From Nitrospinaceae bacterium (GTDB taxonomy: Bacteria; Nitrospinota; Nitrospinia; Nitrospinales; JACRGP01): DNA of 64,000 nucleotides. Shown here piece after piece: positions 1 to 64,000 of the stretch. The position numbers were made by a program, and so were the translations under genes. The notes below the pieces were generated by a model. It saw nothing but the letters and a program-made list of their open reading frames with translations. It had not been told where the DNA came from and ran no database searches. Where the stretch lies: positions 6,549-70,548 of the forward strand of contig JAJDBD010000049.1 in assembly GCA_029261575.1 (NCBI GenBank). Reading direction: 5' to 3'. Each line of letters opens with the position of its first letter. Within the stretch, counting starts at the first letter, position 1.

Positions 1-1550
1 TGCTTCTGTTGGACGACGATATCCTGGTCAGCGAAACTATCGAAAATATCCGCAACGAGCAGGTCAACGCCGAATGGTCGTTGACTCTTGTTTTGAACAA
101 ATTCAACACGCTTTTCGAAAACATGAACGACGAGTATCTCAAGGGAAAACAGGACGACCTGGACCTGGTGGTGCACAGAATTCTGCGCAACCTTCTGGGA
201 CACGACCAGGAAACCCTTGCGGATATCGTCGAGCCGGTGGTGGTCGTTTCGCATTCCTTAAGCCCTTCCGACACGCTGACCATGTCAAAAAACCACGTCC
301 TGGGAATGGCGACTGAAGTTGGAGGAAAAACCTCCCATATAGGAATATTTTCGTCTGCTCTGGGAATTCCAGCGGTGGTGGGGATCAAAGACCTGACGCT
401 TAAGATAAATACCGGCGACCAGGTTATCATCGACGCCATTGAAGGCGAAGTGATCGTCAATCCCGACAAGGACCTTTTAAAAACTTACCTGAAGAAACAG
501 AAAAATTATCAAAATTACGAAAACAAGCTATTGGAGGAAATCGATTTAACCGCCGAAACCCTGGATGGAAGCCCCATTCATCTTGCCGCCAATATCGAGA
601 TGGAGCATGAAATAAAATCCCTGAGAAAATTCGGAGCGCGGGGGGTGGGGTTGTTCCGCACCGAATTTCTTTACCTCACCTCCTCCTCCCTGCCAACGGA
701 AAGCAGCCTTTTCAAAACTTTCAAAAAAGTACTTGAAGGGGTGGACCCTCATCCCGTGGTCATCCGCACTTTGGATATTGGAGGCGACAAGCTTTTAAAA
801 AATAGCGGGCACGACCGGGAAGACAATCCGGCCCTGGGCCTGCGCGGTATTCGCATGTCCCTACACAACCCGAAATTCTTCATTATCCAGTTACGGGCTA
901 TTTTGCGGGCCAGTCTGTTTGGCAAAACTAAAATTCTTTATCCCATGGTTTCCAATGTCGATGAAATCATCCAGGCCAACGAACTTCTGGAGCAGGTCAA
1001 AAAGGAGTTGCAGGAAAATCAGATTCCCTTCGACGACGAAATTGAAATCGGCGCCATGATTGAAACTCCCGCCGCCGCCATTTCAGTCAAGCATATACTG
1101 GAGGTCGTCGATTTTATCAGCGTGGGGACCAACGACCTGACCCAATACGTCATGGCAGTAGACCGCACCAATGAAAATGTGGCGCATTTGTATCAGCCCT
1201 TTCATCCTGCAGTGCTGAAAATTTTAAAAGAAATACTTCTCGCCGCCGAGCAGTCCGGAAAACCCGTCACTATATGCGGGGAATTGGGCGGGGACCCCAT
1301 GGCCACCATGCTTTTGCTGGGATTGGGCAAACTGGACGAATTGAGTATGGATCCGCACTCCATTCCAAAAGTAAAAAAAATAATTCGAAACATTCATCTC
1401 GACCAGGCCAGGGAATTTGCCGATCAGGTTCTGAATATGTCTTCCGTTAAAGAAATTAATCAGTTTATCGCAGAGGAAATGCGGGTTCGCTTTCCCTCGG
1501 ATTTTGACCGCGACCAGACCTTTGAGGAAAAACCGGGAAAAACCTGTTAG
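1..1550 (+). CDS. ptsI: Phosphoenolpyruvate-protein phosphotransferase (PTS enzyme I family), 5' end cut by window edge
   Basis: Reading frame is open to base 1; the track start at 9 is only a TTG. Phospho-His loop GGKTSHIGIFSSALGIPAVVG. PEP-utilizer barrel motifs GLFRTEFLY, IRTLDIGGDK, NPALGLRGIR, SVGTNDLTQY, CGELGGDP. Confidence 0.85.
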   Translation, partial: LLLDDDILVSETIENIRNEQVNAEWSLTLVLNKFNTLFENMNDEYLKGKQDDLDLVVHRILRNLLGHDQETLADIVEPVVVVSHSLSPSDTLTMSKNHVLGMATEVGGKTSHIGIFSSALGIPAVVGIKDLTLKINTGDQVIIDAIEGEVIVNPDKDLLKTYLKKQKNYQNYENKLLEEIDLTAETLDGSPIHLAANIEMEHEIKSLRKFGARGVGLFRTEFLYLTSSSLPTESSLFKTFKKVLEGVDPHPVVIRTLDIGGDKLLKNSGHDREDNPALGLRGIRMSLHNPKFFIIQLRAILRASLFGKTKILYPMVSNVDEIIQANELLEQVKKELQENQIPFDDEIEIGAMIETPAAAISVKHILEVVDFISVGTNDLTQYVMAVDRTNENVAHLYQPFHPAVLKILKEILLAAEQSGKPVTICGELGGDPMATMLLLGLGKLDELSMDPHSIPKVKKIIRNIHLDQAREFADQVLNMSSVKEINQFIAEEMRVRFPSDFDRDQTFEEKPGKTC

Positions 1551-1641
1551 AATATTTTTTCCATTCCAACTCTGGCAATGACTCAGTCCATAAAAATCTA
1601 ATAACATCTCAATCCATCACGTTAAAATAGAAGGGAGTTCC

Positions 1642-2802
1642 ATGAGCATAGGCAATTTTCTATTCACATCAGAATCCGTTTCAGAGGGCCATCCCGATAA
1701 AATTGCGGACCAGATTTCGGACGCGATTCTAGACAAAATTCTCGCGCAGGATCCCTTCGCCCGCGTTGCCTGCGAAACCATGATCACCACTGGATTCGCC
1801 ATGGTAGCGGGCGAAATCAGCACCAATTGCTATATCGAGGTTCCCCGTGTTGTGCGGGAAACCATCAAAAGAATTGGATACGACCATTCCGAAAAGGGTT
1901 TTGACTTTGAGACCTGCGGCGTTTTGGTTTCTTTCGACGAGCAATCCCGGGACATCGCCCAGGGCGTGGACGACGACAAAAAAGAACAAGGGGCCGGCGA
2001 CCAGGGAATGATGTTTGGCTACGCTTCCAATGAAACGCCGGAATTAATGCCCATGCCCATCATGTACGCCCACAAACTGGTGCGAAAACTATCTGAGTTG
2101 AGAAAAAAAGGCGTCCTCCCTTACCTGCGACCGGACAGCAAATCGCAGGTCTCCGTCCGCTATATCGACGGAAAACCCGTATGCATTGAAACGGTAGTTA
2201 TATCCACACAACACGACGCTAAAGTTTCCAACAGCCGGTTAAAATCCGACATTAAAAAACTGGTCATCGAAAAAATCATTCCGGAAAAGTTCCGCGCCAA
2301 AAAAATGAAAATCCATATCAATCCGACGGGACGATTCGTCATCGGCGGTCCCAATGGAGATTGCGGGCTGACGGGCCGCAAGATCATCGTCGACACCTAC
2401 GGCGGTTTCTCCCGCCATGGCGGAGGAGCCTTTTCCGGAAAGGACCCGTCGAAGGTCGACCGTTCCGCCGCCTACATGGCTCGCTATATTGCAAAAAATA
2501 TGGTGGCCGCAAAAATAGCGGACCGGTGCGAAGTGCAACTGGCCTACGCCATCGGCGTGGCCGATCCGGTTTCAGTTTGCGTCGACGCTTTTGGCACCTG
2601 CAAAGTGAATCCAGATATCCTCGAAGGTTTGGTGCGAGACCACTTTAAATTGAAACCTGCGGAGATTCTCAAAACTTTGGATTTGCGCAAACCCAAATAC
2701 AGCGCCACCGCCGCTTACGGGCATTTTGGCCGCAACGAACCCGGCTTCACCTGGGAAGTTACGGACAAGGCAAAAGCCCTGCGCAAAGCCGCCGGTTTAT
2801 AA
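1642..2802 (+). CDS. metK: S-adenosylmethionine synthetase
   Basis: 386-aa ORF with MAT signatures [28 protein letters not shown] and [35 protein letters not shown] lies just upstream of the ATG. Confidence 0.97.
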
Positions 2803-2811
2803 ACTAATCAA

Positions 2812-2851
2812 GGAGGGGCGTTGGACCGGTTCCAACGCTCCCCTCTTTTTT
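2812..2851 (+). terminator. Rho-independent terminator after metK (between convergent genes)
   Basis: GC-rich stem GGAGGGGCGTTGGA / TCCAACGCTCCCCTC around loop CCGGT, followed by TTTTTT. Starts 10 nt after the metK stop. Confidence 0.8.
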
Positions 2852-2855
2852 CAAA

Positions 2856-3599
2856 TCACCCGCGTATTTTTCCCAACAATAAATAAGCCGAATTCGCGTA
2901 GACCGTTTGCGTCCGCACGATTTCAAATCCTGCCGCTTCCGCCTCCTCGCTCATTTCCTCCAGAGTGTAGGATTTCCAGAACTCCTTCTTCAATTGCCGT
3001 TCAATAAATTTCAGTCCAAAGTGAAGCGTCAACGGATAGAGCAGGTATTTCTTTATCCAAAACCTGCCAACTTCATTTGAAGCTTTATGCCACTTCAAAC
3101 TTTCCCGGATAATATTTTTTGCGTCGTAAGTTTTTGAAGGGTTCACCATCACCAACCTGCCGCCGGGTTTCAGAGCTTCCTTGATATCCCCTAAAACCCG
3201 CGCCCTGACAGCCGGTTCGGAAAGCGTATAAATAGAAAAATGCGCCAGCGCGGCGTCCGCGCTATTTTTCCGAACAGGCAGTCCATGATTTAAGTTGGAT
3301 TGAAATGTCAAAATCCGAAGCGCGCCTTGCCTGCCGGCATACCCTCCCCTCAAACGGCGAAGGCCGGTCGCCTGAACATCCGTCCCAATGTAACGTCCCA
3401 ACCCCGGTCGCATTTCTTTCAAAACAGCGAGCGCTTGCCCCGACCCGCAACCGACGTCCATAATCGTCATACCTGGGGCGTCGGGAAGGCAATCCACCGC
3501 AGCCTTCATGGATTCTTCATACGCCGCAGGAGTCAGAAGGTCGTACAGGCGCGAAGCAAACCCAAGCCGCCAATAATTATTTTTATAAAATTCTGCCAT
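2856..3599 (-). CDS. Class I SAM-dependent methyltransferase
   Basis: 247-aa ORF with SAM-binding motif I IMDVGCGSGQ and a later PGGRLVMVNP segment typical of the Rossmann-fold methyltransferases. Substrate unknown. Confidence 0.7.
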   Translation of the reverse strand: MAEFYKNNYWRLGFASRLYDLLTPAAYEESMKAAVDCLPDAPGMTIMDVGCGSGQALAVLKEMRPGLGRYIGTDVQATGLRRLRGGYAGRQGALRILTFQSNLNHGLPVRKNSADAALAHFSIYTLSEPAVRARVLGDIKEALKPGGRLVMVNPSKTYDAKNIIRESLKWHKASNEVGRFWIKKYLLYPLTLHFGLKFIERQLKKEFWKSYTLEEMSEEAEAAGFEIVRTQTVYANSAYLLLGKIRG

Positions 3600-3622
3600 C
3601 CTCTGCCGACGGATTCTCTTTC

Positions 3623-3651
3623 TTGCGGGCTTCCGTTAAAATTAATATAAT
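3623..3651 (+). promoter_or_regulatory. Sigma70-type promoter candidate for hypothetical gene 3690..4127
   Basis: TTGCGG (3623-3628), a 17-nt spacer, then TATAAT (3646-3651), in the divergent spacer. Confidence 0.35.
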
Positions 3652-3689
3652 GATTTTACCAAATGGGATCATCAAGGGAGTCGGTTTAC

Positions 3690-4127
3690 ATGGCAAAAAA
3701 ACCTTTTATCAATAAATACGGATTTGTGGAATATCCCTTCCTGCACGACACGAGGAAGATGAGCAATTGGTGGTTTTTTAATTTACTGGAGGACTACCTG
3801 AAACGGCGCGCCAGGCATAAACACGGGGCCGGATACACCCGCGATCATATGGACGAAGACCTCATGTCGTTTCTTCACGAAACCAACTTAAAACTTTTCG
3901 TTCTGCTCCCCGCGGGCATGGGTATGGAATTCAAGCTGATCGGAAAATTCAAAACGCCCGAGCTGATAGAAATCGAGGACCCGGTGCCCTATATTGAGGA
4001 AAAATACGGCGGCGGTAAATTTAAAATGAACATTTACCACGAGGGGACGTTCGCGGGGACGGAAAATTACAAAACACACGGCGAACCCGCCTGGGTGGAG
4101 ATTCCCGACGATTCGCCCTTGGCCTGA
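3690..4127 (+). CDS. Hypothetical protein
   Basis: Track ORF is 3663..4127. The ATG at 3690 has AAGGGAG 9 nt upstream and is preferred. No family motif recognised. Confidence 0.45.
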   Translation: MAKKPFINKYGFVEYPFLHDTRKMSNWWFFNLLEDYLKRRARHKHGAGYTRDHMDEDLMSFLHETNLKLFVLLPAGMGMEFKLIGKFKTPELIEIEDPVPYIEEKYGGGKFKMNIYHEGTFAGTENYKTHGEPAWVEIPDDSPLA

Positions 4128-4145
4128 AACCCGCCCCGACGACGA

Positions 4146-4559
4146 TTATAATTGCTCGTCCGGGTTGATGGGTTTTTGCACCAGGTCGATTTTGGCTTTT
4201 AAATTGGCGGGCATCTGATTGGGACCTTTTCCCAAAGCCGTGGGTTTCTGGTCGCCTTCCAAACCTATCCAGACGTTTCCCTTGGCCACGCGGACGGGAT
4301 AGACCTTTGTGAACAACTCCGGATTTTGCCGACATCCCCCGGTTTCCAAATCGTAACGCCATTCGTGGTTGGGGCAAATCACCACGCCTTCCTCGATTCT
4401 CCCCTCCCCCAACGGCGCGCCCTTATGAAGGCACTTGTTGGCAACGGCGTAATATTTCCCTTTATAATTAAATAAAGCGATCTCCTCGCTTTTGGCCGCA
4501 ACGATGATGGACTTGCCTATTGGTAGTTCTTCCTCTTTGACGACCCTTACAAATTTCAT
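4146..4559 (-). CDS. Small Rieske [2Fe-2S] domain protein (NirD / ferredoxin-subunit-like)
   Basis: Rieske ligand boxes C-L-H and C-P-N-H separated by 16 residues (CLHKGAPLGEGRIEEGVVICPNHEW). 137 aa. Starts 15 nt after the tig stop. Confidence 0.75.
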   Translation of the reverse strand: MKFVRVVKEEELPIGKSIIVAAKSEEIALFNYKGKYYAVANKCLHKGAPLGEGRIEEGVVICPNHEWRYDLETGGCRQNPELFTKVYPVRVAKGNVWIGLEGDQKPTALGKGPNQMPANLKAKIDLVQKPINPDEQL

Positions 4560-4574
4560 TTTATTCCCAATCCC

Positions 4575-5963
4575 TCAAGACGCCTTGCCGCTTTCCGACG
4601 CCTCGGATTCCTTCTCGGTTTCCTCGATAAATTCAAATTCGCAATTGGCGTAAATCAGGTTGAGCGCCTTTTGCCCGCGAATTTTCGAGGTGGTGTGCGC
4701 CATGGATTCCCGGTTGTTCGTCACCCGCGCCTGAATTTGCTCCAGGGTCTGCTTGGTCTCATCCGCCAGGCGCTGATATTCCTGATCCATGTCGCTTTGC
4801 GAAACCTGAATTTTTTCTTCGTCCGCAACGGCCTCCAAAATGGAATAGCCTTTGGCGTTAAACTCGGCTTTTTCTCCCCATTCCTTTTTGGCCCGGTCCT
4901 CGTCAAACCCGGAGTCCTCCCATTTCATCCCGGATTTTTGCATCTGGTATTTCACTCCCTCGACCATAAACTTCAATTCGCGTTTTATGGCGGATTCGGG
5001 CGGAGAAAGATCGTTGTCCTTGATGAGTTGGTTAAAAATCTCTTCTTTAATTCGAACCTCCTCCTGCTGCTCCTTAAACGCCTGGAGGTCGGACTTCACG
5101 GCCAATCGAAATTTCTCAACCGAATCCATCCCAATTTCTTTTCGCTTTACAAGTTCGTCCGTCAATTCCGGCAACACCAGTTTCTTGATGTCTTTCATTC
5201 GCACATTAAACAGCCCGACGTCGACCTCTTCGTCTTCCTCGCTTCCGGGAATGGGCATGCTGACGCGCTTCATTTTATTATTCCAATCCGTGGGCAACGC
5301 CACCTTCACCTCGAACTCCTCGCCTTTTTTATGTCCGATCAATTGCCCCTCAAATCCCTCGATCATTTTCTTCTGACCAATACGAACGGAGTAATCCCGC
5401 GCGTCGCCGTTTTCCAGACGCTCTCCATTTCTCTGGAATCCCTCGAAATCCAGCAAAACGACGTCTCCCATTTGCGCCGCATGGTCGTCCTCAAAAGGTT
5501 CCAGTTCCCCCAACGGCTCCAGAATTTTTGCAATCGCCCCGTCCACTTCCCTGTCTGTCGCCTTGTACAATTTTCGCTTGAACTTAAGGCCCATATAAGG
5601 CTTGAGTTGGACGTCTTCTTTTACGTCCAGCAGAACGGTGAATGAAAACGCCGCATCCTTCTTTAATTCCTTCAATTCGCTGTGGTCGATATCCGGCTCT
5701 CCAGCAGGAGTGATGCCAGACTCCTTAAGCGCTTTCTCATAATATTCCTGCATCAATTCCTGAAACAGACTGGTGAAGGACTGGATCGGCACCTGTTTTT
5801 CCAGAATGTTTTTCGGAATTTTTCCGGGACGAAATCCCGGCATCCGGATTTGTTTGTTGACGTCCTTGTAGGCCTGCTCCACGCGGCTGGACATGACGGT
5901 TTCCGGGATTTTGATTTTTAATTTCCGCTTCCGGCCTTCTAATTCGACAACTTCGTATTCCAT
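4575..5963 (-). CDS. tig: Trigger factor
   Basis: 462-aa acidic ORF with the N-terminal ribosome-binding signature GFRPGKIP, a central FKBP-like segment and a long helical C-terminal arm region. Confidence 0.9.
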   Translation of the reverse strand: MEYEVVELEGRKRKLKIKIPETVMSSRVEQAYKDVNKQIRMPGFRPGKIPKNILEKQVPIQSFTSLFQELMQEYYEKALKESGITPAGEPDIDHSELKELKKDAAFSFTVLLDVKEDVQLKPYMGLKFKRKLYKATDREVDGAIAKILEPLGELEPFEDDHAAQMGDVVLLDFEGFQRNGERLENGDARDYSVRIGQKKMIEGFEGQLIGHKKGEEFEVKVALPTDWNNKMKRVSMPIPGSEEDEEVDVGLFNVRMKDIKKLVLPELTDELVKRKEIGMDSVEKFRLAVKSDLQAFKEQQEEVRIKEEIFNQLIKDNDLSPPESAIKRELKFMVEGVKYQMQKSGMKWEDSGFDEDRAKKEWGEKAEFNAKGYSILEAVADEEKIQVSQSDMDQEYQRLADETKQTLEQIQARVTNNRESMAHTTSKIRGQKALNLIYANCEFEFIEETEKESEASESGKAS

Positions 5964-5985
5964 TAATTTTCCTCGACTGATATCA

Positions 5986-6045
5986 GGGCGTCTCTAAAAA
6001 GCGCTCATGGCCGCGAGCGGCCCTTATGAAATAAGGGCCGGCGAG
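5986..6045 (-). repeat. Intergenic repeat family 1, copy C (inverted orientation, with hairpin)
   Basis: The minus strand reads CTCGCC + GGCCCTTAT-TTC-ATAAGGGCC (hairpin 6019-6039) + GCTCGC + GGCCATGAGCGCTTTTTAGAGACGCCC. It is colinear with copy B. Confidence 0.55.
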
Positions 6046-6096
6046 GCCGCCGAAGGCCAGGACGCCCAATTAATATAAATCCCAACTAAACTTTAA

Positions 6097-7248
6097 TTAA
6101 ACGGCTGTTTCCTGTTGCTTCCCAAAGCGTTCCTTTATAATACGATCAACCTCGGTCTTGAGCTTCGGCAATATTTCATCGTACGAGTAGGCCCCTAAAG
6201 GCTCCGGTCCTTGCTTCAGGTTCACCTTGGTGGGACCGCACCACAAGCCAAGGTCCGCGTCGTCCGTCTCTCCCGGACCGTTCACCCGACAACCCATCAC
6301 CGCGATGGTGAGTTTGTATTTTTCCGCGTAACGGGTCAGTTCTCGAACGTCCTGCGCCAGTTCGACGAATTTATCGTTCTCGACCCGCGAACAACTGGGG
6401 CAGGAAATTATATTCAACCGGTCGTTAAAGTTTTCGGGAACCGACCGGAACCGGCCCTCGCGGATGTCGTCAATGATTTGCCTGCCAACGGTAATTTCCT
6501 CGCCCTTTTCCTCGTTCGGCAGGGTCAGGGAAACGCGAATGGTGTCTCCAATGCCCGCGGAAATCAACTGCTCAAACGCGATCCGCGTTTTGATAATTCC
6601 TTCCGGCGGCATCCCCGCCTCCGTCACCCCGAGATGCAACGGGACGTCGGGACGTTCCTTCGAAAAACGCTTGTTGGCGTCGATCACTTTTTCGACGTCG
6701 GAATCTTTAAGCGAAACGCAATAATTCACGAACCCGAGTTCGTCCAATATTTGGCAATGGTCCGCGGCGGAGCGCACCATGGCCTCCACGGAATCGTCGG
6801 GATACCTGGCTTGATAATCCGGGTCGACGGAACCGCCGTTGACTCCGATGCGGATGGCGCAATCGTTATCCTTCGCGGCGTTCACAATGAATTCCACTTT
6901 TTCCCGAATGGTCTTGTCCTTATCAAGGTGGTACAGATGCCCCGGATTGTAACGGATCTTGTCCACATGGGCCGCCACCTTTTCCGCCAAACGATAGTTC
7001 TCCTGAAGATCGACGGAAAGAACGCTCTTCGTATGTTTCCGAATTTCTTTAAGGGCTTCCAGGTCCCGCTCGTCGTCGATCGCTATGCGAATCACGTCGG
7101 CATGAGCCTTTTCAAGAATCTCCACCTGGCGTCTGGTCGCGGGAATATTCCTGGTTTGCGTGGCGGCCATGCTCTGAACGGCAATCGGGGAGTCGCCCCC
7201 GATCTCCAGCCTGCCGATTTTGATTTTTCTAGTTTTCCTGGTTTTCAT
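6097..7248 (-). CDS. ispG: 4-hydroxy-3-methylbut-2-en-1-yl diphosphate synthase
   Basis: 383-aa GcpE-family ORF with the Fe-S ligand region IISCPSCSR ... [12 protein letters not shown] and a TIM-barrel N-terminal half. Confidence 0.93.
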
Positions 7249-7494
7249 TATTTAGAGAACCCTTAACGGTTTAACGGTTAGGAAATTAAAGTCCGGCTTC
7301 CATTTTAATCTGCGTTTCAGACTATCAAAATAACCTGCGGCAAACAAACACAATTGTAAATCTCCCGCGCGAACGTTTCTATCGGGTCGCGCATTTCAGA
7401 ATATGATTCTCTGGAGGATTAATGCAAAGAATGGATATAATGATACAATTAATATCTTATTCAAAAACCCCCTGACCATTCTTTTCTTCAAACC

Positions 7495-9357
7495 ATGAAA
7501 AAATTATTTTTCCTACTCGCCCTGAACGCTCTTTTTTCAACGCTGGCTTTTGCCGAACCCCAACACGGATTGTCCTTATACGGACCGGGCGGATTAAAAT
7601 ATAACCCCGGTCAACCTTACGACTACGCCAATCCAAAAGCCCCAAAAGGCGGCCAGCTCACACTGAGCGATTTCGGGGCTTTTACCAAATTAAACCCAGC
7701 CTCTCTCAAAGGCGTCATCGCTCCCGGCGTCGGTGGATTCGTTTTTCAAACTCCCATGGACAGTTCCATCGACGACGACGAACCTTTTTCCCAATACGGC
7801 CACCTTGTGGAAAAAGTGGAATTGGCCGACGACCGCATGAGCATGGTGTACCACATTTACAAAAACGCTCGCTTCTCGGACGGCCATCCGGTCACGGCGG
7901 ACGATTTCGTTTTTTCCTTCGAGGCGATTCAGCATCCCGAATACCACCCGGTCTACAAACAATATTTCAAGGATATTAAAAAAGTCGAAAAGCTCGACAA
8001 TCACCGGGTGAAATACACTTTTGCGATTTTTAATCAGGAGCTTCCCCTCATCACCGGGCAAATGTTTATTCTCCCCAAGCATGTCTACGGAGCCGAAGGA
8101 AAAAATTTCGGAACAGATTTCGATGAAATCGCCGTGGGAAGCGGGCCTTATGTGGTGGACAAATTTGAGTTTGGAAAGTTCATCACCCTCAAACGCAATC
8201 CCGACTGGTGGGGCAAGGATCTCGCCGTCAATAAAGGCCGCTACAATTTTGACAAGATCACCTGGAAGGTTTATCTCGATCCCGTCGCCCAGCGGGAGGG
8301 ATTTACAGGCGGCGGATTCGACGTCATGCTGGTCAACAGTTCGCGCGACTGGGCGTTGGATTTTCAAGGGGACTTTGTAAAAAAAGGCTATTACATTCGC
8401 CGCAAGGTTCCCCACAACCGGGTGGCGGGGATGCAGGGTTACGCCATGAACCAGCGCAACGGTTTATTTCAGTCGCGGAAGGTTCGCGCCGCGATGGCTT
8501 TGGCGTTCGATTTTGAGTGGAGCAACAAGAATCTTTTTTATAATCAGTACACCCGCAACGAATGTTACTTCGACAATAATCCGGAAATGAAGGCCAAGGG
8601 CCTGCCCTCCGGCGAAGTAAAAAAAATCCTTCTCGATCTTAAAAAGCGATACCCCAAACACGTTCCCAAAACTGTTTTCACCAAACCGGTAGGAACTCCC
8701 GGCCAGGGGACGTCGAATGAAAAAAATCTGGCGTTGGCGAAAGCCTTGCTGGATTCCGCCGGATGGAAACTGGGAAAAGACGGTATCCGCAAAAAGGACG
8801 GAAAAAAGTTTTCATTCACAACCGTTTTGGCCAGTCCAGCTTTCATGAGAATCACCGAACCCTTTAAGAATAACCTTCGTAAAATTGGGGCGGACATGGA
8901 CGTCAAACTGGTCCAGGTTGCGGAGTACGAGGAAAAGCTTAGAAATTTTAAATTCGACATGGCCGTCGTCAGTTTCCCCCAAAGCCGTTCTCCGGGAAAC
9001 GAGCAGCGATACATGTGGGGGAGCGAATCGGCGGATACCCCCGGGAGCCGGAATTTTATGGGGATCAAGAACCCCGCCGTCGACGAGTTGATTGAAAAAA
9101 TTATCCAGGGCAAAACCCGAAAAGAACTGATCGATTATATCCAGGCCATGGATCGAATTTTAACGCACGAGTTTTATCTGGTTCCCCACTGGTATATCGC
9201 TTACGATCGCGTGGTCTATTGGAACCGGTATTCCGGCCCAAAAGTCAACGCATCGCAGGCTAGCATCCTGAACAACATCCTGGAGTGGTGGTGGCTGGAT
9301 CAGTCCAAAGCCGACAAATTAAAACAGGCCCGCAAAACGAACGTCGCGGTGAATTGA
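7495..9357 (+). CDS. yejA: ABC transporter substrate-binding protein, family 5 (YejA-like peptide binding protein)
   Basis: 620 aa with signal peptide MKKLFFLLALNALFSTLAFA. First gene of an SBP - permease - permease - double-ATPase set matching the yejABEF layout and sizes. Confidence 0.75.
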   Translation: MKKLFFLLALNALFSTLAFAEPQHGLSLYGPGGLKYNPGQPYDYANPKAPKGGQLTLSDFGAFTKLNPASLKGVIAPGVGGFVFQTPMDSSIDDDEPFSQYGHLVEKVELADDRMSMVYHIYKNARFSDGHPVTADDFVFSFEAIQHPEYHPVYKQYFKDIKKVEKLDNHRVKYTFAIFNQELPLITGQMFILPKHVYGAEGKNFGTDFDEIAVGSGPYVVDKFEFGKFITLKRNPDWWGKDLAVNKGRYNFDKITWKVYLDPVAQREGFTGGGFDVMLVNSSRDWALDFQGDFVKKGYYIRRKVPHNRVAGMQGYAMNQRNGLFQSRKVRAAMALAFDFEWSNKNLFYNQYTRNECYFDNNPEMKAKGLPSGEVKKILLDLKKRYPKHVPKTVFTKPVGTPGQGTSNEKNLALAKALLDSAGWKLGKDGIRKKDGKKFSFTTVLASPAFMRITEPFKNNLRKIGADMDVKLVQVAEYEEKLRNFKFDMAVVSFPQSRSPGNEQRYMWGSESADTPGSRNFMGIKNPAVDELIEKIIQGKTRKELIDYIQAMDRILTHEFYLVPHWYIAYDRVVYWNRYSGPKVNASQASILNNILEWWWLDQSKADKLKQARKTNVAVN

Positions 9358-9412
9358 CCGGCGTCCCTGACGCTCCTATCCTTATCAGAAACGTCAACTT
9401 TCTCCTCCCGTC

Positions 9413-10555
9413 ATGATCAGCTATATCATTCGCAGATTGCTATTCATGCTTCCGACCCTGGTCGGGATCCTCACCATCACCTTCATCGTCATTCAATTTG
9501 TTCCCGGCGGACCGGTCGACCAGATGAAATCCCTGCTCCGGGGCCATAGCGGCGTTTTGACGGAAGCGGGCGGCGGGGCGGCGCTGGACGTCTCTGGACG
9601 AAAACAGGAGGAACTGGATCCCAAATTCCTGGAGCAATTAAAAAAAATCTATCACCTGGACCGTCCTCTCTGGGAAAGATACCTGCGGACCTTGGTCTGG
9701 TATTCTCCCAAACAAAACGACCGCCCCTTTCTGGAAAAGGTTTTCGATTACGACAACTGGGAGGGATTCCTCGTCTTCAAGTTTGGCGATTCGTTTTACC
9801 GCAACAAATCGGTACTGGAACTGATCGTGGAAAAACTGCCGGTCTCCGCTTCCCTCGGCGTGATCAGTTTTTTTACCACCTACATCGTCTGCATCATCCT
9901 GGGAGTATTCAAAGCCGTCAGGCACGAATCGACTTTCGACGCCGCAAGCAGTCTGGTCGTTTTGGTTGGGTACAGTACGCCGGGATTTGTTTTGGGAATT
10001 TTCCTGATTGTTTTTCTCGGTCCGGGAGACGGCGCGGTGGCGCACCTGATTCCGCTGGCCGGTCTCACCTCTGCGGGAGTTCCGGGATACGAGGACTGGT
10101 CCGCCTGGGAGAAGCTGATCGATTACCTGCATCACCTGGCCGCTCCATTGGTCTGTTTCATGGTCGGGAGTTTTGCCACCCTGACCATGCTGACCAAAAA
10201 CGCCGTGCTGGAGGAGATGCGCAAGCAATACGTGCTCACCGCAAAAGCCAAGGGACTCTCCGAACGCGCGGTCCTGTTCAAGCACATTTTAAAAAATTCC
10301 CTCATTCCTCTGGTCACCGGTTTTCCTATCGGATTTTTGGCTATGTTTTTTACGGGATCTCTTTTGATCGAGCAAATCTTCACGCTCGACGGATTAGGTC
10401 TTCTCTCTTATCAGGCGGTGATCCAGCGCGATTACCCGATTGTCATGGGAAACCTGTTCATCTTTTCGCTGATGGGGCTGGTGGGGCAATTGTTGACGGA
10501 CGTCTCCTACGTTCTCATCGATCGAAGAATTTCTTTTGAAGAATCTCAAGGTTAA
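9413..10555 (+). CDS. yejB: Peptide ABC transporter permease (YejB-like)
   Basis: 380 aa. N-terminus IIRRLLFMLPTLVGILTITFIVIQFVPGGPVDQ and EAA-loop region YVLTAKAKGLSERAVLFKHILKNS closely resemble YejB/DppB-type permeases. Confidence 0.85.
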   Translation: MISYIIRRLLFMLPTLVGILTITFIVIQFVPGGPVDQMKSLLRGHSGVLTEAGGGAALDVSGRKQEELDPKFLEQLKKIYHLDRPLWERYLRTLVWYSPKQNDRPFLEKVFDYDNWEGFLVFKFGDSFYRNKSVLELIVEKLPVSASLGVISFFTTYIVCIILGVFKAVRHESTFDAASSLVVLVGYSTPGFVLGIFLIVFLGPGDGAVAHLIPLAGLTSAGVPGYEDWSAWEKLIDYLHHLAAPLVCFMVGSFATLTMLTKNAVLEEMRKQYVLTAKAKGLSERAVLFKHILKNSLIPLVTGFPIGFLAMFFTGSLLIEQIFTLDGLGLLSYQAVIQRDYPIVMGNLFIFSLMGLVGQLLTDVSYVLIDRRISFEESQG

Positions 10556-10563
10556 GGCGCGTC

Positions 10564-11898
10564 ATGAAACTGGATTCCGACCTGAACATCAAACTGGTAA
10601 AATTTAAGGCCGATCGGCGCGCCTGGTTCAGCTTCCTGTTCCTGTTTTCACTTTTCGCGATCACCCTGCCGGCGGAAATTCTTTGCAATGTCCGCCCCTT
10701 GGTCATGAGCGTGGACGGCAAATGGTATTTTCCTGTTTTTGTCGAGTACAGCGAAAAGGAGTTTGGCGGGAGCGCCGAGGCGGAGCCAGATTATCAGTCG
10801 CAAAGTTTTCGCAATTTGATCGAAGGCGTTTCCGCAGCCAATAAAAATTCCCCCAGCGTCGATTTAAGCGATTTTGAAAATGAAGAGCCTGCGCCGGAGG
10901 ATTCTTTCGGCTTTGGATTAGGATTGGGAGACTTTGAAGATACGGAAACCGCGTCGCCGAAGCGGGAAGTGGAGACGAAAATTGTTTTTTCTTTGACGCT
11001 TGAAGATTTTAATGAAGAGGACGCGCCCATTGCGAAGCCCGAAAATTCTGCTTCCCAATCAACCGCAGTCCAACGCCAACCAAGGGACGTCTGGATTCTT
11101 TGGCCTCCTGTTCGTTTTGATTACAAATACATTTCCACCGAGAGCCGGTCGGGACGCGAGGTCTTGGCTTCCCCTTTTGAAACCCGAAGCAAGATCGACA
11201 ACAGGGTTATCGTTTCTTCCAGAGTGGACGGGCATTACCTGGGGACGGACGACCGGGGACGCGACGTTCTAGCTCGCCTGATCTACGGGTTCAGAATATC
11301 GATGATCTTTGGGATTTCTCTGGCCATAAGCGGAACGCTGGTCGGTTGCCTTCTGGGCGGCGTTCAGGGTTATTTCGGCGGGTGGATCGATCTCATCGGC
11401 CAGCGCATCACGGAAATCTGGGGATCGATGCCTCGCCTGTTCATTTTGATCATCATCAGCTCCTTGCTGACCCGATCGGTCGTTGTCCTTTTCCTTGTGT
11501 TGAACCTGACCGCCTGGATGGGCATCGCCGCATACATCCGCGCCGAATTCCTAAAGGTACGGAATCTGGAATTTGTGAAAGCGGCCCGGGCCATGGGGGC
11601 GTCCGATTTTAAAATCATGCGCCGCCACATATTGCCCAACTCCCTCACCCCGGTGATCACATTTTTTCCTTTCGAGGTCACGGCGGGAATCCTGGCGCTG
11701 GTGAGCCTGGACTTTTTAAACCTGGGCGTTCCCAGTCCCGCTCCCAGCATCGGTGAGTTGCTCGCCCAGGGAAAGGCAAACCTGCAGGCGACCTGGATCA
11801 TTCTCCCCACCTTCGCGGTGTTGACGGCCACGCTCACCCTGCTCACTTTTGTCGGCGAAGGAATCCGCAATGCCTTCGATCCCAGAAAGGCGAGTTGA
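10564..11898 (+). CDS. yejE: Peptide ABC transporter permease (YejE-like) with an acidic periplasmic insertion
   Basis: 444 aa. DppC/YejE-type core (GTDDRGRDVLARLIYG, EAA loop FVKAARAMGASDFKIMRRHILPNS). About 85 extra acidic residues lie between the first TM helix and the VWILWPPVRF motif. Confidence 0.8.
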   Translation: MKLDSDLNIKLVKFKADRRAWFSFLFLFSLFAITLPAEILCNVRPLVMSVDGKWYFPVFVEYSEKEFGGSAEAEPDYQSQSFRNLIEGVSAANKNSPSVDLSDFENEEPAPEDSFGFGLGLGDFEDTETASPKREVETKIVFSLTLEDFNEEDAPIAKPENSASQSTAVQRQPRDVWILWPPVRFDYKYISTESRSGREVLASPFETRSKIDNRVIVSSRVDGHYLGTDDRGRDVLARLIYGFRISMIFGISLAISGTLVGCLLGGVQGYFGGWIDLIGQRITEIWGSMPRLFILIIISSLLTRSVVVLFLVLNLTAWMGIAAYIRAEFLKVRNLEFVKAARAMGASDFKIMRRHILPNSLTPVITFFPFEVTAGILALVSLDFLNLGVPSPAPSIGELLAQGKANLQATWIILPTFAVLTATLTLLTFVGEGIRNAFDPRKAS

Positions 11899-11902
11899 TT
11901 AA

Positions 11903-13912
11903 ATGTTGTTAAACGTCGAAGACCTCCGTACCTACTTTCGCGTTCCTCCGAACCAGACGGCAAAAGCGGTGGACGGAATTTCTCTGGAGCTGGAACTGGG
12001 TAAAACCCTGGCCCTGGTGGGGGAATCGGGGTGCGGCAAAACGCAGACGGCTTTTTCCATTATTCGGCTGATCGCCGACAATGGATACCATCCTTCGGGA
12101 AAAATCCGGTTCGGCGGTCAGGACATTTCCGCTCTCCCCGAAGAGGAAATGCAAGCCGTCCGCGGCAACGATATTTCCATGATCTTCCAGGAACCCATGA
12201 CGTCCCTCAACCCCCTGTACCGGGTGAGTAGTCAGTTGGAAGAGCCTCTCAGGATCCACAGGCAAATGACAAAGGGGGAAGCGCGGCAACGCGCCATGGA
12301 ATTGCTGGATAGGGTCGGCATTCCCGACCCTGAAAAACGGATCGACGATTTTCCGCATCAGCTTTCCGGCGGGATGAAGCAGAGGGCGATGATCGCCATG
12401 GCCCTGGCCTGCGAACCCAAACTTCTGATCGCAGACGAGCCGACCACGGCGCTGGACATGACCATCCAGGCACAGGTGCTGAAACTCATGGCCGATCTGC
12501 AAAAGCAAACCGGGATGAGCATTTTACTCATCACGCACGACCTGGGAATCGTGAATCAAATGGCGGACCGCATCGCCGTCATGTACGCGGGAAAGATTGT
12601 GGAAACGGGAACCCGCGAGCAAATTTTCAACAACATGGCGCACCCCTACACGCGGCGTTTGTTTGCGTCCATTCCCAAGCCCGGTCAATCGCAATTCTAT
12701 TTGAACACCATTCCGGGAATCGTTCCTTCGGCGACGGAGTATGGCGAGGGGTGCCTGTTCAGCGACCGATGTCATTGGGTGATGGACGTTTGCCGGACCC
12801 GGGACAGCCAAATGCACGCTTTGGACGAGGGGCACAAAACCGCCTGCCATCTTTACGAAACGCAAAAGACCCATGTTTCCTTGAACGAGCCTCTGGTTCC
12901 CGCTCCTCAAAAGAAAATAAGCGAAGATATTTTAATCAATATCAAATCGCTCAAAACCCATTTCCCGATTTATAAGGGCGTCTTAAAAAGAGTTTCAAAT
13001 TATATCAAGGCGGTGGACGACGTCGACCTGGAAATCAAATCCGGTTCCACCCTTGCTCTGGTTGGGGAATCGGGGTGCGGCAAGACCACGCTGGGCGAAT
13101 CGATTTTAAGATTGAACCGGGAAGCTTCGGGAGAAGTTATTTTTCGAGGCCAGGACGTCCTCAAATTGAAAACGGCTCAATTGAAGGCAATGCGCAGGCA
13201 TTTACAAATAGTTTTCCAGGACCCCTTTGGCTCCCTTTCGCCGCGCATGACGGTGGGGCAAATCGTGGGAGAAGGACTGGAGGTTCATCATCCCAAAATG
13301 GAAGCTCATGAACGGGAGGAAAAAATCCAGAAGGTATTAAAGGAGGTGGGACTTCCCCCTTCGACGACCAACAGATATCCGCATGAGTTTTCCGGGGGAC
13401 AGCGACAGAGAATCAGCATTGCGCGGGTTTTGATTCTGGAACCGGAATTCATTGTTCTGGACGAGCCGACCAGTGCGTTGGACGTTTCGGTTCAGGCGCA
13501 AATACTTAATTTACTACGCGCCCTTCAATACAAAAGGAATTTAACCTATTTGTTTATCACTCACAATTTAAGCGTAGTGGAATACCTTGCGGACGAGGCG
13601 GCCATCATGTACCTGGGCCGTGTGGTGGAGTACGCATCGGTCAAAGAACTCTTTGTCAATCCGCGCCACCCCTACACTCAAAACCTTTTGGCGTCCGTCC
13701 CGGACCTTGGCGAACGAAAACCGTTTGAAGCCATGGTCGGCGACGTGCCATCCCCACTCGACCCGCCATCGGGATGTTATTTTCATCCGCGGTGTCCGAT
13801 ATTTTTAGCGGAACAGGAAGGGTCGCCGTTGAGGAAAAAATGCCTTACCCTCTACCCGGAAAAAGTTCCCTCGCAAACCGGGTTTGCGGCTTGCCATGCG
13901 CTGAACGCATAA
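11903..13912 (+). CDS. yejF: Fused double ABC ATPase (YejF-like)
   Basis: 669 aa with two cassettes. Walker A GESGCGKT occurs twice; signatures are LSGGMKQR and FSGGQRQR; Walker B motifs are LLIADEPT and FIVLDEPT. Each cassette is followed by an oligopeptide-type HPYT C-terminal motif. Confidence 0.9.
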
Positions 13913-13975
13913 TTTTTTCCGCCAGATCAAAATATTGGTTACAATTTTAGTTCGGAACCTTAAAAAACAAATCTT

Positions 13976-14656
13976 ATGAAATTTTTTATTTCATTGATAC
14001 CGGCAGCCCTTGTTCTGATCGTTCTTTTTTCGTCCCCTGCGTTGGCGCAGGAAACGGATGAAATCGACGCTCTGGTTGAAGAACTTCAACAGGACCCTAA
14101 CGACGCGGATAAGCAGGCGTTGCTGGGCGTCCTGTATCTAAATTCCGGAGATTATCAAAAGTCCGTCGCGCCGTTGCAACAGGCGTTGACCCTCAAACCC
14201 GATAGGGCGCGCGTTCATTTTTATCTTGGACTGGCCTACGGGGCGCTTGGCTCGCATCAGAAAAAACTGGAAGAATTCAAAGAAAGCATTCGCCTGGACC
14301 CAGAGTATTCCCCCGCGCACTTTAAAATGGGGGTCGCTTTGGCCTCTGGGTTGCGCCATCAGGAAGCGGTCATCCACTTTAATAAGGCGCTATCGTTAAG
14401 CCCTCATCATTCCAAAACCCGATATTTCCTCGCGCTTTCCCTATACCAGTCGCATCGTTACATGGAAGCCATTCCCCATTTGGAGGCGGCGATAGATTTA
14501 CGACCCAACTTGGCCGAGGCCCATCATTTGCTCACGCTGTGCTATATAAAGCTGGAGCGTTTTAAAAAATCCGTCGATCCCCTGAAAACGTTCATCCGGT
14601 TAAAAGCCTCTGGAGACCTGGGGGTTCTCCGCAACCATTCCGCTTCTTTAAAATAA
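13976..14656 (+). CDS. Secreted tetratricopeptide-repeat protein
   Basis: 226 aa with signal peptide MKFFISLIPAALVLIVLFSSPALA, followed by consecutive 34-aa TPR-like units (e.g. LGVLYLNSGDYQKSVAPLQQALTLKPD, YLGLAYGALGSHQKKLEEFKESIRLDPE). Confidence 0.7.
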   Translation: MKFFISLIPAALVLIVLFSSPALAQETDEIDALVEELQQDPNDADKQALLGVLYLNSGDYQKSVAPLQQALTLKPDRARVHFYLGLAYGALGSHQKKLEEFKESIRLDPEYSPAHFKMGVALASGLRHQEAVIHFNKALSLSPHHSKTRYFLALSLYQSHRYMEAIPHLEAAIDLRPNLAEAHHLLTLCYIKLERFKKSVDPLKTFIRLKASGDLGVLRNHSASLK

Positions 14657-14768
14657 AACGCCCTCCAAGTTTTTTTTTGGCCCCACGGCCCTTTAAAAAA
14701 GTCCCAAAGGTATTATATTAAGTAGAAGAGCTTTAAGTTTCGTTTTACCGGAGCAGGAGGCTAATATC

Positions 14769-15635
14769 ATGAATGTCTTATATCCTCTGGCCAAACGCTA
14801 TATCGCGGGGGAAGACCTTCCCACGGCGTTACGTTCCATAAAATTCCTCAACCAATCCGGTTACCTTTCTTCAATAGACGTCCTCGGCGAGAATACAACG
14901 AATCCGCTCCAGGCCGAGAGCGCCATGGGCGAATACATCCAGATTTTGAAACAGGCCGAAGCCTTTCCCTTTCCGCTGGATTTATCTCTCAAGGTCACTC
15001 AGATGGGTTTGGATATCGACAGGGATTTATGCAAAAAAAATATTGAGGAAATATTGAATTCGGCCAACCAGCACACGGTTCGCCTGGACATGGAAGGTTC
15101 GGACTACACTCAAAGGACTTTGGATTTATGCATTGAGCTTCATAAAACCCACAAGCGTCTGGGGCAGGCGGTGCAGGCTTATTTACACAGGACGCAACAG
15201 GATATGGAGGAATTGATTCATCAGGGAATTTCGGTCCGGCTCTGCAAAGGCGCATACAAAGAACCGCCGGAGCGCGCCCTGCAATCGATGGACGACGTCC
15301 AGGAGAATTTCAAAAGACTTTCTTTCACGCTTTTAAAAGAAGGCTTCATTCCGGCCATCGCCACTCACGACGAGTATTTGATCCAGGAAATTTTAAACTT
15401 TGCCAAGCGGGAAAAAATCGACGCGCGCTCCTTTTATTTTGAAATGCTGTACGGGGTGGCCAGGGACCTGCAAAAACTCCTTCTGGACAAAGGTTTTCAG
15501 GTAAGAATCTACGTGCCCTATGGAAAGTCCTGGTTGCCTTACACTTTAAGAAGACTGGCGGAGCGGAAGGAAAATATCTTGTTCGTGCTTGGCAATCTTT
15601 TTAAGGAAACATTTGGATTGAGAAAACTGCATTGA
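14769..15635 (+). CDS. Proline dehydrogenase family protein (monofunctional PRODH-like)
   Basis: 288 aa. N-terminal RYIAGEDLPTAL...IDVLGE and C-terminal RIYVPYGKSWLPYTLRRLAERKEN motifs are typical of stand-alone proline dehydrogenases. Confidence 0.75.
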   Translation: MNVLYPLAKRYIAGEDLPTALRSIKFLNQSGYLSSIDVLGENTTNPLQAESAMGEYIQILKQAEAFPFPLDLSLKVTQMGLDIDRDLCKKNIEEILNSANQHTVRLDMEGSDYTQRTLDLCIELHKTHKRLGQAVQAYLHRTQQDMEELIHQGISVRLCKGAYKEPPERALQSMDDVQENFKRLSFTLLKEGFIPAIATHDEYLIQEILNFAKREKIDARSFYFEMLYGVARDLQKLLLDKGFQVRIYVPYGKSWLPYTLRRLAERKENILFVLGNLFKETFGLRKLH

Positions 15636-15673
15636 CGAACAACTGAATTTTTCGGGATTTTTCCAGCGCCCCG

Positions 15674-15937
15674 TTAATCATCGTCGTCGTCGTCCTCATC
15701 GTCGTCGTGGATCAAATCGTCCAAATTAAACTGCGCCCGGCATTGCCAACTGCGCATGTCGATGTATAAATCGACTTCGTCAAATTTAGGTTCAAAGGAT
15801 TCCAGCGTTTTTACGGACAGTCCGGCGGCTTCAATTTTTTTATACGATTCATCCCATTCCCCCTGTTCGCCAAATTCAATGACGACGTATAATCTATTCA
15901 CGGCGCGAAAGCCAAGAATATAACGTTGATCGGCCAT
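15674..15937 (-). CDS. Small hypothetical protein with poly-Asp/Glu C-terminal tail
   Basis: 87 aa. The ATG lies 3 nt after the lipA stop, and a GGAG sits inside the lipA 3' end. The C-terminus is HDDDEDDDDDD. No family recognised. Confidence 0.5.
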   Translation of the reverse strand: MADQRYILGFRAVNRLYVVIEFGEQGEWDESYKKIEAAGLSVKTLESFEPKFDEVDLYIDMRSWQCRAQFNLDDLIHDDDEDDDDDD

Positions 15938-15940
15938 TTT

Positions 15941-16894
15941 TTACTCCACTAGAATTCCGGCGGACCGCGCTTGCCGATCCGCCCTGAAAGAACTTCGAAC
16001 CAGAGGCCCGGCCTCCACGTGATCAAACCCCATCGCCTCGCCAATTGTCTTATAATCCGCAAACATCGCGGGAGAAATAAACTCGACCACCCTCATATGT
16101 TTCCGGGAGGGCCTTAAATACTGGCCCAGGGATAAAATGTTGCATCCGACGGAGAGTAAATCTTTCATGGTTTGCAACACTTCGGTTTTCTTTTCGCCCA
16201 GGCCTAGCATGAGTCCGCTTTTTGTAATCAATCCAAAACTGCCCGCGGCGGTTTCCAGCGCATTGAGCGACCAGGAATATTTGCTTTGCGGCCTGGCCCA
16301 GGATTGGAGCGATTCGACGGTTTCGATATTATGAGCCAGAACGTCTGGCCGGGCGTCGCAAACTGTTTTTAAATTTTTTTGGTTCCCACGGAAATCGGGA
16401 ATCAACGCCTCTACTTTGAGTCCATCGCAGCGCTCTCGAATTGCGTTCAGGGTTTTTGCCCAATGATCGGCCCCGCCGTCGGCAAGGTCGTCGCGGTCCA
16501 CGGAGGTAATCACCGCATAGCGAAGGTTGAGTTGAGACAAAATACCGGCCACGCTTTCCGGTTCGTCCGGAGAAGGCGGCGTCAACCCACCGGTGGGAAC
16601 GTCGCAAAAGCGGCAGGCGCGCGAACAGGAATCCCCAAGAATCATCAGGGTCAGGGTTCCGGCGTCCCAGCACTGCCCAATATTCGGACAGGAAGCAGAT
16701 TCGCAAACCGTGTTCAGACGAGACTTTTCCACCAGCGCGCGCAGTCTAAAATAGTTTTCCTCTTTGGGTAGCGAGGTTTTAAGCCACTCCGGCAGACGGA
16801 CAATTTTATTGTCGGCGCTTTGTTTTTCGTTAACCATTTTATGGACGGTAGAAGCTATAATTAGATTTAGAATGCCAGCAATCAAACGGGTCAA
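15941..16894 (-). CDS. lipA: Lipoyl synthase
   Basis: Radical-SAM box CSRACRFC, auxiliary cluster motif CPNIGQCW and RLPEWLK near the N-terminus. The track start at 16894 is TTG; an in-frame ATG at 16837 (MVNEKQ...) is an equally plausible start. Confidence 0.93.
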   Translation of the reverse strand: MTRLIAGILNLIIASTVHKMVNEKQSADNKIVRLPEWLKTSLPKEENYFRLRALVEKSRLNTVCESASCPNIGQCWDAGTLTLMILGDSCSRACRFCDVPTGGLTPPSPDEPESVAGILSQLNLRYAVITSVDRDDLADGGADHWAKTLNAIRERCDGLKVEALIPDFRGNQKNLKTVCDARPDVLAHNIETVESLQSWARPQSKYSWSLNALETAAGSFGLITKSGLMLGLGEKKTEVLQTMKDLLSVGCNILSLGQYLRPSRKHMRVVEFISPAMFADYKTIGEAMGFDHVEAGPLVRSSFRADRQARSAGILVE

Positions 16895-17001
16895 AACCCC
16901 GACTTATTGAAACCGCAAAGCAGTATAGATTAAGTGGTTGAGAAACAGAATTTTTTTGTCAGCCGCCAAAAAAAAAATTCATAGGGTTACGATTTAAAAT
17001 A

Positions 17002-18297
17002 ATGCGCATTATCAACAGATATATATTAACCGAGCTGTTTAAAATATTTTTTATCAGCGCCGGATTCCTCACCGCCTTATTGTACATGGATAAAATTCTG
17101 TACCTGACGGAGTTGATCATCAACCGGGGGGCGTCGTTGTTCGAGGTTTTTCGGATGATATTGTATATTTCGCCGGCGTTTTTGGCCCTCACCATCCCCA
17201 TCAGCGTACTGGTGGCCTCTGTGGCGACGTTCAATCAGTTTTCGGCGGACAACGAATGGGTGGCCATGAAGGGAAACGGTTGGAGCTTCCTGGATCTGAT
17301 GAAACCGGTTTTATATTTTTCCCTGGTCGCCTACCTGTTCACAAACATTATAATGATACACGCCCTGCCCTGGGGCAACCAATCCTTTAAAAAATTAATC
17401 TATGATATTGTCCAAAAACGCGCCAGCTTTGAAATCAAACCGAACGTCTTCAACAAAGACTTTGACAACCTCATGGTCCTGGTCAAGAAAAAGGAAAAGG
17501 GCGAAATCTTAAAGGACATATTTATTTCCGACGCCACGGTTTCCGACAGTCCCAAAATCATCGTCGCGGAAGAAGGCGTGGTAATATCCAATCCGGATCT
17601 ACTCAAAATCCAGTTGCAATTAAAAAACGGGGCCATTCACGACCTGGGCGAAAAAAGGAATAATTACAAGTTGATGAATTTTGAGCGCTATGATCTAACG
17701 CTGGACCTGCCCAATACGGAGCGCCTGCAAAAAAAAGCTTTGGTGGGGAACCGCGAACTTTCCATCAAACAATTGCTGAACAAGATTGAAGGCGCGCAAC
17801 TCGAAGGTAGAACGGATTACCCCGCGCAGGTGGAATTGAGCAAAAAATTATCGATCCCGTTCACCTGTTTAATCTTCGGATTTTTTGGCGCGCCGCTCGG
17901 GATCAAATCCAGCCGCTCGGGCAAATCGGGAAGTTATGCCATCGCCGCCGCGGCCATCGGCGTCTATTACATAGGCTTTGTTTCCGCGCAGAACCTGGGA
18001 AGCATTGGCAAACTGGATCCCTATTTTTCCGTATGGATCCCCAACATTATTTACCTTGCCCTAATGATCTACATGGTTTACAAAATGCAAAGGGAGATTC
18101 CCTTCAAATGGTTGAACAAGATGGGAGATTTTTTTCAAAGCCTGTATGAGTTTTTTCAAAACCTGACTTCCAAAATCGGCGCATTGGAAGCCGCGCCGAG
18201 TCCCGGCGCCAGTCGCCGTTTGGGAGCGGAGAAAAACTTGTCCGCGCTCACAAAAAGTGGAAAAATAAAGACGGGCAAACAATCCAATCATCCCTGA
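17002..18297 (+). CDS. LptF/LptG-family (YjgP/YjgQ) LPS export permease
   Basis: 431 aa. Typical N-terminus MRIINRYILTELFKIFFISAGFLTAL, multiple TM segments and a large periplasmic loop. Whether it is LptF or LptG cannot be decided. Confidence 0.8.
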   Translation: MRIINRYILTELFKIFFISAGFLTALLYMDKILYLTELIINRGASLFEVFRMILYISPAFLALTIPISVLVASVATFNQFSADNEWVAMKGNGWSFLDLMKPVLYFSLVAYLFTNIIMIHALPWGNQSFKKLIYDIVQKRASFEIKPNVFNKDFDNLMVLVKKKEKGEILKDIFISDATVSDSPKIIVAEEGVVISNPDLLKIQLQLKNGAIHDLGEKRNNYKLMNFERYDLTLDLPNTERLQKKALVGNRELSIKQLLNKIEGAQLEGRTDYPAQVELSKKLSIPFTCLIFGFFGAPLGIKSSRSGKSGSYAIAAAAIGVYYIGFVSAQNLGSIGKLDPYFSVWIPNIIYLALMIYMVYKMQREIPFKWLNKMGDFFQSLYEFFQNLTSKIGALEAAPSPGASRRLGAEKNLSALTKSGKIKTGKQSNHP

Positions 18298-18316
18298 CAC
18301 GCGAAAGGCTCACATT

Positions 18317-18772
18317 ATGAAAACGGCTCGGGACATCATGACGTCGTCGGTGGCGACCATCCGCAAGGAAGCGACCATAAAGGAACTTTCCGATCTTTTC
18401 ATTCAACACGAAGTCAATGGAATTCCAGTGGTGGACGAGGACAACCGGGTCATTGGATTGGTGACCGAAGGCGATTTGATCGAGCAAAGCAAAAACCTCC
18501 ATATCCCCACGGTCATTTCCGTATTCGACGCCGTCATTTATCTCGAAAGCGAAAACGTTTTTAAGGACGATCTCAAACGTCTCACGGCGGCAAAAGTAGA
18601 AGACATATATACAAAAAAAGTCGTCATGGTAACCCCGGATACTCCCGTGGAAGAATGCGCCGCGCTCATGGCCAACAACGACATTCACACCTTGCCGGTT
18701 GTGGAAAACGAAAAACTTGTCGGAGTGATCGGCAAACTGGACCTGATAAAAGCCCTGGCTCAAGGTCAATGA
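18317..18772 (+). CDS. CBS-pair domain protein
   Basis: 151 aa with two CBS motifs (ARDIMTSSVATI...VNGIPVVDEDNRVIGLVTEGDL; VEDIYTKKVVMVTPDT...IHTLPVVENEKLVGVIGKLDL). Confidence 0.8.
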   Translation: MKTARDIMTSSVATIRKEATIKELSDLFIQHEVNGIPVVDEDNRVIGLVTEGDLIEQSKNLHIPTVISVFDAVIYLESENVFKDDLKRLTAAKVEDIYTKKVVMVTPDTPVEECAALMANNDIHTLPVVENEKLVGVIGKLDLIKALAQGQ

Positions 18773-18825
18773 ACTGGAGTTTTTGACTTTGGGACGATGG
18801 GTCTTTTTCTTGGAAGACTTTCGTT

Positions 18826-19929
18826 ATGATTGCCAAACCGCCTAAATATTCTTTCCTCACGCTGATTCTTTTTTTTCTTTTATTTAATTCAACTTTGGCT
18901 CCCGCCCAAACGGCAACCGGGAAAAAAGGCGTTTCGCCGCAGTTGGCCGCAGAATTCATTCATTCCGTTATTCAAGCCGACCGCACCATTTACTCTGAAT
19001 ACATCGTAGAGCGGCTTTCCAAAACCATCGGATTACACGCCGTTGAGGACTGGCGGGAGAAGGACGCCCTCATGCTTCCCGCCCAGTTTTTATCCCAATC
19101 CGCCGAGCTCGCCAACAAACGAAACACGGGCATGTCTTATCGCCTGATAAGTTCCTGGCCGATCAATAAAAATAACGGACCGACGTCAGAGTTTGAAAAG
19201 GAGGGATTAAAAAAAATCCTGACCAACAACAACGCTCCCCACTCTAAAATTGTAAATTCTGACGGCAAAAATTTTTACGAGGTCGTCTATCCTGATTTGG
19301 CGGTGACCCATTCCTGCGTCGAATGCCACAACAACCATCCCGAAAGTCCTAAAAAAGATTTCAAGGTTGGCGACGTCGTGGGGGGCATTCACATAAAGTT
19401 GCCGCTGGAAAATTCGAGGGACGAGTCGCCGGAAGGCGGCTATATGCTGGAGGGCTCGGTGGTGGCTGATTACGTTCACTCCATTTTGGAGTCTGATCGC
19501 ACGGTCTATTCAAAATATATTGTCAATCGACTGCAAAACAAAAACGTGCTGTTCGCTTCTGAAAACTGGTGGGAAGAAAACGCTCTATTATTGCCGGCGC
19601 AGTTTCTTTTAAACGCCTCTGGAGTGATAAAAAACTTTCGCCTGGGTCTGGATTTCCGGCTCATCAGCCTTTGGCCCATCAATCCCCATAATGCAGCGGC
19701 GAACGAATTTGAAAGCGCGGGGCTGAAATCAGTCATTGCGGAGCCGGAAAAACCTTACGTCGGAAACATCAAGATAGGAAACGCAGAATACTTCCAGGCC
19801 GTATATTCCGACCGGGCCGTGACCCCCACCTGCGTTTCTTGTCACAACGCTCATCCCAACAGCATAAAGCGCGATTTCAAAATGAACGACGTCATGGGCG
19901 GAATCGTGGTGACCCTTCCGATCAATTGA
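18826..19929 (+). CDS. Secreted protein with two tandem DUF3365-like (Tll0287-like) haem-c modules
   Basis: 367 aa with a signal peptide. Two about 155-aa internal repeats each end in CxxCH...DFK.GDV.GGI..LP (CVECH at nt 19315-19329, CVSCH at nt 19831-19845). Confidence 0.6.
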   Translation: MIAKPPKYSFLTLILFFLLFNSTLAPAQTATGKKGVSPQLAAEFIHSVIQADRTIYSEYIVERLSKTIGLHAVEDWREKDALMLPAQFLSQSAELANKRNTGMSYRLISSWPINKNNGPTSEFEKEGLKKILTNNNAPHSKIVNSDGKNFYEVVYPDLAVTHSCVECHNNHPESPKKDFKVGDVVGGIHIKLPLENSRDESPEGGYMLEGSVVADYVHSILESDRTVYSKYIVNRLQNKNVLFASENWWEENALLLPAQFLLNASGVIKNFRLGLDFRLISLWPINPHNAAANEFESAGLKSVIAEPEKPYVGNIKIGNAEYFQAVYSDRAVTPTCVSCHNAHPNSIKRDFKMNDVMGGIVVTLPIN

Positions 19930-19955
19930 TCCCCCTTGTATCGGCTGGCCCGGAT

Positions 19956-21617
<1,662 letters not shown>

Positions 21618-21629
21618 TCAACAACGGCG

Positions 21630-22403
21630 TTAAAAATATTTAAGGACTTTTGCGATATCCTCCGGGCAATCCACTCCAATAGAATGCCGGTCGGTTTTTA
21701 CCATCTTGATCGGGATCCCGTTTTCCAGCAAACGCAACTGCTCCAGCTTTTCGATAGATTCCAGACAGGATGGAGGCAATTCGCAAAAGGTCTGGAGACA
21801 CTCGCTCGAATAAGCGTACAACCCGATGTGTTGAAAGTTATTCGAATAATCCAGACCGCGACTTCCCTGGGAATGGTTTGAAAAAATTTTCTCCCAGGAA
21901 TCCCGATGAAATGGAATCGGCGCCCTGGAAAAATACAAGGCGAATCCGTTTTGATCCGCGACAACTTTGCAGACGTTGGGATCCAGCAAATCTTCGACAC
22001 TTGCAATGGGCGTCATCAAAGTGGAAACCCTGAGTTGCGGGTCGTCCAAAAAAGGCTCTATCGCCAAGTCCACGTTTTCCGGCGGAATGGCAGGCTCGTC
22101 TCCCTGAACGTTGACCACGATCTGGCAATCCAGCGACCGCGCCGCCTCGGCGACCCGGTCGGTTCCCGATAAATGTTCCGGGGAGGTCATCACCACTTTT
22201 CCGCCAAAGCCGGTCACCTCCGCAACGATTCTTTCATCGTCTGTGGCCACGATAACTTCGGAAACGCGCCGGGCGCGGGCAACCTGCTCCACCACCCTGC
22301 GGACCATGGATTTCCCCGAAATATCCGCCAACGGCTTTCCGGGAAACCGCGACGATTCCCAACGCGCGGGTATCACCGCAACCGCTCTGGGTTCAGTAGG
22401 CAT
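21630..22403 (-). CDS. kdsB: 3-deoxy-manno-octulosonate cytidylyltransferase
   Basis: 257 aa with AVIPARWESSRFPGKPL N-terminal motif, VVNVQGDEP and the CMP-KDO synthetase layout. Overlaps the upstream gene by 11 nt. Confidence 0.9.
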   Translation of the reverse strand: MPTEPRAVAVIPARWESSRFPGKPLADISGKSMVRRVVEQVARARRVSEVIVATDDERIVAEVTGFGGKVVMTSPEHLSGTDRVAEAARSLDCQIVVNVQGDEPAIPPENVDLAIEPFLDDPQLRVSTLMTPIASVEDLLDPNVCKVVADQNGFALYFSRAPIPFHRDSWEKIFSNHSQGSRGLDYSNNFQHIGLYAYSSECLQTFCELPPSCLESIEKLEQLRLLENGIPIKMVKTDRHSIGVDCPEDIAKVLKYF

Positions 22404-23796
22404 GCTTGTTCAGAAAGCCCTTCCACAAGGTCATGATCATGATTTTAATGTCAAACAACCAGGACCAGTTTTTAATATAATACAAATCGTATTCGATGCG
22501 TTTTTCCAACGAGGTATTGCCGCGCCAGCCGTTGACCTGCGCCCACCCCGTCAGCCCCGCCTTCATTTTTAACCGCAACACATAGCGCGGAACGGATTTC
22601 TTAAAGTCTTCCACAAAAACCGAACGTTCCGGACGGGGACCGACCAGGCTCATCTCCCCCTTCAACACGTTAAAAAGTTGCGGCAATTCGTCCAGACTCG
22701 TCCGGCGAAGAAAAGCCCCGACGCGCGTCCGGCGGTCGTCGTTCTCCTTGGCCCAAACGGGACCCGCCTCGTCCTCGGCGTTCATCAACATGGACCGAAA
22801 TTTATACATGGAGAATACCTTGCCATCCAAACCCACACGGTCCTGGCGGAAAAGCACGCTTCCCTTTGATTCCAACCGGATCAAAACGGAGATCAACGCC
22901 ATGAGCGGAAAGGCGATTGGAATCGCCAACAGGCTGAAGCCAAGATCCGTCGCCCTCTTGATCCCCAGGTTCCAGCCATAAAGCGGCGAACTGGTGAGGC
23001 TCACCACCGGAAGTCCGTCGAATTCCTCGACTCCGGAATGGATACTCATGAACCGCAACAAATCAGGGACTACCTTGACGTCCACGGTTTCCTCGCCCAA
23101 ATTCTCAAGAACCGCTTCCAGTCTTTCATGCGCTCCCAGCGGCAAGGCGATAAAAAGTTTATTGATTTTTAGATCCCGGATTTTTTCCCGGACCTGTTCG
23201 ATGGTTCCTACAACGGGAAAATTTTTAAAGATTTTTCCAACCTTCTCCGGATGGCTGGTCAAATAGCCGGAAACCGAAAATCCGATTTCGGGATGCAGGT
23301 CGATCTTTTCCGCAACGGTTTGGGCGAGTTCTCCCGCTCCGACGATCAATACATTGGTCAGGTTCAAGCCCTTTTTTCGCAATTTTAAAAACAGGGCGCG
23401 GACCAACGCGTGATTCAGGATCAATAAAATGCCGCTGATGAGTCCGAAGTATCCCAGCGCCAGCCGGGAATAAGAAGCGCCGCGATAAAAAAATGAACCC
23501 GCCGCGACCATGAAAAGGGAAAGCATGACGACCTTGACGATTCCGTAATATTCCGTCAGGTGGGATTTGCCCCCAAGCGGCTCGTATAAACCGCAAATCC
23601 AAATGTTCAACCAAAATGCCAGACTGATCGCGGGGAACGCCCATAAATACTGCTCCAGCGGCGGAACGCCCTCCCACACGGGCAAAAAATCCAGGTAAAA
23701 GCGATAATAATACGCCGCCATCCAGGAAAAAAAGATAACGAGGGTGTCGGAGATAAATAGGGTGGAATTAAAGAGTTGGCCGTATTTCTTCAACAT
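22393..23796 (-). CDS. Undecaprenyl-phosphate sugar phosphotransferase (WcaJ/EpsB-type initiating transferase)
   Basis: 467 aa. N-terminal TM bundle, central Rossmann-like segment VLIVGAGELA and C-terminal bacterial sugar transferase motif DELPQLFNVLKGEMSLVGPRP. Confidence 0.85.
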   Translation of the reverse strand: MLKKYGQLFNSTLFISDTLVIFFSWMAAYYYRFYLDFLPVWEGVPPLEQYLWAFPAISLAFWLNIWICGLYEPLGGKSHLTEYYGIVKVVMLSLFMVAAGSFFYRGASYSRLALGYFGLISGILLILNHALVRALFLKLRKKGLNLTNVLIVGAGELAQTVAEKIDLHPEIGFSVSGYLTSHPEKVGKIFKNFPVVGTIEQVREKIRDLKINKLFIALPLGAHERLEAVLENLGEETVDVKVVPDLLRFMSIHSGVEEFDGLPVVSLTSSPLYGWNLGIKRATDLGFSLLAIPIAFPLMALISVLIRLESKGSVLFRQDRVGLDGKVFSMYKFRSMLMNAEDEAGPVWAKENDDRRTRVGAFLRRTSLDELPQLFNVLKGEMSLVGPRPERSVFVEDFKKSVPRYVLRLKMKAGLTGWAQVNGWRGNTSLEKRIEYDLYYIKNWSWLFDIKIMIMTLWKGFLNKHAY

Positions 23797-24950
23797 CGAA
23801 GGCTGGGAACCTGTTCTCCGATATACTGGGAAATTTGATTAGAGAACCGTTCTAAATCAAACTGCATGGCATGAGCGCGGATGGGTTCGGGATCGAATCG
23901 GTATTCAATCTTTTCGAAATGTTTTACCGCTAAACAAAGAGATTCCGGGGTGGCTTCGTGAAAAAAAACACCGGTATGCCGAGCGCCGCTATTCTCAGGA
24001 ATTTCTATTTCGGGCTTCCAGGTTTCCGGATCGGGGACCACCGTTTCGAGGACGCCCCCCTGCCCAAAGGCTATTACAGGCCGCCCCATGGCCTGGGCTT
24101 CCAAAGGCGTTATGCCAAAATCCTCGACTCCGGGGAAAATAAAGGCCCGGCATCCAGCATAACAGGAAAGGATCTCTTCATCCGTCAAACCGCCCAAAAA
24201 CTCGATATTTGGTCGGGCAATCGATTTCAAATACGGCTCGTTGGGACCCCGTCCAACAATTTTCAGAGGATACCCCAATTCATTAAACGCTTCAACCGCT
24301 AAATCAATCCGCTTGTAAGGAGCCAGCGCGGATACGATCAAAAAATAATCGCCCACTTTGCTCCCTGGAAGAGGCTTGAAAAAGTTCCCATCGACGGGAG
24401 GATAAATCACGTCCGACTCCCTGCCGTAACAATTTTTTATCCGTTTTTGAACAAACCGTGAAATAGCGACGAACCGGTCCACTCTGCGACTGGTTCGAAC
24501 GTCCCATTTTTGTAACCAGGGCCGGACGGCGCGCATAGCCAGATAAACGGATTTTTTGGAGTAGCCGGCGTTGAAATAAACGTCGAACTGATCCCAAATG
24601 TAGCGCATGGGGGTGAAGCAATAACATAGATGCTTTGCGCCCCTGTCCGCTTTGGCGGCTTTGGCGACGCAATGGCTACTGCTCAGGATAAGGTCGTAAC
24701 CGCGAAAGTCGAGACTCTCAATGGCGGCGGGCATGAGGGGGAGAAAGTTCCGGTAATTGTTTTCGGCGCCGGGAAGCCGCTGCAAAAAGGAGGTGACGAT
24801 GCGGTGGGATTCAATGACAGGGGAAACCCTGCCGGGCAGGTGCAACAGGGTGAACAGGTCGGCTTGCGGGAACAGTCGGCAAAAAACTTCGAGACACTTC
24901 TCGCCCCCCCGCATCCCTGTCAACCAATCGTGGACCAGCGCGATTTTCAT
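23790..24950 (-). CDS. Glycosyltransferase family 4
   Basis: 386 aa. N-terminus MKIALVHDWLTGMRGGEK and C-terminal E-x7-E region EDFGITPLEAQAMGRPVIA. Confidence 0.8.
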   Translation of the reverse strand: MKIALVHDWLTGMRGGEKCLEVFCRLFPQADLFTLLHLPGRVSPVIESHRIVTSFLQRLPGAENNYRNFLPLMPAAIESLDFRGYDLILSSSHCVAKAAKADRGAKHLCYCFTPMRYIWDQFDVYFNAGYSKKSVYLAMRAVRPWLQKWDVRTSRRVDRFVAISRFVQKRIKNCYGRESDVIYPPVDGNFFKPLPGSKVGDYFLIVSALAPYKRIDLAVEAFNELGYPLKIVGRGPNEPYLKSIARPNIEFLGGLTDEEILSCYAGCRAFIFPGVEDFGITPLEAQAMGRPVIAFGQGGVLETVVPDPETWKPEIEIPENSGARHTGVFFHEATPESLCLAVKHFEKIEYRFDPEPIRAHAMQFDLERFSNQISQYIGEQVPSLRC

Positions 24951-25066
24951 TTTTCATTTCTTGGGGAGGGGCGCCCGGACAACGGCTGGCGAGGAGCCAG
25001 AGCCAGTTAAAAAACGAAACCACCAAATGAACGCGGAGAAAACAAGAGATTTCCCATTTCAAAACT

Positions 25067-25105
25067 CTGGGTCCAGCGGCACGCTGGCTACCCCGACGCT
25101 GGCTA
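25067..25105 (-). repeat. 3'-UTR hairpin motif family 2, copy 1 (after ybgF stop)
   Basis: The minus strand reads TAG-CCAGCGTCGGGGTAG-CCAGCGTGCCGCTGGACCCAG. The last 21 nt are identical to 59463-59483. Confidence 0.55.
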
Positions 25106-26011
25106 GTTGATTTCGCTCAATTTCTTTTGAATTTTGGCCCGGACGTCGCTGGGCGGGTTGGAATTTAAAGCGGATTCCAAAACGTCCAGAGCCCGGGCTT
25201 TGTCGCCCTTGGCGTGGTAAACCGTTCCCAGCATAAAACGGGCGTCGTGAATCTTGTTGCCCCTGGGATATTTATTGATAACGGCTTCAAACTGCTTGAT
25301 GGCGTCGTCGTACATGTCGAGTTTAAAATAGCTAGCGCCTACCCAGTAATGGATGTTGTCCTGTAAATGAACCGGCGGATTCTTTACGGCGTAATTCTGG
25401 AACAATAGTATCGATTCGTCGTAACGGCCCTTCACATAAGCGTCATAGGCATTCTTATAGTCCATGGGAATATTGCCGTTCCCGGATTTGCTTTTCGATC
25501 GGGTCCCGCGGGGAGACGGCTTGCTCATTTTGGCTTCCTGCTGGGCCGTCCGCAGGGACTGAATTTCCGCGTTCATCATCTCAATCTGGCGTTTCAATTC
25601 ATCCACTTCCGGCTCAAGAAATTCGGATTTTTCAGACAGATTTCCCAGACTCCCCTCAAGCTGTTGCTGGGTCGCTACAAGACGCGGTTCCAACGACGCC
25701 AATACCTCTTCCAACTCCCGCACTTTTGTTGTCAGGGATTCCTGCTGTTTTTGAAGAGACTCAACGTCGGATTGCATTTCCCCAGTTTGAGCGGATTGAT
25801 CCACGCTGGCAAAGCCATCCTCATCCTTTTTCGACCCCTCTTCGGCGAAAAAATCGTCCTCGTTTGGTTTTTGGTCAAACAACGCCTGGTCCTCGAACAC
25901 CAGGTCCTCATCCTCATCCGAGGCCCAGGGCATGTACTGACAACCATTCAGGGTAAGGCTAAAAACAAACAAAGTCGTAAATAAAAGGACGGGGCGTCTG
26001 GTCGTGAACAT
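25103..26011 (-). CDS. ybgF: Tol-Pal system protein YbgF/CpoB-like (coiled coil + TPR)
   Basis: N-terminal signal peptide with lipobox-like sequence LTLNGC, a Q/E-rich coiled coil and a C-terminal TPR block (YDAYVKGRYDESILLFQNY...YWVGASYFKLDMYDDAIKQFEAVINKYP). The track start is 26023, but the ATG at 26011 has GGAG 6 nt upstream whereas 26023 is preceded by CCTCC. Confidence 0.65.
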   Translation of the reverse strand: MFTTRRPVLLFTTLFVFSLTLNGCQYMPWASDEDEDLVFEDQALFDQKPNEDDFFAEEGSKKDEDGFASVDQSAQTGEMQSDVESLQKQQESLTTKVRELEEVLASLEPRLVATQQQLEGSLGNLSEKSEFLEPEVDELKRQIEMMNAEIQSLRTAQQEAKMSKPSPRGTRSKSKSGNGNIPMDYKNAYDAYVKGRYDESILLFQNYAVKNPPVHLQDNIHYWVGASYFKLDMYDDAIKQFEAVINKYPRGNKIHDARFMLGTVYHAKGDKARALDVLESALNSNPPSDVRAKIQKKLSEIN

Positions 26012-26060
26012 GTTGTTCTCCATAATTGAGGAGGATCAATATCTCATTAATTTTCAATGA

Positions 26061-26089
26061 ATTATATTGAGTTTATTCTATTAAGTCAA
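26061..26089 (-). promoter_or_regulatory. Sigma70-type promoter upstream of ybgF/cpoB
   Basis: The minus strand reads TTGACT (26089-26084), a 17-nt spacer, then TATAAT (26066-26061), inside a 145-bp AT-rich spacer and about 45 nt upstream of the 26011 start. Confidence 0.55.
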
Positions 26090-26169
26090 TCTATTTTAAA
26101 AGCTTGTTAAAGATTAGTATAGTTACTTAAATTTACTATAATTTATATTAATTTGATTCCAGGCTCAGT

Positions 26170-27372
26170 TCAGGTCTCGGCCTCTTCAACTGCCGACGCC
26201 GGGGAAAGCTTTCCGGCCCCGGATCTGATCCTGGCCGTAAGCCGCGTCAACGCTTCCGCGACCGCGTCCATTTCCTCCAGCATATTGGACCCGCCGACGC
26301 TGATGCGCAACGAACGGTCGATCCATTCGTCCTCAATCCCCATCGCCTTCAAAACATGAGACGACGACAACGCCCCTGAACTGCAGGCCGATCCCGTGGA
26401 AATGCAAATTCCCTCCATATCCAGAGAAATCATCAGGGTTTCCCCCAACACGCCGTCAAAGGCAATCCCCAGAGTGTTGGGCAAATGCCGACCGGGCGAA
26501 CCAAATATTTTGAACTCCAGCCCGCTTTGTTTCAACCCATCCAGCAACCGGTCGCGCAGGCTTTGCAGATAGCCGGGTCCGCCGGAATCCAGAAACGTTC
26601 CGGCCAATTCGGCGGCCTTTCCAAACCCGACAATGCCCGCGACGTTTTCCGTTCCGCCCCGGCGTTTTTTTTCCTGGCCTCCGCCGGAAATCAAGGACGC
26701 CAACGGCGGGACGCTGTTCCGAATGAACAAGGCGCCCGCCCCTTTTGGTCCATTGAGCTTATGCGCGGAAAAGGACAGCAGGTCGACGGGAAATTTTTCG
26801 CCGCCTCCGCCCCCGACGTCTATGGGAATTTTTCCGACGCTTTGCACGGCGTCGGTGTGGAATAAAATTCCGCGTTCGCGCGCGATAGTTCCCAAAGCGT
26901 TAATGTCCTGCAAAGTTCCCACCTCGTTGTTGGCGTGATGGATGGAAATCAAAATCGTGTCTTCGGAAACGGCGTCCATCAGGCTTTGCGGATCCACGCG
27001 GCAATCGCCATCCACCGGCAGAAAATCGATCTGGAACCCCTGCTTTTGCAAATCTCCGCAGGCGTTTAATACCGCCGGATGTTCCGCCTGACTGGTGATA
27101 ATATGACGGCCTTTGTCTTGTAGCGCCCAGGCGACGCCTTTTATAGCGAGGTTGTCCGATTCCGTGCCGCTTGCGGTGAACACAATCTCCTGCGGACGGG
27201 CATGGATCAACGCCGCGACCTGTTCGCGGGCCTCGTCGAGCGCCACACGGGCCTTTCTGCCCGCGGAATGAATGCTGGAGGGATTGCCAAAATGCTCCCG
27301 CATATAAGGCGTCATCGCCTCTAACGCCTCAGGCGCCAAAGGTGTGGTTGCGTTATGGTCCAGATAAATCAA
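26170..27372 (-). CDS. Cysteine desulfurase (NifS/IscS family, class V aminotransferase)
   Basis: 400 aa. MIYLDHNATTP start, PLP-lysine region SFSAHKLNGPKG and active-site loop STGSACSSG. Confidence 0.92.
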   Translation of the reverse strand: MIYLDHNATTPLAPEALEAMTPYMREHFGNPSSIHSAGRKARVALDEAREQVAALIHARPQEIVFTASGTESDNLAIKGVAWALQDKGRHIITSQAEHPAVLNACGDLQKQGFQIDFLPVDGDCRVDPQSLMDAVSEDTILISIHHANNEVGTLQDINALGTIARERGILFHTDAVQSVGKIPIDVGGGGGEKFPVDLLSFSAHKLNGPKGAGALFIRNSVPPLASLISGGGQEKKRRGGTENVAGIVGFGKAAELAGTFLDSGGPGYLQSLRDRLLDGLKQSGLEFKIFGSPGRHLPNTLGIAFDGVLGETLMISLDMEGICISTGSACSSGALSSSHVLKAMGIEDEWIDRSLRISVGGSNMLEEMDAVAEALTRLTARIRSGAGKLSPASAVEEAET

Positions 27373-27424
27373 TTTGAAATTCCTTGATACATTTTTAGCG
27401 GATTTCTATTAATTGAATCATTCT

Positions 27425-27466
27425 GCTTTTGGCAACTCGCGGCCATGATCAGCTTTAGAGGAGTCC
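27425..27466 (+). repeat. Intergenic repeat family 1, copy A (no hairpin module)
   Basis: GCTTTTGGCAACTCGC + GGCCATGATCAGCTTTAGAGGAGTCC. The 16-mer is identical to copy B, and the second module is about 19/26 identical. Confidence 0.6.
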
Positions 27467-27559
27467 TTTGGTCTATGGAGTTTACAGCCAGAGGCAGAGC
27501 GCAGAGGGAGATGGTGAGTTTGAATTCAGGAAAACAACGAACCTGGCCAAGTTAATCTT

Positions 27560-28261
27560 TTAATGCCGATCGGTAAAATGGACGGCTTCCCCCGCTTCCG
27601 AGGCTTTATTCAGCTTTTTAACGGTTTCTTTAAGGTCTCGAATTTCTTTTTGCATTTGCGGCAATTTTTCGAGCACGCATTCCAGCGCGCGCGCAACCGG
27701 ATCGGGAAAAGACTCCGGTCCGGCGTCGTCTTCCTGAACGGGACAAACCCCGGAAAACACCACCCGGCCTGGAACGCCGATCACCGTGGAATATTCCGGC
27801 ACGTCCTGCAATACAACCGATCCCGAGCCAATCTTGGAGTTTCTTCCAACGGCAATGGGTCCCAACACCTGGGCGCCAGCGCCGATGGTGACGTGGTCGC
27901 CTATCGTTGGATGCCGCTTGCCCTTTTTAGCGCTCAATCCGCCAAGCGTCACGCCGTGGTATATAAAAACGTCGTCGCCGACTTCCGCCGTTTCCCCGAT
28001 CACCACGCCCATGCCGTGGTCGATGAAAAAACGCCGACCGATTTTAGCGGCGGGATGAATTTCAATACCCGTCAAGCCGCGCGCCAGATAAGAAATGAAC
28101 CGGGCCAAAAAGCGAAAACCCATATTCCACAGCCAGTGAGCCAAGCGATAGGCCGTGACGGCGTGAAAACAGGGATAAAACAACAAAACCTCCAGAGAAT
28201 TCCTGGCGGCGGGATCTTTTTTTAGCGCAACTTGAATGTCTTCTCGGAAACGATGCAACAT
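27560..28261 (-). CDS. cysE: Serine O-acetyltransferase
   Basis: Left-handed beta-helix hexapeptide region [44 protein letters not shown]. The track ORF extends to a TTG at 28375, but that extension runs into the terminator of the upstream gene. The ATG at 28261 (MLHRFREDI) gives a normal CysE N-terminus. Confidence 0.88.
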
Positions 28262-28373
28262 CGGCCCAATCGGTTTGAGTATGGAAGTCCTTGTAAATTT
28301 TAAACTATTTGGACAAAGACGGTCAATAACAATCCCTTTTTCAGGCTCGCTCCGGTAATAGGAATCAACCGGC

Positions 28374-28410
28374 AAAAAATAAAAACCCGTCCACCAAAGT
28401 GAACGGGTTT
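28374..28410 (-). terminator. Rho-independent terminator after the glycine-zipper lipoprotein gene
   Basis: The minus strand reads AAACCCGT-12 nt loop-ACGGGTTT followed by TTATTTTTT. An 8-bp stem at 28383-28390 / 28403-28410. Confidence 0.7.
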
Positions 28411-28486
28411 TATCAAGCGTCTGCGGAAAAATCTAAAACGATCTCAAGAATTTTCCATTCAGTTTCAAATCAAAAAATTAGAGCGC

Positions 28487-28879
28487 TCAGTCCAGAACCG
28501 TGTGACCGCGGTTGGTCATGCAATTTTTAAAGACCGTTTTGAAATCGCCTTCCCCTTCAAGACCCTCTTTGGCTCCCCCGCCAATACCTCCAGCGGCGGC
28601 TCCAATGGCCGCGCCTTTAAGCGGAGCGCCCACAGCCGCGCCAACCGCAGCCCCTGCGGCGGCTCCAATCAAAGCGCCAACGCCTGCCCCTTTAAGCGTC
28701 TTATTGGTCGTGTCGCCGGCTTTTTCCGCGATTACCCGGCATTCATTTTCATCCTTTGTCAGATTCTGCGCGTTGGGGTCGTTGGCCGTGTCTACCGTGG
28801 GCGTGTAGCCGCCCTGCGATGCGCAACCGGCGAAAAGAAATGCCGCAACCAGGGCAATAGCTAAAACTTTTTTCGTCAT
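28487..28879 (-). CDS. Glycine-zipper outer-membrane lipoprotein
   Basis: 130 aa with lipoprotein signal LFAGC, a G/A-rich glycine-zipper tract GAGVGALIGAAAGAAVGAAVGA...AAIGAAAGGIGGGA, and a downstream intrinsic terminator. Confidence 0.7.
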   Translation of the reverse strand: MTKKVLAIALVAAFLFAGCASQGGYTPTVDTANDPNAQNLTKDENECRVIAEKAGDTTNKTLKGAGVGALIGAAAGAAVGAAVGAPLKGAAIGAAAGGIGGGAKEGLEGEGDFKTVFKNCMTNRGHTVLD

Positions 28880-28979
28880 GTGGTTTTCTCCTCAAGAATT
28901 TTTTTCGGCGCTTTTTTTCCAGTTTAAAGAATTCCCTCAATCAAGTCAAACGCTGTTCTTTCCTGGACAAATTCCAGTT

Positions 28980-29762
28980 CTATCCCTGGGAGGGCGGTTC
29001 GGACTGTGACTCCTGATAGGTTTGGAGGATTTCCTCCTGCCCGGCTTTATCGACAGTTTTGTAAACGCGGATGGTTTCCATCTGCGCCACCTGCTGAACG
29101 CGAATCAAACCCAGCTTCATCAGTTCCAACAGCGCCAGAAACAAAACGATCACCTCCTGCCGGGTGTTTATCGGAGTGAACAACGACTCAAAAGCGACCG
29201 ACTCGGCGCCGTTCAGGATCTCCAGAATATACTTAATCCGGTCTTCAACGGACAGGATAGTCACTTCAATTTCGTAATCTTTTTTGAAGGATTTCTGCTG
29301 AACCATTTTCTGAAACGCAGTCAGCAAATCGAACACGTTGGCGTCGACCAGGGTCTCCTCGCGCTCGTCAACCGCCACCTCGCCGGACCTCGAAAAGACC
29401 TGCGACTGATCGAACTCGCGCTGGCGCAACTGAAAAGCGGCTTCCTTATAGCGCTGGTATTCCATCAAACGCCGGGTAAGCTCGGCGCGCGGGTCCACTC
29501 CTGAATCGGGATCGATCTCTTCCTCCTCCAGCTTGGCGGGCAGGAGGGTCCGGGATTTGATCCGCGTCAATTCAGCGGCCATCAACAGGTATTCGCCTGC
29601 GACTTCCAGGTTCAGATCCTGCATTAAATTCAGATAGCCCAGGTATTGCTCGGAGATATCCGCGATGGGGATATCCTGGATATCCATTTTTTGTTCCTTG
29701 ATCAAAAACAAAAGCAGGTCGAGAGGACCTTCAAAAAAATCGAGTTTGAATTGGTAGCTCAT
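28980..29762 (-). CDS. scpA: Segregation and condensation protein A
   Basis: 260 aa. Canonical N-terminus FEGPLDLLLFLIKEQKMDIQDIPIADISEQYLGYL. Confidence 0.88.
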   Translation of the reverse strand: MSYQFKLDFFEGPLDLLLFLIKEQKMDIQDIPIADISEQYLGYLNLMQDLNLEVAGEYLLMAAELTRIKSRTLLPAKLEEEEIDPDSGVDPRAELTRRLMEYQRYKEAAFQLRQREFDQSQVFSRSGEVAVDEREETLVDANVFDLLTAFQKMVQQKSFKKDYEIEVTILSVEDRIKYILEILNGAESVAFESLFTPINTRQEVIVLFLALLELMKLGLIRVQQVAQMETIRVYKTVDKAGQEEILQTYQESQSEPPSQG

Positions 29763-29809
29763 GGTGGCCTGGTGGGTTGAACGGAGTTTACAAAGGGGTC
29801 ATAGCGATT

Positions 29810-30547
29810 TCACAAATCGCCGTAAAGGTTTTGCAATATGGACAAAACAGCCGTGGGCGCGGTTTCCGCCCGCAATCTTCTGGGGCCAAGCGTGACGGTC
29901 TGAAATCCAAAGCGCCGGGCGGATTCGATCTCGCCCAAGGTCAGCCCGCCTTCGGGTCCAGTGAAACAGGCAATCGCGTCGGTCGTTTTCTTTTCCAGAT
30001 TTTTCAAGCGGAAACTTTTTTCTCCCTCCCAAAAAACCAGCTTAAGGGTCCGGCCCCGGTTATTCTCGCAAAAAGCGGCGGCGCTTTGTAGCTGTTTTTT
30101 GATCTCGGGAATTTTTGTGCGACCGCATTGCTTGCACGCTTCGGCGGCGATTTTTTCCCAGCGCCGGACTTTTTCATCCCATCGGGATTCAATCCCTCGC
30201 GCTACGCAACGTTCTGTCGCCAGCGGCGACAGGGTGGAAACGCCCAACTCCGTAGCTTTTCGGACCGTGTCGTCCAGCCTGGCGCCTTTAAGGAGAGGAA
30301 GGCCCAGATGGATTTCGACCGGCGATTCGGCCTCGTAGGGTTCCGTCGAAACGATTCGCCCTTCGACGCCCTTTCTGTCGACCCGCGTCAAGCTAACCTG
30401 ATATCGGCTCCCCTCCCCGTCGAGGACTTCGATCGGGTCGCCGGACTTCATTCTTAAAACCGTATGGATATGTGCGGCGTCGGTTCCATGAATGTAAATC
30501 TCCCCGTTGGAAATTTGCTCCCGCGTGATGAAAAATTGAGACGTCAT
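29810..30547 (-). CDS. rsmE: 16S rRNA (uracil1498-N3)-methyltransferase
   Basis: 245 aa. PUA-like N-terminus (FFITREQI...HIHTVLRMKSGD) and SPOUT C-terminal motif FTGPEGGLTLGEI. Confidence 0.85.
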   Translation of the reverse strand: MTSQFFITREQISNGEIYIHGTDAAHIHTVLRMKSGDPIEVLDGEGSRYQVSLTRVDRKGVEGRIVSTEPYEAESPVEIHLGLPLLKGARLDDTVRKATELGVSTLSPLATERCVARGIESRWDEKVRRWEKIAAEACKQCGRTKIPEIKKQLQSAAAFCENNRGRTLKLVFWEGEKSFRLKNLEKKTTDAIACFTGPEGGLTLGEIESARRFGFQTVTLGPRRLRAETAPTAVLSILQNLYGDL

Positions 30548-31281
30548 GCGCGATCCAGTACCCGGCTCTGAATTTCCGTCAACCCGGTCAGGTCGCTTAA
30601 AACATATTCCGGGCGGACGCCATCGGGGTTTTCCTCTCCGTCTCGATTCAGCCAGGCGGCCCGCATGCCTACGGCCTGCGCCCCTTCAACGTCGTTTTGC
30701 AAATGATCGCCCACAAAAAGTATATCTTCCGGAGCAAGACCCAGACGACTTTGGGCGAGGCGAAATATTGAGGGATGCGGTTTACGAAACGGAACCTCCG
30801 TCGAATAAATGGAAAACTCAAAAAACGGGTCCAACCCAATCGCCAGGCGCTCGTTGTGTTTTATGAATCCCGGATTGGTGGTGTTGGAGATGATTCCCAT
30901 CCGGACGCCACGATCCAAAAGTTGTTTCAAAGCCGGAAGGACGTCGGGATAAATCCGCCGGCAGGAATGGATTGCCGCATAATAGACGCGAAGCATTTCT
31001 TCCAAACTGGTTTTTCCATTGATATCGATTGGGTAGCGCAATAACAGAGTTTTTAAAACCGTTTCGAAATGCGCCTCCTGATGGGTGACGCGGGAGGAGC
31101 GAATGAATTCTTTGAATAACGAATCGGTAAACTCGAATGCCGCGTTCAGGTCGGGGAGCGAAACGCCCTTCCCTTCTAAAAACCGGAAGAGTTTTTGAAA
31201 CGCGGAAAAACCGTCCTCATCCACCAAATCCACCAGCGTGTATGCCCAATCGAACAAAACGGCTTTATATGGAAAAGGCAT
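30544..31281 (-). CDS. HAD-superfamily hydrolase, subfamily IA-like
   Basis: Motif I reads AVLFDWAYTLVD (D-W-A instead of D-x-D), motif II is ISNTTN, motif IV is FVGDHLQNDVEG. The ATG at 31281 places the nucleophile Asp at residue 11; the track start at 31353 is TTG. 4-nt overlap with rsmE. Confidence 0.7.
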   Translation of the reverse strand: MPFPYKAVLFDWAYTLVDLVDEDGFSAFQKLFRFLEGKGVSLPDLNAAFEFTDSLFKEFIRSSRVTHQEAHFETVLKTLLLRYPIDINGKTSLEEMLRVYYAAIHSCRRIYPDVLPALKQLLDRGVRMGIISNTTNPGFIKHNERLAIGLDPFFEFSIYSTEVPFRKPHPSIFRLAQSRLGLAPEDILFVGDHLQNDVEGAQAVGMRAAWLNRDGEENPDGVRPEYVLSDLTGLTEIQSRVLDRA

Positions 31282-31565
31282 CGCGTCGGTAATGAAAATG
31301 AAAGTGTTGTTTTTGTAGTCTACCAAACTTGAATTTTGGGGGCATTGGGGCAATATAAATTAAAAAAAGGCTTATTTATCAGTGTTTCTTGAGAAAGTCC
31401 AGATCACAGGAGCCTGGAACTCCCCCGTCGGGGCGCTACCACTAAATGTTTTTCCTCACTCTCTAAAACTATTAATAACGCCTTAACGTATAATAGCCTA
31501 TAGGGAGAATTATTTGAACATCATTCCCCACCGAAATTTTTTCCCCTTCTTGCTGGACGAGAAAC

Positions 31566-32096
31566 TTGAACGTACAAAAGTTGCCGCAGAAAATATTGTC
31601 CAATTGGGAACTGGTAGACGTCGCTCTCTCCCTTGGGTGCATTGAAGCCAAAATCATCCCCACGAAAAATATCATGCTGGGCAATTGGGTCAAATTGCAA
31701 TGTCAGTATGGGTGCCCGCATTATGGCAAATTGTTCACTTGCCCTCCCTGCACCCCGAACACGGACGACATGTCTGATATATTGATGGACTACAATCAAG
31801 CGATCCTGATCAAAGCGGCCAGCGCAAAAGACGTCCACCAAATCGTTCTCTCCCTGGAAGGCCGGCTCAAAACGCTTGGACATTACAAAGCCTTTGGTCT
31901 CGAAGCCCTGCCCTGCGATTTGTGCGAGGCGTGCACCGTCGACACGGAATGCCAATTCCCCGAGGCCGCCAGACCCACCCTGCAAGCCTGCGGAATCGAC
32001 GTGCCCCAAACCGTCTCCGGAACCGGATGGGAAGTCGCCACGGAGCGTAGCCCTTGCTCGGAAGCCTATCCTTTTGGGATGGTTCTCATCAATTAG
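31566..32096 (+). CDS. DUF2284-like predicted metal-binding protein
   Basis: 176 aa. Cys-rich motifs CQYGCPHYGKLFTCPPCTP and CDLCEAC typical of the DUF2284 family. Only a TTG start is available in this frame. Confidence 0.55.
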   Translation: MNVQKLPQKILSNWELVDVALSLGCIEAKIIPTKNIMLGNWVKLQCQYGCPHYGKLFTCPPCTPNTDDMSDILMDYNQAILIKAASAKDVHQIVLSLEGRLKTLGHYKAFGLEALPCDLCEACTVDTECQFPEAARPTLQACGIDVPQTVSGTGWEVATERSPCSEAYPFGMVLIN

Positions 32097-32133
32097 CGAA
32101 ACTTTTATTTCCCTTTAAATTTTTATTTTGCCG

Positions 32134-33351
32134 ATGGGCTATCGCTACGCCATAATTGGGTCCGGTCGCCAGGGACTCTCCGCCGCCTACGACCTGGGCC
32201 GCTTTGGAGAGGCGGAGGAAATCCGCCTGTACGACCTGGACGGACGAGCGGCGCAACTCGGCGCCGAACGTTTGAACCGTTTGTTGGACGCCAAATTATT
32301 TAACGGCTTTAGTTTGGACGCCAGGGACGAAGAGGGCGTCGCCAACGCGTTGAACAACGTTGACTCCGCCATCAGCGCCGCGCCCTATGCCTTGAACCTG
32401 GGCGTCACCCGCGCCGCCATCCGTGCGCGGTCCAACCTGTGCGACCTGGGCGGCCACACGGATACCGTCCGGGAGCAACTGAAACTGGACGCTAAATCGG
32501 CGGGAGTCACCGTCACGCCGGACTGCGGCATGGGACCGGGCCTGAACGTTTCCATGGCGGTATTGGCCATGTCGCTGGTCGACCAACCGGACGAAGTTTT
32601 TATTTGGGACGGCGGCCTGCCGCAAAATCCCCAGCCGCCCTGGAATTACCAATCGACCTTCAACCTGAACGGTTTGGCAAATGAATACGACGGCGAAGCG
32701 TATTTCATTAGAAACGGCGAAGTCGCGGCCGTTCCGGCATTGACGGAACTGGAACGGTTGGAATTCCCAGAGCCCCTCGGCGAACTGGAAGCCATGGTCA
32801 CCTCCGGCGGACTCTCCACCGCCCCCTGGACGTTTGAAGGAAAATTAAAAACTCTGGAAAACAAAACCCTGAGATATCCCGGACACTGGCGAGAGTTTTG
32901 CGCCTTCAAGGAACTGGGATTGTTTGGCGAAGAGCCGGTCCAACTGGGCGAGAGGAAAGTAATTCCGCGCGAATTTTTTCACAAACTTTTGGGACCCAAA
33001 ATCCAAACTGGACCGGTGGAGGATATTTGCGTGATCCGGATTCTTTGCAAGGGAACCGGCGAAGGCGAAAACGTTTCCTGCACGCTGGATTTGGCAGAGA
33101 CCTACGACGAAGCGACTGGATTCACCGCGATGGAAAAATTAACGGGGTGGCACGCGTCCATCATCGCAATCATGGGAGCCAAAGGCGAATTGCCCAAGGG
33201 CGGCGTTCCCGTGGAACTGGCTCTGGCGGGAGAAAAACTAACTCAGGAAGCCGCGCGCCGAGGTTGGTCGATAAAAAAAGCGCCGAAAACAATCCCGAAA
33301 ACCCCAAACCTTTCCAATCAAATCAAACCCGGCCCAAAATTTAAGAAATAA
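32134..33351 (+). CDS. Saccharopine dehydrogenase-like NAD(P)-binding oxidoreductase
   Basis: Rossmann N-terminus YAIIGSGRQGLSAAYDL, and a homology-level impression of the saccharopine/lysine dehydrogenase fold. The ATG at 32134 is preferred over the TTG at 32128. Lys/Pro-rich C-terminal tail. Confidence 0.55.
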   Translation: MGYRYAIIGSGRQGLSAAYDLGRFGEAEEIRLYDLDGRAAQLGAERLNRLLDAKLFNGFSLDARDEEGVANALNNVDSAISAAPYALNLGVTRAAIRARSNLCDLGGHTDTVREQLKLDAKSAGVTVTPDCGMGPGLNVSMAVLAMSLVDQPDEVFIWDGGLPQNPQPPWNYQSTFNLNGLANEYDGEAYFIRNGEVAAVPALTELERLEFPEPLGELEAMVTSGGLSTAPWTFEGKLKTLENKTLRYPGHWREFCAFKELGLFGEEPVQLGERKVIPREFFHKLLGPKIQTGPVEDICVIRILCKGTGEGENVSCTLDLAETYDEATGFTAMEKLTGWHASIIAIMGAKGELPKGGVPVELALAGEKLTQEAARRGWSIKKAPKTIPKTPNLSNQIKPGPKFKK

Positions 33352-33548
33352 TAATTGAAATTTATTATTTAAAATATCTTAATATGATTTTGCCGTTGAT
33401 ACTTTTTTGGGAATACGGCAAGGGATCATTTCGCTCGTATTCTTCCTGAGTTTTTCGCGACAAAACAAAATCGGGATTTCATTTAGGCCTTAAAATGCGA
33501 TGATACCCCCTGCCTCAATCTAAATTGTATTTTTTAATGGAGTTTTAA

Positions 33549-35369
33549 ATGTACCTATTGCACCAGCCTTCAAATGATTATTTCGCTCCGTGCAAAACAT
33601 TTTCCAGGACAATTTTGACTTGGGTTATTTCCGGACTTTTCCTGATATTATTTTCTACCCAGGTCCATGCCGAAAATACCCCCCCGCCTAGCAACCAAGC
33701 GCCTGCCGAGAAAAACCAACCCGAACTGAGTCCCATTGAAGACCGGCAAATCAAATTGTTTCAGGTGATCAAAAGAAGCGCAGAAATCCGAAAGGACTTG
33801 CGCGAGCTTCAAAAAAAAGAGGCGACAAAGGAAATCACGGACCGTATCACTCAATCGCAAAAAGCACTCGACTCCCTCAACAACAATTTTGAGACTCTGG
33901 CCACCCAGCTTCAGAGCGAGGAAATTCCGCGTGTTGAAGAAGTGGCATTTAACTGGACCGAGGAGTTGCAGGAAATCACGAAACCGATATTGAAAGCGAT
34001 TCGGGAAATATCTTCCCGGCCTAGAAAGATTGAAACTCTTAAAGCTAAAATTGAATCGTTAAAAACTAAAATCAAAAATCATGAAAAAGCTAAAAAAAAC
34101 CTGGGAGAGCTACGGGAAAACAAATTTAACATTCCAGACGAAATAAATAAAAATGGAGCAACCGTTCCCAAAAAAGAGCTTCTTAAAGACTTTAACGACA
34201 GCCTGGATATCTTATACGACAAATACAACCCTGAAATATTAGTTTTAAAACTGGGAGAAGCCGAGAGTAATTTAATCAAAATCCAACAATCCGACAAATC
34301 CATTTTTAGCGTGGTGACCGAGGTATTTGGCGATTTTTTTCGGGTCCGAGGCAAAAATTTATTTGTTTCCCTGTTTATCTTTGGGGGTTTATGGTGGATC
34401 CTTTTTCTTGCCTATAAATTACTCAGCGAAAACACCCGGATTCTTGACAGGCTGAATCGGCCGACAAGAAAAATCGTCAAGGCATTTTACAATTTTTTTA
34501 TATTTGGCGTCTCCGCGATGGCCGGTCTCTTGAGTCTCTATTTAATGGACGACTGGCTTCTTTTAAGCATTGTAGTTATCTTTTTAATGGCGTTGGGATG
34601 GGCCTCGCGCCAACTCATTCCAAAATTCTTACTAGAATTGCGTCTAATCCTTAATCTTGGACCCGTACGCGAAGGCGAACGTTTATTTTGGCAGGGCGTT
34701 CCCTGGTTGGTCAAGGATCTGGGCATGTATGCGATTTTAAAAAATCCGCGCCTGGAAGGAGGTAGTTTTAAATTACCCGTTGGGAAATTGGCCGACGAGC
34801 ATTCCCGGCCTTTTGTCAAAGAAGAAGAATGGTTTCCCACGGAAATTGGGGACTGGGTAGTTTTATCCGACGATACTTTCGGAAAAGTGGTGAGCCAAAC
34901 GCCAGAGCAGGTGATCCTGGAAAACCTCGGTTCCAGGAAACATTATTTGACTCCAGAGTTTTTGACGCTCAAACCCAGAAATATTTCTTCCGGATATGCC
35001 CTTGTCATAAAATTCGGGCTTGACTACGGAGTACAGGATAAAATATGCGAAGACATTCCAGAGTTATTTAAAACGGGTCTGGAAAAACAATTCAGCGATG
35101 AATTAGAAGCAAGCCCTCCCGTCTTTGAAAAGTTAAAAGTCCAATTCGACGAAGCGGGCGCCAGTTCATTGAATCTAATTATAATCGTTGTTGTAAACGG
35201 AAAATATGCTGAAGAGTATTATTCATTCAAAAGACAAATAAACAAAAAACTCGTCTCCATATGTAATGAAAATAATCTAACCATTCCCTTCAACCAAATA
35301 ACCCTCAACCTTTCATCCAAAATGGAAGACCTTACTCATGGCGCCCTTAAAAATAAAGATTCCATTTAA
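33549..35369 (+). CDS. MscS-like mechanosensitive-channel family membrane protein with periplasmic coiled coil (tentative)
   Basis: 606 aa. Signal/TM N-terminus, a K/E-rich coiled coil, at least 3 TM helices, then beta-domain-like segments (GERLFWQGVPWLVKDLGMYAILKN; GDWVVLSDDTFGKVVSQTPEQVILENLG). The gene is markedly AT-rich. Confidence 0.45.
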   Translation: MYLLHQPSNDYFAPCKTFSRTILTWVISGLFLILFSTQVHAENTPPPSNQAPAEKNQPELSPIEDRQIKLFQVIKRSAEIRKDLRELQKKEATKEITDRITQSQKALDSLNNNFETLATQLQSEEIPRVEEVAFNWTEELQEITKPILKAIREISSRPRKIETLKAKIESLKTKIKNHEKAKKNLGELRENKFNIPDEINKNGATVPKKELLKDFNDSLDILYDKYNPEILVLKLGEAESNLIKIQQSDKSIFSVVTEVFGDFFRVRGKNLFVSLFIFGGLWWILFLAYKLLSENTRILDRLNRPTRKIVKAFYNFFIFGVSAMAGLLSLYLMDDWLLLSIVVIFLMALGWASRQLIPKFLLELRLILNLGPVREGERLFWQGVPWLVKDLGMYAILKNPRLEGGSFKLPVGKLADEHSRPFVKEEEWFPTEIGDWVVLSDDTFGKVVSQTPEQVILENLGSRKHYLTPEFLTLKPRNISSGYALVIKFGLDYGVQDKICEDIPELFKTGLEKQFSDELEASPPVFEKLKVQFDEAGASSLNLIIIVVVNGKYAEEYYSFKRQINKKLVSICNENNLTIPFNQITLNLSSKMEDLTHGALKNKDSI

Positions 35370-36610
35370 ATCCTAATTGATCTTTTTCGTGGCGCGGTTT
35401 TCACAATTTCCCTAAGTTCCTTGAGGTCTTTGCCGTCGATCCCCAGGAAGTACAATATCAAACCGAGGTTGGAGATATTGATACTGGCGCGGGCGTGTTT
35501 TTGGACGATCGGCTTGGCGTTGAAAGCGATGCCCAACCCGGCCTGAGCCAGCATCTGGATATCGTTCGCCCCGTCGCCCACCGCCGCGACCTGCTTGAGG
35601 GAAATTCCGTTTTCCCTGGCCAGCGATTTCAAAATCCGGGCTTTGGCCGGCGCGTCCACGATTTCCCCTTCCAATTCTCCGGTCAATCGTTTGCCCTCGA
35701 TTTTTAACTGGTTGGCAAATCCATAATCCAACCCGTACTTCTTTTTAAGGTGGTCGATAAAAATCTGAAATCCTCCGCTGACGATGGCCACCTTGTGCCC
35801 CAGATGTTGAAGGATTTTCACCATCTCCTCGGCGCCGGGCGTCAGGGGCAAGTTCCGGGTCAGCCCTCGCAATTTGGAAACGGGCAGACCTTTTAAAAGG
35901 GCCACTCTTTTTTTGAGCGCCGTCTTAAACGGAATTTTTCCCGACATGGCGCGGCTCGTGACGTCCTTCATTTCCGCTTCCACCCCCGCCAACTTGCCCA
36001 ACTCGTCGATCACTTCGCATTGCAAAAAGGTCATGTCCGCGTCCAGAACGACCAGCCGCTTGTTCCTGCGAAACAGGGTGTCTTCCTGCACGGCGATATC
36101 CACGGCATGGGTTTCCTTGAAGCGAACCAACTCGTCCATCGCTTCCACCACCTGCGTTGGACTGCGCGTCCCGATCACAAACTCCATCACATGATGATCG
36201 CCAGAGTCGAGTTGTTCGATGCGAAGGATGTTGATGTCCAGGGAGGCAAAGGTCTGGGTCAGGTCGCGAAGCGTTTCAGCGGTGATCTGCTCGCCCAGCA
36301 CGGTGACTACGGTGCGATGCTTGTAGGGAGAATCCAGAAGCTGGGGTTCCTGCAGAGGGTACACATGGACCTTGAGTCCCGATTTTTTGGAATAATCATT
36401 AAACGCGGTTTTTATAGGCGCCGGGGAGGAGCTTTCGCCGCCCTCCAAAAACAAGGAAAGGTTCAACAATCCGTTAAAGACAAACTGCTTGATATCCACA
36501 ACGCGCCAATGGGAAGAATCAATCAGCTCCATGGCCTCGGCGAGGATTCCAGGACCATCGGGACCGGCGACGTGGATATGCAATTGCCTGCTGGATTGTG
36601 GGTGGGTCAT
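35366..36610 (-). CDS. serB: Phosphoserine phosphatase with N-terminal ACT-like domains
   Basis: HAD motif I VVLDADMTFLQCEVIDELG and motif IV AVGDGANDIQMLAQAGLGIAF. The ATG at 36610 forms an ATGA overlap with the upstream LRR gene stop; the track start at 36637 is TTG. Confidence 0.85.
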   Translation of the reverse strand: MTHPQSSRQLHIHVAGPDGPGILAEAMELIDSSHWRVVDIKQFVFNGLLNLSLFLEGGESSSPAPIKTAFNDYSKKSGLKVHVYPLQEPQLLDSPYKHRTVVTVLGEQITAETLRDLTQTFASLDINILRIEQLDSGDHHVMEFVIGTRSPTQVVEAMDELVRFKETHAVDIAVQEDTLFRRNKRLVVLDADMTFLQCEVIDELGKLAGVEAEMKDVTSRAMSGKIPFKTALKKRVALLKGLPVSKLRGLTRNLPLTPGAEEMVKILQHLGHKVAIVSGGFQIFIDHLKKKYGLDYGFANQLKIEGKRLTGELEGEIVDAPAKARILKSLARENGISLKQVAAVGDGANDIQMLAQAGLGIAFNAKPIVQKHARASINISNLGLILYFLGIDGKDLKELREIVKTAPRKRSIRI

Positions 36611-37068
36611 TTGGAATTTTGTGGATTGTACCGCCAACCTTCGCGTTTTTTGCAGGACCAGCCTTCATGGATATTAATGGACTGCAGACCGTCCAGGGTG
36701 GGAGAATTGAACAGGAGGATCACCCCTTCCCCTTTGACAGAGTTGTCCTTCAAATGGAGCCGCTTGAGCTTTGGCAGGAACCGGGAATTTGCGAGCGCCT
36801 TGATTCCTTCGTCGGTGATTCCATTTTTATTGAGATTTAAATAGCTGACGTTGATCAGGTTCGCGCATTCCGCCAGGTCGGCAAGACCTTGATCGCCCAG
36901 GCGGTTGTCGTCCAGGTCCAGCCAGGAGATTTCCAGCATTCTGGGACTTTCCCAAAGCAATCGCCCTTCCAGAGGACCCAGCCTCAACCCCGAGGCCATC
37001 AATTGATTGCCGCGCAAACGCCCTTCAAAAATAGAATCCGCGCTCTTGAATTTACTTTCTTCACTCAT
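36607..37068 (-). CDS. Leucine-rich repeat protein (ribonuclease-inhibitor-type repeats)
   Basis: 153 aa with three to four 27-28-aa repeats of form LxLxxNxIxDxGxxxLA (LDLDDNRLGDQGLADLAECANL, LNLNKNGITDEGIKALANSRFL, LHLKDNSVKGEGVILLFNSPTL). No signal peptide. Confidence 0.65.
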   Translation of the reverse strand: MSEESKFKSADSIFEGRLRGNQLMASGLRLGPLEGRLLWESPRMLEISWLDLDDNRLGDQGLADLAECANLINVSYLNLNKNGITDEGIKALANSRFLPKLKRLHLKDNSVKGEGVILLFNSPTLDGLQSINIHEGWSCKKREGWRYNPQNSK

Positions 37069-37112
37069 GAATAATAAAACCTCGAATATTGATTTCTCAG
37101 ACGCCGGTTATT

Positions 37113-38390
37113 TTATTTATCGGTTTTTTTCGGCAGGTAGGTTTTTCCTTTAAGCTCTTCGGGCAAATATTCCTGCTCCACCGTTCCGCCGGGATAATCG
37201 TGCGGGTATTTATAATCCACCCCATAGCCGTATTTTTTTGCGTCCTTGTAATGCGCGTCCTTTAAATGATCCGGCACAGGATAGGAACGCCCCTTGTTAA
37301 GAATATCGTTCAGGGCGGCGTCCACGGCGACAATGGCGGTATTGTCCTTGGGCGCGCGGGCCACATAAATAACCGCCTGTGCCAGAGGGATGCGCGCCTC
37401 GGGAAATCCCAACTTGTCGGCGGCCTGAGCCGCCGCGACGGCGAGTTCAAGCGCTTTGGGATCGGCCAGCCCCACGTCTTCCGCCGCCGTAACCACCAGT
37501 CGTCGGGCGATGAAACGCGGGTCCTCCCCACCGGCGATCATTTTCGCCAGCCAGTAAATCGCCGCGTCGGGATCCGATCCGCGCAAACTTTTTTGAAACG
37601 CCGAAGCGTGATCGTAATGTTCGCTCCCGCCCTTCTCGTAAAGAACCGCGGCCTCCTGAATGATACCCTCGACGACGTCCTTGCCAACGGCTTCAGTACG
37701 CCCTTCCGCCTCGCGGTAAAATGCCGCGCCTGCTTCCAAAATATTCAACGCCCGGCGGGCGTCGCCGTTGGCGTGCGTGACGATCCGGTCCAACGCTTCT
37801 TCCTGAAAGGAAATATTTTCCTTCCCAAACCCCAAAACTTCGTCCTGAAGCGCACGATCCAACAGAGACCGAATATTTTCCTCGGACAAATAATTCAGGC
37901 GAAACACCTGACAACGGGAGCGCAGGGCCGGGATCACCTCCAGCGACGGGTTTTCCGTGGTGGAGCCGATCAATCTTAGCGTTCCGTTTTCGACGTAGGG
38001 CAATACGGCGTCCTGCTGGGCCTTGTTGAAGCGGTGAATCTCGTCGATGAACAAAATACTCCGCATTTTTTTACCGGTCCAGACTTTCCGCGCCTGGAAA
38101 ATGATGTTGCGAATGTCGGACACGCCCGCGTTCACGGCGCTGATCTCGCGGAACCAACTGTCCGTCAGTTGGGCAACGATTCGCGCCAGGGTGGTTTTCC
38201 CCGAACCCGGCGGTCCCCATAGAATGAAGGACATGGAGGAACCCTTTTCGATCAGTTGACGCAGAGGTTTCCCCACCCCGATCAAATGCTCCTGCCCAAG
38301 ATAGGCGTCGAACCCCGTCGGGCGCAGGCGGTCTGCCAGGGGCGGCGGGGGTTCCGCCTGGTTATCTTCGTAATCGGGAAAAAGTTCCAT
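37113..38390 (-). CDS. rarA: Replication-associated recombination protein A (AAA+ ATPase)
   Basis: Walker A LWGPPGSGKTTLAR, Walker B/sensor ILFIDEIHRFNKAQQD and MgsA C-terminal domain (HLKDAHY). The ATG at 38390 (MELFPDY) avoids overlap with the upstream gene; the track start at 38504 lies inside it. Confidence 0.9.
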   Translation of the reverse strand: MELFPDYEDNQAEPPPPLADRLRPTGFDAYLGQEHLIGVGKPLRQLIEKGSSMSFILWGPPGSGKTTLARIVAQLTDSWFREISAVNAGVSDIRNIIFQARKVWTGKKMRSILFIDEIHRFNKAQQDAVLPYVENGTLRLIGSTTENPSLEVIPALRSRCQVFRLNYLSEENIRSLLDRALQDEVLGFGKENISFQEEALDRIVTHANGDARRALNILEAGAAFYREAEGRTEAVGKDVVEGIIQEAAVLYEKGGSEHYDHASAFQKSLRGSDPDAAIYWLAKMIAGGEDPRFIARRLVVTAAEDVGLADPKALELAVAAAQAADKLGFPEARIPLAQAVIYVARAPKDNTAIVAVDAALNDILNKGRSYPVPDHLKDAHYKDAKKYGYGVDYKYPHDYPGGTVEQEYLPEELKGKTYLPKKTDK

Positions 38391-38413
38391 AGCGATTGCC
38401 GGACGGCGGACCT

Positions 38414-40105
38414 CTACAGGTCCATCGCCTCCAGGTTTTTGACGCCGCGACGCAAAGGCTCGACGATCACGACGACAGTGAGAAAAAGGATCAGGCCGTA
38501 ACAAATGGGAACGTCGACGCCGCCAATCGATTTTAATAAAAAGATTTCGTTAAAATGAACGTACATGGGCCGCGCGCCCAGGGCGACCACCACGCCGACA
38601 TACATCAGGCTCAGTATCATAAAGATGATTCCGCCTGCGCTGGAAGATATCTCGGAAATATTTTCATGATGGAACACGGGATACATGGCGCCCAATCCCA
38701 CCCCCATTCCGACCAGTCCCAGGGTGATTAAAAAGACGCCGTAGACGGACGTCCGCATGACATAATCGTCGACCTGCAAAAGATAATTCGAACCCACGAC
38801 CAGAATCTCGGCGACGATTAAAAGCGGCGGAAAATACAGGATGAACTTTCCAAAAAGGAAACGCCTCATTTTTACCGGAGCCGTATAAATCGTCCACATC
38901 ATATTCCCCTCTATACTGACGGCGGAAAATACAAACCTGGAAATGAGCGCGGAAAGGACGAACCCCACCATCCCGATATTTAAAACGGAGACCACGTTTT
39001 TTAATACCAGATTGCTCAGGGGCAGATTCATGATGTTAAAAATATACACCACCACCAGGGCAAAAAGAATGAACAGCTGGGACCATTGCCCCGGATCGCG
39101 GAAAAATAACTTAACGTCCTTCACCAGCAGAGCGTTATCCACAACCGGCAGGGAAAACCGAGGCAAGGCGGGACTGTTTTTAAAAACCGCGATGTTATTC
39201 GAACGCGGCGTTCCGTTGATTTCCTGGGCGGCGCGCCAACTGGAAAAATAAATCCGCTTGCTGATCCGGCGAAACAAGGCAAATAATACTCCCGCGCAAC
39301 CCAACAACCAGGCAAGCCTGATATAAGCAGTTTCTACATTGCCCGCCTTCCATTCTATCAACCCGCGAGTGATCCAACTGCTGGGAAGAAAATCATATTG
39401 CGGCGCCCGCAGGCTGTCGACAAAAGCCATGATCATTTCATCGGAGACGTCGTCGCGGAAAAATTTTTCGGGCGATAGAAAGCGGATATAGACCACCAAT
39501 CCAACCAGGAACATCAACCCGAGAAAAGAAAGAATCTGGTGGGTGCGTTTGGCCGGAAAATATCTCATGAGAGCCATGATCCCCGCGCTCCCCAGAATAC
39601 AAGGGATGATCGCAAAAGGAATAAAACTGAAAACCAAATAGACGTAATAGCCCGGCGACGTCTGAAAGTGATAACCGTAGGCCATGAAAATGGGAATCCC
39701 AAAGAGCCAAACCATCCAGGAACTTTGCAGAACGCTTTGGGAAAACTTCATGGTCACAATGGAATCCTTCGTTGTGGGAAGGGAATGCAAAAACTCCAGA
39801 TCGCTCGACATATAAAAAATCGTCAGGGAAGAAATCACGCTGGAAAATAAAACCATCATGAACAAAGTCAAAAATACCACGTTCAACAACTGGACAATCA
39901 ACTCGTCGCCCACCTCCAGTGGAAGCGTGTCCATGTAGCGAATCATGCGCAGAAAGAAGGCGAAATCTCCGACCAGAAACAGGACGGCGAGCGTCAAAAT
40001 CAAAATCCAGCGAGTCCGTTTTTCAGCGCTGGGCCTCGTGAAATTATTTTTGAGACACGCCAGGCGCATCTGAAAAAGTTGGCGGGTGTATTGGAAACTC
40101 GTCAT
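38414..40105 (-). CDS. Polytopic membrane protein (putative ABC-exporter-type permease, no ATPase partner adjacent)
   Basis: 563 aa with at least 12 hydrophobic helices. No catalytic motif. The family call is only an impression. Confidence 0.4.
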   Translation of the reverse strand: MTSFQYTRQLFQMRLACLKNNFTRPSAEKRTRWILILTLAVLFLVGDFAFFLRMIRYMDTLPLEVGDELIVQLLNVVFLTLFMMVLFSSVISSLTIFYMSSDLEFLHSLPTTKDSIVTMKFSQSVLQSSWMVWLFGIPIFMAYGYHFQTSPGYYVYLVFSFIPFAIIPCILGSAGIMALMRYFPAKRTHQILSFLGLMFLVGLVVYIRFLSPEKFFRDDVSDEMIMAFVDSLRAPQYDFLPSSWITRGLIEWKAGNVETAYIRLAWLLGCAGVLFALFRRISKRIYFSSWRAAQEINGTPRSNNIAVFKNSPALPRFSLPVVDNALLVKDVKLFFRDPGQWSQLFILFALVVVYIFNIMNLPLSNLVLKNVVSVLNIGMVGFVLSALISRFVFSAVSIEGNMMWTIYTAPVKMRRFLFGKFILYFPPLLIVAEILVVGSNYLLQVDDYVMRTSVYGVFLITLGLVGMGVGLGAMYPVFHHENISEISSSAGGIIFMILSLMYVGVVVALGARPMYVHFNEIFLLKSIGGVDVPICYGLILFLTVVVIVEPLRRGVKNLEAMDL

Positions 40106-40130
40106 AAGAAGGCGCGGTTAAATCGGTTTG

Positions 40131-41174
40131 TCAGGTCATGCGTTTTACCCATTCGACGATCGCATAATCCATCCAGCGGCGATCGCCCAACGGGGTTTTG
40201 TTTTTAGAAAGATAACCCATATGCCCGCCAAATTCGGGAGCGATATAGCGCAACGCGGGGTTTTGCCCGACCCGGTCGAACAAGGCGCGCGGGATGAACG
40301 GATCGTCCAAAGCGCATAAAATAGTCGTGGGAATCCGTATCCCATCCAAAAATATTTTGGAACTGCAGGCGTCGTAATAATCTTCCGCGGAGAGAAATCC
40401 GGCGGACTGCGCGGTGTAGTTTTTATCGAACTCGCGAATGGTGGCGTGTTCCGTTCCTGGCATGAACGCCTCGGGGTGGCACTCCAACAAAGCGCGGGCC
40501 TGCTGATTGATAAGGTCCATGTAATATTTGTTGAACACTCTGGAGAAATCCCCTTCGGAAATTTTATCGCAAGCAATTTTCAAGTCAATCGGCGGGTTCG
40601 CCGCATAAGCGCCGCGGATTTGAGCCGGAAGCTTTCTGCCCTCGCCCAGGTATTTGAGCAGAATATTCCCGCTCAGGGAAAATCCCGCAATCAACAACTC
40701 CGCTCCGGGATTTTTCTTTACGAGGAAATCGACGACGGCGGCCAGGTCGTCGCTGGAACCGCCGTTCCACAGGCGGTCGCTAAAACCCATGCCGGCCCCG
40801 CTTCCCCGGTGGTTCATCAAAACGACACCGTATCCCTGCACCCAAAGCTTGTTGGCGATTCGCCGCATGTAACCGGATTCGGAACAGCCGCCCATGCCGT
40901 GAGCCATTAATACCAGGGGACGCGATTTGTTTTTCGACGGAATTTCGTACAAAATGAGGCCCGACGGCGCGTCCAGCTTGACCTTGTGTGTTTTTCTCTC
41001 AGGCAAAAACAAATTGCCTGGAAACTTGCTACCAACAATAGTTTGGGCGATTCCGCCTCTAAACAGGGGATGCGGTTCAAAAGGGATGAGCGGCGTTTCC
41101 ATAGAACCTGGCGAATGATTTTTGGCTTTGTGCATTTTAAAACCGCGTCTCATGGAATAAAACCGGCTCGCCAA
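40131..41174 (-). CDS. Alpha/beta-fold hydrolase (YheT-like)
   Basis: Nucleophile elbow GFSLSGN, LVLMAHGMGG oxyanion region and a late His (GGHMGY). The track start is TTG; in-frame ATGs at 41153, 41135 and 41102 are alternative starts. Confidence 0.7.
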   Translation of the reverse strand: MASRFYSMRRGFKMHKAKNHSPGSMETPLIPFEPHPLFRGGIAQTIVGSKFPGNLFLPERKTHKVKLDAPSGLILYEIPSKNKSRPLVLMAHGMGGCSESGYMRRIANKLWVQGYGVVLMNHRGSGAGMGFSDRLWNGGSSDDLAAVVDFLVKKNPGAELLIAGFSLSGNILLKYLGEGRKLPAQIRGAYAANPPIDLKIACDKISEGDFSRVFNKYYMDLINQQARALLECHPEAFMPGTEHATIREFDKNYTAQSAGFLSAEDYYDACSSKIFLDGIRIPTTILCALDDPFIPRALFDRVGQNPALRYIAPEFGGHMGYLSKNKTPLGDRRWMDYAIVEWVKRMT

Positions 41175-41205
41175 CTATCTTAACAACGCTCAACGAGGGC
41201 GTTGA

Positions 41206-41234
41206 TTGACAAGCCTTATGCCGATTGATAGATT
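41206..41234 (+). promoter_or_regulatory. Sigma70-type promoter candidate for the TPR-cupredoxin-like gene
   Basis: TTGACA (41206-41211), a 17-nt spacer, then TAGATT (41229-41234). The next in-frame ATG downstream is 41266. Confidence 0.35.
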
Positions 41235-41265
41235 AAGGAAATATTTAACCCTACAAAAACTAATT

Positions 41266-42621
41266 ATGATTTATTTAAATATTGAGCCAGACCAACCCCG
41301 GCGTTGGTTTATTGCAACGCTATTCGCAATCCTGATTTTAAGCGCTGCGGGGACCGCCGCCTCCAACGAGCATTACCAGAAAGGCCTGAGCCTGAGCCAA
41401 CAAGCGCTTTGGGCCGACGCCGCAAAGGAATTTGAAATCGCCGTCCGCGAAGAACCCGGCGCCCCCCTGAACTGGGCCAACCTGGGCGTCGCCTACGGCG
41501 GTATGGACCAACATAAAAAGGCCTTGCTGGCCTATGACAAGGCGCAGACCCTGGGTTACGACAACGTTTTTTTCCGTTTCAACCGAGGCGTTTCTTTCCT
41601 CCACCTCAATTTACTTGACGAGGCCGAAGATGAAATGAACAAGGCGCTGAAGCTGGACCCTCGATTTTCAAAAGCGACTTACAAACTGGGCCTGATTTAC
41701 AACCGCCGCGGCGAGCACAAAAAGGCCGACGAACAGGTCGACAAACTTTATTATAAAAGCGGCAAACTGGCAAAGAAACTTTTCAGCGAAATTTCCCCGT
41801 CTTACAAAACGGCGGCCGTGGACCAGGGCGGAAAACTTACCGGCCGCGTCGCTCTCTCCGGCGAAAGACCCAAAGCGCGATCTTTCCATCTGATCCACGC
41901 TCCAAACATCGAGTTTTGTTCGCGCATCTCGGACGGCAGGGGACATCGCCTCCTTTTCGATTTTACCGTTTCGGAAAATAACGATTTAAAAGACGCCGTC
42001 GTCGTCATCCTGGGCGTCAGGAAGGGCAAGCCTTTCCCTCAGTCCGGAGCCATGCAAAGTTTCAATATCCGGCGGTGCCATTCAGACAAATACGTGATCG
42101 GCGTCAACCGCGGGGAGAATATTCTCCTGGAAAATTTTGATCCCATACGCCATGAAATTGCCACTTATGAATTTCAAAATCCCCGAGTTCGCCAAAAATC
42201 CAACAAGCCGATGTTGGCCAACTCCTCGCAGGTACGGTCCGCGTTTATCCATTCCGATACCCGCGAATTTTTAATCAAATGCAACCTCCACCCCTTTTTG
42301 CAAACCCGCGCGCTGGTGGTTGAAAATCCGTATTACGCCATCACCGACGCCCAGGGCAGGTTCAGCATCGACGGCGTTCCGCCCGGAACCTACGAGGTTA
42401 TGGCATGGCATCCTTTCATTCCCGCTAAGAAAGGAACGGCGACCATAGCTTCCAATGGCGAAACGAAAATCGATTTTGAATTTGAATCCAAAGATATCCG
42501 CAGAAAATTGTATCAGGACGATCTGGAGGGTTACCGCTTCCAACCCTGGTTCGACAGTTTTGAAAAGTTTTACGGAGGCCCCAGAGTAGACGACAAAGTG
42601 GAAGTTTTACAAAAATTCTAG
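41266..42621 (+). CDS. Secreted TPR + cupredoxin-like + Ig-like beta-sandwich protein (paralog of 56640..57503)
   Basis: Signal peptide RRWFIATLFAILILSAAGTAAS, then TPR units, then a cupredoxin-like segment with H316 and C-N-L-H-P-F-L (nt 42280-42300), then NPYYAITDAQGRFSIDGVPPGTYEVMAWH. The track ORF starts at TTG 41206, which coincides with a TTGACA promoter box, so the ATG at 41266 is preferred. Confidence 0.6.
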   Translation: MIYLNIEPDQPRRWFIATLFAILILSAAGTAASNEHYQKGLSLSQQALWADAAKEFEIAVREEPGAPLNWANLGVAYGGMDQHKKALLAYDKAQTLGYDNVFFRFNRGVSFLHLNLLDEAEDEMNKALKLDPRFSKATYKLGLIYNRRGEHKKADEQVDKLYYKSGKLAKKLFSEISPSYKTAAVDQGGKLTGRVALSGERPKARSFHLIHAPNIEFCSRISDGRGHRLLFDFTVSENNDLKDAVVVILGVRKGKPFPQSGAMQSFNIRRCHSDKYVIGVNRGENILLENFDPIRHEIATYEFQNPRVRQKSNKPMLANSSQVRSAFIHSDTREFLIKCNLHPFLQTRALVVENPYYAITDAQGRFSIDGVPPGTYEVMAWHPFIPAKKGTATIASNGETKIDFEFESKDIRRKLYQDDLEGYRFQPWFDSFEKFYGGPRVDDKVEVLQKF

Positions 42622-42627
42622 GCGCCG

Positions 42628-43257
42628 TCATTCAGAAATTAAAATCACCGTTCCCTGCATGCTTTCCTCGCGCTTCAAATCCGCTACGGCTTTTTGGGCC
42701 GATTCGTAATCTCCGAATTTCCCCATAAAGACCCGGTGAGACGGCTTCCCGTCGCCGGGAGACTCCGAGGTGGCCACAAAAGCCGAATAGCCTTTTTTCA
42801 ATAAATAATGTTCCAGGTTTCCCGCTCCGGCAAGATCCTTAAATGAATCCACTTGCACCGTATAAATCCTTTTTTCCGCCGTCTGATGCTGGGCCGCAGA
42901 GGAAAGAGCTATTTTTTTCCCATCGCTTTTCTCCGCTCCTGCCGGGCGTTCCGCTTTGGAATTTCCCGGCGCCGCGGAATTTTTAATTTTTAATTCCACG
43001 ATCGTTTCCATCTGTGGATCGTTTAAAACCTCAAAAAAAGTATACTTCTCCCTGGGCTGAGAGATAGGCTCCTCGTTCCTGGAATTTTTCCGCAGGAGGT
43101 TTTCCGGTTTTTTAACGGCTTGCTTTTTTATTATTTCGGATGAATTTTTGCCGCTGTTGAAAAACGAACGCGGTCCGTTCTCCCCTAAATAAAACCCCGC
43201 CGCCCCGACCGCCGCCAGCAACGAAAAAATCAAACTGATTTTGGAAAATCGTTTCAA
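42628..43257 (-). CDS. SPOR domain-containing protein
   Basis: 209 aa. N-terminal TM anchor, low-complexity linker and C-terminal SPOR fold IYTVQVDSFKDLAGAGNLEHYLLKKGYSAFV...HRVFMGKFGDYESAQKAVADLK. Confidence 0.75.
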   Translation of the reverse strand: MKRFSKISLIFSLLAAVGAAGFYLGENGPRSFFNSGKNSSEIIKKQAVKKPENLLRKNSRNEEPISQPREKYTFFEVLNDPQMETIVELKIKNSAAPGNSKAERPAGAEKSDGKKIALSSAAQHQTAEKRIYTVQVDSFKDLAGAGNLEHYLLKKGYSAFVATSESPGDGKPSHRVFMGKFGDYESAQKAVADLKREESMQGTVILISE

Positions 43258-43329
43258 AGCGGAAGGCTCGAAATAAAACCGCTACATCATGGAAAGGCAA
43301 GCGGGCCAATCAGGCCCGGTTGTTTTGGC

Positions 43330-44994
43330 CTACATTTTTTCCGGGGTCGACACGCCAAGCAGGCCCAATCCGCTACGAATCGTCGTGCGCAAACAATTCA
43401 CCAGAAAAAGCCGCGCCAAGGTCAATTCCCTATCGTCGGTCACGATTCGGTGTTTATTGTAATAGCTATGAAACTGGCCGACAAGCTCCTGAAGGTAATG
43501 CGATACCCTGTGGACTTCCAACGCCTGAGCGCTTTTCTGGATCGTCTCCGGATACGCAAGAATCTTTTTGACGAGGTCCAACTCCTCGTTTTCTTTTATG
43601 AGGGACAATTCAATTTTAGAAACCTCCGGAAGGGCGAACCCCTGCTCCTCCGCCGTCCGGAAGATGCTGCAGATTCTGGCGTGGGCGTACTGAATGTAGA
43701 ACACCGGGTTTTCGGGGGTCTCCTTTTTGGCCAGGTCCAAATCAAAATCCAGATGGCTGTCGCTGCTCCTCATTAAAAAGAAAAACCGCGTGGCGTCCAC
43801 TCCCACTTCGCGCACCACTTCGTCCAGAGTGATGAATTCCCCGGAGCGGGTGGACATTGCAACCTTTTCGCCGCCTCTTTTCAAAGCCACGAACTGCACC
43901 AAAAGGGTATGGAAATTTTCCAGATCGAATCCCAGCGTTTCCACCACGGCCTGCATGCGGGCCACATAACCGTGGTGATCGGCTCCCCAGATATTTATGA
44001 TCTTGTCAAACCCGCGCCTGATTTTATTTTGATGATAGGCGATGTCGGAGCAAAAGTACGTTCTCTCTCCCGATTTTTTGACAACCACCCGGTCCTTTTC
44101 ATCGCTGAAGTCCGCGGTCTTGAGCCAAACGGCGCCGTCCTTTTCGTAAACGTAACCTTTGTCTTTTAACCCGTCAATGATACGACTCACCGAGTCGCCT
44201 TCATAAAGGCTCTGCTCCATGAACCAGGAGTCGAACTCAACATGAAACGCGCCAAGATGTTCTTTAATTCCGTTCAATATGAACCGCCCGGAAAATTCGC
44301 GAAAATACGGCAACACCTCCTCTTCCGCCTGATCCAGAAGCGAGTCGCCTTTTTCTTCCTGAACCGAACGGGCCACGTCTTTTATATATTCCCCCTGATA
44401 ATGATCGTCGGGAAAGTCGATGTTTCTTCCATACAATTCCTGATAGCGCAACCAGGTGGAGCGTCCCAGCGTGTTCATCTGGTTGCCAACGTCGTTGACG
44501 TAATACTCCTTGAACACCTCGTACCCAGCTTTTTTTAACAGGGCGCCCAGCATATCGCCTACGGCGGCGCCTCTACCATGGCCGACGTGTAGCGGTCCGG
44601 TGGGGTTGGCGCTGACAAACTCCAGCAAAACTTTTTGATTCTGTCCAAGCGAGCTATCCCCGAAACTCAATCCCCTTTCCGCTACTTCGGGCAACCCCCG
44701 CAGGTAAAACGACGGGGCCATTTTCAAATTGATGAATCCCGGACCGGCGATCTCCACCCCGGCCAAATCACCCTCGGCGGTTTTTAAATGTCCGGCAATC
44801 GCCTCTGCTATTGTCCTGGGATTTTTCTTTTCAATTTTGGCCAGGACCATGGCGATGGTCGTGGAAAAATCCCCCATTTTTTTATCCTTGGGTTCTTCAA
44901 CAACGATGTCGGGAAGGCCGTTCAAATTGAGTTCACCCGCTTCCCGGGCCTTTTCCAAAGCGTCGGCGATTAATTTCCGAATGGTTTGTTTCAT
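43330..44994 (-). CDS. argS: Arginine--tRNA ligase
   Basis: 554 aa. Class I HIGH motif SANPTGPLHVGHGRGA, the MSTRSG (KMSK-equivalent) loop and a DALR anticodon-binding C-terminus. Confidence 0.96.
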   Translation of the reverse strand: MKQTIRKLIADALEKAREAGELNLNGLPDIVVEEPKDKKMGDFSTTIAMVLAKIEKKNPRTIAEAIAGHLKTAEGDLAGVEIAGPGFINLKMAPSFYLRGLPEVAERGLSFGDSSLGQNQKVLLEFVSANPTGPLHVGHGRGAAVGDMLGALLKKAGYEVFKEYYVNDVGNQMNTLGRSTWLRYQELYGRNIDFPDDHYQGEYIKDVARSVQEEKGDSLLDQAEEEVLPYFREFSGRFILNGIKEHLGAFHVEFDSWFMEQSLYEGDSVSRIIDGLKDKGYVYEKDGAVWLKTADFSDEKDRVVVKKSGERTYFCSDIAYHQNKIRRGFDKIINIWGADHHGYVARMQAVVETLGFDLENFHTLLVQFVALKRGGEKVAMSTRSGEFITLDEVVREVGVDATRFFFLMRSSDSHLDFDLDLAKKETPENPVFYIQYAHARICSIFRTAEEQGFALPEVSKIELSLIKENEELDLVKKILAYPETIQKSAQALEVHRVSHYLQELVGQFHSYYNKHRIVTDDRELTLARLFLVNCLRTTIRSGLGLLGVSTPEKM

Positions 44995-45081
44995 ATAATT
45001 TTTTTGTCCATGGCCGGTCGGGCCGAATGCAAGATTAATTAAAATAAAAAGGCGGGCGGCGTTGGGGGATATTTAGATAAT

Positions 45082-45387
45082 TTATTTTTTTGAATAAATA
45101 GACTCTATTTCCGCTTCCATTTCCTTTTCCAACTTTTCCTTTTCATCCAAAAACACGGCCAACAGAATTTCCTTTTCGGCCTCCAGAGATTCGGGAGGAA
45201 CGCGGTCGGCAAGTTTTTTGATTTTATGTTGAACGGAAACGTCTTTATCCGCGATTCTAGCTTTGTAATCCTGGCGGATTTCGGCGATTTTCTTCTTTTG
45301 TGAATCCGTTAAATTGCGGTTCGCCTTGGAAACGACGTCCTTGGTTCTTTCCAAACTCAATTCCCAGGCGCTTTTTAATTCTGACAT
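45082..45387 (-). CDS. Hypothetical K/E-rich coiled-coil protein
   Basis: 101-aa ORF with a clean ATG. No motif recognised. Confidence 0.45.
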   Translation of the reverse strand: MSELKSAWELSLERTKDVVSKANRNLTDSQKKKIAEIRQDYKARIADKDVSVQHKIKKLADRVPPESLEAEKEILLAVFLDEKEKLEKEMEAEIESIYSKK

Positions 45388-45515
45388 TCCAGTCTCCTTA
45401 GATTAGCTTTCCATCGGGATTATAAACGTTTTTACCCGGATCGCTCAATTGTAAAAATAACGGAACCCTTTCCGATCAGGATTTTATTCGAGACCTCTGA
45501 TAATCGGGTATTTTC

Positions 45516-45584
45516 GCTTTTGGCAACTCGCTGCCCTTATTAATAAGGGCAAGCTCACGGCCAGGATCAATTTTAGAAGCTCCC
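45516..45584 (+). repeat. Intergenic repeat family 1, copy B (with 20-nt perfect palindrome)
   Basis: GCTTTTGGCAACTCGC + TGCCCTTATTAATAAGGGCA (palindrome 45532-45551) + AGCTCAC + GGCCAGGATCAATTTTAGAAGCTCCC. Confidence 0.6.
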
Positions 45585-45622
45585 TATTGTTTTGAAAAAC
45601 GGTCTTTGTTATTCTGAAGTTT

Positions 45623-46396
45623 ATGAGCGCCCAACACGCAAACACGGATCCCCTGGCCGAACTTGAAAATTATCTGCGGTTTCTTAAAGATTCGGGATAC
45701 ACGGAAATCCCATTGGAAGAGGATTTATCATCCCTGTCCCGGAGCGGCCCCGGATCCCCCGCCCCTTCAAATCTGGCGGTTTCATCCCACCCAGTGGAGG
45801 ATACCATGATAAAAGATCGTCGCGACGCGGACCCCGCCGGGCAATTGCAAATTGTCCGCGAGGAAATGGGGGACTGCACTCGATGCAAACTTTGCAAAGG
45901 GCGGACTCATATCGTGTTTGGATCGGGAAACCCCAAGGCCCGGCTCATGTTTGTGGGGGAAGGACCCGGAGCGGACGAGGACGAGCAGGGCCTCCCCTTT
46001 GTGGGACGGGCCGGGAAAAAGCTCACCGAAATCATTGAAAAAGGCATGGGGCTGAATCGCGAAAAGGACGTTTATATTTGCAATATCGTTAAATGTCGAC
46101 CGCCGGGCAACCGCGACCCGGAAGCGAAAGAAATTGAAGCCTGCAAACCTTTTTTGCTAAAACAGATTGAGGCCGTTCGGCCCAAAGTAATCGTCGCGCT
46201 GGGCCGACCCGCCGCCAGCGTCTTGTTGGACCGCAAGGTCGCCATCACCAAAGAGCGGGGAACCTGGCACGAATTTCACGGGAGCAAATTGATCCTCACA
46301 CTTCATCCCGCCTATTTGTTGCGGGCCTACACCCTCGAAAACCGGCAAGCCGTTTTCGACGACATGAAACAGGCGCTCATGGAATTGAACCAATGA
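45623..46396 (+). CDS. Uracil-DNA glycosylase, family 4 (Fe-S type)
   Basis: CTRCKLC cluster motif, family-4 motif [21 protein letters not shown] and motif B HPAYLLR. About 70-aa N-terminal extension. ATGA overlap with the next gene. Confidence 0.85.
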
Positions 46397-47337
46397 ATCA
46401 GGCCAAAGAAGCCCTCGACCGATTACAAAATAATATCGGCCGGGTCATCCTTGGAAAATCGGAAACCATCCGCTTGTCCGTTATCGCCCTGCTCGCTCAA
46501 GGACATCTTTTGATCGAGGACGTGCCCGGGGTGGGCAAAACTTCCCTGGCGCGCGCTCTGGCGCAGTCCTTGAACCTCGACTTCCGACGGATTCAGTTCA
46601 CCAACGACATTCTGCCTTCGGACGTCACGGGAGTTTCCATCTTCAATCAGAAAGAAACGCGGTTCGAGTTCAAGCCCGGTCCCATTTTCGCCAACATTGT
46701 TTTAACGGACGAGATCAACCGCGCCACTCCGCGCACTCAAAGCGCCCTTCTGGAGGCGATGAACGAAAAACAGGTCACCGTGGACAACGCCACCTATCCC
46801 CTGGAAGATCCGTTCATGGTGATCGCCACTCAAAACCCCATCGAGAGCCACGGCGCCTACCCGCTTCCGGAATCGCAACTGGACCGGTTCATGATGTATG
46901 TTTCCATGGGTTATCCATCTTTGGAAGACGAAAAGCGATTATTGACCACTCATACCGTGGGCAACCGGGTCGATCAAATTTCACCGGTAATGGATAAAGG
47001 CCAGGTGATGGAACTGCAAAAGCAGGTGGAGGCGGTTCGAATGGAACCGATCATGGTGGATTATATTTTGAACATCATATCCGCTTCCAGAAATTCAAAA
47101 TACCTGTCGCTTGGAGTGAGTCCGCGCGGCGGACTCATTTTCCAACACGCGGCGCGCGCCTGCGCCCTGGTCGACGGCAGGGATTTCGTTATCCCCGACG
47201 ATATAAAAGAAATGTCCGGCCCCGTACTTTGCCACAGGGTGATTCCCGAGACCCGGCAAAGCGGGACCCAGCGGCGTTTCGGCGACTCTGCGGCCATCGT
47301 CAACGACATTGTCGAAAGCCTGGAAATCCCCGTCTGA
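46393..47337 (+). CDS. MoxR-family AAA+ ATPase
   Basis: 314 aa. Walker A LIEDVPGVGKT and Walker B/sensor region VLTDEINRATPRTQSALLEAM. Confidence 0.9.
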   Translation: MNQAKEALDRLQNNIGRVILGKSETIRLSVIALLAQGHLLIEDVPGVGKTSLARALAQSLNLDFRRIQFTNDILPSDVTGVSIFNQKETRFEFKPGPIFANIVLTDEINRATPRTQSALLEAMNEKQVTVDNATYPLEDPFMVIATQNPIESHGAYPLPESQLDRFMMYVSMGYPSLEDEKRLLTTHTVGNRVDQISPVMDKGQVMELQKQVEAVRMEPIMVDYILNIISASRNSKYLSLGVSPRGGLIFQHAARACALVDGRDFVIPDDIKEMSGPVLCHRVIPETRQSGTQRRFGDSAAIVNDIVESLEIPV

Positions 47338-47359
47338 TCAACTTCCGGAAGGGGTCGCC

Positions 47360-48382
47360 TTGGAAAACAAACTCAATTACAAACCCGTCTTCACCTTCGA
47401 CTATTACAATCGGAGCCTGGCGCTAACGCGCGAGGGGGCGGGTTTTATTATCCTGGTTTTCGGTATCGGGCTGGGAGCGATCAACACCGGAAACAATCTG
47501 CTCTATCTCATCCTCGCCATGTGCTGCAGTTTTATCGCGGTGTCCGGAACGCTCTCCGAATTGACCCTCAAGCAAATCCAGGCGAGCGCCGAAATCAGCA
47601 AGACCCTGTATTACGACGAGGCTTATCCATTACGTCTGAAAATTACCAACGAAAAAAAACGAGCGCCCTCTTTTTCTCTCAACTTTTCGCTACCGGGATC
47701 CACCGACCATCGCTACTTGGCCGACCGCAAGGCTTATTTGTTTCACCTGCCCGCCGGAAAAACCGTCGAGAAAAACCTTTTGCTGAAGGGAATCCGGCGC
47801 GGCCCGCTGGATATAGACGTGTGCCGGATAACCACCAGTTTTCCCTTCGGATTTTTCGTCAAAACCAGGGACGTTCCGATCCAAATCCATTCCATCGTCC
47901 TTCCCAAAATTGAAGACGTTGAACTCCCTCCAGCTTTCGGCGATTCCATCGAAGGCGAACACAACGTCCAGACCAGCGGCGACGAACTATTCTCCATTCG
48001 GGAGTTCCACCCCGGCGATCCGGTAAAGTCCATTCACTGGAAATCCACCGCCAGGACGGGAGTATTGAAGGTCAAGGAATTTTTAAGCGGCGGGAAGCGC
48101 AGTTACAATATATTTCTCAACTTGTACGACGCGGATACCGATCAAAGGACGTCGCAGGAAAAAATTGAAAAGCGTATCTCGGAGGCCGCCTCGTTGGTTT
48201 ATCATCTGATAAAACGCGGCGACGAAGCGGCGTTAAAAACTCCCGATTATCAATCCGCCAGCGACAATTCGGAAGCGCATCTCGAAGAGTTGCTTCGACG
48301 TCTGGCATTGATTGGATATGAAAAATCCGCCTCCCCGGAGGTTTCGGCCTCCCGGTTTGAACTCGAGCGGATAGAGAAATGA
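47360..48382 (+). CDS. DUF58 domain protein (MoxR partner, vWA-like)
   Basis: DUF58 signature REFHPGDPVKSIHWKSTARTGVLKVKEF and two N-terminal TM helices. The TTG at 47360 has GGAAGGGG 5 nt upstream. The track start TTG at 47309 overlaps moxR by 29 nt and lacks an SD. Confidence 0.75.
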   Translation: MENKLNYKPVFTFDYYNRSLALTREGAGFIILVFGIGLGAINTGNNLLYLILAMCCSFIAVSGTLSELTLKQIQASAEISKTLYYDEAYPLRLKITNEKKRAPSFSLNFSLPGSTDHRYLADRKAYLFHLPAGKTVEKNLLLKGIRRGPLDIDVCRITTSFPFGFFVKTRDVPIQIHSIVLPKIEDVELPPAFGDSIEGEHNVQTSGDELFSIREFHPGDPVKSIHWKSTARTGVLKVKEFLSGGKRSYNIFLNLYDADTDQRTSQEKIEKRISEAASLVYHLIKRGDEAALKTPDYQSASDNSEAHLEELLRRLALIGYEKSASPEVSASRFELERIEK

Positions 48383-48930
48383 GCGGGCGGCGAACCATGG
48401 TCGGCGTATTGGGTTCAGGATCCAATGCGTTCCCGCACCTAAGCTTTCCATTAGGAAAATGGCTTGCGGCGCGCGGCTACGATCTGATAAACGGCGGAGG
48501 CGGCGGGGTGATGGCGGAAACCGCCCGGGGCTTTGCTTCCGTAATCGACCGCACGGGTTTTGTTCTCGGAATTCTCCCCTCGCAAAATCCCTGCGACGAA
48601 CCGGCGCTAAGACGCGATTACCGTGCGCCTTCCAATTACCCCAACCCCTACGTTGATTTTTGCATTCGCACCCACCTCAACTTGTCCGGCGAGCGAGGAA
48701 TGGACCCGGCCAGCCGAAACCACATCATCGTTCTTACGGCGGACATATTGATCGCCCTGCCGGGAAGCGCGGGAACGCGATCGGAAATAAAGCTCGCGTT
48801 GGATTATGGAAAACCTCTGGGCATTCTCAACGTGGACGGGGCGTGGAACGAGTTTTCATCGTCAAACGCGACAATGGCAAATTCTCTGGAAGGGATTTTT
48901 GAATTCGTGCAGGCGCATACGAAAAATTAA
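48379..48930 (+). CDS. LOG / TIGR00725-like Rossmann-fold nucleotide-binding protein
   Basis: 183 aa. LOG-family motifs INGGGGGVMAETARG and ALPGSAGTRSEIKLAL (variant of PGGxGTxxE). ATGA overlap with the DUF58 gene. Confidence 0.65.
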   Translation: MSGRRTMVGVLGSGSNAFPHLSFPLGKWLAARGYDLINGGGGGVMAETARGFASVIDRTGFVLGILPSQNPCDEPALRRDYRAPSNYPNPYVDFCIRTHLNLSGERGMDPASRNHIIVLTADILIALPGSAGTRSEIKLALDYGKPLGILNVDGAWNEFSSSNATMANSLEGIFEFVQAHTKN

Positions 48931-48946
48931 ACCGCGACCGCTAGTT

Positions 48947-49083
48947 GCTGAAAAACTCTCAAAATCGTCATTGCGAGCGGAGCGAAGCGCTCCAGGAAGC
49001 TGGATCGCCGCGCCGCCACAGGGCGGCTCGCGATGACATTCAGAGTGAAGGACTCAGGATGACATGCAAAATAGTTTTTCAGC
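48947..49083. repeat. 137-bp nested palindromic element between convergent operons
   Basis: Outer 11-bp arms GCTGAAAAACT (48947-57) / AGTTTTTCAGC (49073-83). Inner 12-bp arms GTCATTGCGAGC (48967-78) / GCTCGCGATGAC (49026-37, one T:G position). Two internal hairpins at 48979-48993 and 49012-49027. Confidence 0.6.
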
Positions 49084-49089
49084 GCCCTG

Positions 49090-49875
49090 CTACCGTTTCA
49101 AAATGCTCTGAGAAAAATATTTGGCGGGAATCTCGGCGTCAAATTCGATTGAATCGTATTCGTAAGTGGTCTTGGTATTTTCCTTCAACAGATCGCGGAA
49201 GATCATTTTCTTGGGGAACAATCGGTCGCCGGTTGGCCGGTAATCCTTGAAATGTACGTTCTTTAACAGTTTGCCGCTTTTGGCGTACATTTCCTCCATC
49301 AACACAGTTTTCTTTTCGGGATCGATCCAAAGTTTCCGGCTCTGGTAGGTCGTGGTTTTATCGTTAGCGGTCAACAACAACACCACACAGGGCACGCCCT
49401 CGAACTCCTCGAATTTTTCAACAGAGGATTTATAGTTCCGGCTCAGCATTTTGTCCTCCATCATATCCTCGTAGGACAAATCGCTTCCCATCATGGATTG
49501 CCTCAGCATGTGACCGGCGATTAAAATTTTTCGGTCGGTGCGGGGAGTGTACATCCAGAGCTTGGAGCGGGCTTTAAGCATTTTGACGCCGCGCTCCCTG
49601 GGCGGGTTGAGATAAACGCTATAGGAACGCTCCACGCCCTCCATCCAGGTTTGCATCTGTAAAGTTCTTTCCCGCCGGCCATTGTCGACAATCAGGCGAC
49701 CTTCGATAATTTTTGTCTGCGACCACAAATTATCGTCCACGCGCCGCAACAATTCATCCGGGTCGATATCCTGCGCGAATGCGCCCTGCCCAAATGCGCC
49801 TAAAAGAACCAGGGCAAAAATCGCGAAGAAACTTTTAACTTCTCCGCTGGTTGAGCGAGGGTTGGAAAATTTCAT
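49090..49875 (-). CDS. LolA-like outer-membrane lipoprotein-sorting family protein
   Basis: 261 aa with a signal peptide. Layout and motifs (RTLQMQTWMEG...YLNPPRERGVKMLK...LWMYTPRTDRKILI) are typical of LolA_like proteins that accompany FtsX-type ABC permeases. Confidence 0.6.
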   Translation of the reverse strand: MKFSNPRSTSGEVKSFFAIFALVLLGAFGQGAFAQDIDPDELLRRVDDNLWSQTKIIEGRLIVDNGRRERTLQMQTWMEGVERSYSVYLNPPRERGVKMLKARSKLWMYTPRTDRKILIAGHMLRQSMMGSDLSYEDMMEDKMLSRNYKSSVEKFEEFEGVPCVVLLLTANDKTTTYQSRKLWIDPEKKTVLMEEMYAKSGKLLKNVHFKDYRPTGDRLFPKKMIFRDLLKENTKTTYEYDSIEFDAEIPAKYFSQSILKR

Positions 49876-49883
49876 TGAGTCCT

Positions 49884-51182
49884 CTACGCTTCCAGTTCAC
49901 GAAATAATTCGGCTGTGGATCTTTGGTATATGGCGACTCCCGCAGCCAGGGTTCCCAAAACCGAGGCGGCAAGGCCTGGAACGATCCCATAAAGAAAACC
50001 CACCAGAGAAAGGCGTCCCCGCATTACGTCGCTGAACATCATTCCCGTTTGCACGAAAGCGTCTCCCATGTTCACCCCCACTTCCTGAAGGTAGTAGACG
50101 AAGCCGCCTCCTAGCAAAGAACCCGCCAGACAACCCAACGTTGCGATGGCCAGAGATTCGATCATCAGGCTCCTCAATAATTGCCCGTGCGTTTCGCCCA
50201 GAGCCAGCCGAAGTCCAATTTCTCCATAGCGGTGAATGCCGTTCAACAATCCCGCGTTCCACAGAACCAGCGACATGATGAAAGTAAATATGGCAACGAG
50301 GACCTTTCGCACCATTAAAAAGGTTTGGGAAATCTGACCCATATTTCTTTGATCCAACACCGACAATAAAATCGGAAAATCGTCTTCAACCCAATCGCCG
50401 GGCGGCGCCTGCCTCCATTTCGTCAGCTTCGCTTGCAGATCGTTCCGAATTTTATCGTAGTCGAAAATCGATATTCTTGACGGTAGAAAACCGAGCCAGT
50501 CGGTGACCATGTCTTCCATATAAAACGTAGTTTGCGCGTCCTCGATATCTATCAGGGCCATTTTTTTATCCATGGCAGCCACGCCAAACTTCACAAACCC
50601 CACCACTTGATAATTATCCGCGGCAAACCCGCCGTCGAAGGATTGTCCCAGCAGGGTTACCTTGCCGTCGATTTCCAATCCCAAAGATTCCGCCAGCAGG
50701 TAGCCCGCCAACATTTCATGGGATCGCCGGGGCAATCGGCCTTTAATCAGGGAGGATTCCAGGCCGAGGCGTTTTATTTCGGAACCGCTTTCAGACAAAA
50801 GATCCAAACCCATACCCGTGACCGGAGTTTGGCTTCGGGTTTCTCCCCGTTCATTGGGGACGTCCATAAGAGCCGCCCAACGGATTCGCGACGTCCATTG
50901 AATTTCAGGATCGGAATTTTGCGTCAGCCAGGTTTTGGTTTCTTTCTCCGAAGCCAATGCGCGGTCGAGAGGATTTAAATGCTCTTCCTCATAGAAAGGT
51001 TTATTGACCAGCCGTAGATGACCCGTGTCCAGCTTGGCGGTCATATCCACCATGCTCATAAAAATGCCTTCGATGAATCCGAGGAGAGTGATCATCAACA
51101 TCACCCCGACCGTCGTTACCAGCCACGGAAAGAGAAACCGGGTGCGGTCGCGCACGATCCCCATGATCAGCCAACGTATCAT
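49884..51182 (-). CDS. ABC transporter permease, FtsX/MacB-type
   Basis: TM1, a large periplasmic domain and a C-terminal FtsX 3-helix bundle. The ATG at 51182 gives an ATGA overlap with the upstream permease stop; the track start at 51281 lies inside that gene. Confidence 0.8.
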   Translation of the reverse strand: MIRWLIMGIVRDRTRFLFPWLVTTVGVMLMITLLGFIEGIFMSMVDMTAKLDTGHLRLVNKPFYEEEHLNPLDRALASEKETKTWLTQNSDPEIQWTSRIRWAALMDVPNERGETRSQTPVTGMGLDLLSESGSEIKRLGLESSLIKGRLPRRSHEMLAGYLLAESLGLEIDGKVTLLGQSFDGGFAADNYQVVGFVKFGVAAMDKKMALIDIEDAQTTFYMEDMVTDWLGFLPSRISIFDYDKIRNDLQAKLTKWRQAPPGDWVEDDFPILLSVLDQRNMGQISQTFLMVRKVLVAIFTFIMSLVLWNAGLLNGIHRYGEIGLRLALGETHGQLLRSLMIESLAIATLGCLAGSLLGGGFVYYLQEVGVNMGDAFVQTGMMFSDVMRGRLSLVGFLYGIVPGLAASVLGTLAAGVAIYQRSTAELFRELEA

Positions 51183-52348
51183 TGAATGGCTTTCCCGCGC
51201 AAAGCCAGGGCGGGATCGAGGCGGGATATTTTTCTGACGGGAAGCCAGGCGATAAAAACCATGATCCCCACTATAACGCACAGCGAGGCGGCGACTTCCC
51301 TGGGCCGGACGTCTAACCGGATGCTCTCGTAAACCGGAATGGTGGATTCCTTAAGGTGAGAGATATCCAACCCGGTCTGCTGAAACCACATAAACAGGGG
51401 AACGCCAATGACAAAAGCGGCAAGAACCGCTCCCAGAGAGGCCAGCCCTCCCTCCAGAACAAAAAGTTTTTCGATCCTGGCGGCGTTCATGCCCAGCGCC
51501 ATCAGGGTTCCGATCTCTTTTTGCCTTTTAAAAACGTTCAGTATCTGGGTGTTGAATACGCTGGTTCCCGCCAGAAACATCAGGATGCACCACAGAATGA
51601 AGGCGTTCCTTCGGTCGTGCTTTAGAAGGGTCAGCAAATCGGCCATGAGTTCATCCACGCTCCTGAATTCCATTTCCGCAACAGATCCCAGATGATCGCG
51701 CACGGCCACCCAACTGACCTCCCCCGGCCGGGACGTGATTTGCCTCAAATGGTCCAGCCGCATCCAGATGATCCCCTCGTCGATTCTGGGATTGAGAAAA
51801 TCGGCTACGTCGACCACCTCGGCGTCCAGCGCGTCGACGGCGCCAAACCCATCCCGCCACTTTAATATGACGGAGTCGCCCTTTTTAAGTTTCGCCTTGC
51901 GGGCCATTTTTAATCCGATCACAACGGGAATGACGTCGGAGACTTTTGACGGTTTTGATTTCAGGCCCTGCAAAGGCAGGGTCAAAAGTTCCTGGTCGAT
52001 TTCGACGCCGCGCAATTGAACGGGATAGAGCCTGTTGTTTGGGAAAATTTGCCCCTGAAGAACCAGAATCTCCGCCTTGTCCGATGGAGGCAGACGTTTC
52101 AAGGAAACGGGCGCGGGTTGAGTCGAGTCCTCCCACTGGGTGGGATCCAACAAGTCGAACCCAGGGACGACATAATGTCCGCCCGCCGCGTCGGTATTGA
52201 CCATATTGCGGGTTCCTTGCTTCTGAAATCCGTTGAGCAGGGATAAATTAAAAACCACTGCGATCATGGTGGTCGCAGTGATCAATACATTCAAAAAAGC
52301 GCGCAAACCTTGCCGGAGAAAATTTTTAAGGGCGACCTGAAAGATCAA
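51179..52348 (-). CDS. ABC transporter permease, FtsX/MacB-type
   Basis: 389 aa. N-terminus FQVALKNFLRQGLRAFLNVLITATTMIAVVF, a periplasmic core domain and a C-terminal FtsX bundle. TTG start. Confidence 0.8.
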   Translation of the reverse strand: MIFQVALKNFLRQGLRAFLNVLITATTMIAVVFNLSLLNGFQKQGTRNMVNTDAAGGHYVVPGFDLLDPTQWEDSTQPAPVSLKRLPPSDKAEILVLQGQIFPNNRLYPVQLRGVEIDQELLTLPLQGLKSKPSKVSDVIPVVIGLKMARKAKLKKGDSVILKWRDGFGAVDALDAEVVDVADFLNPRIDEGIIWMRLDHLRQITSRPGEVSWVAVRDHLGSVAEMEFRSVDELMADLLTLLKHDRRNAFILWCILMFLAGTSVFNTQILNVFKRQKEIGTLMALGMNAARIEKLFVLEGGLASLGAVLAAFVIGVPLFMWFQQTGLDISHLKESTIPVYESIRLDVRPREVAASLCVIVGIMVFIAWLPVRKISRLDPALALRGKAIQ

Positions 52349-52374
52349 AGGCGGGATCCAAATAAGAGTAAAGG

Positions 52375-52400
52375 CGGGCGGGGAATTGACTCCCCGCCCG
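52375..52400 (-). other. Strong GC hairpin between the CBS gene and the first FtsX permease gene
   Basis: A 10-bp perfect stem CGGGCGGGGA / TCCCCGCCCG with a 6-nt loop. The flanks are only moderately T-rich on either strand, so it may be an attenuator or a processing/stability element. Confidence 0.4.
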
Positions 52401-52423
52401 AAATTTTTAATTATCGATTTAGC

Positions 52424-52816
52424 TCACTCGGTGGTCCTAAAGGATTTCACGAAAAATGAAACCAAATCCCTGATCGACAACATGCCGACAATTTTATCTT
52501 CTTCCGTGACAGCCAAATGCCGAATTTTATTTTTCCGCATGAACTCGTTGGCTTCCTCGACCGGCAAATAACGATCCATGCTTTTAACCGGAGAGGTCAT
52601 CATTTCCGCCACCAACATCTCTTCGGGACTCTTCCCAACGGCGACGCATTTTCGAGTGATATCGGTTTCGGTGATGATGCCGATATAATCATCCAGGCTC
52701 TTCACCAGAAGAGACCCGACATTTTGGGCCTGCATGTATTGAGCGGCCTCCTGAACTGAAGACTCGGACTCAACAGACAAGGGGGGTGCGCTCATATAAT
52801 CGCCGACGTCGTCCAT
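52424..52816 (-). CDS. CBS-pair domain protein
   Basis: 130 aa with two CBS motifs (VGDYMSAPPLSV...VGSLLVKSLDDYIGIITETDI; VAEMMTSPVKSM...IRHLAVTEEDKIVGMLSIRDL). Confidence 0.8.
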   Translation of the reverse strand: MDDVGDYMSAPPLSVESESSVQEAAQYMQAQNVGSLLVKSLDDYIGIITETDITRKCVAVGKSPEEMLVAEMMTSPVKSMDRYLPVEEANEFMRKNKIRHLAVTEEDKIVGMLSIRDLVSFFVKSFRTTE

Positions 52817-52928
52817 TTTCCTTCTCCTTCAAATTGAAGTTAAAATCAATTTTCAACTCGGCTACATTATATATTTTGTAGAAGGCAAAGGAATCAAAAT
52901 TTGAACTGTGGCGATCATTTTACGAAAT

Positions 52929-53609
52929 TTATTTTTTTGCCCTGTCCCACACAATACTGCCGTCCTCCAGGCGAATCTCCCGTTTTATATAACGCGTGAC
53001 CTTTTCATCATGAGTTGAAAAAATAAAAGCGGCGTCGTATTTTTTATTGAGGTTCAGCATCAACTCAAGAATGTTGTAGGAGTTTTCGGCGTCCAGGTTG
53101 GCGGTCGGTTCGTCCGCCAATATCAATTTGGGCCGTTTGACCAAAGCCCGGGCGATAGCGGCCCTTTGACACTGCCCCCCGGAAAGCTCGTGCGGCTTTT
53201 TATGGGCCTCCGGTCCAAGCCCTACCTGATCGACCAGGGCCATGATCCTGTCGCGAACCTCCAACTCCTTTTCGCCGTTTAAAAGCAGGGGAAACAGGAC
53301 GTTTTCATAAACGGAGTGAACCGGCAGTAGATTGTGGGATTGGAAAACAAATCCAAAATACTTCCTGCGCAGGGCAGAAAGCTCATCGCGGGACCTATCG
53401 GAAAATTTGATTCCATCCAGAATGATTTCTCCAGACGTTGGCCGGTCCAAACCGCCGATGAGATTCAACAGCGTGGTCTTTCCCGATCCAGACGGTCCGA
53501 CAAAAGCCATGAACTCGCCCTCCTCGACATTTAGACTGACGTCCTGAAGAGCGCGGAATTCCTGCTCGCCGACCTGATAAATTTTCCCTACGCTTTTAAG
53601 TTCCAGCAT
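52929..53609 (-). CDS. ABC transporter ATP-binding protein (LolD/MacB-ATPase-like)
   Basis: 226 aa. Walker A GPSGSGKTTLLN, signature LSGGQCQRAAIARAL and Walker B LILADEPTANLD. Confidence 0.92.
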   Translation of the reverse strand: MLELKSVGKIYQVGEQEFRALQDVSLNVEEGEFMAFVGPSGSGKTTLLNLIGGLDRPTSGEIILDGIKFSDRSRDELSALRRKYFGFVFQSHNLLPVHSVYENVLFPLLLNGEKELEVRDRIMALVDQVGLGPEAHKKPHELSGGQCQRAAIARALVKRPKLILADEPTANLDAENSYNILELMLNLNKKYDAAFIFSTHDEKVTRYIKREIRLEDGSIVWDRAKK

Positions 53610-53630
53610 GGACCTGCAACGCCAAATGAT

Positions 53631-54752
53631 TTAAATATAATAAATCAGGGTAAGACCTATTGAGGATTCTGTGCCATTAAAAACCGGTCCCTTGCGGAAA
53701 AGGCGGCTTGGCGAGTCGCTCCCATTCACGTTCCCGCCCCAATGGCCGTTCAAATAGAGGTAGGTTTGCTTCCTCAGAAAATATTCGATTTGCGGGGCAA
53801 TTTGAAATCCGCCGTCGCGAAGATCGAAAAAACCAAACAGCCTCCAAACCAAGTCCACCCCGAAGGGTTGATCCATCATAACTCCGACCTGGTGAAGGGT
53901 TGTATCGTCAAGAGGGATTAAAGGATCAGGATTGTTTTTGGCCGATAAAAAATATTCAACCAAAACATGCAAACCTTCGCCCACGTTCAGAGTGTAATCG
54001 GCGCCCCAAACGGAATCAAAGCGCAGGTTATCTTCAAAGCTCTCAACGCCGAAGTCGAAGCGCGCTTCGTTCCAGTACCCAATCCCATACTCCCCTTTAA
54101 GGTGGTAGCCCAATTGGAAAAGCTCCCGGTCGAACTCCGGTAGAAACTCCAGGTCCGTCTCCGGGTGGTACTGAAAAACCAGGCCGGTTTCCACTCCGCT
54201 CACTTGCGACTCAATTCTTCCCCCGGCAACGACGCGGCTGTCCTTATCGGCGGAAACCAACCAACTGTCGATAAACGTATCGGGACTCAGAAAAACAGTC
54301 GTCCGGAGACCGTCCACTCCGCGCGTCAACGGAACCACGCCGGAAATATTACGGTTGTCGAAAAATCCCAGCGGTCGGAACAAAGCCCCGGCGCCAAAAA
54401 GAATGGCCTGCCGTCCGCCCCGGATTTTTACCGTTTCGTTTCCCGCCCTCAACCAGGCCCGGAAAAATTCAGATTCAAAGTCGTCGCTAAAACCCGCCTG
54501 CTCTCTGGGTCCTCCCGTGATGCGGTTGTCGCCTTTCAACTCATAATCCAGACTCCATTTGTCTTTACGAAAAACATTGCCCACCACTCCCAGGCGCAAT
54601 TCCAGGTCCCGGTCGACGGCGTCAAAACCGTCGGGAGACTCAAAAATATATTGCGCGCCGGCGCGCGCCCACCCTTCAAAAGAATAATCGAAAGCTCCGC
54701 ACGCTGGCGGAAGAGCCAATCCTACAAAAAAAATAAAAACCAGAACTTTCAT
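53631..54752 (-). CDS. Predicted outer-membrane beta-barrel protein
   Basis: The ATG at 54752 gives signal peptide MKVLVFIFFVGLALPPACGA. The sequence shows alternating amphipathic beta-strand patterning throughout and an aromatic C-terminus LTLIYYI. The track start TTG at 54854 overlaps the upstream gene. Confidence 0.5.
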   Translation of the reverse strand: MKVLVFIFFVGLALPPACGAFDYSFEGWARAGAQYIFESPDGFDAVDRDLELRLGVVGNVFRKDKWSLDYELKGDNRITGGPREQAGFSDDFESEFFRAWLRAGNETVKIRGGRQAILFGAGALFRPLGFFDNRNISGVVPLTRGVDGLRTTVFLSPDTFIDSWLVSADKDSRVVAGGRIESQVSGVETGLVFQYHPETDLEFLPEFDRELFQLGYHLKGEYGIGYWNEARFDFGVESFEDNLRFDSVWGADYTLNVGEGLHVLVEYFLSAKNNPDPLIPLDDTTLHQVGVMMDQPFGVDLVWRLFGFFDLRDGGFQIAPQIEYFLRKQTYLYLNGHWGGNVNGSDSPSRLFRKGPVFNGTESSIGLTLIYYI

Positions 54753-54850
54753 TTTATGGGGGGGGATTCCTGCGGCGTAGAAAATGAAAAAGGATTGCAT
54801 GCCGCTGGGGACAGGGAGCGACTTTAACCCGAGGTTTTCTAAATTCAGAC

Positions 54851-55693
54851 TCAAATATCTTTCCAGGTTTCCTCAATGATTTTCCAGTTCCCGCCCTCGT
54901 TTTTCCATATCAGGGTTTTTTCCCCAAGATCAAAAAACTGGTTGGAAGAATACTTTTGCATGAAAGTCATTTTTACCCGGTCGTCGCCCTTCAAAATTTT
55001 AATGTCTTCAAACTCCAAACTGATGTCGTTATTTTTCATCAACGCCTGGATTCTGGATTCTTTCCACTCTTCCAGGGTTTCTCCATCATGTTGAAAATCG
55101 TCAGAATAAAAATCCAGGTAGGCGTAAACGCTTTTCTCCTGCCAGGCTTTTTTCCAGGACAGGAAAAGGGAAACCACAGTATCCACCGATTCGTTGAGCG
55201 GACGAAATTTAAATTCATCGTCCGTCGCCGCTCCGTCTTGAGGGCGCTTGACGGCTTTAAGGTTTCGCGTCTCTCCCTGTTTTGGCGCTGGCGAGGGAGG
55301 GTTGGGTCGCCTAAAACTTGATTTGACGACCAGAGCGTGGATGTTTTCCTTTTTGAGCAACATGGATTCCATATTGCGGGCTTTTTGTTTGGAGGGGAAA
55401 GGTCCCATCATCACCTTAAACCAGTCGTTCCTCTTATGCGGCGTTTTAAGACGAAGGCGATATCCCTTTTCCTCAAGCTTGCTCATGAAGTTTTCCGCAT
55501 TGGATTTTTTTTTGAACGCGCTCAGTTGGACAAAATAGGCGGACTCCCGCAACGCTGGTTTTTCCTCCGCCTGGGCGACGGAAAAATTTTGACCGAAACC
55601 AAAGGCAACGGCCGCGAGCCAAATCAGCGCTTTCGTCGTCGGCCTCGTTTTTAAACCTGCCGACATAAAATGTTTAACCGCCAAATCATTCAA
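54851..55693 (-). CDS. SPOR domain protein with C-terminal NTF2/SnoaL-like domain
   Basis: Signal/anchor sequence, SPOR fold YFVQLSAFKKKSNAENFMSKLEEKGYRLRL...FKVMMGPFPSKQKARNME, and a C-terminal about 110-aa alpha+beta segment (SWKKAWQEKSVYAYLDFYSDDF...WKNEGGNWKII). The start is uncertain (TTG 55693 or ATG 55666). Confidence 0.6.
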   Translation of the reverse strand: MNDLAVKHFMSAGLKTRPTTKALIWLAAVAFGFGQNFSVAQAEEKPALRESAYFVQLSAFKKKSNAENFMSKLEEKGYRLRLKTPHKRNDWFKVMMGPFPSKQKARNMESMLLKKENIHALVVKSSFRRPNPPSPAPKQGETRNLKAVKRPQDGAATDDEFKFRPLNESVDTVVSLFLSWKKAWQEKSVYAYLDFYSDDFQHDGETLEEWKESRIQALMKNNDISLEFEDIKILKGDDRVKMTFMQKYSSNQFFDLGEKTLIWKNEGGNWKIIEETWKDI

Positions 55694-55715
55694 GATTGGA
55701 AACCTGGAGACGCTG

Positions 55716-56204
55716 TTAAAGCAATTTCGAAAGATAGGGTATCAGTTGATCGGAGCCTACCGATGGAACCCGCGCGCTAATGACCCCATCCTTATCGATG
55801 ATCACGACCGTAGGCATGTCGCGTTGAATGTAGGATTTATTTACCGACATGTCCGGATCGATATAATAGGGAAAATGGATCGGATTGGGAAATTTATCGA
55901 GATAATCCTGAACGGCCTTTTTAGAATCGCCGTTGGTATTTATCCCGACAATCGCCAGTTTATCTTCGCCGATGGCTTTGCGGACCTTGTCGAATTCCAT
56001 CGCTTGATTCATGCAAGGGACGCAGATGTGAAACATTCCCAACAAAACGACCTTTCCCTTCAGGGAAGAGAGCGTTAATTTTTTTCCATCCAGCGAAGTC
56101 ACGGTAAAATCCGGAGCAGGGACGCCCTTTTGGGGTGCCTCTGCTTGCCCGATGGCGGGGCACAACCAAAACGCCATCGCCAAAATTATAATTGTCTTTC
56201 GCAT
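55716..56204 (-). CDS. TlpA-like periplasmic thiol:disulfide oxidoreductase
   Basis: 162 aa with a signal peptide. Thioredoxin-fold layout APDFTVTSLDGKKLTLSSLKGKVVLL with redox motif C-V-P-C. Confidence 0.7.
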   Translation of the reverse strand: MRKTIIILAMAFWLCPAIGQAEAPQKGVPAPDFTVTSLDGKKLTLSSLKGKVVLLGMFHICVPCMNQAMEFDKVRKAIGEDKLAIVGINTNGDSKKAVQDYLDKFPNPIHFPYYIDPDMSVNKSYIQRDMPTVVIIDKDGVISARVPSVGSDQLIPYLSKLL

Positions 56205-56418
56205 ACGAACCTCTTTTGGGGAATAAAAGCCCGGTTAATAAGGTCTATTGTAAAACTTTTTTATCAGTTTAAAGGAGGACGGTTTAATTGGGAAGGCAAT
56301 TATTGAAAACAAAATATAACTTCCCATCGAATTGGTTTCTAAAAAAATCAAAAGACCGTCTCATAAAAATGCAAACAAGTTTTCGCCCGTTTTGGCGATT
56401 TAGACCAAGAGAGTCCGC

Positions 56419-56446
56419 TTGACTTAGCGATCCATTTATATAAAAT
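56419..56446 (+). promoter_or_regulatory. Sigma70-type promoter candidate for the cupredoxin/cytochrome operon
   Basis: TTGACT (56419-56424), a 16-nt spacer, then TAAAAT (56441-56446). It would give a roughly 190-nt leader before the ATG at 56640. Confidence 0.4.
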
Positions 56447-56639
56447 AAACACCAAGCAGAACGTTTTATGGGTGGTGGTTATGCGTTGTCAACGAGCGGC
56501 TTGTAATCCTCATCAATCCATCGAAAGGACTCTTGATTTCGCATAAATTTCCTTTAAAAAAACCGCGAGAAGTCGTCTTATCCAGCAACCCGCATATCAG
56601 GCGCCCGGGCAAGGGGCCAAATTTTGGGAGAATAAAGTA

Positions 56640-57503
56640 ATGAAAAATCTTACCGCTATATTTCTTATTCTGCCGACGGTTCTCTTAACCTTTTCGACGC
56701 CTGTTCTTAGTTACCAGGAAATCGACGTCATGAACGGCGGAACTCTAAAGGGTAAAACCCGTCTTGTTGGAGAGGTTCCAGGCCCTCGCGTCTACCATCT
56801 CGTATTATTCCCTAATATGGACATGTGCGCCGAGGTCAAGAAAGACGACGAGGTGTCCACCGACCTGGATAATATGAACCGTCTTTTAAACGATTTTGTT
56901 GTGAGTCCGAGCGGAGCGTTTAAAGACGTGGTGATCACGCTGGAGCATGTCGAGGCGGGCAAACCTTTTGACAATCGCCCCGTGGATTTTCTCGCGGAAA
57001 ACTGTACCTTCTACCCCTACGTCAATGTGGTGAGGCAGGGAGCGAAGTTCACCGTGGACAATCAGGACGCAGTCATGCACAACAGCCAGGTTTATCAAAG
57101 CGAACGCGGCAAAATCATACTCAACATCCCAATTCCCGCCGAAGACGTTTCCAGCGGAGAGATTAGATACCAAAAGGATTATCGCCTGATGCAGATGATT
57201 TGCGGCATGCACGAGTTCATGCAAACCTGGGGATACCGGATTCAAAATCCCTATTACTCCATCACCAAAAACGACGGCGTTTTCAAAATAGACAACATCC
57301 CCCCTGGGGAATATGTCGTCAACGCCTGGCATAATTTGATGAAATCCCAATCTAAAAAAGTCACCATTTCGGAAAACTCCGTCGTCGAAATAGATTTTGA
57401 ATTTAACGGCGACAAGGTGCTCCGCCCAAATTACGAAACCATCAAATCAGGAAGAATAAAAAAGGACGCCAAGCCGCATAAACGCAATCCAAATAAATTC
57501 TGA
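56640..57503 (+). CDS. Secreted cupredoxin-like protein with C-terminal Ig-like beta-sandwich domain
   Basis: Signal peptide. Cupredoxin pattern FYPYVNVVRQGAKFTVDNQDAVMH(147)N and C(188)-G-M-H(191)-E-F-M(194) (nt 57201-57221), then NPYYSITKNDGVFKIDNIPPGEYVVNAWH. 1-nt TGATG overlap with the next gene. Confidence 0.6.
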   Translation: MKNLTAIFLILPTVLLTFSTPVLSYQEIDVMNGGTLKGKTRLVGEVPGPRVYHLVLFPNMDMCAEVKKDDEVSTDLDNMNRLLNDFVVSPSGAFKDVVITLEHVEAGKPFDNRPVDFLAENCTFYPYVNVVRQGAKFTVDNQDAVMHNSQVYQSERGKIILNIPIPAEDVSSGEIRYQKDYRLMQMICGMHEFMQTWGYRIQNPYYSITKNDGVFKIDNIPPGEYVVNAWHNLMKSQSKKVTISENSVVEIDFEFNGDKVLRPNYETIKSGRIKKDAKPHKRNPNKF

Positions 57504-59461
57504 TGGCCCGATTGTTCCGCTTCAGCAACCGCCCGCAACGGATGTTTATTGAGACAGCCTGTACTTTATTAGGCGCCGCGTTCTTTCTATTATCCGGAAG
57601 CGCCCTCCCCGCCCTCGCGTTTAATCCGGACCCAAAGGACGCGCCAAAATCTATCGTGGTAAAAGGCAAAACGGTGGATTTGACGTCCTTGAAAAATCCC
57701 TACCAAAAAGGTTCCTCCAAATATCCAGAGCATCTTGAAGAAGGCGCGGAAGTCTATTTTAGAAACTGCTACCTATGCCATGGGGATTTGCTGGATGGCA
57801 AGGGCGTTTTTGGCGACCGTTTTTTTCCGCCTCCCGCAAATTTTCGGCATCCTGCCAACGGCGTCATATACAAGCCCCAGGCCTATGCCTACTGGAGGAT
57901 CATGAAAGGCGGCGCGGGCCTTCCAGAAAAATTGAACCCCTGGGATTCCGCCATGCCCGCCTGGGAAGACCAACTGACCGAAACCGAAGTCTGGGAAGTC
58001 ATCGCTTTCATTTATGAAACCGCAAAAGAAATCTGGGTGGAAGAACCTGAAACAAAAACCAAACCCAGCGTCGAAAGAGGACGGGAAGTTTACCAGAACC
58101 ATTGCGCGGCTTGCCACGGCGCCACGGGAAAAGGGGACGGGGTCGCGGCGCCTTATTCCAGCCCCAAACCCAGGAACCTGACCAAAGGACAATACAAACT
58201 GCGCACCACGCGCTACGGAAAAATCCCCACCGACGAGGATATATTCAAAATAATCACCCTAGGTTTGAATGGAACCGCCATGCCGGGGTGGAAACATTTA
58301 CCCGAATCCGACCGCTGGAGCCTGGTCGCCTATCTCAAAACCCTGGCGAAAAAATTTGAAAAATTTAAAAAGCGCGGGAAAAAATTAGAAATTATATCGG
58401 TTCCGAAGCCGCCAGCCAAAATAACTGTGGAAAGCATTGAACGCGGCAAAAAACATTTCATGGTCAATTGTTCCGGATGCCATGGAGTGAAAGGCCGCGG
58501 AGACGGCAATAAAACTCTAAAAATAGTCGACATTGAAACCGACGCCCTGTGGCCGAGAAACCTGAGCAAATCCTGGACTTTTAAACGCGGCGCTTCGAGA
58601 GAAGACCTGTTCCTCACTTTGAGAACTGGACTTTACGGTTCCGCCATGCCCAGATTTTCAAACAAACTCCTCAAGGACGAAGAGCTTTGGGACCTTATCC
58701 ATTTCGTGCAAACCCTTTCTCCCGGCGAAAAACCCAAAGTCACAAAACAAATTTCCGTCAAAAAAGTAAGCGGCGCAATCCCCATCGATCCCACCGACGA
58801 CTTTTGGAAAAACGTCGCCGCGCATTTAATACCCCTGGGCGGGCAAATTATAAAAAACGAAAAACTTTATTTTTCCACCACCGACAGTTTAAATATTAAA
58901 GCCGTTCACAACGGCGACGAGATCGCTTTTCAAATCATTTGGGACGACCCGGATTTTGATCCGGTATTGCAAAAAACCGACAGCGTGAAAAGATCGCCCC
59001 CGCCCCCCATTCCGGATTTTTTAATCGGCCAGGTGGAGCCAGAAGAACAGAGGGAAATTCCCGCGGTTCCCCAGGAGTTCCCCGATGCCGTCGCCCTGCA
59101 ATTTCCCGTTCCCGACCCGGCCAAAAGCGGCAAGCCATATTTCCTTAACGGACAAGACGATAGACCCGTGAACCTGTGGAAATGGGAATCGCACCCCAAT
59201 AAAGTTAAAAAACTAAAAGCCCAGGGACTTGATGTTTTAGAATTGGTAAAAGACGCCCTGGTGGAATCCAAAGCGCTTTACGAATACGGACAATACCGGG
59301 TGACGCTGAAAAGGAAAATGACCTCCAAAAACGCGGGGGATACGCAGTTTAAATCGGGTAATAAAACCGTCCCCATCGGGTTCAACGTTTGGAACGGAAC
59401 GGCGGGAGAAACGGGAACCAAAATGACCGTTTCCAGTTGGTTCGATTTGGCGTTGGATTAA
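57503..59461 (+). CDS. Tri-haem c-type cytochrome fused to an EB_dh-like (DMSO-reductase gamma-subunit-type) domain
   Basis: 652 aa with an N-terminal anchor/signal sequence. CxxCH motifs at nt 57767-57781 (CYLCH), 58103-58117 (CAACH) and 58469-58483 (CSGCH). The C-terminal about 240 aa carry IPIDPTDDFW...NIKAVHNGDEIAFQIIWDD...DAVALQFPV...PVNLWKWES, a pattern typical of the EB_dh fold. Confidence 0.65.
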   Translation: MARLFRFSNRPQRMFIETACTLLGAAFFLLSGSALPALAFNPDPKDAPKSIVVKGKTVDLTSLKNPYQKGSSKYPEHLEEGAEVYFRNCYLCHGDLLDGKGVFGDRFFPPPANFRHPANGVIYKPQAYAYWRIMKGGAGLPEKLNPWDSAMPAWEDQLTETEVWEVIAFIYETAKEIWVEEPETKTKPSVERGREVYQNHCAACHGATGKGDGVAAPYSSPKPRNLTKGQYKLRTTRYGKIPTDEDIFKIITLGLNGTAMPGWKHLPESDRWSLVAYLKTLAKKFEKFKKRGKKLEIISVPKPPAKITVESIERGKKHFMVNCSGCHGVKGRGDGNKTLKIVDIETDALWPRNLSKSWTFKRGASREDLFLTLRTGLYGSAMPRFSNKLLKDEELWDLIHFVQTLSPGEKPKVTKQISVKKVSGAIPIDPTDDFWKNVAAHLIPLGGQIIKNEKLYFSTTDSLNIKAVHNGDEIAFQIIWDDPDFDPVLQKTDSVKRSPPPPIPDFLIGQVEPEEQREIPAVPQEFPDAVALQFPVPDPAKSGKPYFLNGQDDRPVNLWKWESHPNKVKKLKAQGLDVLELVKDALVESKALYEYGQYRVTLKRKMTSKNAGDTQFKSGNKTVPIGFNVWNGTAGETGTKMTVSSWFDLALD

Positions 59462-59462
59462 C

Positions 59463-59483
59463 CAGCGTGCCGCTGGACCCAGT
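59463..59483 (+). repeat. 3'-UTR hairpin motif family 2, copy 2 (after cytochrome c-EB_dh stop)
   Basis: TAA-A-CCAGCGTGCCGCTGGACCCAG, containing the hairpin CCAGCG-TGC-CGCTGG. The 21-mer is identical to the minus strand of 25067-25087. Confidence 0.55.
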
Positions 59484-59526
59484 AGGCTTAGCTTAGCGGC
59501 TGGCCTGAAAACTACAGGGGCGTTCT

Positions 59527-60816
59527 TTATTTTCCGGCGGTTGATTCTTCCTTCAAAGGTATTTTCAAACTTTCAAGAAACGCCAAGACGTCTCGAATTT
59601 CCTGATCGCTCAAACGATCCTTGAAATCCTTCGGCATCAGGGAATCCTCTTCAATTTCAATTTTCTCGATATCTTTTTTATCTATTTTTTTAGCGCTCCC
59701 CTCGCCGTCCACGATTTCCACAAACTCGTCGCTTTCCTTTTTTTTGATTCCTTTAACAACCTCGCCAGTCTTGGTTACAACCACCGACGAATTAAACCCG
59801 ACCGTGATCACCGAATTGGGTTCTATAATGGATTCCAATAAAAAATGAGGCGTCCGACTGCTTCCCACAAAACTCAGGTTGGGACCCACCCCCCCGCCCT
59901 TCCCCTGAACCGTATGGCATTTCGCGCATCCGGCCTTGCCTTTGGCGTCGAAGAACAAGGCCTCGCCGTTTTGAGCGTTCCCTTTCCCCTCCAAAAAAAT
60001 CTTAAGTTCTTCCCATTCTTCGAGCGGGTCTTCAGACTCCCCTTTGAGAATGGACAAAAAGAAAGCGATCGCCGCCGCCTCTTTCTCGTTCAACCCCAAA
60101 TTAGGCATCTTGGTATTGGGCTTGACCCTTTGGGGATCGTGCACCCAGATATACAACCACTCTGGATTGTATAAATAACCCGCCCGGCTCAAATCCGGCC
60201 CGACCTTCCCTCCTTCGTCGTCGACCGAATGACAGGCGAAGCAACTCTTTTTCTTAAAAAACAAATGCTCGCCAAGCTGAATCAAAGCGTTCCGGCTTTT
60301 CTCATCGCGATACAGTTCTAAAATTCGATCCCTGTCGAGAGTGGTGACCGGTTCAATGGTGGGTCGATTCTCCTCGGCCTCGGGGGGAAGTTCTACCTTG
60401 TTATTGTCGTCCCCGGCAAGTTTTCGAACATAAGCCACCAGAGACCAGATTTGCCGTTCGGAAAAAGTAAAACCAAATACCGGCATCAAATGGGATTTTC
60501 TTACCCCCACCCCGCCAAATTTAATAACGCGAAAAATCTGCCTATTGTCTTTTTTCCGGATGAAATTGATATCGGATAATTCCGCCGGCTCCTTGTCCAA
60601 AAACTCCGCGTTAAAGCCGTCCCCGCCGCCTTCCTTTCCATGGCAATGAATGCAATAGTGGCGGTACAAAACCTCGCCCTTTTTCCAAAGGGGCGTCGCT
60701 CCAGATTCGCTTTCAATCCCTGCGGGAGCGCCGGCAAACGCCGAACTCGCGAAATTTAAAACGCCCAAAAGGATACAAAGTAAAAACAGCGAGTTTTTCA
60801 CTAATTTATTTTTCAT
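59527..60816 (-). CDS. Secreted tri-haem c-type cytochrome
   Basis: 429 aa with a signal peptide. CIHCH (nt 60640-60654), CFACH (60229-60243) and CAKCH (59914-59928). The last two haem motifs are followed by G-x-x-G-P-[DN]-L, and one by a KMPNLGL Met-ligand loop. Confidence 0.75.
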   Translation of the reverse strand: MKNKLVKNSLFLLCILLGVLNFASSAFAGAPAGIESESGATPLWKKGEVLYRHYCIHCHGKEGGGDGFNAEFLDKEPAELSDINFIRKKDNRQIFRVIKFGGVGVRKSHLMPVFGFTFSERQIWSLVAYVRKLAGDDNNKVELPPEAEENRPTIEPVTTLDRDRILELYRDEKSRNALIQLGEHLFFKKKSCFACHSVDDEGGKVGPDLSRAGYLYNPEWLYIWVHDPQRVKPNTKMPNLGLNEKEAAAIAFFLSILKGESEDPLEEWEELKIFLEGKGNAQNGEALFFDAKGKAGCAKCHTVQGKGGGVGPNLSFVGSSRTPHFLLESIIEPNSVITVGFNSSVVVTKTGEVVKGIKKKESDEFVEIVDGEGSAKKIDKKDIEKIEIEEDSLMPKDFKDRLSDQEIRDVLAFLESLKIPLKEESTAGK

Positions 60817-60901
60817 GCCATTGGTTGGAAAAAATTTCAGCTAATTTACCATCAATAATTTTTTGAATCAAAATATAAAATCGGGCGCCATTAATCACGG
60901 G

Positions 60902-60934
60902 AAAAAAAAGGGGGACCCCAAAATGGAGTCCCCC
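60902..60934 (-). terminator. Rho-independent terminator after the multicopper-oxidase-like gene
   Basis: The minus strand reads GGGGGAC-11 nt loop-GTCCCCC followed by TTTTTTTT (plus-strand A8 at 60902-60909). Lies 27 nt downstream of the stop. Confidence 0.7.
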
Positions 60935-60960
60935 TGGATAAAACAAACCGCTACGAAAGT

Positions 60961-63900
60961 TTACCGATTCATCGACAGTTTATCGTCGTTGTCGATGGAA
61001 GCGGTGGAACCGCCCTTCCCGCCTTTACCACTCAGCGGAAGGATGGAGCGCTCGCCTTTCGGATACACTTTCAAATAACCCCACTGGCCGGCCTGCTGAT
61101 ACGGGGTCCGCGCGTTCAACCACAGATACGTACCCGGCGTTCCATACGTCCCGCCGGCGTTAAAGTACGCCTGGATATACTCGTTGCCGCCAAACTCCTC
61201 GACGTCGATCATATCCGAGTTCTCCTGGTTGATGTGCCGACGCCACTGATGGCCGTCCACGTTGAACATCTGGTTCTGCTCGTTGTGCGCGCCGAACACG
61301 TTGATCATCACGCGGTCGCCGGTATGAGCTTTCAACACCGGAGTCGCAGGATCCGAATCCGCAGCCACGCAAGGTGTGAACATATTACCCAGTTCACAAC
61401 CCGCGTCCTCGCGGTACAACCACGGTTCCAACCGGTAGTTCACGCCCGTCAATCCCGCAACGTTCTGCAGGTAAGGCATGAAAGACGTGCCCAGGATGTT
61501 GTCCTCGTCCTGAAAGTACAACGCGAAATCGCGGTAGTTGTCGATGTGCGCGTTCTCAGGATGAGACTTGTCCACGATCACGTCCGCTTTCCAGGAATTG
61601 CCCAGGCTGATGTCCTTGCCCGTTTCCGGATCGCGGTACACCGATCCGCGGGGACCGATGATGATCGCGCCGAACATGCCGTCGCGAACGTTCGTCGTCA
61701 GGTTGCCGAAATCCCAGATCAACGCCGCATTCTGCTTGTAATCAGGATGCGCGTAGAACGTATAGGTCTTCGACTTGCCGGGAGCCACCGTCTGGTCGCC
61801 CGGGTTGTTCCCGACGTTGATTCCCTGAGACGACTTGGGATCGAACGCTATATTGTTCACGTGAATCGAAGCGTTGCCTTTTTTCAACTTATTGGCAAGT
61901 TTCACTTTCACGCAATCGCCGATGTTGGCGCGCAGGGTCAAGGGATGCGGCATGACGTTGTCGTCCGCAACCTTGGTCAGCTCGCCTTCTAACGCGAAGA
62001 TCTTGCCGTTGGCGTTGGAAACCAACAGCTTCCGTTCGAAATCCACCTCGATGAAACCGTCTTCCACGTTCGGGTTGAAGGTCAAAGCCTTGTCGATGGC
62101 CGCCACGCTGAAGCTCTTCATCGGCGCGCCCTTCGGACAAACGCTCTTGTTGGAAGCGGGAATCTTTTCGAAACCCGGCAAAACTTTCAGGCTCTTCTGC
62201 AACTTGTCATGAACCCGGATAATACCCCAGGAGCCTTCAGATAGATGCGAGGTGCGACCGTCGTAATACAGGTAGTCGCCCGCCATCTGCTGGTAGCCGC
62301 CGGCGGTGGTCGCCAGGTCGTAACGTTCCGCAATACCGACATGCAAGGCATTGGTAACGCGGGAATCCCGGTCGTAACGTTCGGGACGAAACCCGTGACC
62401 GGAGGTCACAAAGGTATGCGTCTCGTTCATCATGCCGTGTAGAACGCGGAACACAATGGTATCGCCCAGATAAGCGCGAATCATTGGCGTGTCCGGATCA
62501 CGATGCGTCTTACTGCTAAACATCTTCGAAGCGTCCGGGTTGGCCTTCAAGCGAGCCGTCAGGGACGCCGCGCGGAAGTTGAACCCGCCGCCCGTGGTGT
62601 GCGTGCCGCCGTTCAACATCGGAAACGCAACCTCGAGCATGTCGCTGGGCATCTGGAACGAAATCGACTGTCCAGCGGCGATGGCGTTCTTCCGGCTCAT
62701 TCCCGGAGGATTGCCTTCGGTAACCAACTGCGCCGTGTGCGGAACCGTGTCGTGCAACTGCACCACGATCTCGCGGAAACTGCCATTCCGGCCAAAAGCG
62801 ATCGGCTCGGTGCCATGAATATCCGCCACCGGGCCGCTACGAATTTCCTTCCCGGTTTTGGGATCATGATAGGTCGATCCCCAAGGCTCGACGATGGTCG
62901 AACCGATACCGCCGTGCGGCCAGGTCGTAGCGCCGAAGGCGTGATCGTGCCAGAACACCAAGCCCATATCGACGTCCACCCACCAGCGATAGCGAACGTA
63001 TTCCGTGCTCGCAATCTCGCCCTTCGCATGACTGTGCGTCAGACCTTCGGTGAAAGTGACTTTATATACGCCGTCTTTGGCCTTGGTCGCCGGAGGATCC
63101 ATTTTCGCAATCCAACGCGCGTCGTGCTTGTTGGGAACTTCGATTCCAACAATGATATCCGCGCCTTCGTGAAACGGAGTCGCGTGGTCGGCCATTTTAA
63201 TGGTCACCGTCTTGTCGCCTGCCTTCGCGGCTTTCACCAGCTTGGCGTTCATCGGAACCGGCATACCCACATGATGGCCGTCCTTCATCTTCTTATCGAA
63301 CTGCCTGTAAGACCTCATGGACTGGTCGTAGGAAAATCCAGAGATAACCCCGTCCGAAGCCTGATTGTCAAACTGAAAGAAATGCGGATGGATGTTCAAC
63401 TTCGACATTTGAAAGTTGGTGAAGTCGTCGTCGTTCCATTCGCTGGTCAAAAGAAGGTCCACGCAATCGTAAACGTTGGCCCGGATGACCAAGGGGATGG
63501 CCTTTTTAGGATCGGCCTTAACCTCTGCCATCTGCTCATCGATCACGTAAATCAAACCGTATTTGTCGATGATAGGAGGCGTGTCTCCATACGCGCCGGA
63601 AAGCTCGATCGGCGTGTTGATGAAGGTCAGGTTGTACTGCTTGCGACCGGCGCCTTCGGGACAAAGACTCCAACGTCCCTGCTCGCCAGGTTTCGCCGGA
63701 GACGAGGTCTCCATGTTGGCCGGAGTTTTATTACTTCCAGACTCCGTGACCAACTGGCCGTTGTCCTTGGCAATATGAAACGGCTCCAGCCAGGGAGCGC
63801 CGCCGTGATGACGCGCAAACGGAACCCGCTTGCCAAAATGCGGGGTCAGGTGCGGCCACGCCAGCTTACCCGTGAGCGGGCTGAACTGGATCGGATGACG

Positions 63901-64000
63901 CTTGCCGGGATGCGGCGACTTGTACTTCGCCATCGGATACGTCGCCTCGCGCTCGGACAACGCCTGGGTTCCTTTCCAGGCATAATCCCACACGGTTCCG
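60961..64000 (-). CDS. Large multi-cupredoxin-domain, multicopper-oxidase-like protein (5' end beyond window)
   Basis: The frame stays open to base 64000, giving >1010 aa. MCO L1-like NIH(202)PH(204)FFQFDNQASDG (nt 63382-63390) and L2-like FWH(349)DH(351)AF...GGIGSTIVEP (nt 62941-62952). Degenerate L2-like repeats DGMFGAIIIGP and GSWGIIRVH. No H-C-H motif in the visible part. Confidence 0.55.
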   Translation of the reverse strand, partial: GTVWDYAWKGTQALSEREATYPMAKYKSPHPGKRHPIQFSPLTGKLAWPHLTPHFGKRVPFARHHGGAPWLEPFHIAKDNGQLVTESGSNKTPANMETSSPAKPGEQGRWSLCPEGAGRKQYNLTFINTPIELSGAYGDTPPIIDKYGLIYVIDEQMAEVKADPKKAIPLVIRANVYDCVDLLLTSEWNDDDFTNFQMSKLNIHPHFFQFDNQASDGVISGFSYDQSMRSYRQFDKKMKDGHHVGMPVPMNAKLVKAAKAGDKTVTIKMADHATPFHEGADIIVGIEVPNKHDARWIAKMDPPATKAKDGVYKVTFTEGLTHSHAKGEIASTEYVRYRWWVDVDMGLVFWHDHAFGATTWPHGGIGSTIVEPWGSTYHDPKTGKEIRSGPVADIHGTEPIAFGRNGSFREIVVQLHDTVPHTAQLVTEGNPPGMSRKNAIAAGQSISFQMPSDMLEVAFPMLNGGTHTTGGGFNFRAASLTARLKANPDASKMFSSKTHRDPDTPMIRAYLGDTIVFRVLHGMMNETHTFVTSGHGFRPERYDRDSRVTNALHVGIAERYDLATTAGGYQQMAGDYLYYDGRTSHLSEGSWGIIRVHDKLQKSLKVLPGFEKIPASNKSVCPKGAPMKSFSVAAIDKALTFNPNVEDGFIEVDFERKLLVSNANGKIFALEGELTKVADDNVMPHPLTLRANIGDCVKVKLANKLKKGNASIHVNNIAFDPKSSQGINVGNNPGDQTVAPGKSKTYTFYAHPDYKQNAALIWDFGNLTTNVRDGMFGAIIIGPRGSVYRDPETGKDISLGNSWKADVIVDKSHPENAHIDNYRDFALYFQDEDNILGTSFMPYLQNVAGLTGVNYRLEPWLYREDAGCELGNMFTPCVAADSDPATPVLKAHTGDRVMINVFGAHNEQNQMFNVDGHQWRRHINQENSDMIDVEEFGGNEYIQAYFNAGGTYGTPGTYLWLNARTPYQQAGQWGYLKVYPKGERSILPLSGKGGKGGSTASIDNDDKLSMNR

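What the first reader, a model, noticed from the sequence alone, without database searches (positions are those of the whole stretch)
56419..64000. Convergent operon pair encoding only secreted copper and haem proteins: candidate undescribed periplasmic redox module
Seen in sequence: a plus-strand pair, 56640..57503 and 57503..59461 (1-nt TGATG overlap), converges on a 65-bp spacer with a minus-strand pair, >64000..60961 and 60816..59527. The three complete products all begin with signal-peptide-like N-termini. The four products are: (a) a cupredoxin-like protein with a complete type-1-Cu-style ligand set (H147, C188, H191, M194) plus an Ig-like sandwich; (b) a 652-aa protein with three CxxCH motifs fused to an EB_dh-like domain; (c) a 429-aa protein with three CxxCH motifs; (d) a >1010-aa multicopper-oxidase-like protein. 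No quinone-interacting membrane subunit, molybdoenzyme, known substrate-specific dehydrogenase or regulator lies inside the cluster. Inference: this could be a soluble or peripherally anchored electron wire of six c-haems plus a possible b-haem and a blue copper centre, connected to a multicopper centre. Plausible roles are periplasmic O2 reduction fed by cytochromes c, or oxidation of a metal or small substrate (Mn(II), Fe(II), Cu(I), phenolics) with electrons passed to the cytochromes. I do not know of a characterised system with this four-part composition.
Basis: partly seen in the sequence, partly recalled or inferred. Interest (0 to 1): 0.75.

Follow-up and report, generated by a model that had tools for sequence, protein, structure and literature searches.

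The report
Nitrospina copper oxidase, cupredoxin, cytochrome cluster
This is a marine nitrite-oxidiser's copy of a gene cluster already noted in Nitrospina gracilis: a giant manganese-oxidase-like copper enzyme next to small blue copper proteins and haem proteins, abundant in the ocean but still of untested function.

Summary
All four ORFs, the TGATG overlap, the 65-bp spacer, the signal peptides and the metal motifs are present.

- **Organism and locus.** The window is from a Nitrospinaceae bacterium. The locus is orthologous to N. gracilis NITGRv1_620037-620042, described in 2013.
- **D** is a truncated ~1,640-aa multicopper oxidase, distantly homologous to Bacillus MnxG. Its homologs keep one type-1 copper site and a trinuclear cluster.
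- **A** belongs to a widespread family annotated only as "carboxypeptidase regulatory-like". It is an amicyanin-like type-1 cupredoxin fused to a transthyretin-like domain, with invariant His-Cys-His-Met.
- **B** is the published "alt_NxrC4".
- **C** contains a Kustd1711-like dihaem module; Kustd1711's haems sit near +350 mV.

The block recurs across Nitrospinota. The partner that stays with the oxidase in both phyla is the cupredoxin, not the cytochromes. A conserved terminator separates D from C, so they are not a simple operon.

Most likely this is a high-potential periplasmic electron-transfer module ending in O2 reduction by the oxidase. Mn(II) oxidation is the main rival. No function has been tested. 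The cluster is real and ecologically important, but it is a new member of a known, uncharacterised kind.

The parts
55716..56204 (-). E: exported thioredoxin-fold protein (AhpC-TSA/Redoxin, CVPC motif). It is divergent from A. It is a possible maturation factor for the Cys-containing copper and haem proteins. Its membership in the module is only inferred.
   Evidence: Pfam AhpC-TSA E 9e-18 and Redoxin E 9e-17. It holds the same position next to the A genes in many Nitrospinota loci.
56419..56446 (+). Promoter-like site TTGACT-16-TAAAAT, about 190 nt upstream of A.
   Evidence: 10 of 12 matches. The number of such sites in the region is no higher than in shuffles (4 found, 4.5 expected), so this is weak evidence.
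56640..57503 (+). A: Sec-exported amicyanin-like type-1 blue copper protein. The cupredoxin core spans about residues 100-200, with ligands H147, C188, H191, M194 and conserved C63/C122. It is fused to a C-terminal transthyretin/CarboxypepD_reg-like beta-sandwich (about 205-257).
   Evidence: Ligands are invariant. The family profile hits 5fc9 at E 2.5e-6 and amicyanin at E 7e-6. The C-terminal domain is shown. A belongs to the same subfamily as the gene immediately downstream of the oxidase in Nitrospirota.
57503..59461 (+). B: exported trihaem class-I cytochrome c (CxxCH at 89, 201, 323; distal Met 151, 260, 382) fused to an EB_dh/DOMON-like domain (about 430-650). It is the ortholog of N. 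gracilis alt_nxrC4.
   Evidence: Pfam and NCBIfam. Residues 188-410 match 6h5l_B at E 2e-41; EbdC and NxrC match at E 1e-8 and 3e-7. Motifs are invariant in 116 orthologs. The Met ligand is not conserved. The start overlaps A's stop.
59462..59526 (.). 65-bp spacer between the convergent stops of B and C.
   Evidence: The pattern scan found no terminator-like site here. Only a modest fold was predicted.
59527..60816 (-). C: exported trihaem cytochrome c. It has an N-terminal cbb3-subunit-III-like haem domain followed by a Kustd1711-like module (residues 231-418).
   Evidence: Pfam Cytochrom_C E 4e-30 and TIGR02603 E 6e-42, above cut-off. 7zs0_A (Kustd1711) matches at E 1e-24. Kustd1711's haems are at about +350 mV.
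60909..60935 (-). Intrinsic terminator directly after D: a 12-bp stem with 8 G-C pairs, followed by a T-run.
   Evidence: An equivalent GC hairpin plus T8-13 follows D in nine related loci.
60961..64000 (-). D: the C-terminal 1,012 codons of a ~1,640-aa MnxG-like multi-domain multicopper oxidase. The 5' end lies beyond the window. The fragment holds trinuclear-cluster motifs L1 (H204, H206) and L2 (H351, H353). The type-1 site and L3/L4 lie in the missing N-terminal part.
   Evidence: PF07732. Homologs are listed. 9bxa_A (MnxG) matches at E 4e-93. All four copper motifs are invariant in 12 full-length homologs. Homologs carry signal peptides.

Best explanation
**What is shown.**
- The region is a Nitrospinaceae copy of a conserved locus.
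- D is a Sec-exported multi-domain multicopper oxidase of the MnxG lineage. It has one intact type-1 copper site and one trinuclear O2-reducing cluster.
- A belongs to a family of amicyanin-like type-1 blue copper proteins. This family is genetically tied to the oxidase in two phyla.
- B and C are soluble or N-terminally anchored trihaem cytochromes c. They are homologous to carriers encoded in nitrite-oxidoreductase gene clusters. The one measured relative has haems near +350 mV.

**What is inferred.**
- These proteins form a high-potential periplasmic electron-transfer branch.
- Electrons from nitrite oxidation, or from the cytochrome c pool, pass through B and/or C to the cupredoxin A.
- From A they pass to the type-1 copper of the oxidase.
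- The oxidase reduces O2 to water in the periplasm without pumping protons.
- This would serve to scavenge O2 and avoid reactive oxygen species, or to poise the carriers, in a microaerophile that lacks superoxide dismutase and catalase.
- Mn(II) may be an additional substrate.
- The direction of flow and the pairing of partners are not shown.
For: **Oxidase competence.** All four Cu motifs, including HCHxxxHxxxxM, are invariant in 12 full-length homologs from both phyla.

**A is an electron-transfer cupredoxin.** The ligand set is invariant with amicyanin spacing C-x2-H-x2-M. Profile hits go to amicyanin and other type-1 cupredoxins.

**Genetic coupling of cupredoxin and oxidase.**
- 28 of 47 Nitrospinota D copies and 21 of 23 Nitrospirota D copies are followed by an A-like gene.
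- The window's B-linked A clusters with the first-downstream-of-D gene of Nitrospirota.
- The A and B reading frames overlap.

**High-potential, NXR-type carriers.**
- C matches Kustd1711, whose haems are at about +350 mV. Kustd1711 is encoded on the anammox nxr cluster, which also encodes blue copper proteins.
- B is alt_nxrC4. All three of its haems have His/Met ligation.

**Synteny.** The whole block recurs in Nitrospinota.

**Field data.** The Nitrospinae oxidase is the second most abundant Nitrospinae oxidoreductase. It peaks at the oxygen-deficient-zone cline, correlates negatively with O2, and co-occurs with NxrA at r = 0.64.

**Comparative point from the literature.** Anammox bacteria have the carriers but lack the oxidase.
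Against: - No experiment or expression data for this organism is available.
- A conserved strong terminator separates D from C.
- B and C are absent near D in Nitrospirota and in 8 of 26 Nitrospinota loci.
- The A-B pair can lie about 45 kb from D.
- The only characterised relative of D oxidises Mn(II) directly with O2 and needs no protein donor (literature cited).
- Periplasmic O2 reduction conserves no energy, which sits oddly with very high abundance.
- The b-haem ligand set in B is incomplete.
- Both structure predictions failed, with pLDDT 53 and 37. No docking or fold evidence exists.
Confidence: 0.4

Rival explanations
1. Mn(II) oxidase. D oxidises Mn(II) to Mn(III)/Mn(IV) with O2, as Bacillus MnxG does. 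The Mn(III) gives protection against reactive oxygen species, or the reaction drives Mn-oxide formation. The A-type proteins would be accessory or copper-handling subunits analogous to MnxE/F. B and C would be neighbours serving nitrite oxidation.
For: - D is homologous to MnxG over the whole length of the solved MnxG chain, E 4e-93.
- This is the published hypothesis for N. gracilis and for the field protein.
- In the oxygenated South Pacific the protein correlates with catalase.
- The terminator after D suggests an independent transcription unit.
- Manganitrophaceae, which oxidise Mn, all keep 1-3 copies.
Against: - D is far below the NCBIfam MnxG equivalog cut-off: 104-109 bits against 3,100.
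- No MnxE/F-like small genes are called next to D in N. gracilis. This rests on the gene list; no homology search for MnxE/F was run.
- A cupredoxin with a full type-1 site is an electron carrier, not a known metallochaperone. Its strict linkage to D is not explained by a metal-substrate oxidase.
- Authors who work on these organisms warn that homology is a poor predictor of Mn oxidase function.
Confidence: 0.25
2. Juxtaposition without coupling. The A-B unit and C are electron carriers for nitrite oxidoreductase only. The oxidase, with its own A' paralog, is a separate function that happens to lie next to them in Nitrospinaceae.
For: - A-B occurs as an isolated pair far from D.
- C and B are missing from Nitrospirota D loci.
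- A terminator follows D.
- Homologs of B and C are encoded in or linked to nxr clusters.
Against: - The whole block is kept in the same order across many Nitrospinota genomes at 43-64% protein identity.
- The B-linked A subfamily is the one placed directly after D in Nitrospirota.
Confidence: 0.2
3. Energy-conserving metal oxidation. Mn(II) or another metal is oxidised at the oxidase's type-1 site. Electrons are diverted through the cupredoxin and the cytochromes to a membrane terminal oxidase instead of to the trinuclear cluster.
For: - The D+A pair is core in the Mn-lithotrophic Manganitrophaceae.
- One copy reaches the 95th expression percentile in Mn-grown cultures.
- The authors state that a periplasmic carrier would be needed for such a role. 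A-type cupredoxins could be that carrier.
Against: - All trinuclear-cluster ligands are intact, so internal transfer to O2 is expected.
- Expression in strain Mn1 varies 60-fold between replicate Mn-grown cultures and tracks a neighbouring sigma-54 regulator. That is unlike a core catabolic enzyme.
- Nitrospina is not known to grow on Mn(II) (my own knowledge).
Confidence: 0.07

Closest known systems
Nitrospina gracilis 3/211 locus NITGRv1_620037-620042 (Lucker et al. 2013, PMC3578206)
   Same: - Gene order is orthologous: oxidase, A-like, trihaem cytochrome c, then convergent alt_nxrC4, A-like, A-like, followed by the redoxin and ABC genes.
- Identities to the window proteins are D 78%, A 61%, B 51% and C 50%.
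   Different: - The window lacks the A' gene between D and C. It matches genomes in which a second tandem D copy is followed directly by C.
- It also has only one A gene upstream of B.
- The paper treats the oxidase (ROS defence) and alt_nxrC4 (NXR subunit) separately. It gives no biochemical data.
Bacillus sp. PL-12 Mnx complex (MnxG with MnxE/MnxF; PDB 9bxa)
   Same: - Both are multi-domain multicopper oxidases.
- The matched stretches together span nearly the whole solved MnxG chain, E 4e-93.
- The L1-L4 copper motifs align.
   Different: - D-family proteins are about 400 aa longer, with an N-terminal extension and insertions.
- They are far below the NCBIfam MnxG cut-off.
- No MnxE/F-like small genes are called next to D. 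Instead the neighbours are type-1 cupredoxins and cytochromes c.
- D is exported to the periplasm of a Gram-negative nitrifier, not to a spore coat.
Electron carriers of the anammox/Nitrospira nxr gene cluster (Kustd1711 dihaem cytochrome c, alternative NxrC, blue copper proteins)
   Same: - C residues 231-418 are homologous to Kustd1711.
- B's best characterised-genome hit is a Kuenenia haem c + EB_dh protein.
- Both systems combine high-potential cytochromes c with blue copper proteins.
   Different: - No nxrA or nxrB lies within the 64-kb window; no ORF of 700 aa or more is found elsewhere in it.
- B and C each carry an extra haem domain.
- Anammox clusters lack the oxidase.
- I did not test whether the anammox blue copper proteins belong to the A family.
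Amicyanin (methylamine dehydrogenase - amicyanin - cytochrome c551i chain)
   Same: - The cupredoxin domain has His / Cys-x2-His-x2-Met ligands.
- The family profile matches amicyanin over its whole domain.
- Both are encoded next to their presumed redox partners.
   Different: - A carries an extra ~75-aa N-terminal region with a conserved Cys pair and a C-terminal transthyretin-like domain.
- It scores below Pfam cupredoxin thresholds.
- Its partners are different.
Nitrosomonas europaea ncgABC-nirK cluster (two-domain multicopper 'blue copper oxidase' plus two cytochromes c). This comparison is recalled from my own knowledge and was not tested here.
   Same: A nitrifier gene cluster that joins a multicopper oxidase with c-type cytochromes. 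The oxidase was reported to oxidise cytochrome c.
   Different: - The oxidase there is a small two-domain type, not a MnxG-like protein.
- There is no A-type cupredoxin.
- It is linked to NirK.

Membership tests
Multicopper oxidase (type-1 Cu plus trinuclear cluster) | Four copper-ligand motifs: L1 HxH, L2 HxH, L3 HxxHxH-like, L4 HCHxxxHxxxxM | tested here: met
   The window fragment has L1 (H204, H206) and L2 (H351, H353). L3 (FHSHHPHGG) and L4 (HCHVAHHYVAGM) lie in the part beyond the window. They are invariant in 12 full-length homologs of 60-84% identity.
Multicopper oxidase (type-1 Cu plus trinuclear cluster) | Pfam Cu-oxidase domain above the gathering score | tested here: met
   PF07732 scores 43.9 bits against a cut-off of 21.
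MnxG manganese oxidase | Homology to MnxG along the whole MnxG chain | tested here: met
   Full-length homolog P0002 against 9bxa_A gives E 3.9e-93, with matched stretches that together span MnxG residues 4-1212.
MnxG manganese oxidase | NCBIfam equivalog NF041487 at or above its cut-off | tested here: not met
   Scores are 104-109 bits against a cut-off of 3,100 for three full-length homologs, and 63.9 bits for the window fragment.
MnxG manganese oxidase | Accessory subunit genes mnxE/mnxF adjacent to the oxidase gene | tested here: not met
   In N. gracilis the upstream gene is an HtrA-like protease. The downstream genes are A-like and cytochrome c. No small genes are called beside D. This rests on the gene neighbourhood only; no homology search for MnxE/F was run.
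MnxG manganese oxidase | Mn(II) to Mn(IV) oxidase activity | not testable with these tools
   This needs a biochemical assay. The literature states the activity is unconfirmed for Nitrospinae.
Type-1 (blue) cupredoxin, amicyanin-like | His ... Cys-x2-His-x2-Met ligand set, conserved across the family | tested here: met
   H147, C188, H191 and M194 are invariant in 94 locus-derived sequences. They are kept in 97 of 107 aligned sequences (106 representatives plus window A) at 23-59% identity.
Type-1 (blue) cupredoxin, amicyanin-like | Significant similarity to solved cupredoxins | tested here: met
   The 65-sequence profile hits 5fc9_A at 2.5e-6, amicyanins at 7e-6 to 4e-5 over amicyanin residues 20-104, and the NirK cupredoxin domain at 1e-5. 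In the 5fc9 alignment, made with the smaller 14-sequence profile, His147, Cys188 and His191 align with HN, C and H of the target.
Type-1 (blue) cupredoxin, amicyanin-like | Pfam cupredoxin model (PF00127 or PF13473) above threshold | tested here: not met
   The window protein has no hit. Only 4 of 65 family members have weak PF00127 hits, best E 0.007.
Type-1 (blue) cupredoxin, amicyanin-like | Greek-key beta-sandwich fold | tested here: inconclusive
   The AlphaFold2 model has mean pLDDT 53. Only the C-terminal sandwich (206-256) is confident.
EB_dh / gamma subunit of type II DMSO-reductase-family enzymes (NxrC-like) | EB_dh domain above the Pfam gathering score | tested here: met
   PF09459 scores 70.2 bits against a cut-off of 33.3.
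EB_dh / gamma subunit of type II DMSO-reductase-family enzymes (NxrC-like) | TIGR03477 (haem b subunit) at or above its cut-off | tested here: not met
   The score is 99.8 bits against a cut-off of 169.85.
EB_dh / gamma subunit of type II DMSO-reductase-family enzymes (NxrC-like) | Met and Lys axial ligands of haem b (EbdC Met108 and Lys201; residue numbers from my own knowledge) | tested here: not met
   The Lys aligns with K640, which is conserved in at least 70% of orthologs. The Met position aligns with N548 in the conserved motif PYFLNGD.
EB_dh / gamma subunit of type II DMSO-reductase-family enzymes (NxrC-like) | Encoded next to the molybdoenzyme alpha and beta subunits | tested here: not met
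   No ORF of 700 aa or more is found in window positions 1-56000. Neighbours in relatives are A-like, C and D.
Kustd1711-like dihaem cytochrome c | Sequence homology to the solved protein | tested here: met
   C residues 231-418 match 7zs0_A residues 115-316 at E 1e-24.
Kustd1711-like dihaem cytochrome c | High haem potentials (about +350 mV) set by bound Ca2+ | not tested
   I did not examine the Ca-site residues. The potential requires electrochemistry.

The most novel reading that the evidence does not exclude
The MnxG-like oxidase, together with its dedicated A-type cupredoxin, and in Nitrospinota the NXR-type cytochromes B and C, is a new kind of periplasmic respiratory O2 reductase that takes electrons from proteins. 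It would explain how Nitrospinota and Nitrospirota dispose of nitrite-derived, or in Manganitrophus Mn-derived, high-potential electrons at very low O2. It would also explain why the protein is so abundant at the edges of oxygen-deficient zones.
Probability: 0.15. Interest if true: 0.85.

Novelty: new member of a known kind. Interest (0 to 1): 0.45.

Why it matters
Nitrospinota carry out most nitrite oxidation in the ocean. Their MnxG-like oxidase is reported as their second most abundant oxidoreductase in Pacific metaproteomes, yet its function has never been tested.

- The oxidase is always tied to a family of amicyanin-like blue copper proteins that has gone unrecognised; it is annotated as "carboxypeptidase regulatory-like".
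- The same cupredoxin subfamily is translationally coupled to an NXR-type cytochrome in Nitrospinota.
- The same oxidase-cupredoxin pair is core in the manganese-lithotrophic Manganitrophaceae.

The outcome bears on three open questions: how nitrite oxidisers cope with low O2 and reactive oxygen species, a proposed N-Mn coupling in the ocean, and the unresolved manganese-oxidation machinery of Manganitrophus.

Tried and rejected
1. **Extending the contig.** I tried to recover the 5' end of D. Look-ups of C and B returned only short Logan contigs of 1.5 and 4.6 kb from SRR15505513. The 72-kb source contig is not retrievable.
2. **AlphaFold2 of A.** With 22 orthologs the mean pLDDT was 53 and the cupredoxin part was unresolved.
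3. **AlphaFold2 of the D fragment.** The mean pLDDT was 37, so I ran no fold search.
4. **Single-sequence searches of A.** Pfam, NCBIfam and PDB searches found only the C-terminal sandwich. The cupredoxin signal appeared only with family profiles.
5. **Rfam.** No RNA family was found in 56100-61100.
6. **Promoter scan.** It gave no more sites than shuffled sequence.
7. **Taxonomy of distant A-family members.** One cluster look-up timed out. The others mostly returned unnamed metagenome proteins, apart from Nitrospira and one Gammaproteobacteria MAG.
8. **Iodide oxidase.** I considered it for D. A paper states that N. gracilis cultures showed no iodate production. I did not pursue it.
9. **Tat export of D.** I rejected this for Nitrospinota because no twin-arginine motif occurs in their signal peptides. 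Two Nitrospirota homologs do have RR.

Full report
**Observation.**
- The ORF list confirms four genes: A at 56640-57503 (+, 287 aa), B at 57503-59461 (+, 652 aa), C at 59527-60816 (-, 429 aa) and D at 60961 to beyond 64000 (-, 1,012 codons in the window).
- A's TGA and B's ATG share one base. The convergent stops of B and C are 65 bp apart.
- A, B and C each have a single N-terminal hydrophobic, signal-like segment and no other membrane-like stretch.
- Pfam and NCBIfam give the following:
  - three cytochrome c domains plus EB_dh in B (E 3e-19);
  - three cytochrome c domains, including a TIGR02603 haem domain above cut-off, in C;
  - Cu-oxidase_3 in D;
  - for A, only a sub-threshold CarboxypepD_reg-like C-terminal domain.

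**Organism and prior description.**
- Homologs of D are about 1,640 aa. They are 78-85% identical in Nitrospinota (N. gracilis, Ca. Nitrohelix, Ca. Nitronauta). They are about 60% identical in Nitrospirota (Nitrospira, Nitrospiria, Ca. Manganitrophus). The window therefore comes from a Nitrospinaceae bacterium.
- In N. gracilis the gene order is: oxidase, A-like, cytochrome c, then convergent trihaem-EB_dh, A-like, A-like, then redoxin, a porin-like gene and ABC/FtsX genes.
- The N. gracilis genome paper lists the oxidase (NITGRv1_620037) as a "possible manganese oxidase" under defence systems. It lists the B ortholog (NITGRv1_620040) as "alt_nxrC4", with 3 haem c and a haem b-binding domain.
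- That paper speculates on ROS protection through Mn(III). It notes that the oxidase lies with NXR-associated carrier genes.
- A Pacific metaproteome study calls this protein Nitrospinae "MnxG". It is the second most abundant Nitrospinae oxidoreductase, it peaks at the oxygen-deficient-zone cline, and its function is unconfirmed.
- The cluster is therefore known but uncharacterised.

**Synteny test.** I fetched 73 loci around D homologs from species-representative genomes. I then searched their six-frame ORFs with the window proteins.
- *Nitrospinota.* The order D, (A'), C, then convergent B, A, (A''), then redoxin and the ABC genes recurs widely.
  - Of 26 loci with at least 6 kb downstream of D, 18 carry B.
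  - Several genomes have two or three tandem D(+A') copies.
  - Ten D copies are followed directly by C, as in the window.
- *Nitrospirota.* Of 23 D copies, 21 are followed by one to three A-like genes. None has B or C nearby.
- *An unlinked case.* In one Nitrospinota lineage the A-B pair sits alone about 45 kb from D.
- The stable units are therefore D+cupredoxin and cupredoxin+B. C is a Nitrospinota-specific neighbour.
- Average-linkage clustering of 94 A-like sequences places the window's A and its orthologs in the same subfamily as the first gene downstream of D in Nitrospirota (shared motif QMICGMHEFMQS/TWG). The Nitrospinota D-adjacent A' forms another subfamily. This is a distance clustering, not a phylogeny.

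**Protein A.**
- H147, C188, H191 and M194, together with C63 and C122, are invariant in all 94 sequences.
- A search of 1.84 billion representative proteins found 8,373 relatives.
- Of 107 aligned sequences (106 full-length representatives among the best 150, plus window A), 97 keep the four ligands at 23-59% identity.
- A 65-sequence profile matches, in the PDB, a type-1 copper protein (5fc9, E 2.5e-6), amicyanins over their whole domain (E 7e-6 to 4e-5), cupredoxin domains of nitrite reductases, pseudoazurin and plastocyanin.
- In the 5fc9 alignment, made with a smaller 14-sequence profile, three of the ligands (His147, Cys188, His191) align with the target's HN and C..H positions.
- The C-terminal domain is transthyretin-like.
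The family is annotated only by its C-terminal domain.

**Protein D.**
- A full-length homolog matches the solved Bacillus MnxG chain at E 4e-93, in stretches that together span nearly the whole MnxG chain.
- All four copper motifs are invariant. L3 and L4, which include the type-1 Cys, lie in the missing N-terminal third. L1 and L2 lie in the window fragment.
- Later cupredoxin-like regions have lost their ligands (IHVNN, IWDFG; read directly from the sequence).
- All 12 homologs have Sec-type signal peptides.
- The proteins score far below the NCBIfam MnxG cut-off.
- No MnxE/F-like small genes are called next to D.

**Proteins B and C.**
- B's three CxxCH motifs and three distal Met residues are invariant in 116 orthologs.
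- B residues 188-410 match a Kuenenia dihaem cytochrome (6h5l_B, E 2e-41).
- In B's EB_dh domain, the Lys ligand of EbdC/NxrC aligns with K640. The Met ligand aligns with Asn in a conserved PYFLNGD motif. Haem b binding is therefore unproven.
- C residues 231-418 match Kustd1711 (E 1e-24). Kustd1711 is a dihaem cytochrome of the anammox nxr cluster with haems near +350 mV. Its authors note that the cluster also encodes blue copper proteins.

**Transcription units.**
- A strong terminator-like hairpin with a T-run lies between D and C.
- The same feature follows D in nine related loci. D therefore probably ends its own transcript.
- A and B are translationally coupled.
- No Rfam family occurs in the region.

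**Interpretation.**
- Best reading: a high-potential periplasmic electron-transfer module. NXR-type cytochromes and an amicyanin-like cupredoxin feed the oxidase, which reduces O2.
- Main rival: the published manganese-oxidase idea.
- Next rival: simple juxtaposition of NXR carriers and an independent oxidase.
- In Ca. Manganitrophus strain Mn1, one D copy ranges from 35 to 2,200 expression units across replicate Mn-grown cultures. It tracks a neighbouring sigma-54 activator. This looks inducible rather than constitutive.
- Both structure predictions failed.

**Verdict.** The finding is real, correctly read and biologically interesting. However, it is an ortholog of a locus already in the literature. 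The new elements are the identity and reach of the cupredoxin family and its strict link to the oxidase.

Noticed in passing
L005, L006, L008, L009, L010, L013, L046, L051 (for example L009 1698-21843): Many Nitrospinaceae genomes carry two or three tandem copies of the 1,640-aa oxidase gene, each about 80% identical to the window's D. The upstream copies are followed by an A' cupredoxin gene. The window's arrangement (D directly followed by C) matches the last copy, so a further D+A' copy probably lies beyond position 64000.
   Followed up: partly
window 49090-55693: A gene set of Lol-like appearance lies next to the cluster: LolA_like, two FtsX permeases, a CBS protein, an ABC ATPase, a 407-aa protein with no Pfam hit that I take to be an outer-membrane protein, and a SPOR + Cds6_C/NTF2-like protein. 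It is syntenic with the cluster in many Nitrospinota genomes. Any relation to the redox module is unknown.
   Followed up: partly
L012, L025, L043: Contigs encoding D homologs at 79-82% identity to the window sit in MAGs labelled Candidatus Poseidoniales archaeon, Verrucomicrobiales and Acidobacteriota. These are most likely mis-binned Nitrospinaceae contigs.
   Followed up: no
window 59144-59164 (B residues 545-551) and B orthologs: The EB_dh-like domain of B has a conserved PYFLNGD motif where EbdC and NxrC carry the haem-b Met ligand. The domain may bind haem differently, or not at all.
   Followed up: partly
window about 63010-63250 (D fragment residues about 250-330): The only confidently modelled part of the D fragment (pLDDT 60-87) is a small beta-domain between copper motifs L1 and L2. 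It falls in a stretch that did not align with MnxG, P0002 residues 851-958. It is an insertion of unknown role.
   Followed up: no
L004 7695-14914 (Ca. Manganitrophus sp. SA1) and Table S6 of PMC9040806: In Manganitrophus the oxidase lies downstream of a PAS/sigma-54 activator and a DUF4149/CopD-like membrane protein, and near a Rieske/cytochrome b gene pair. In strain Mn1 the oxidase and the activator rise together about 20- to 60-fold in two of seven Mn-grown cultures.
   Followed up: partly
window 62001-64000: G+C is 0.569 in the D gene, against 0.47-0.52 in the adjacent 8 kb.
   Followed up: no
P0076: A partial 1,021-aa Nitrospinae protein matches 85% of the D fragment at 80% identity and also carries precomputed Kelch-repeat Pfam hits. 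This could be a variant domain architecture or a gene-call artefact.
   Followed up: no
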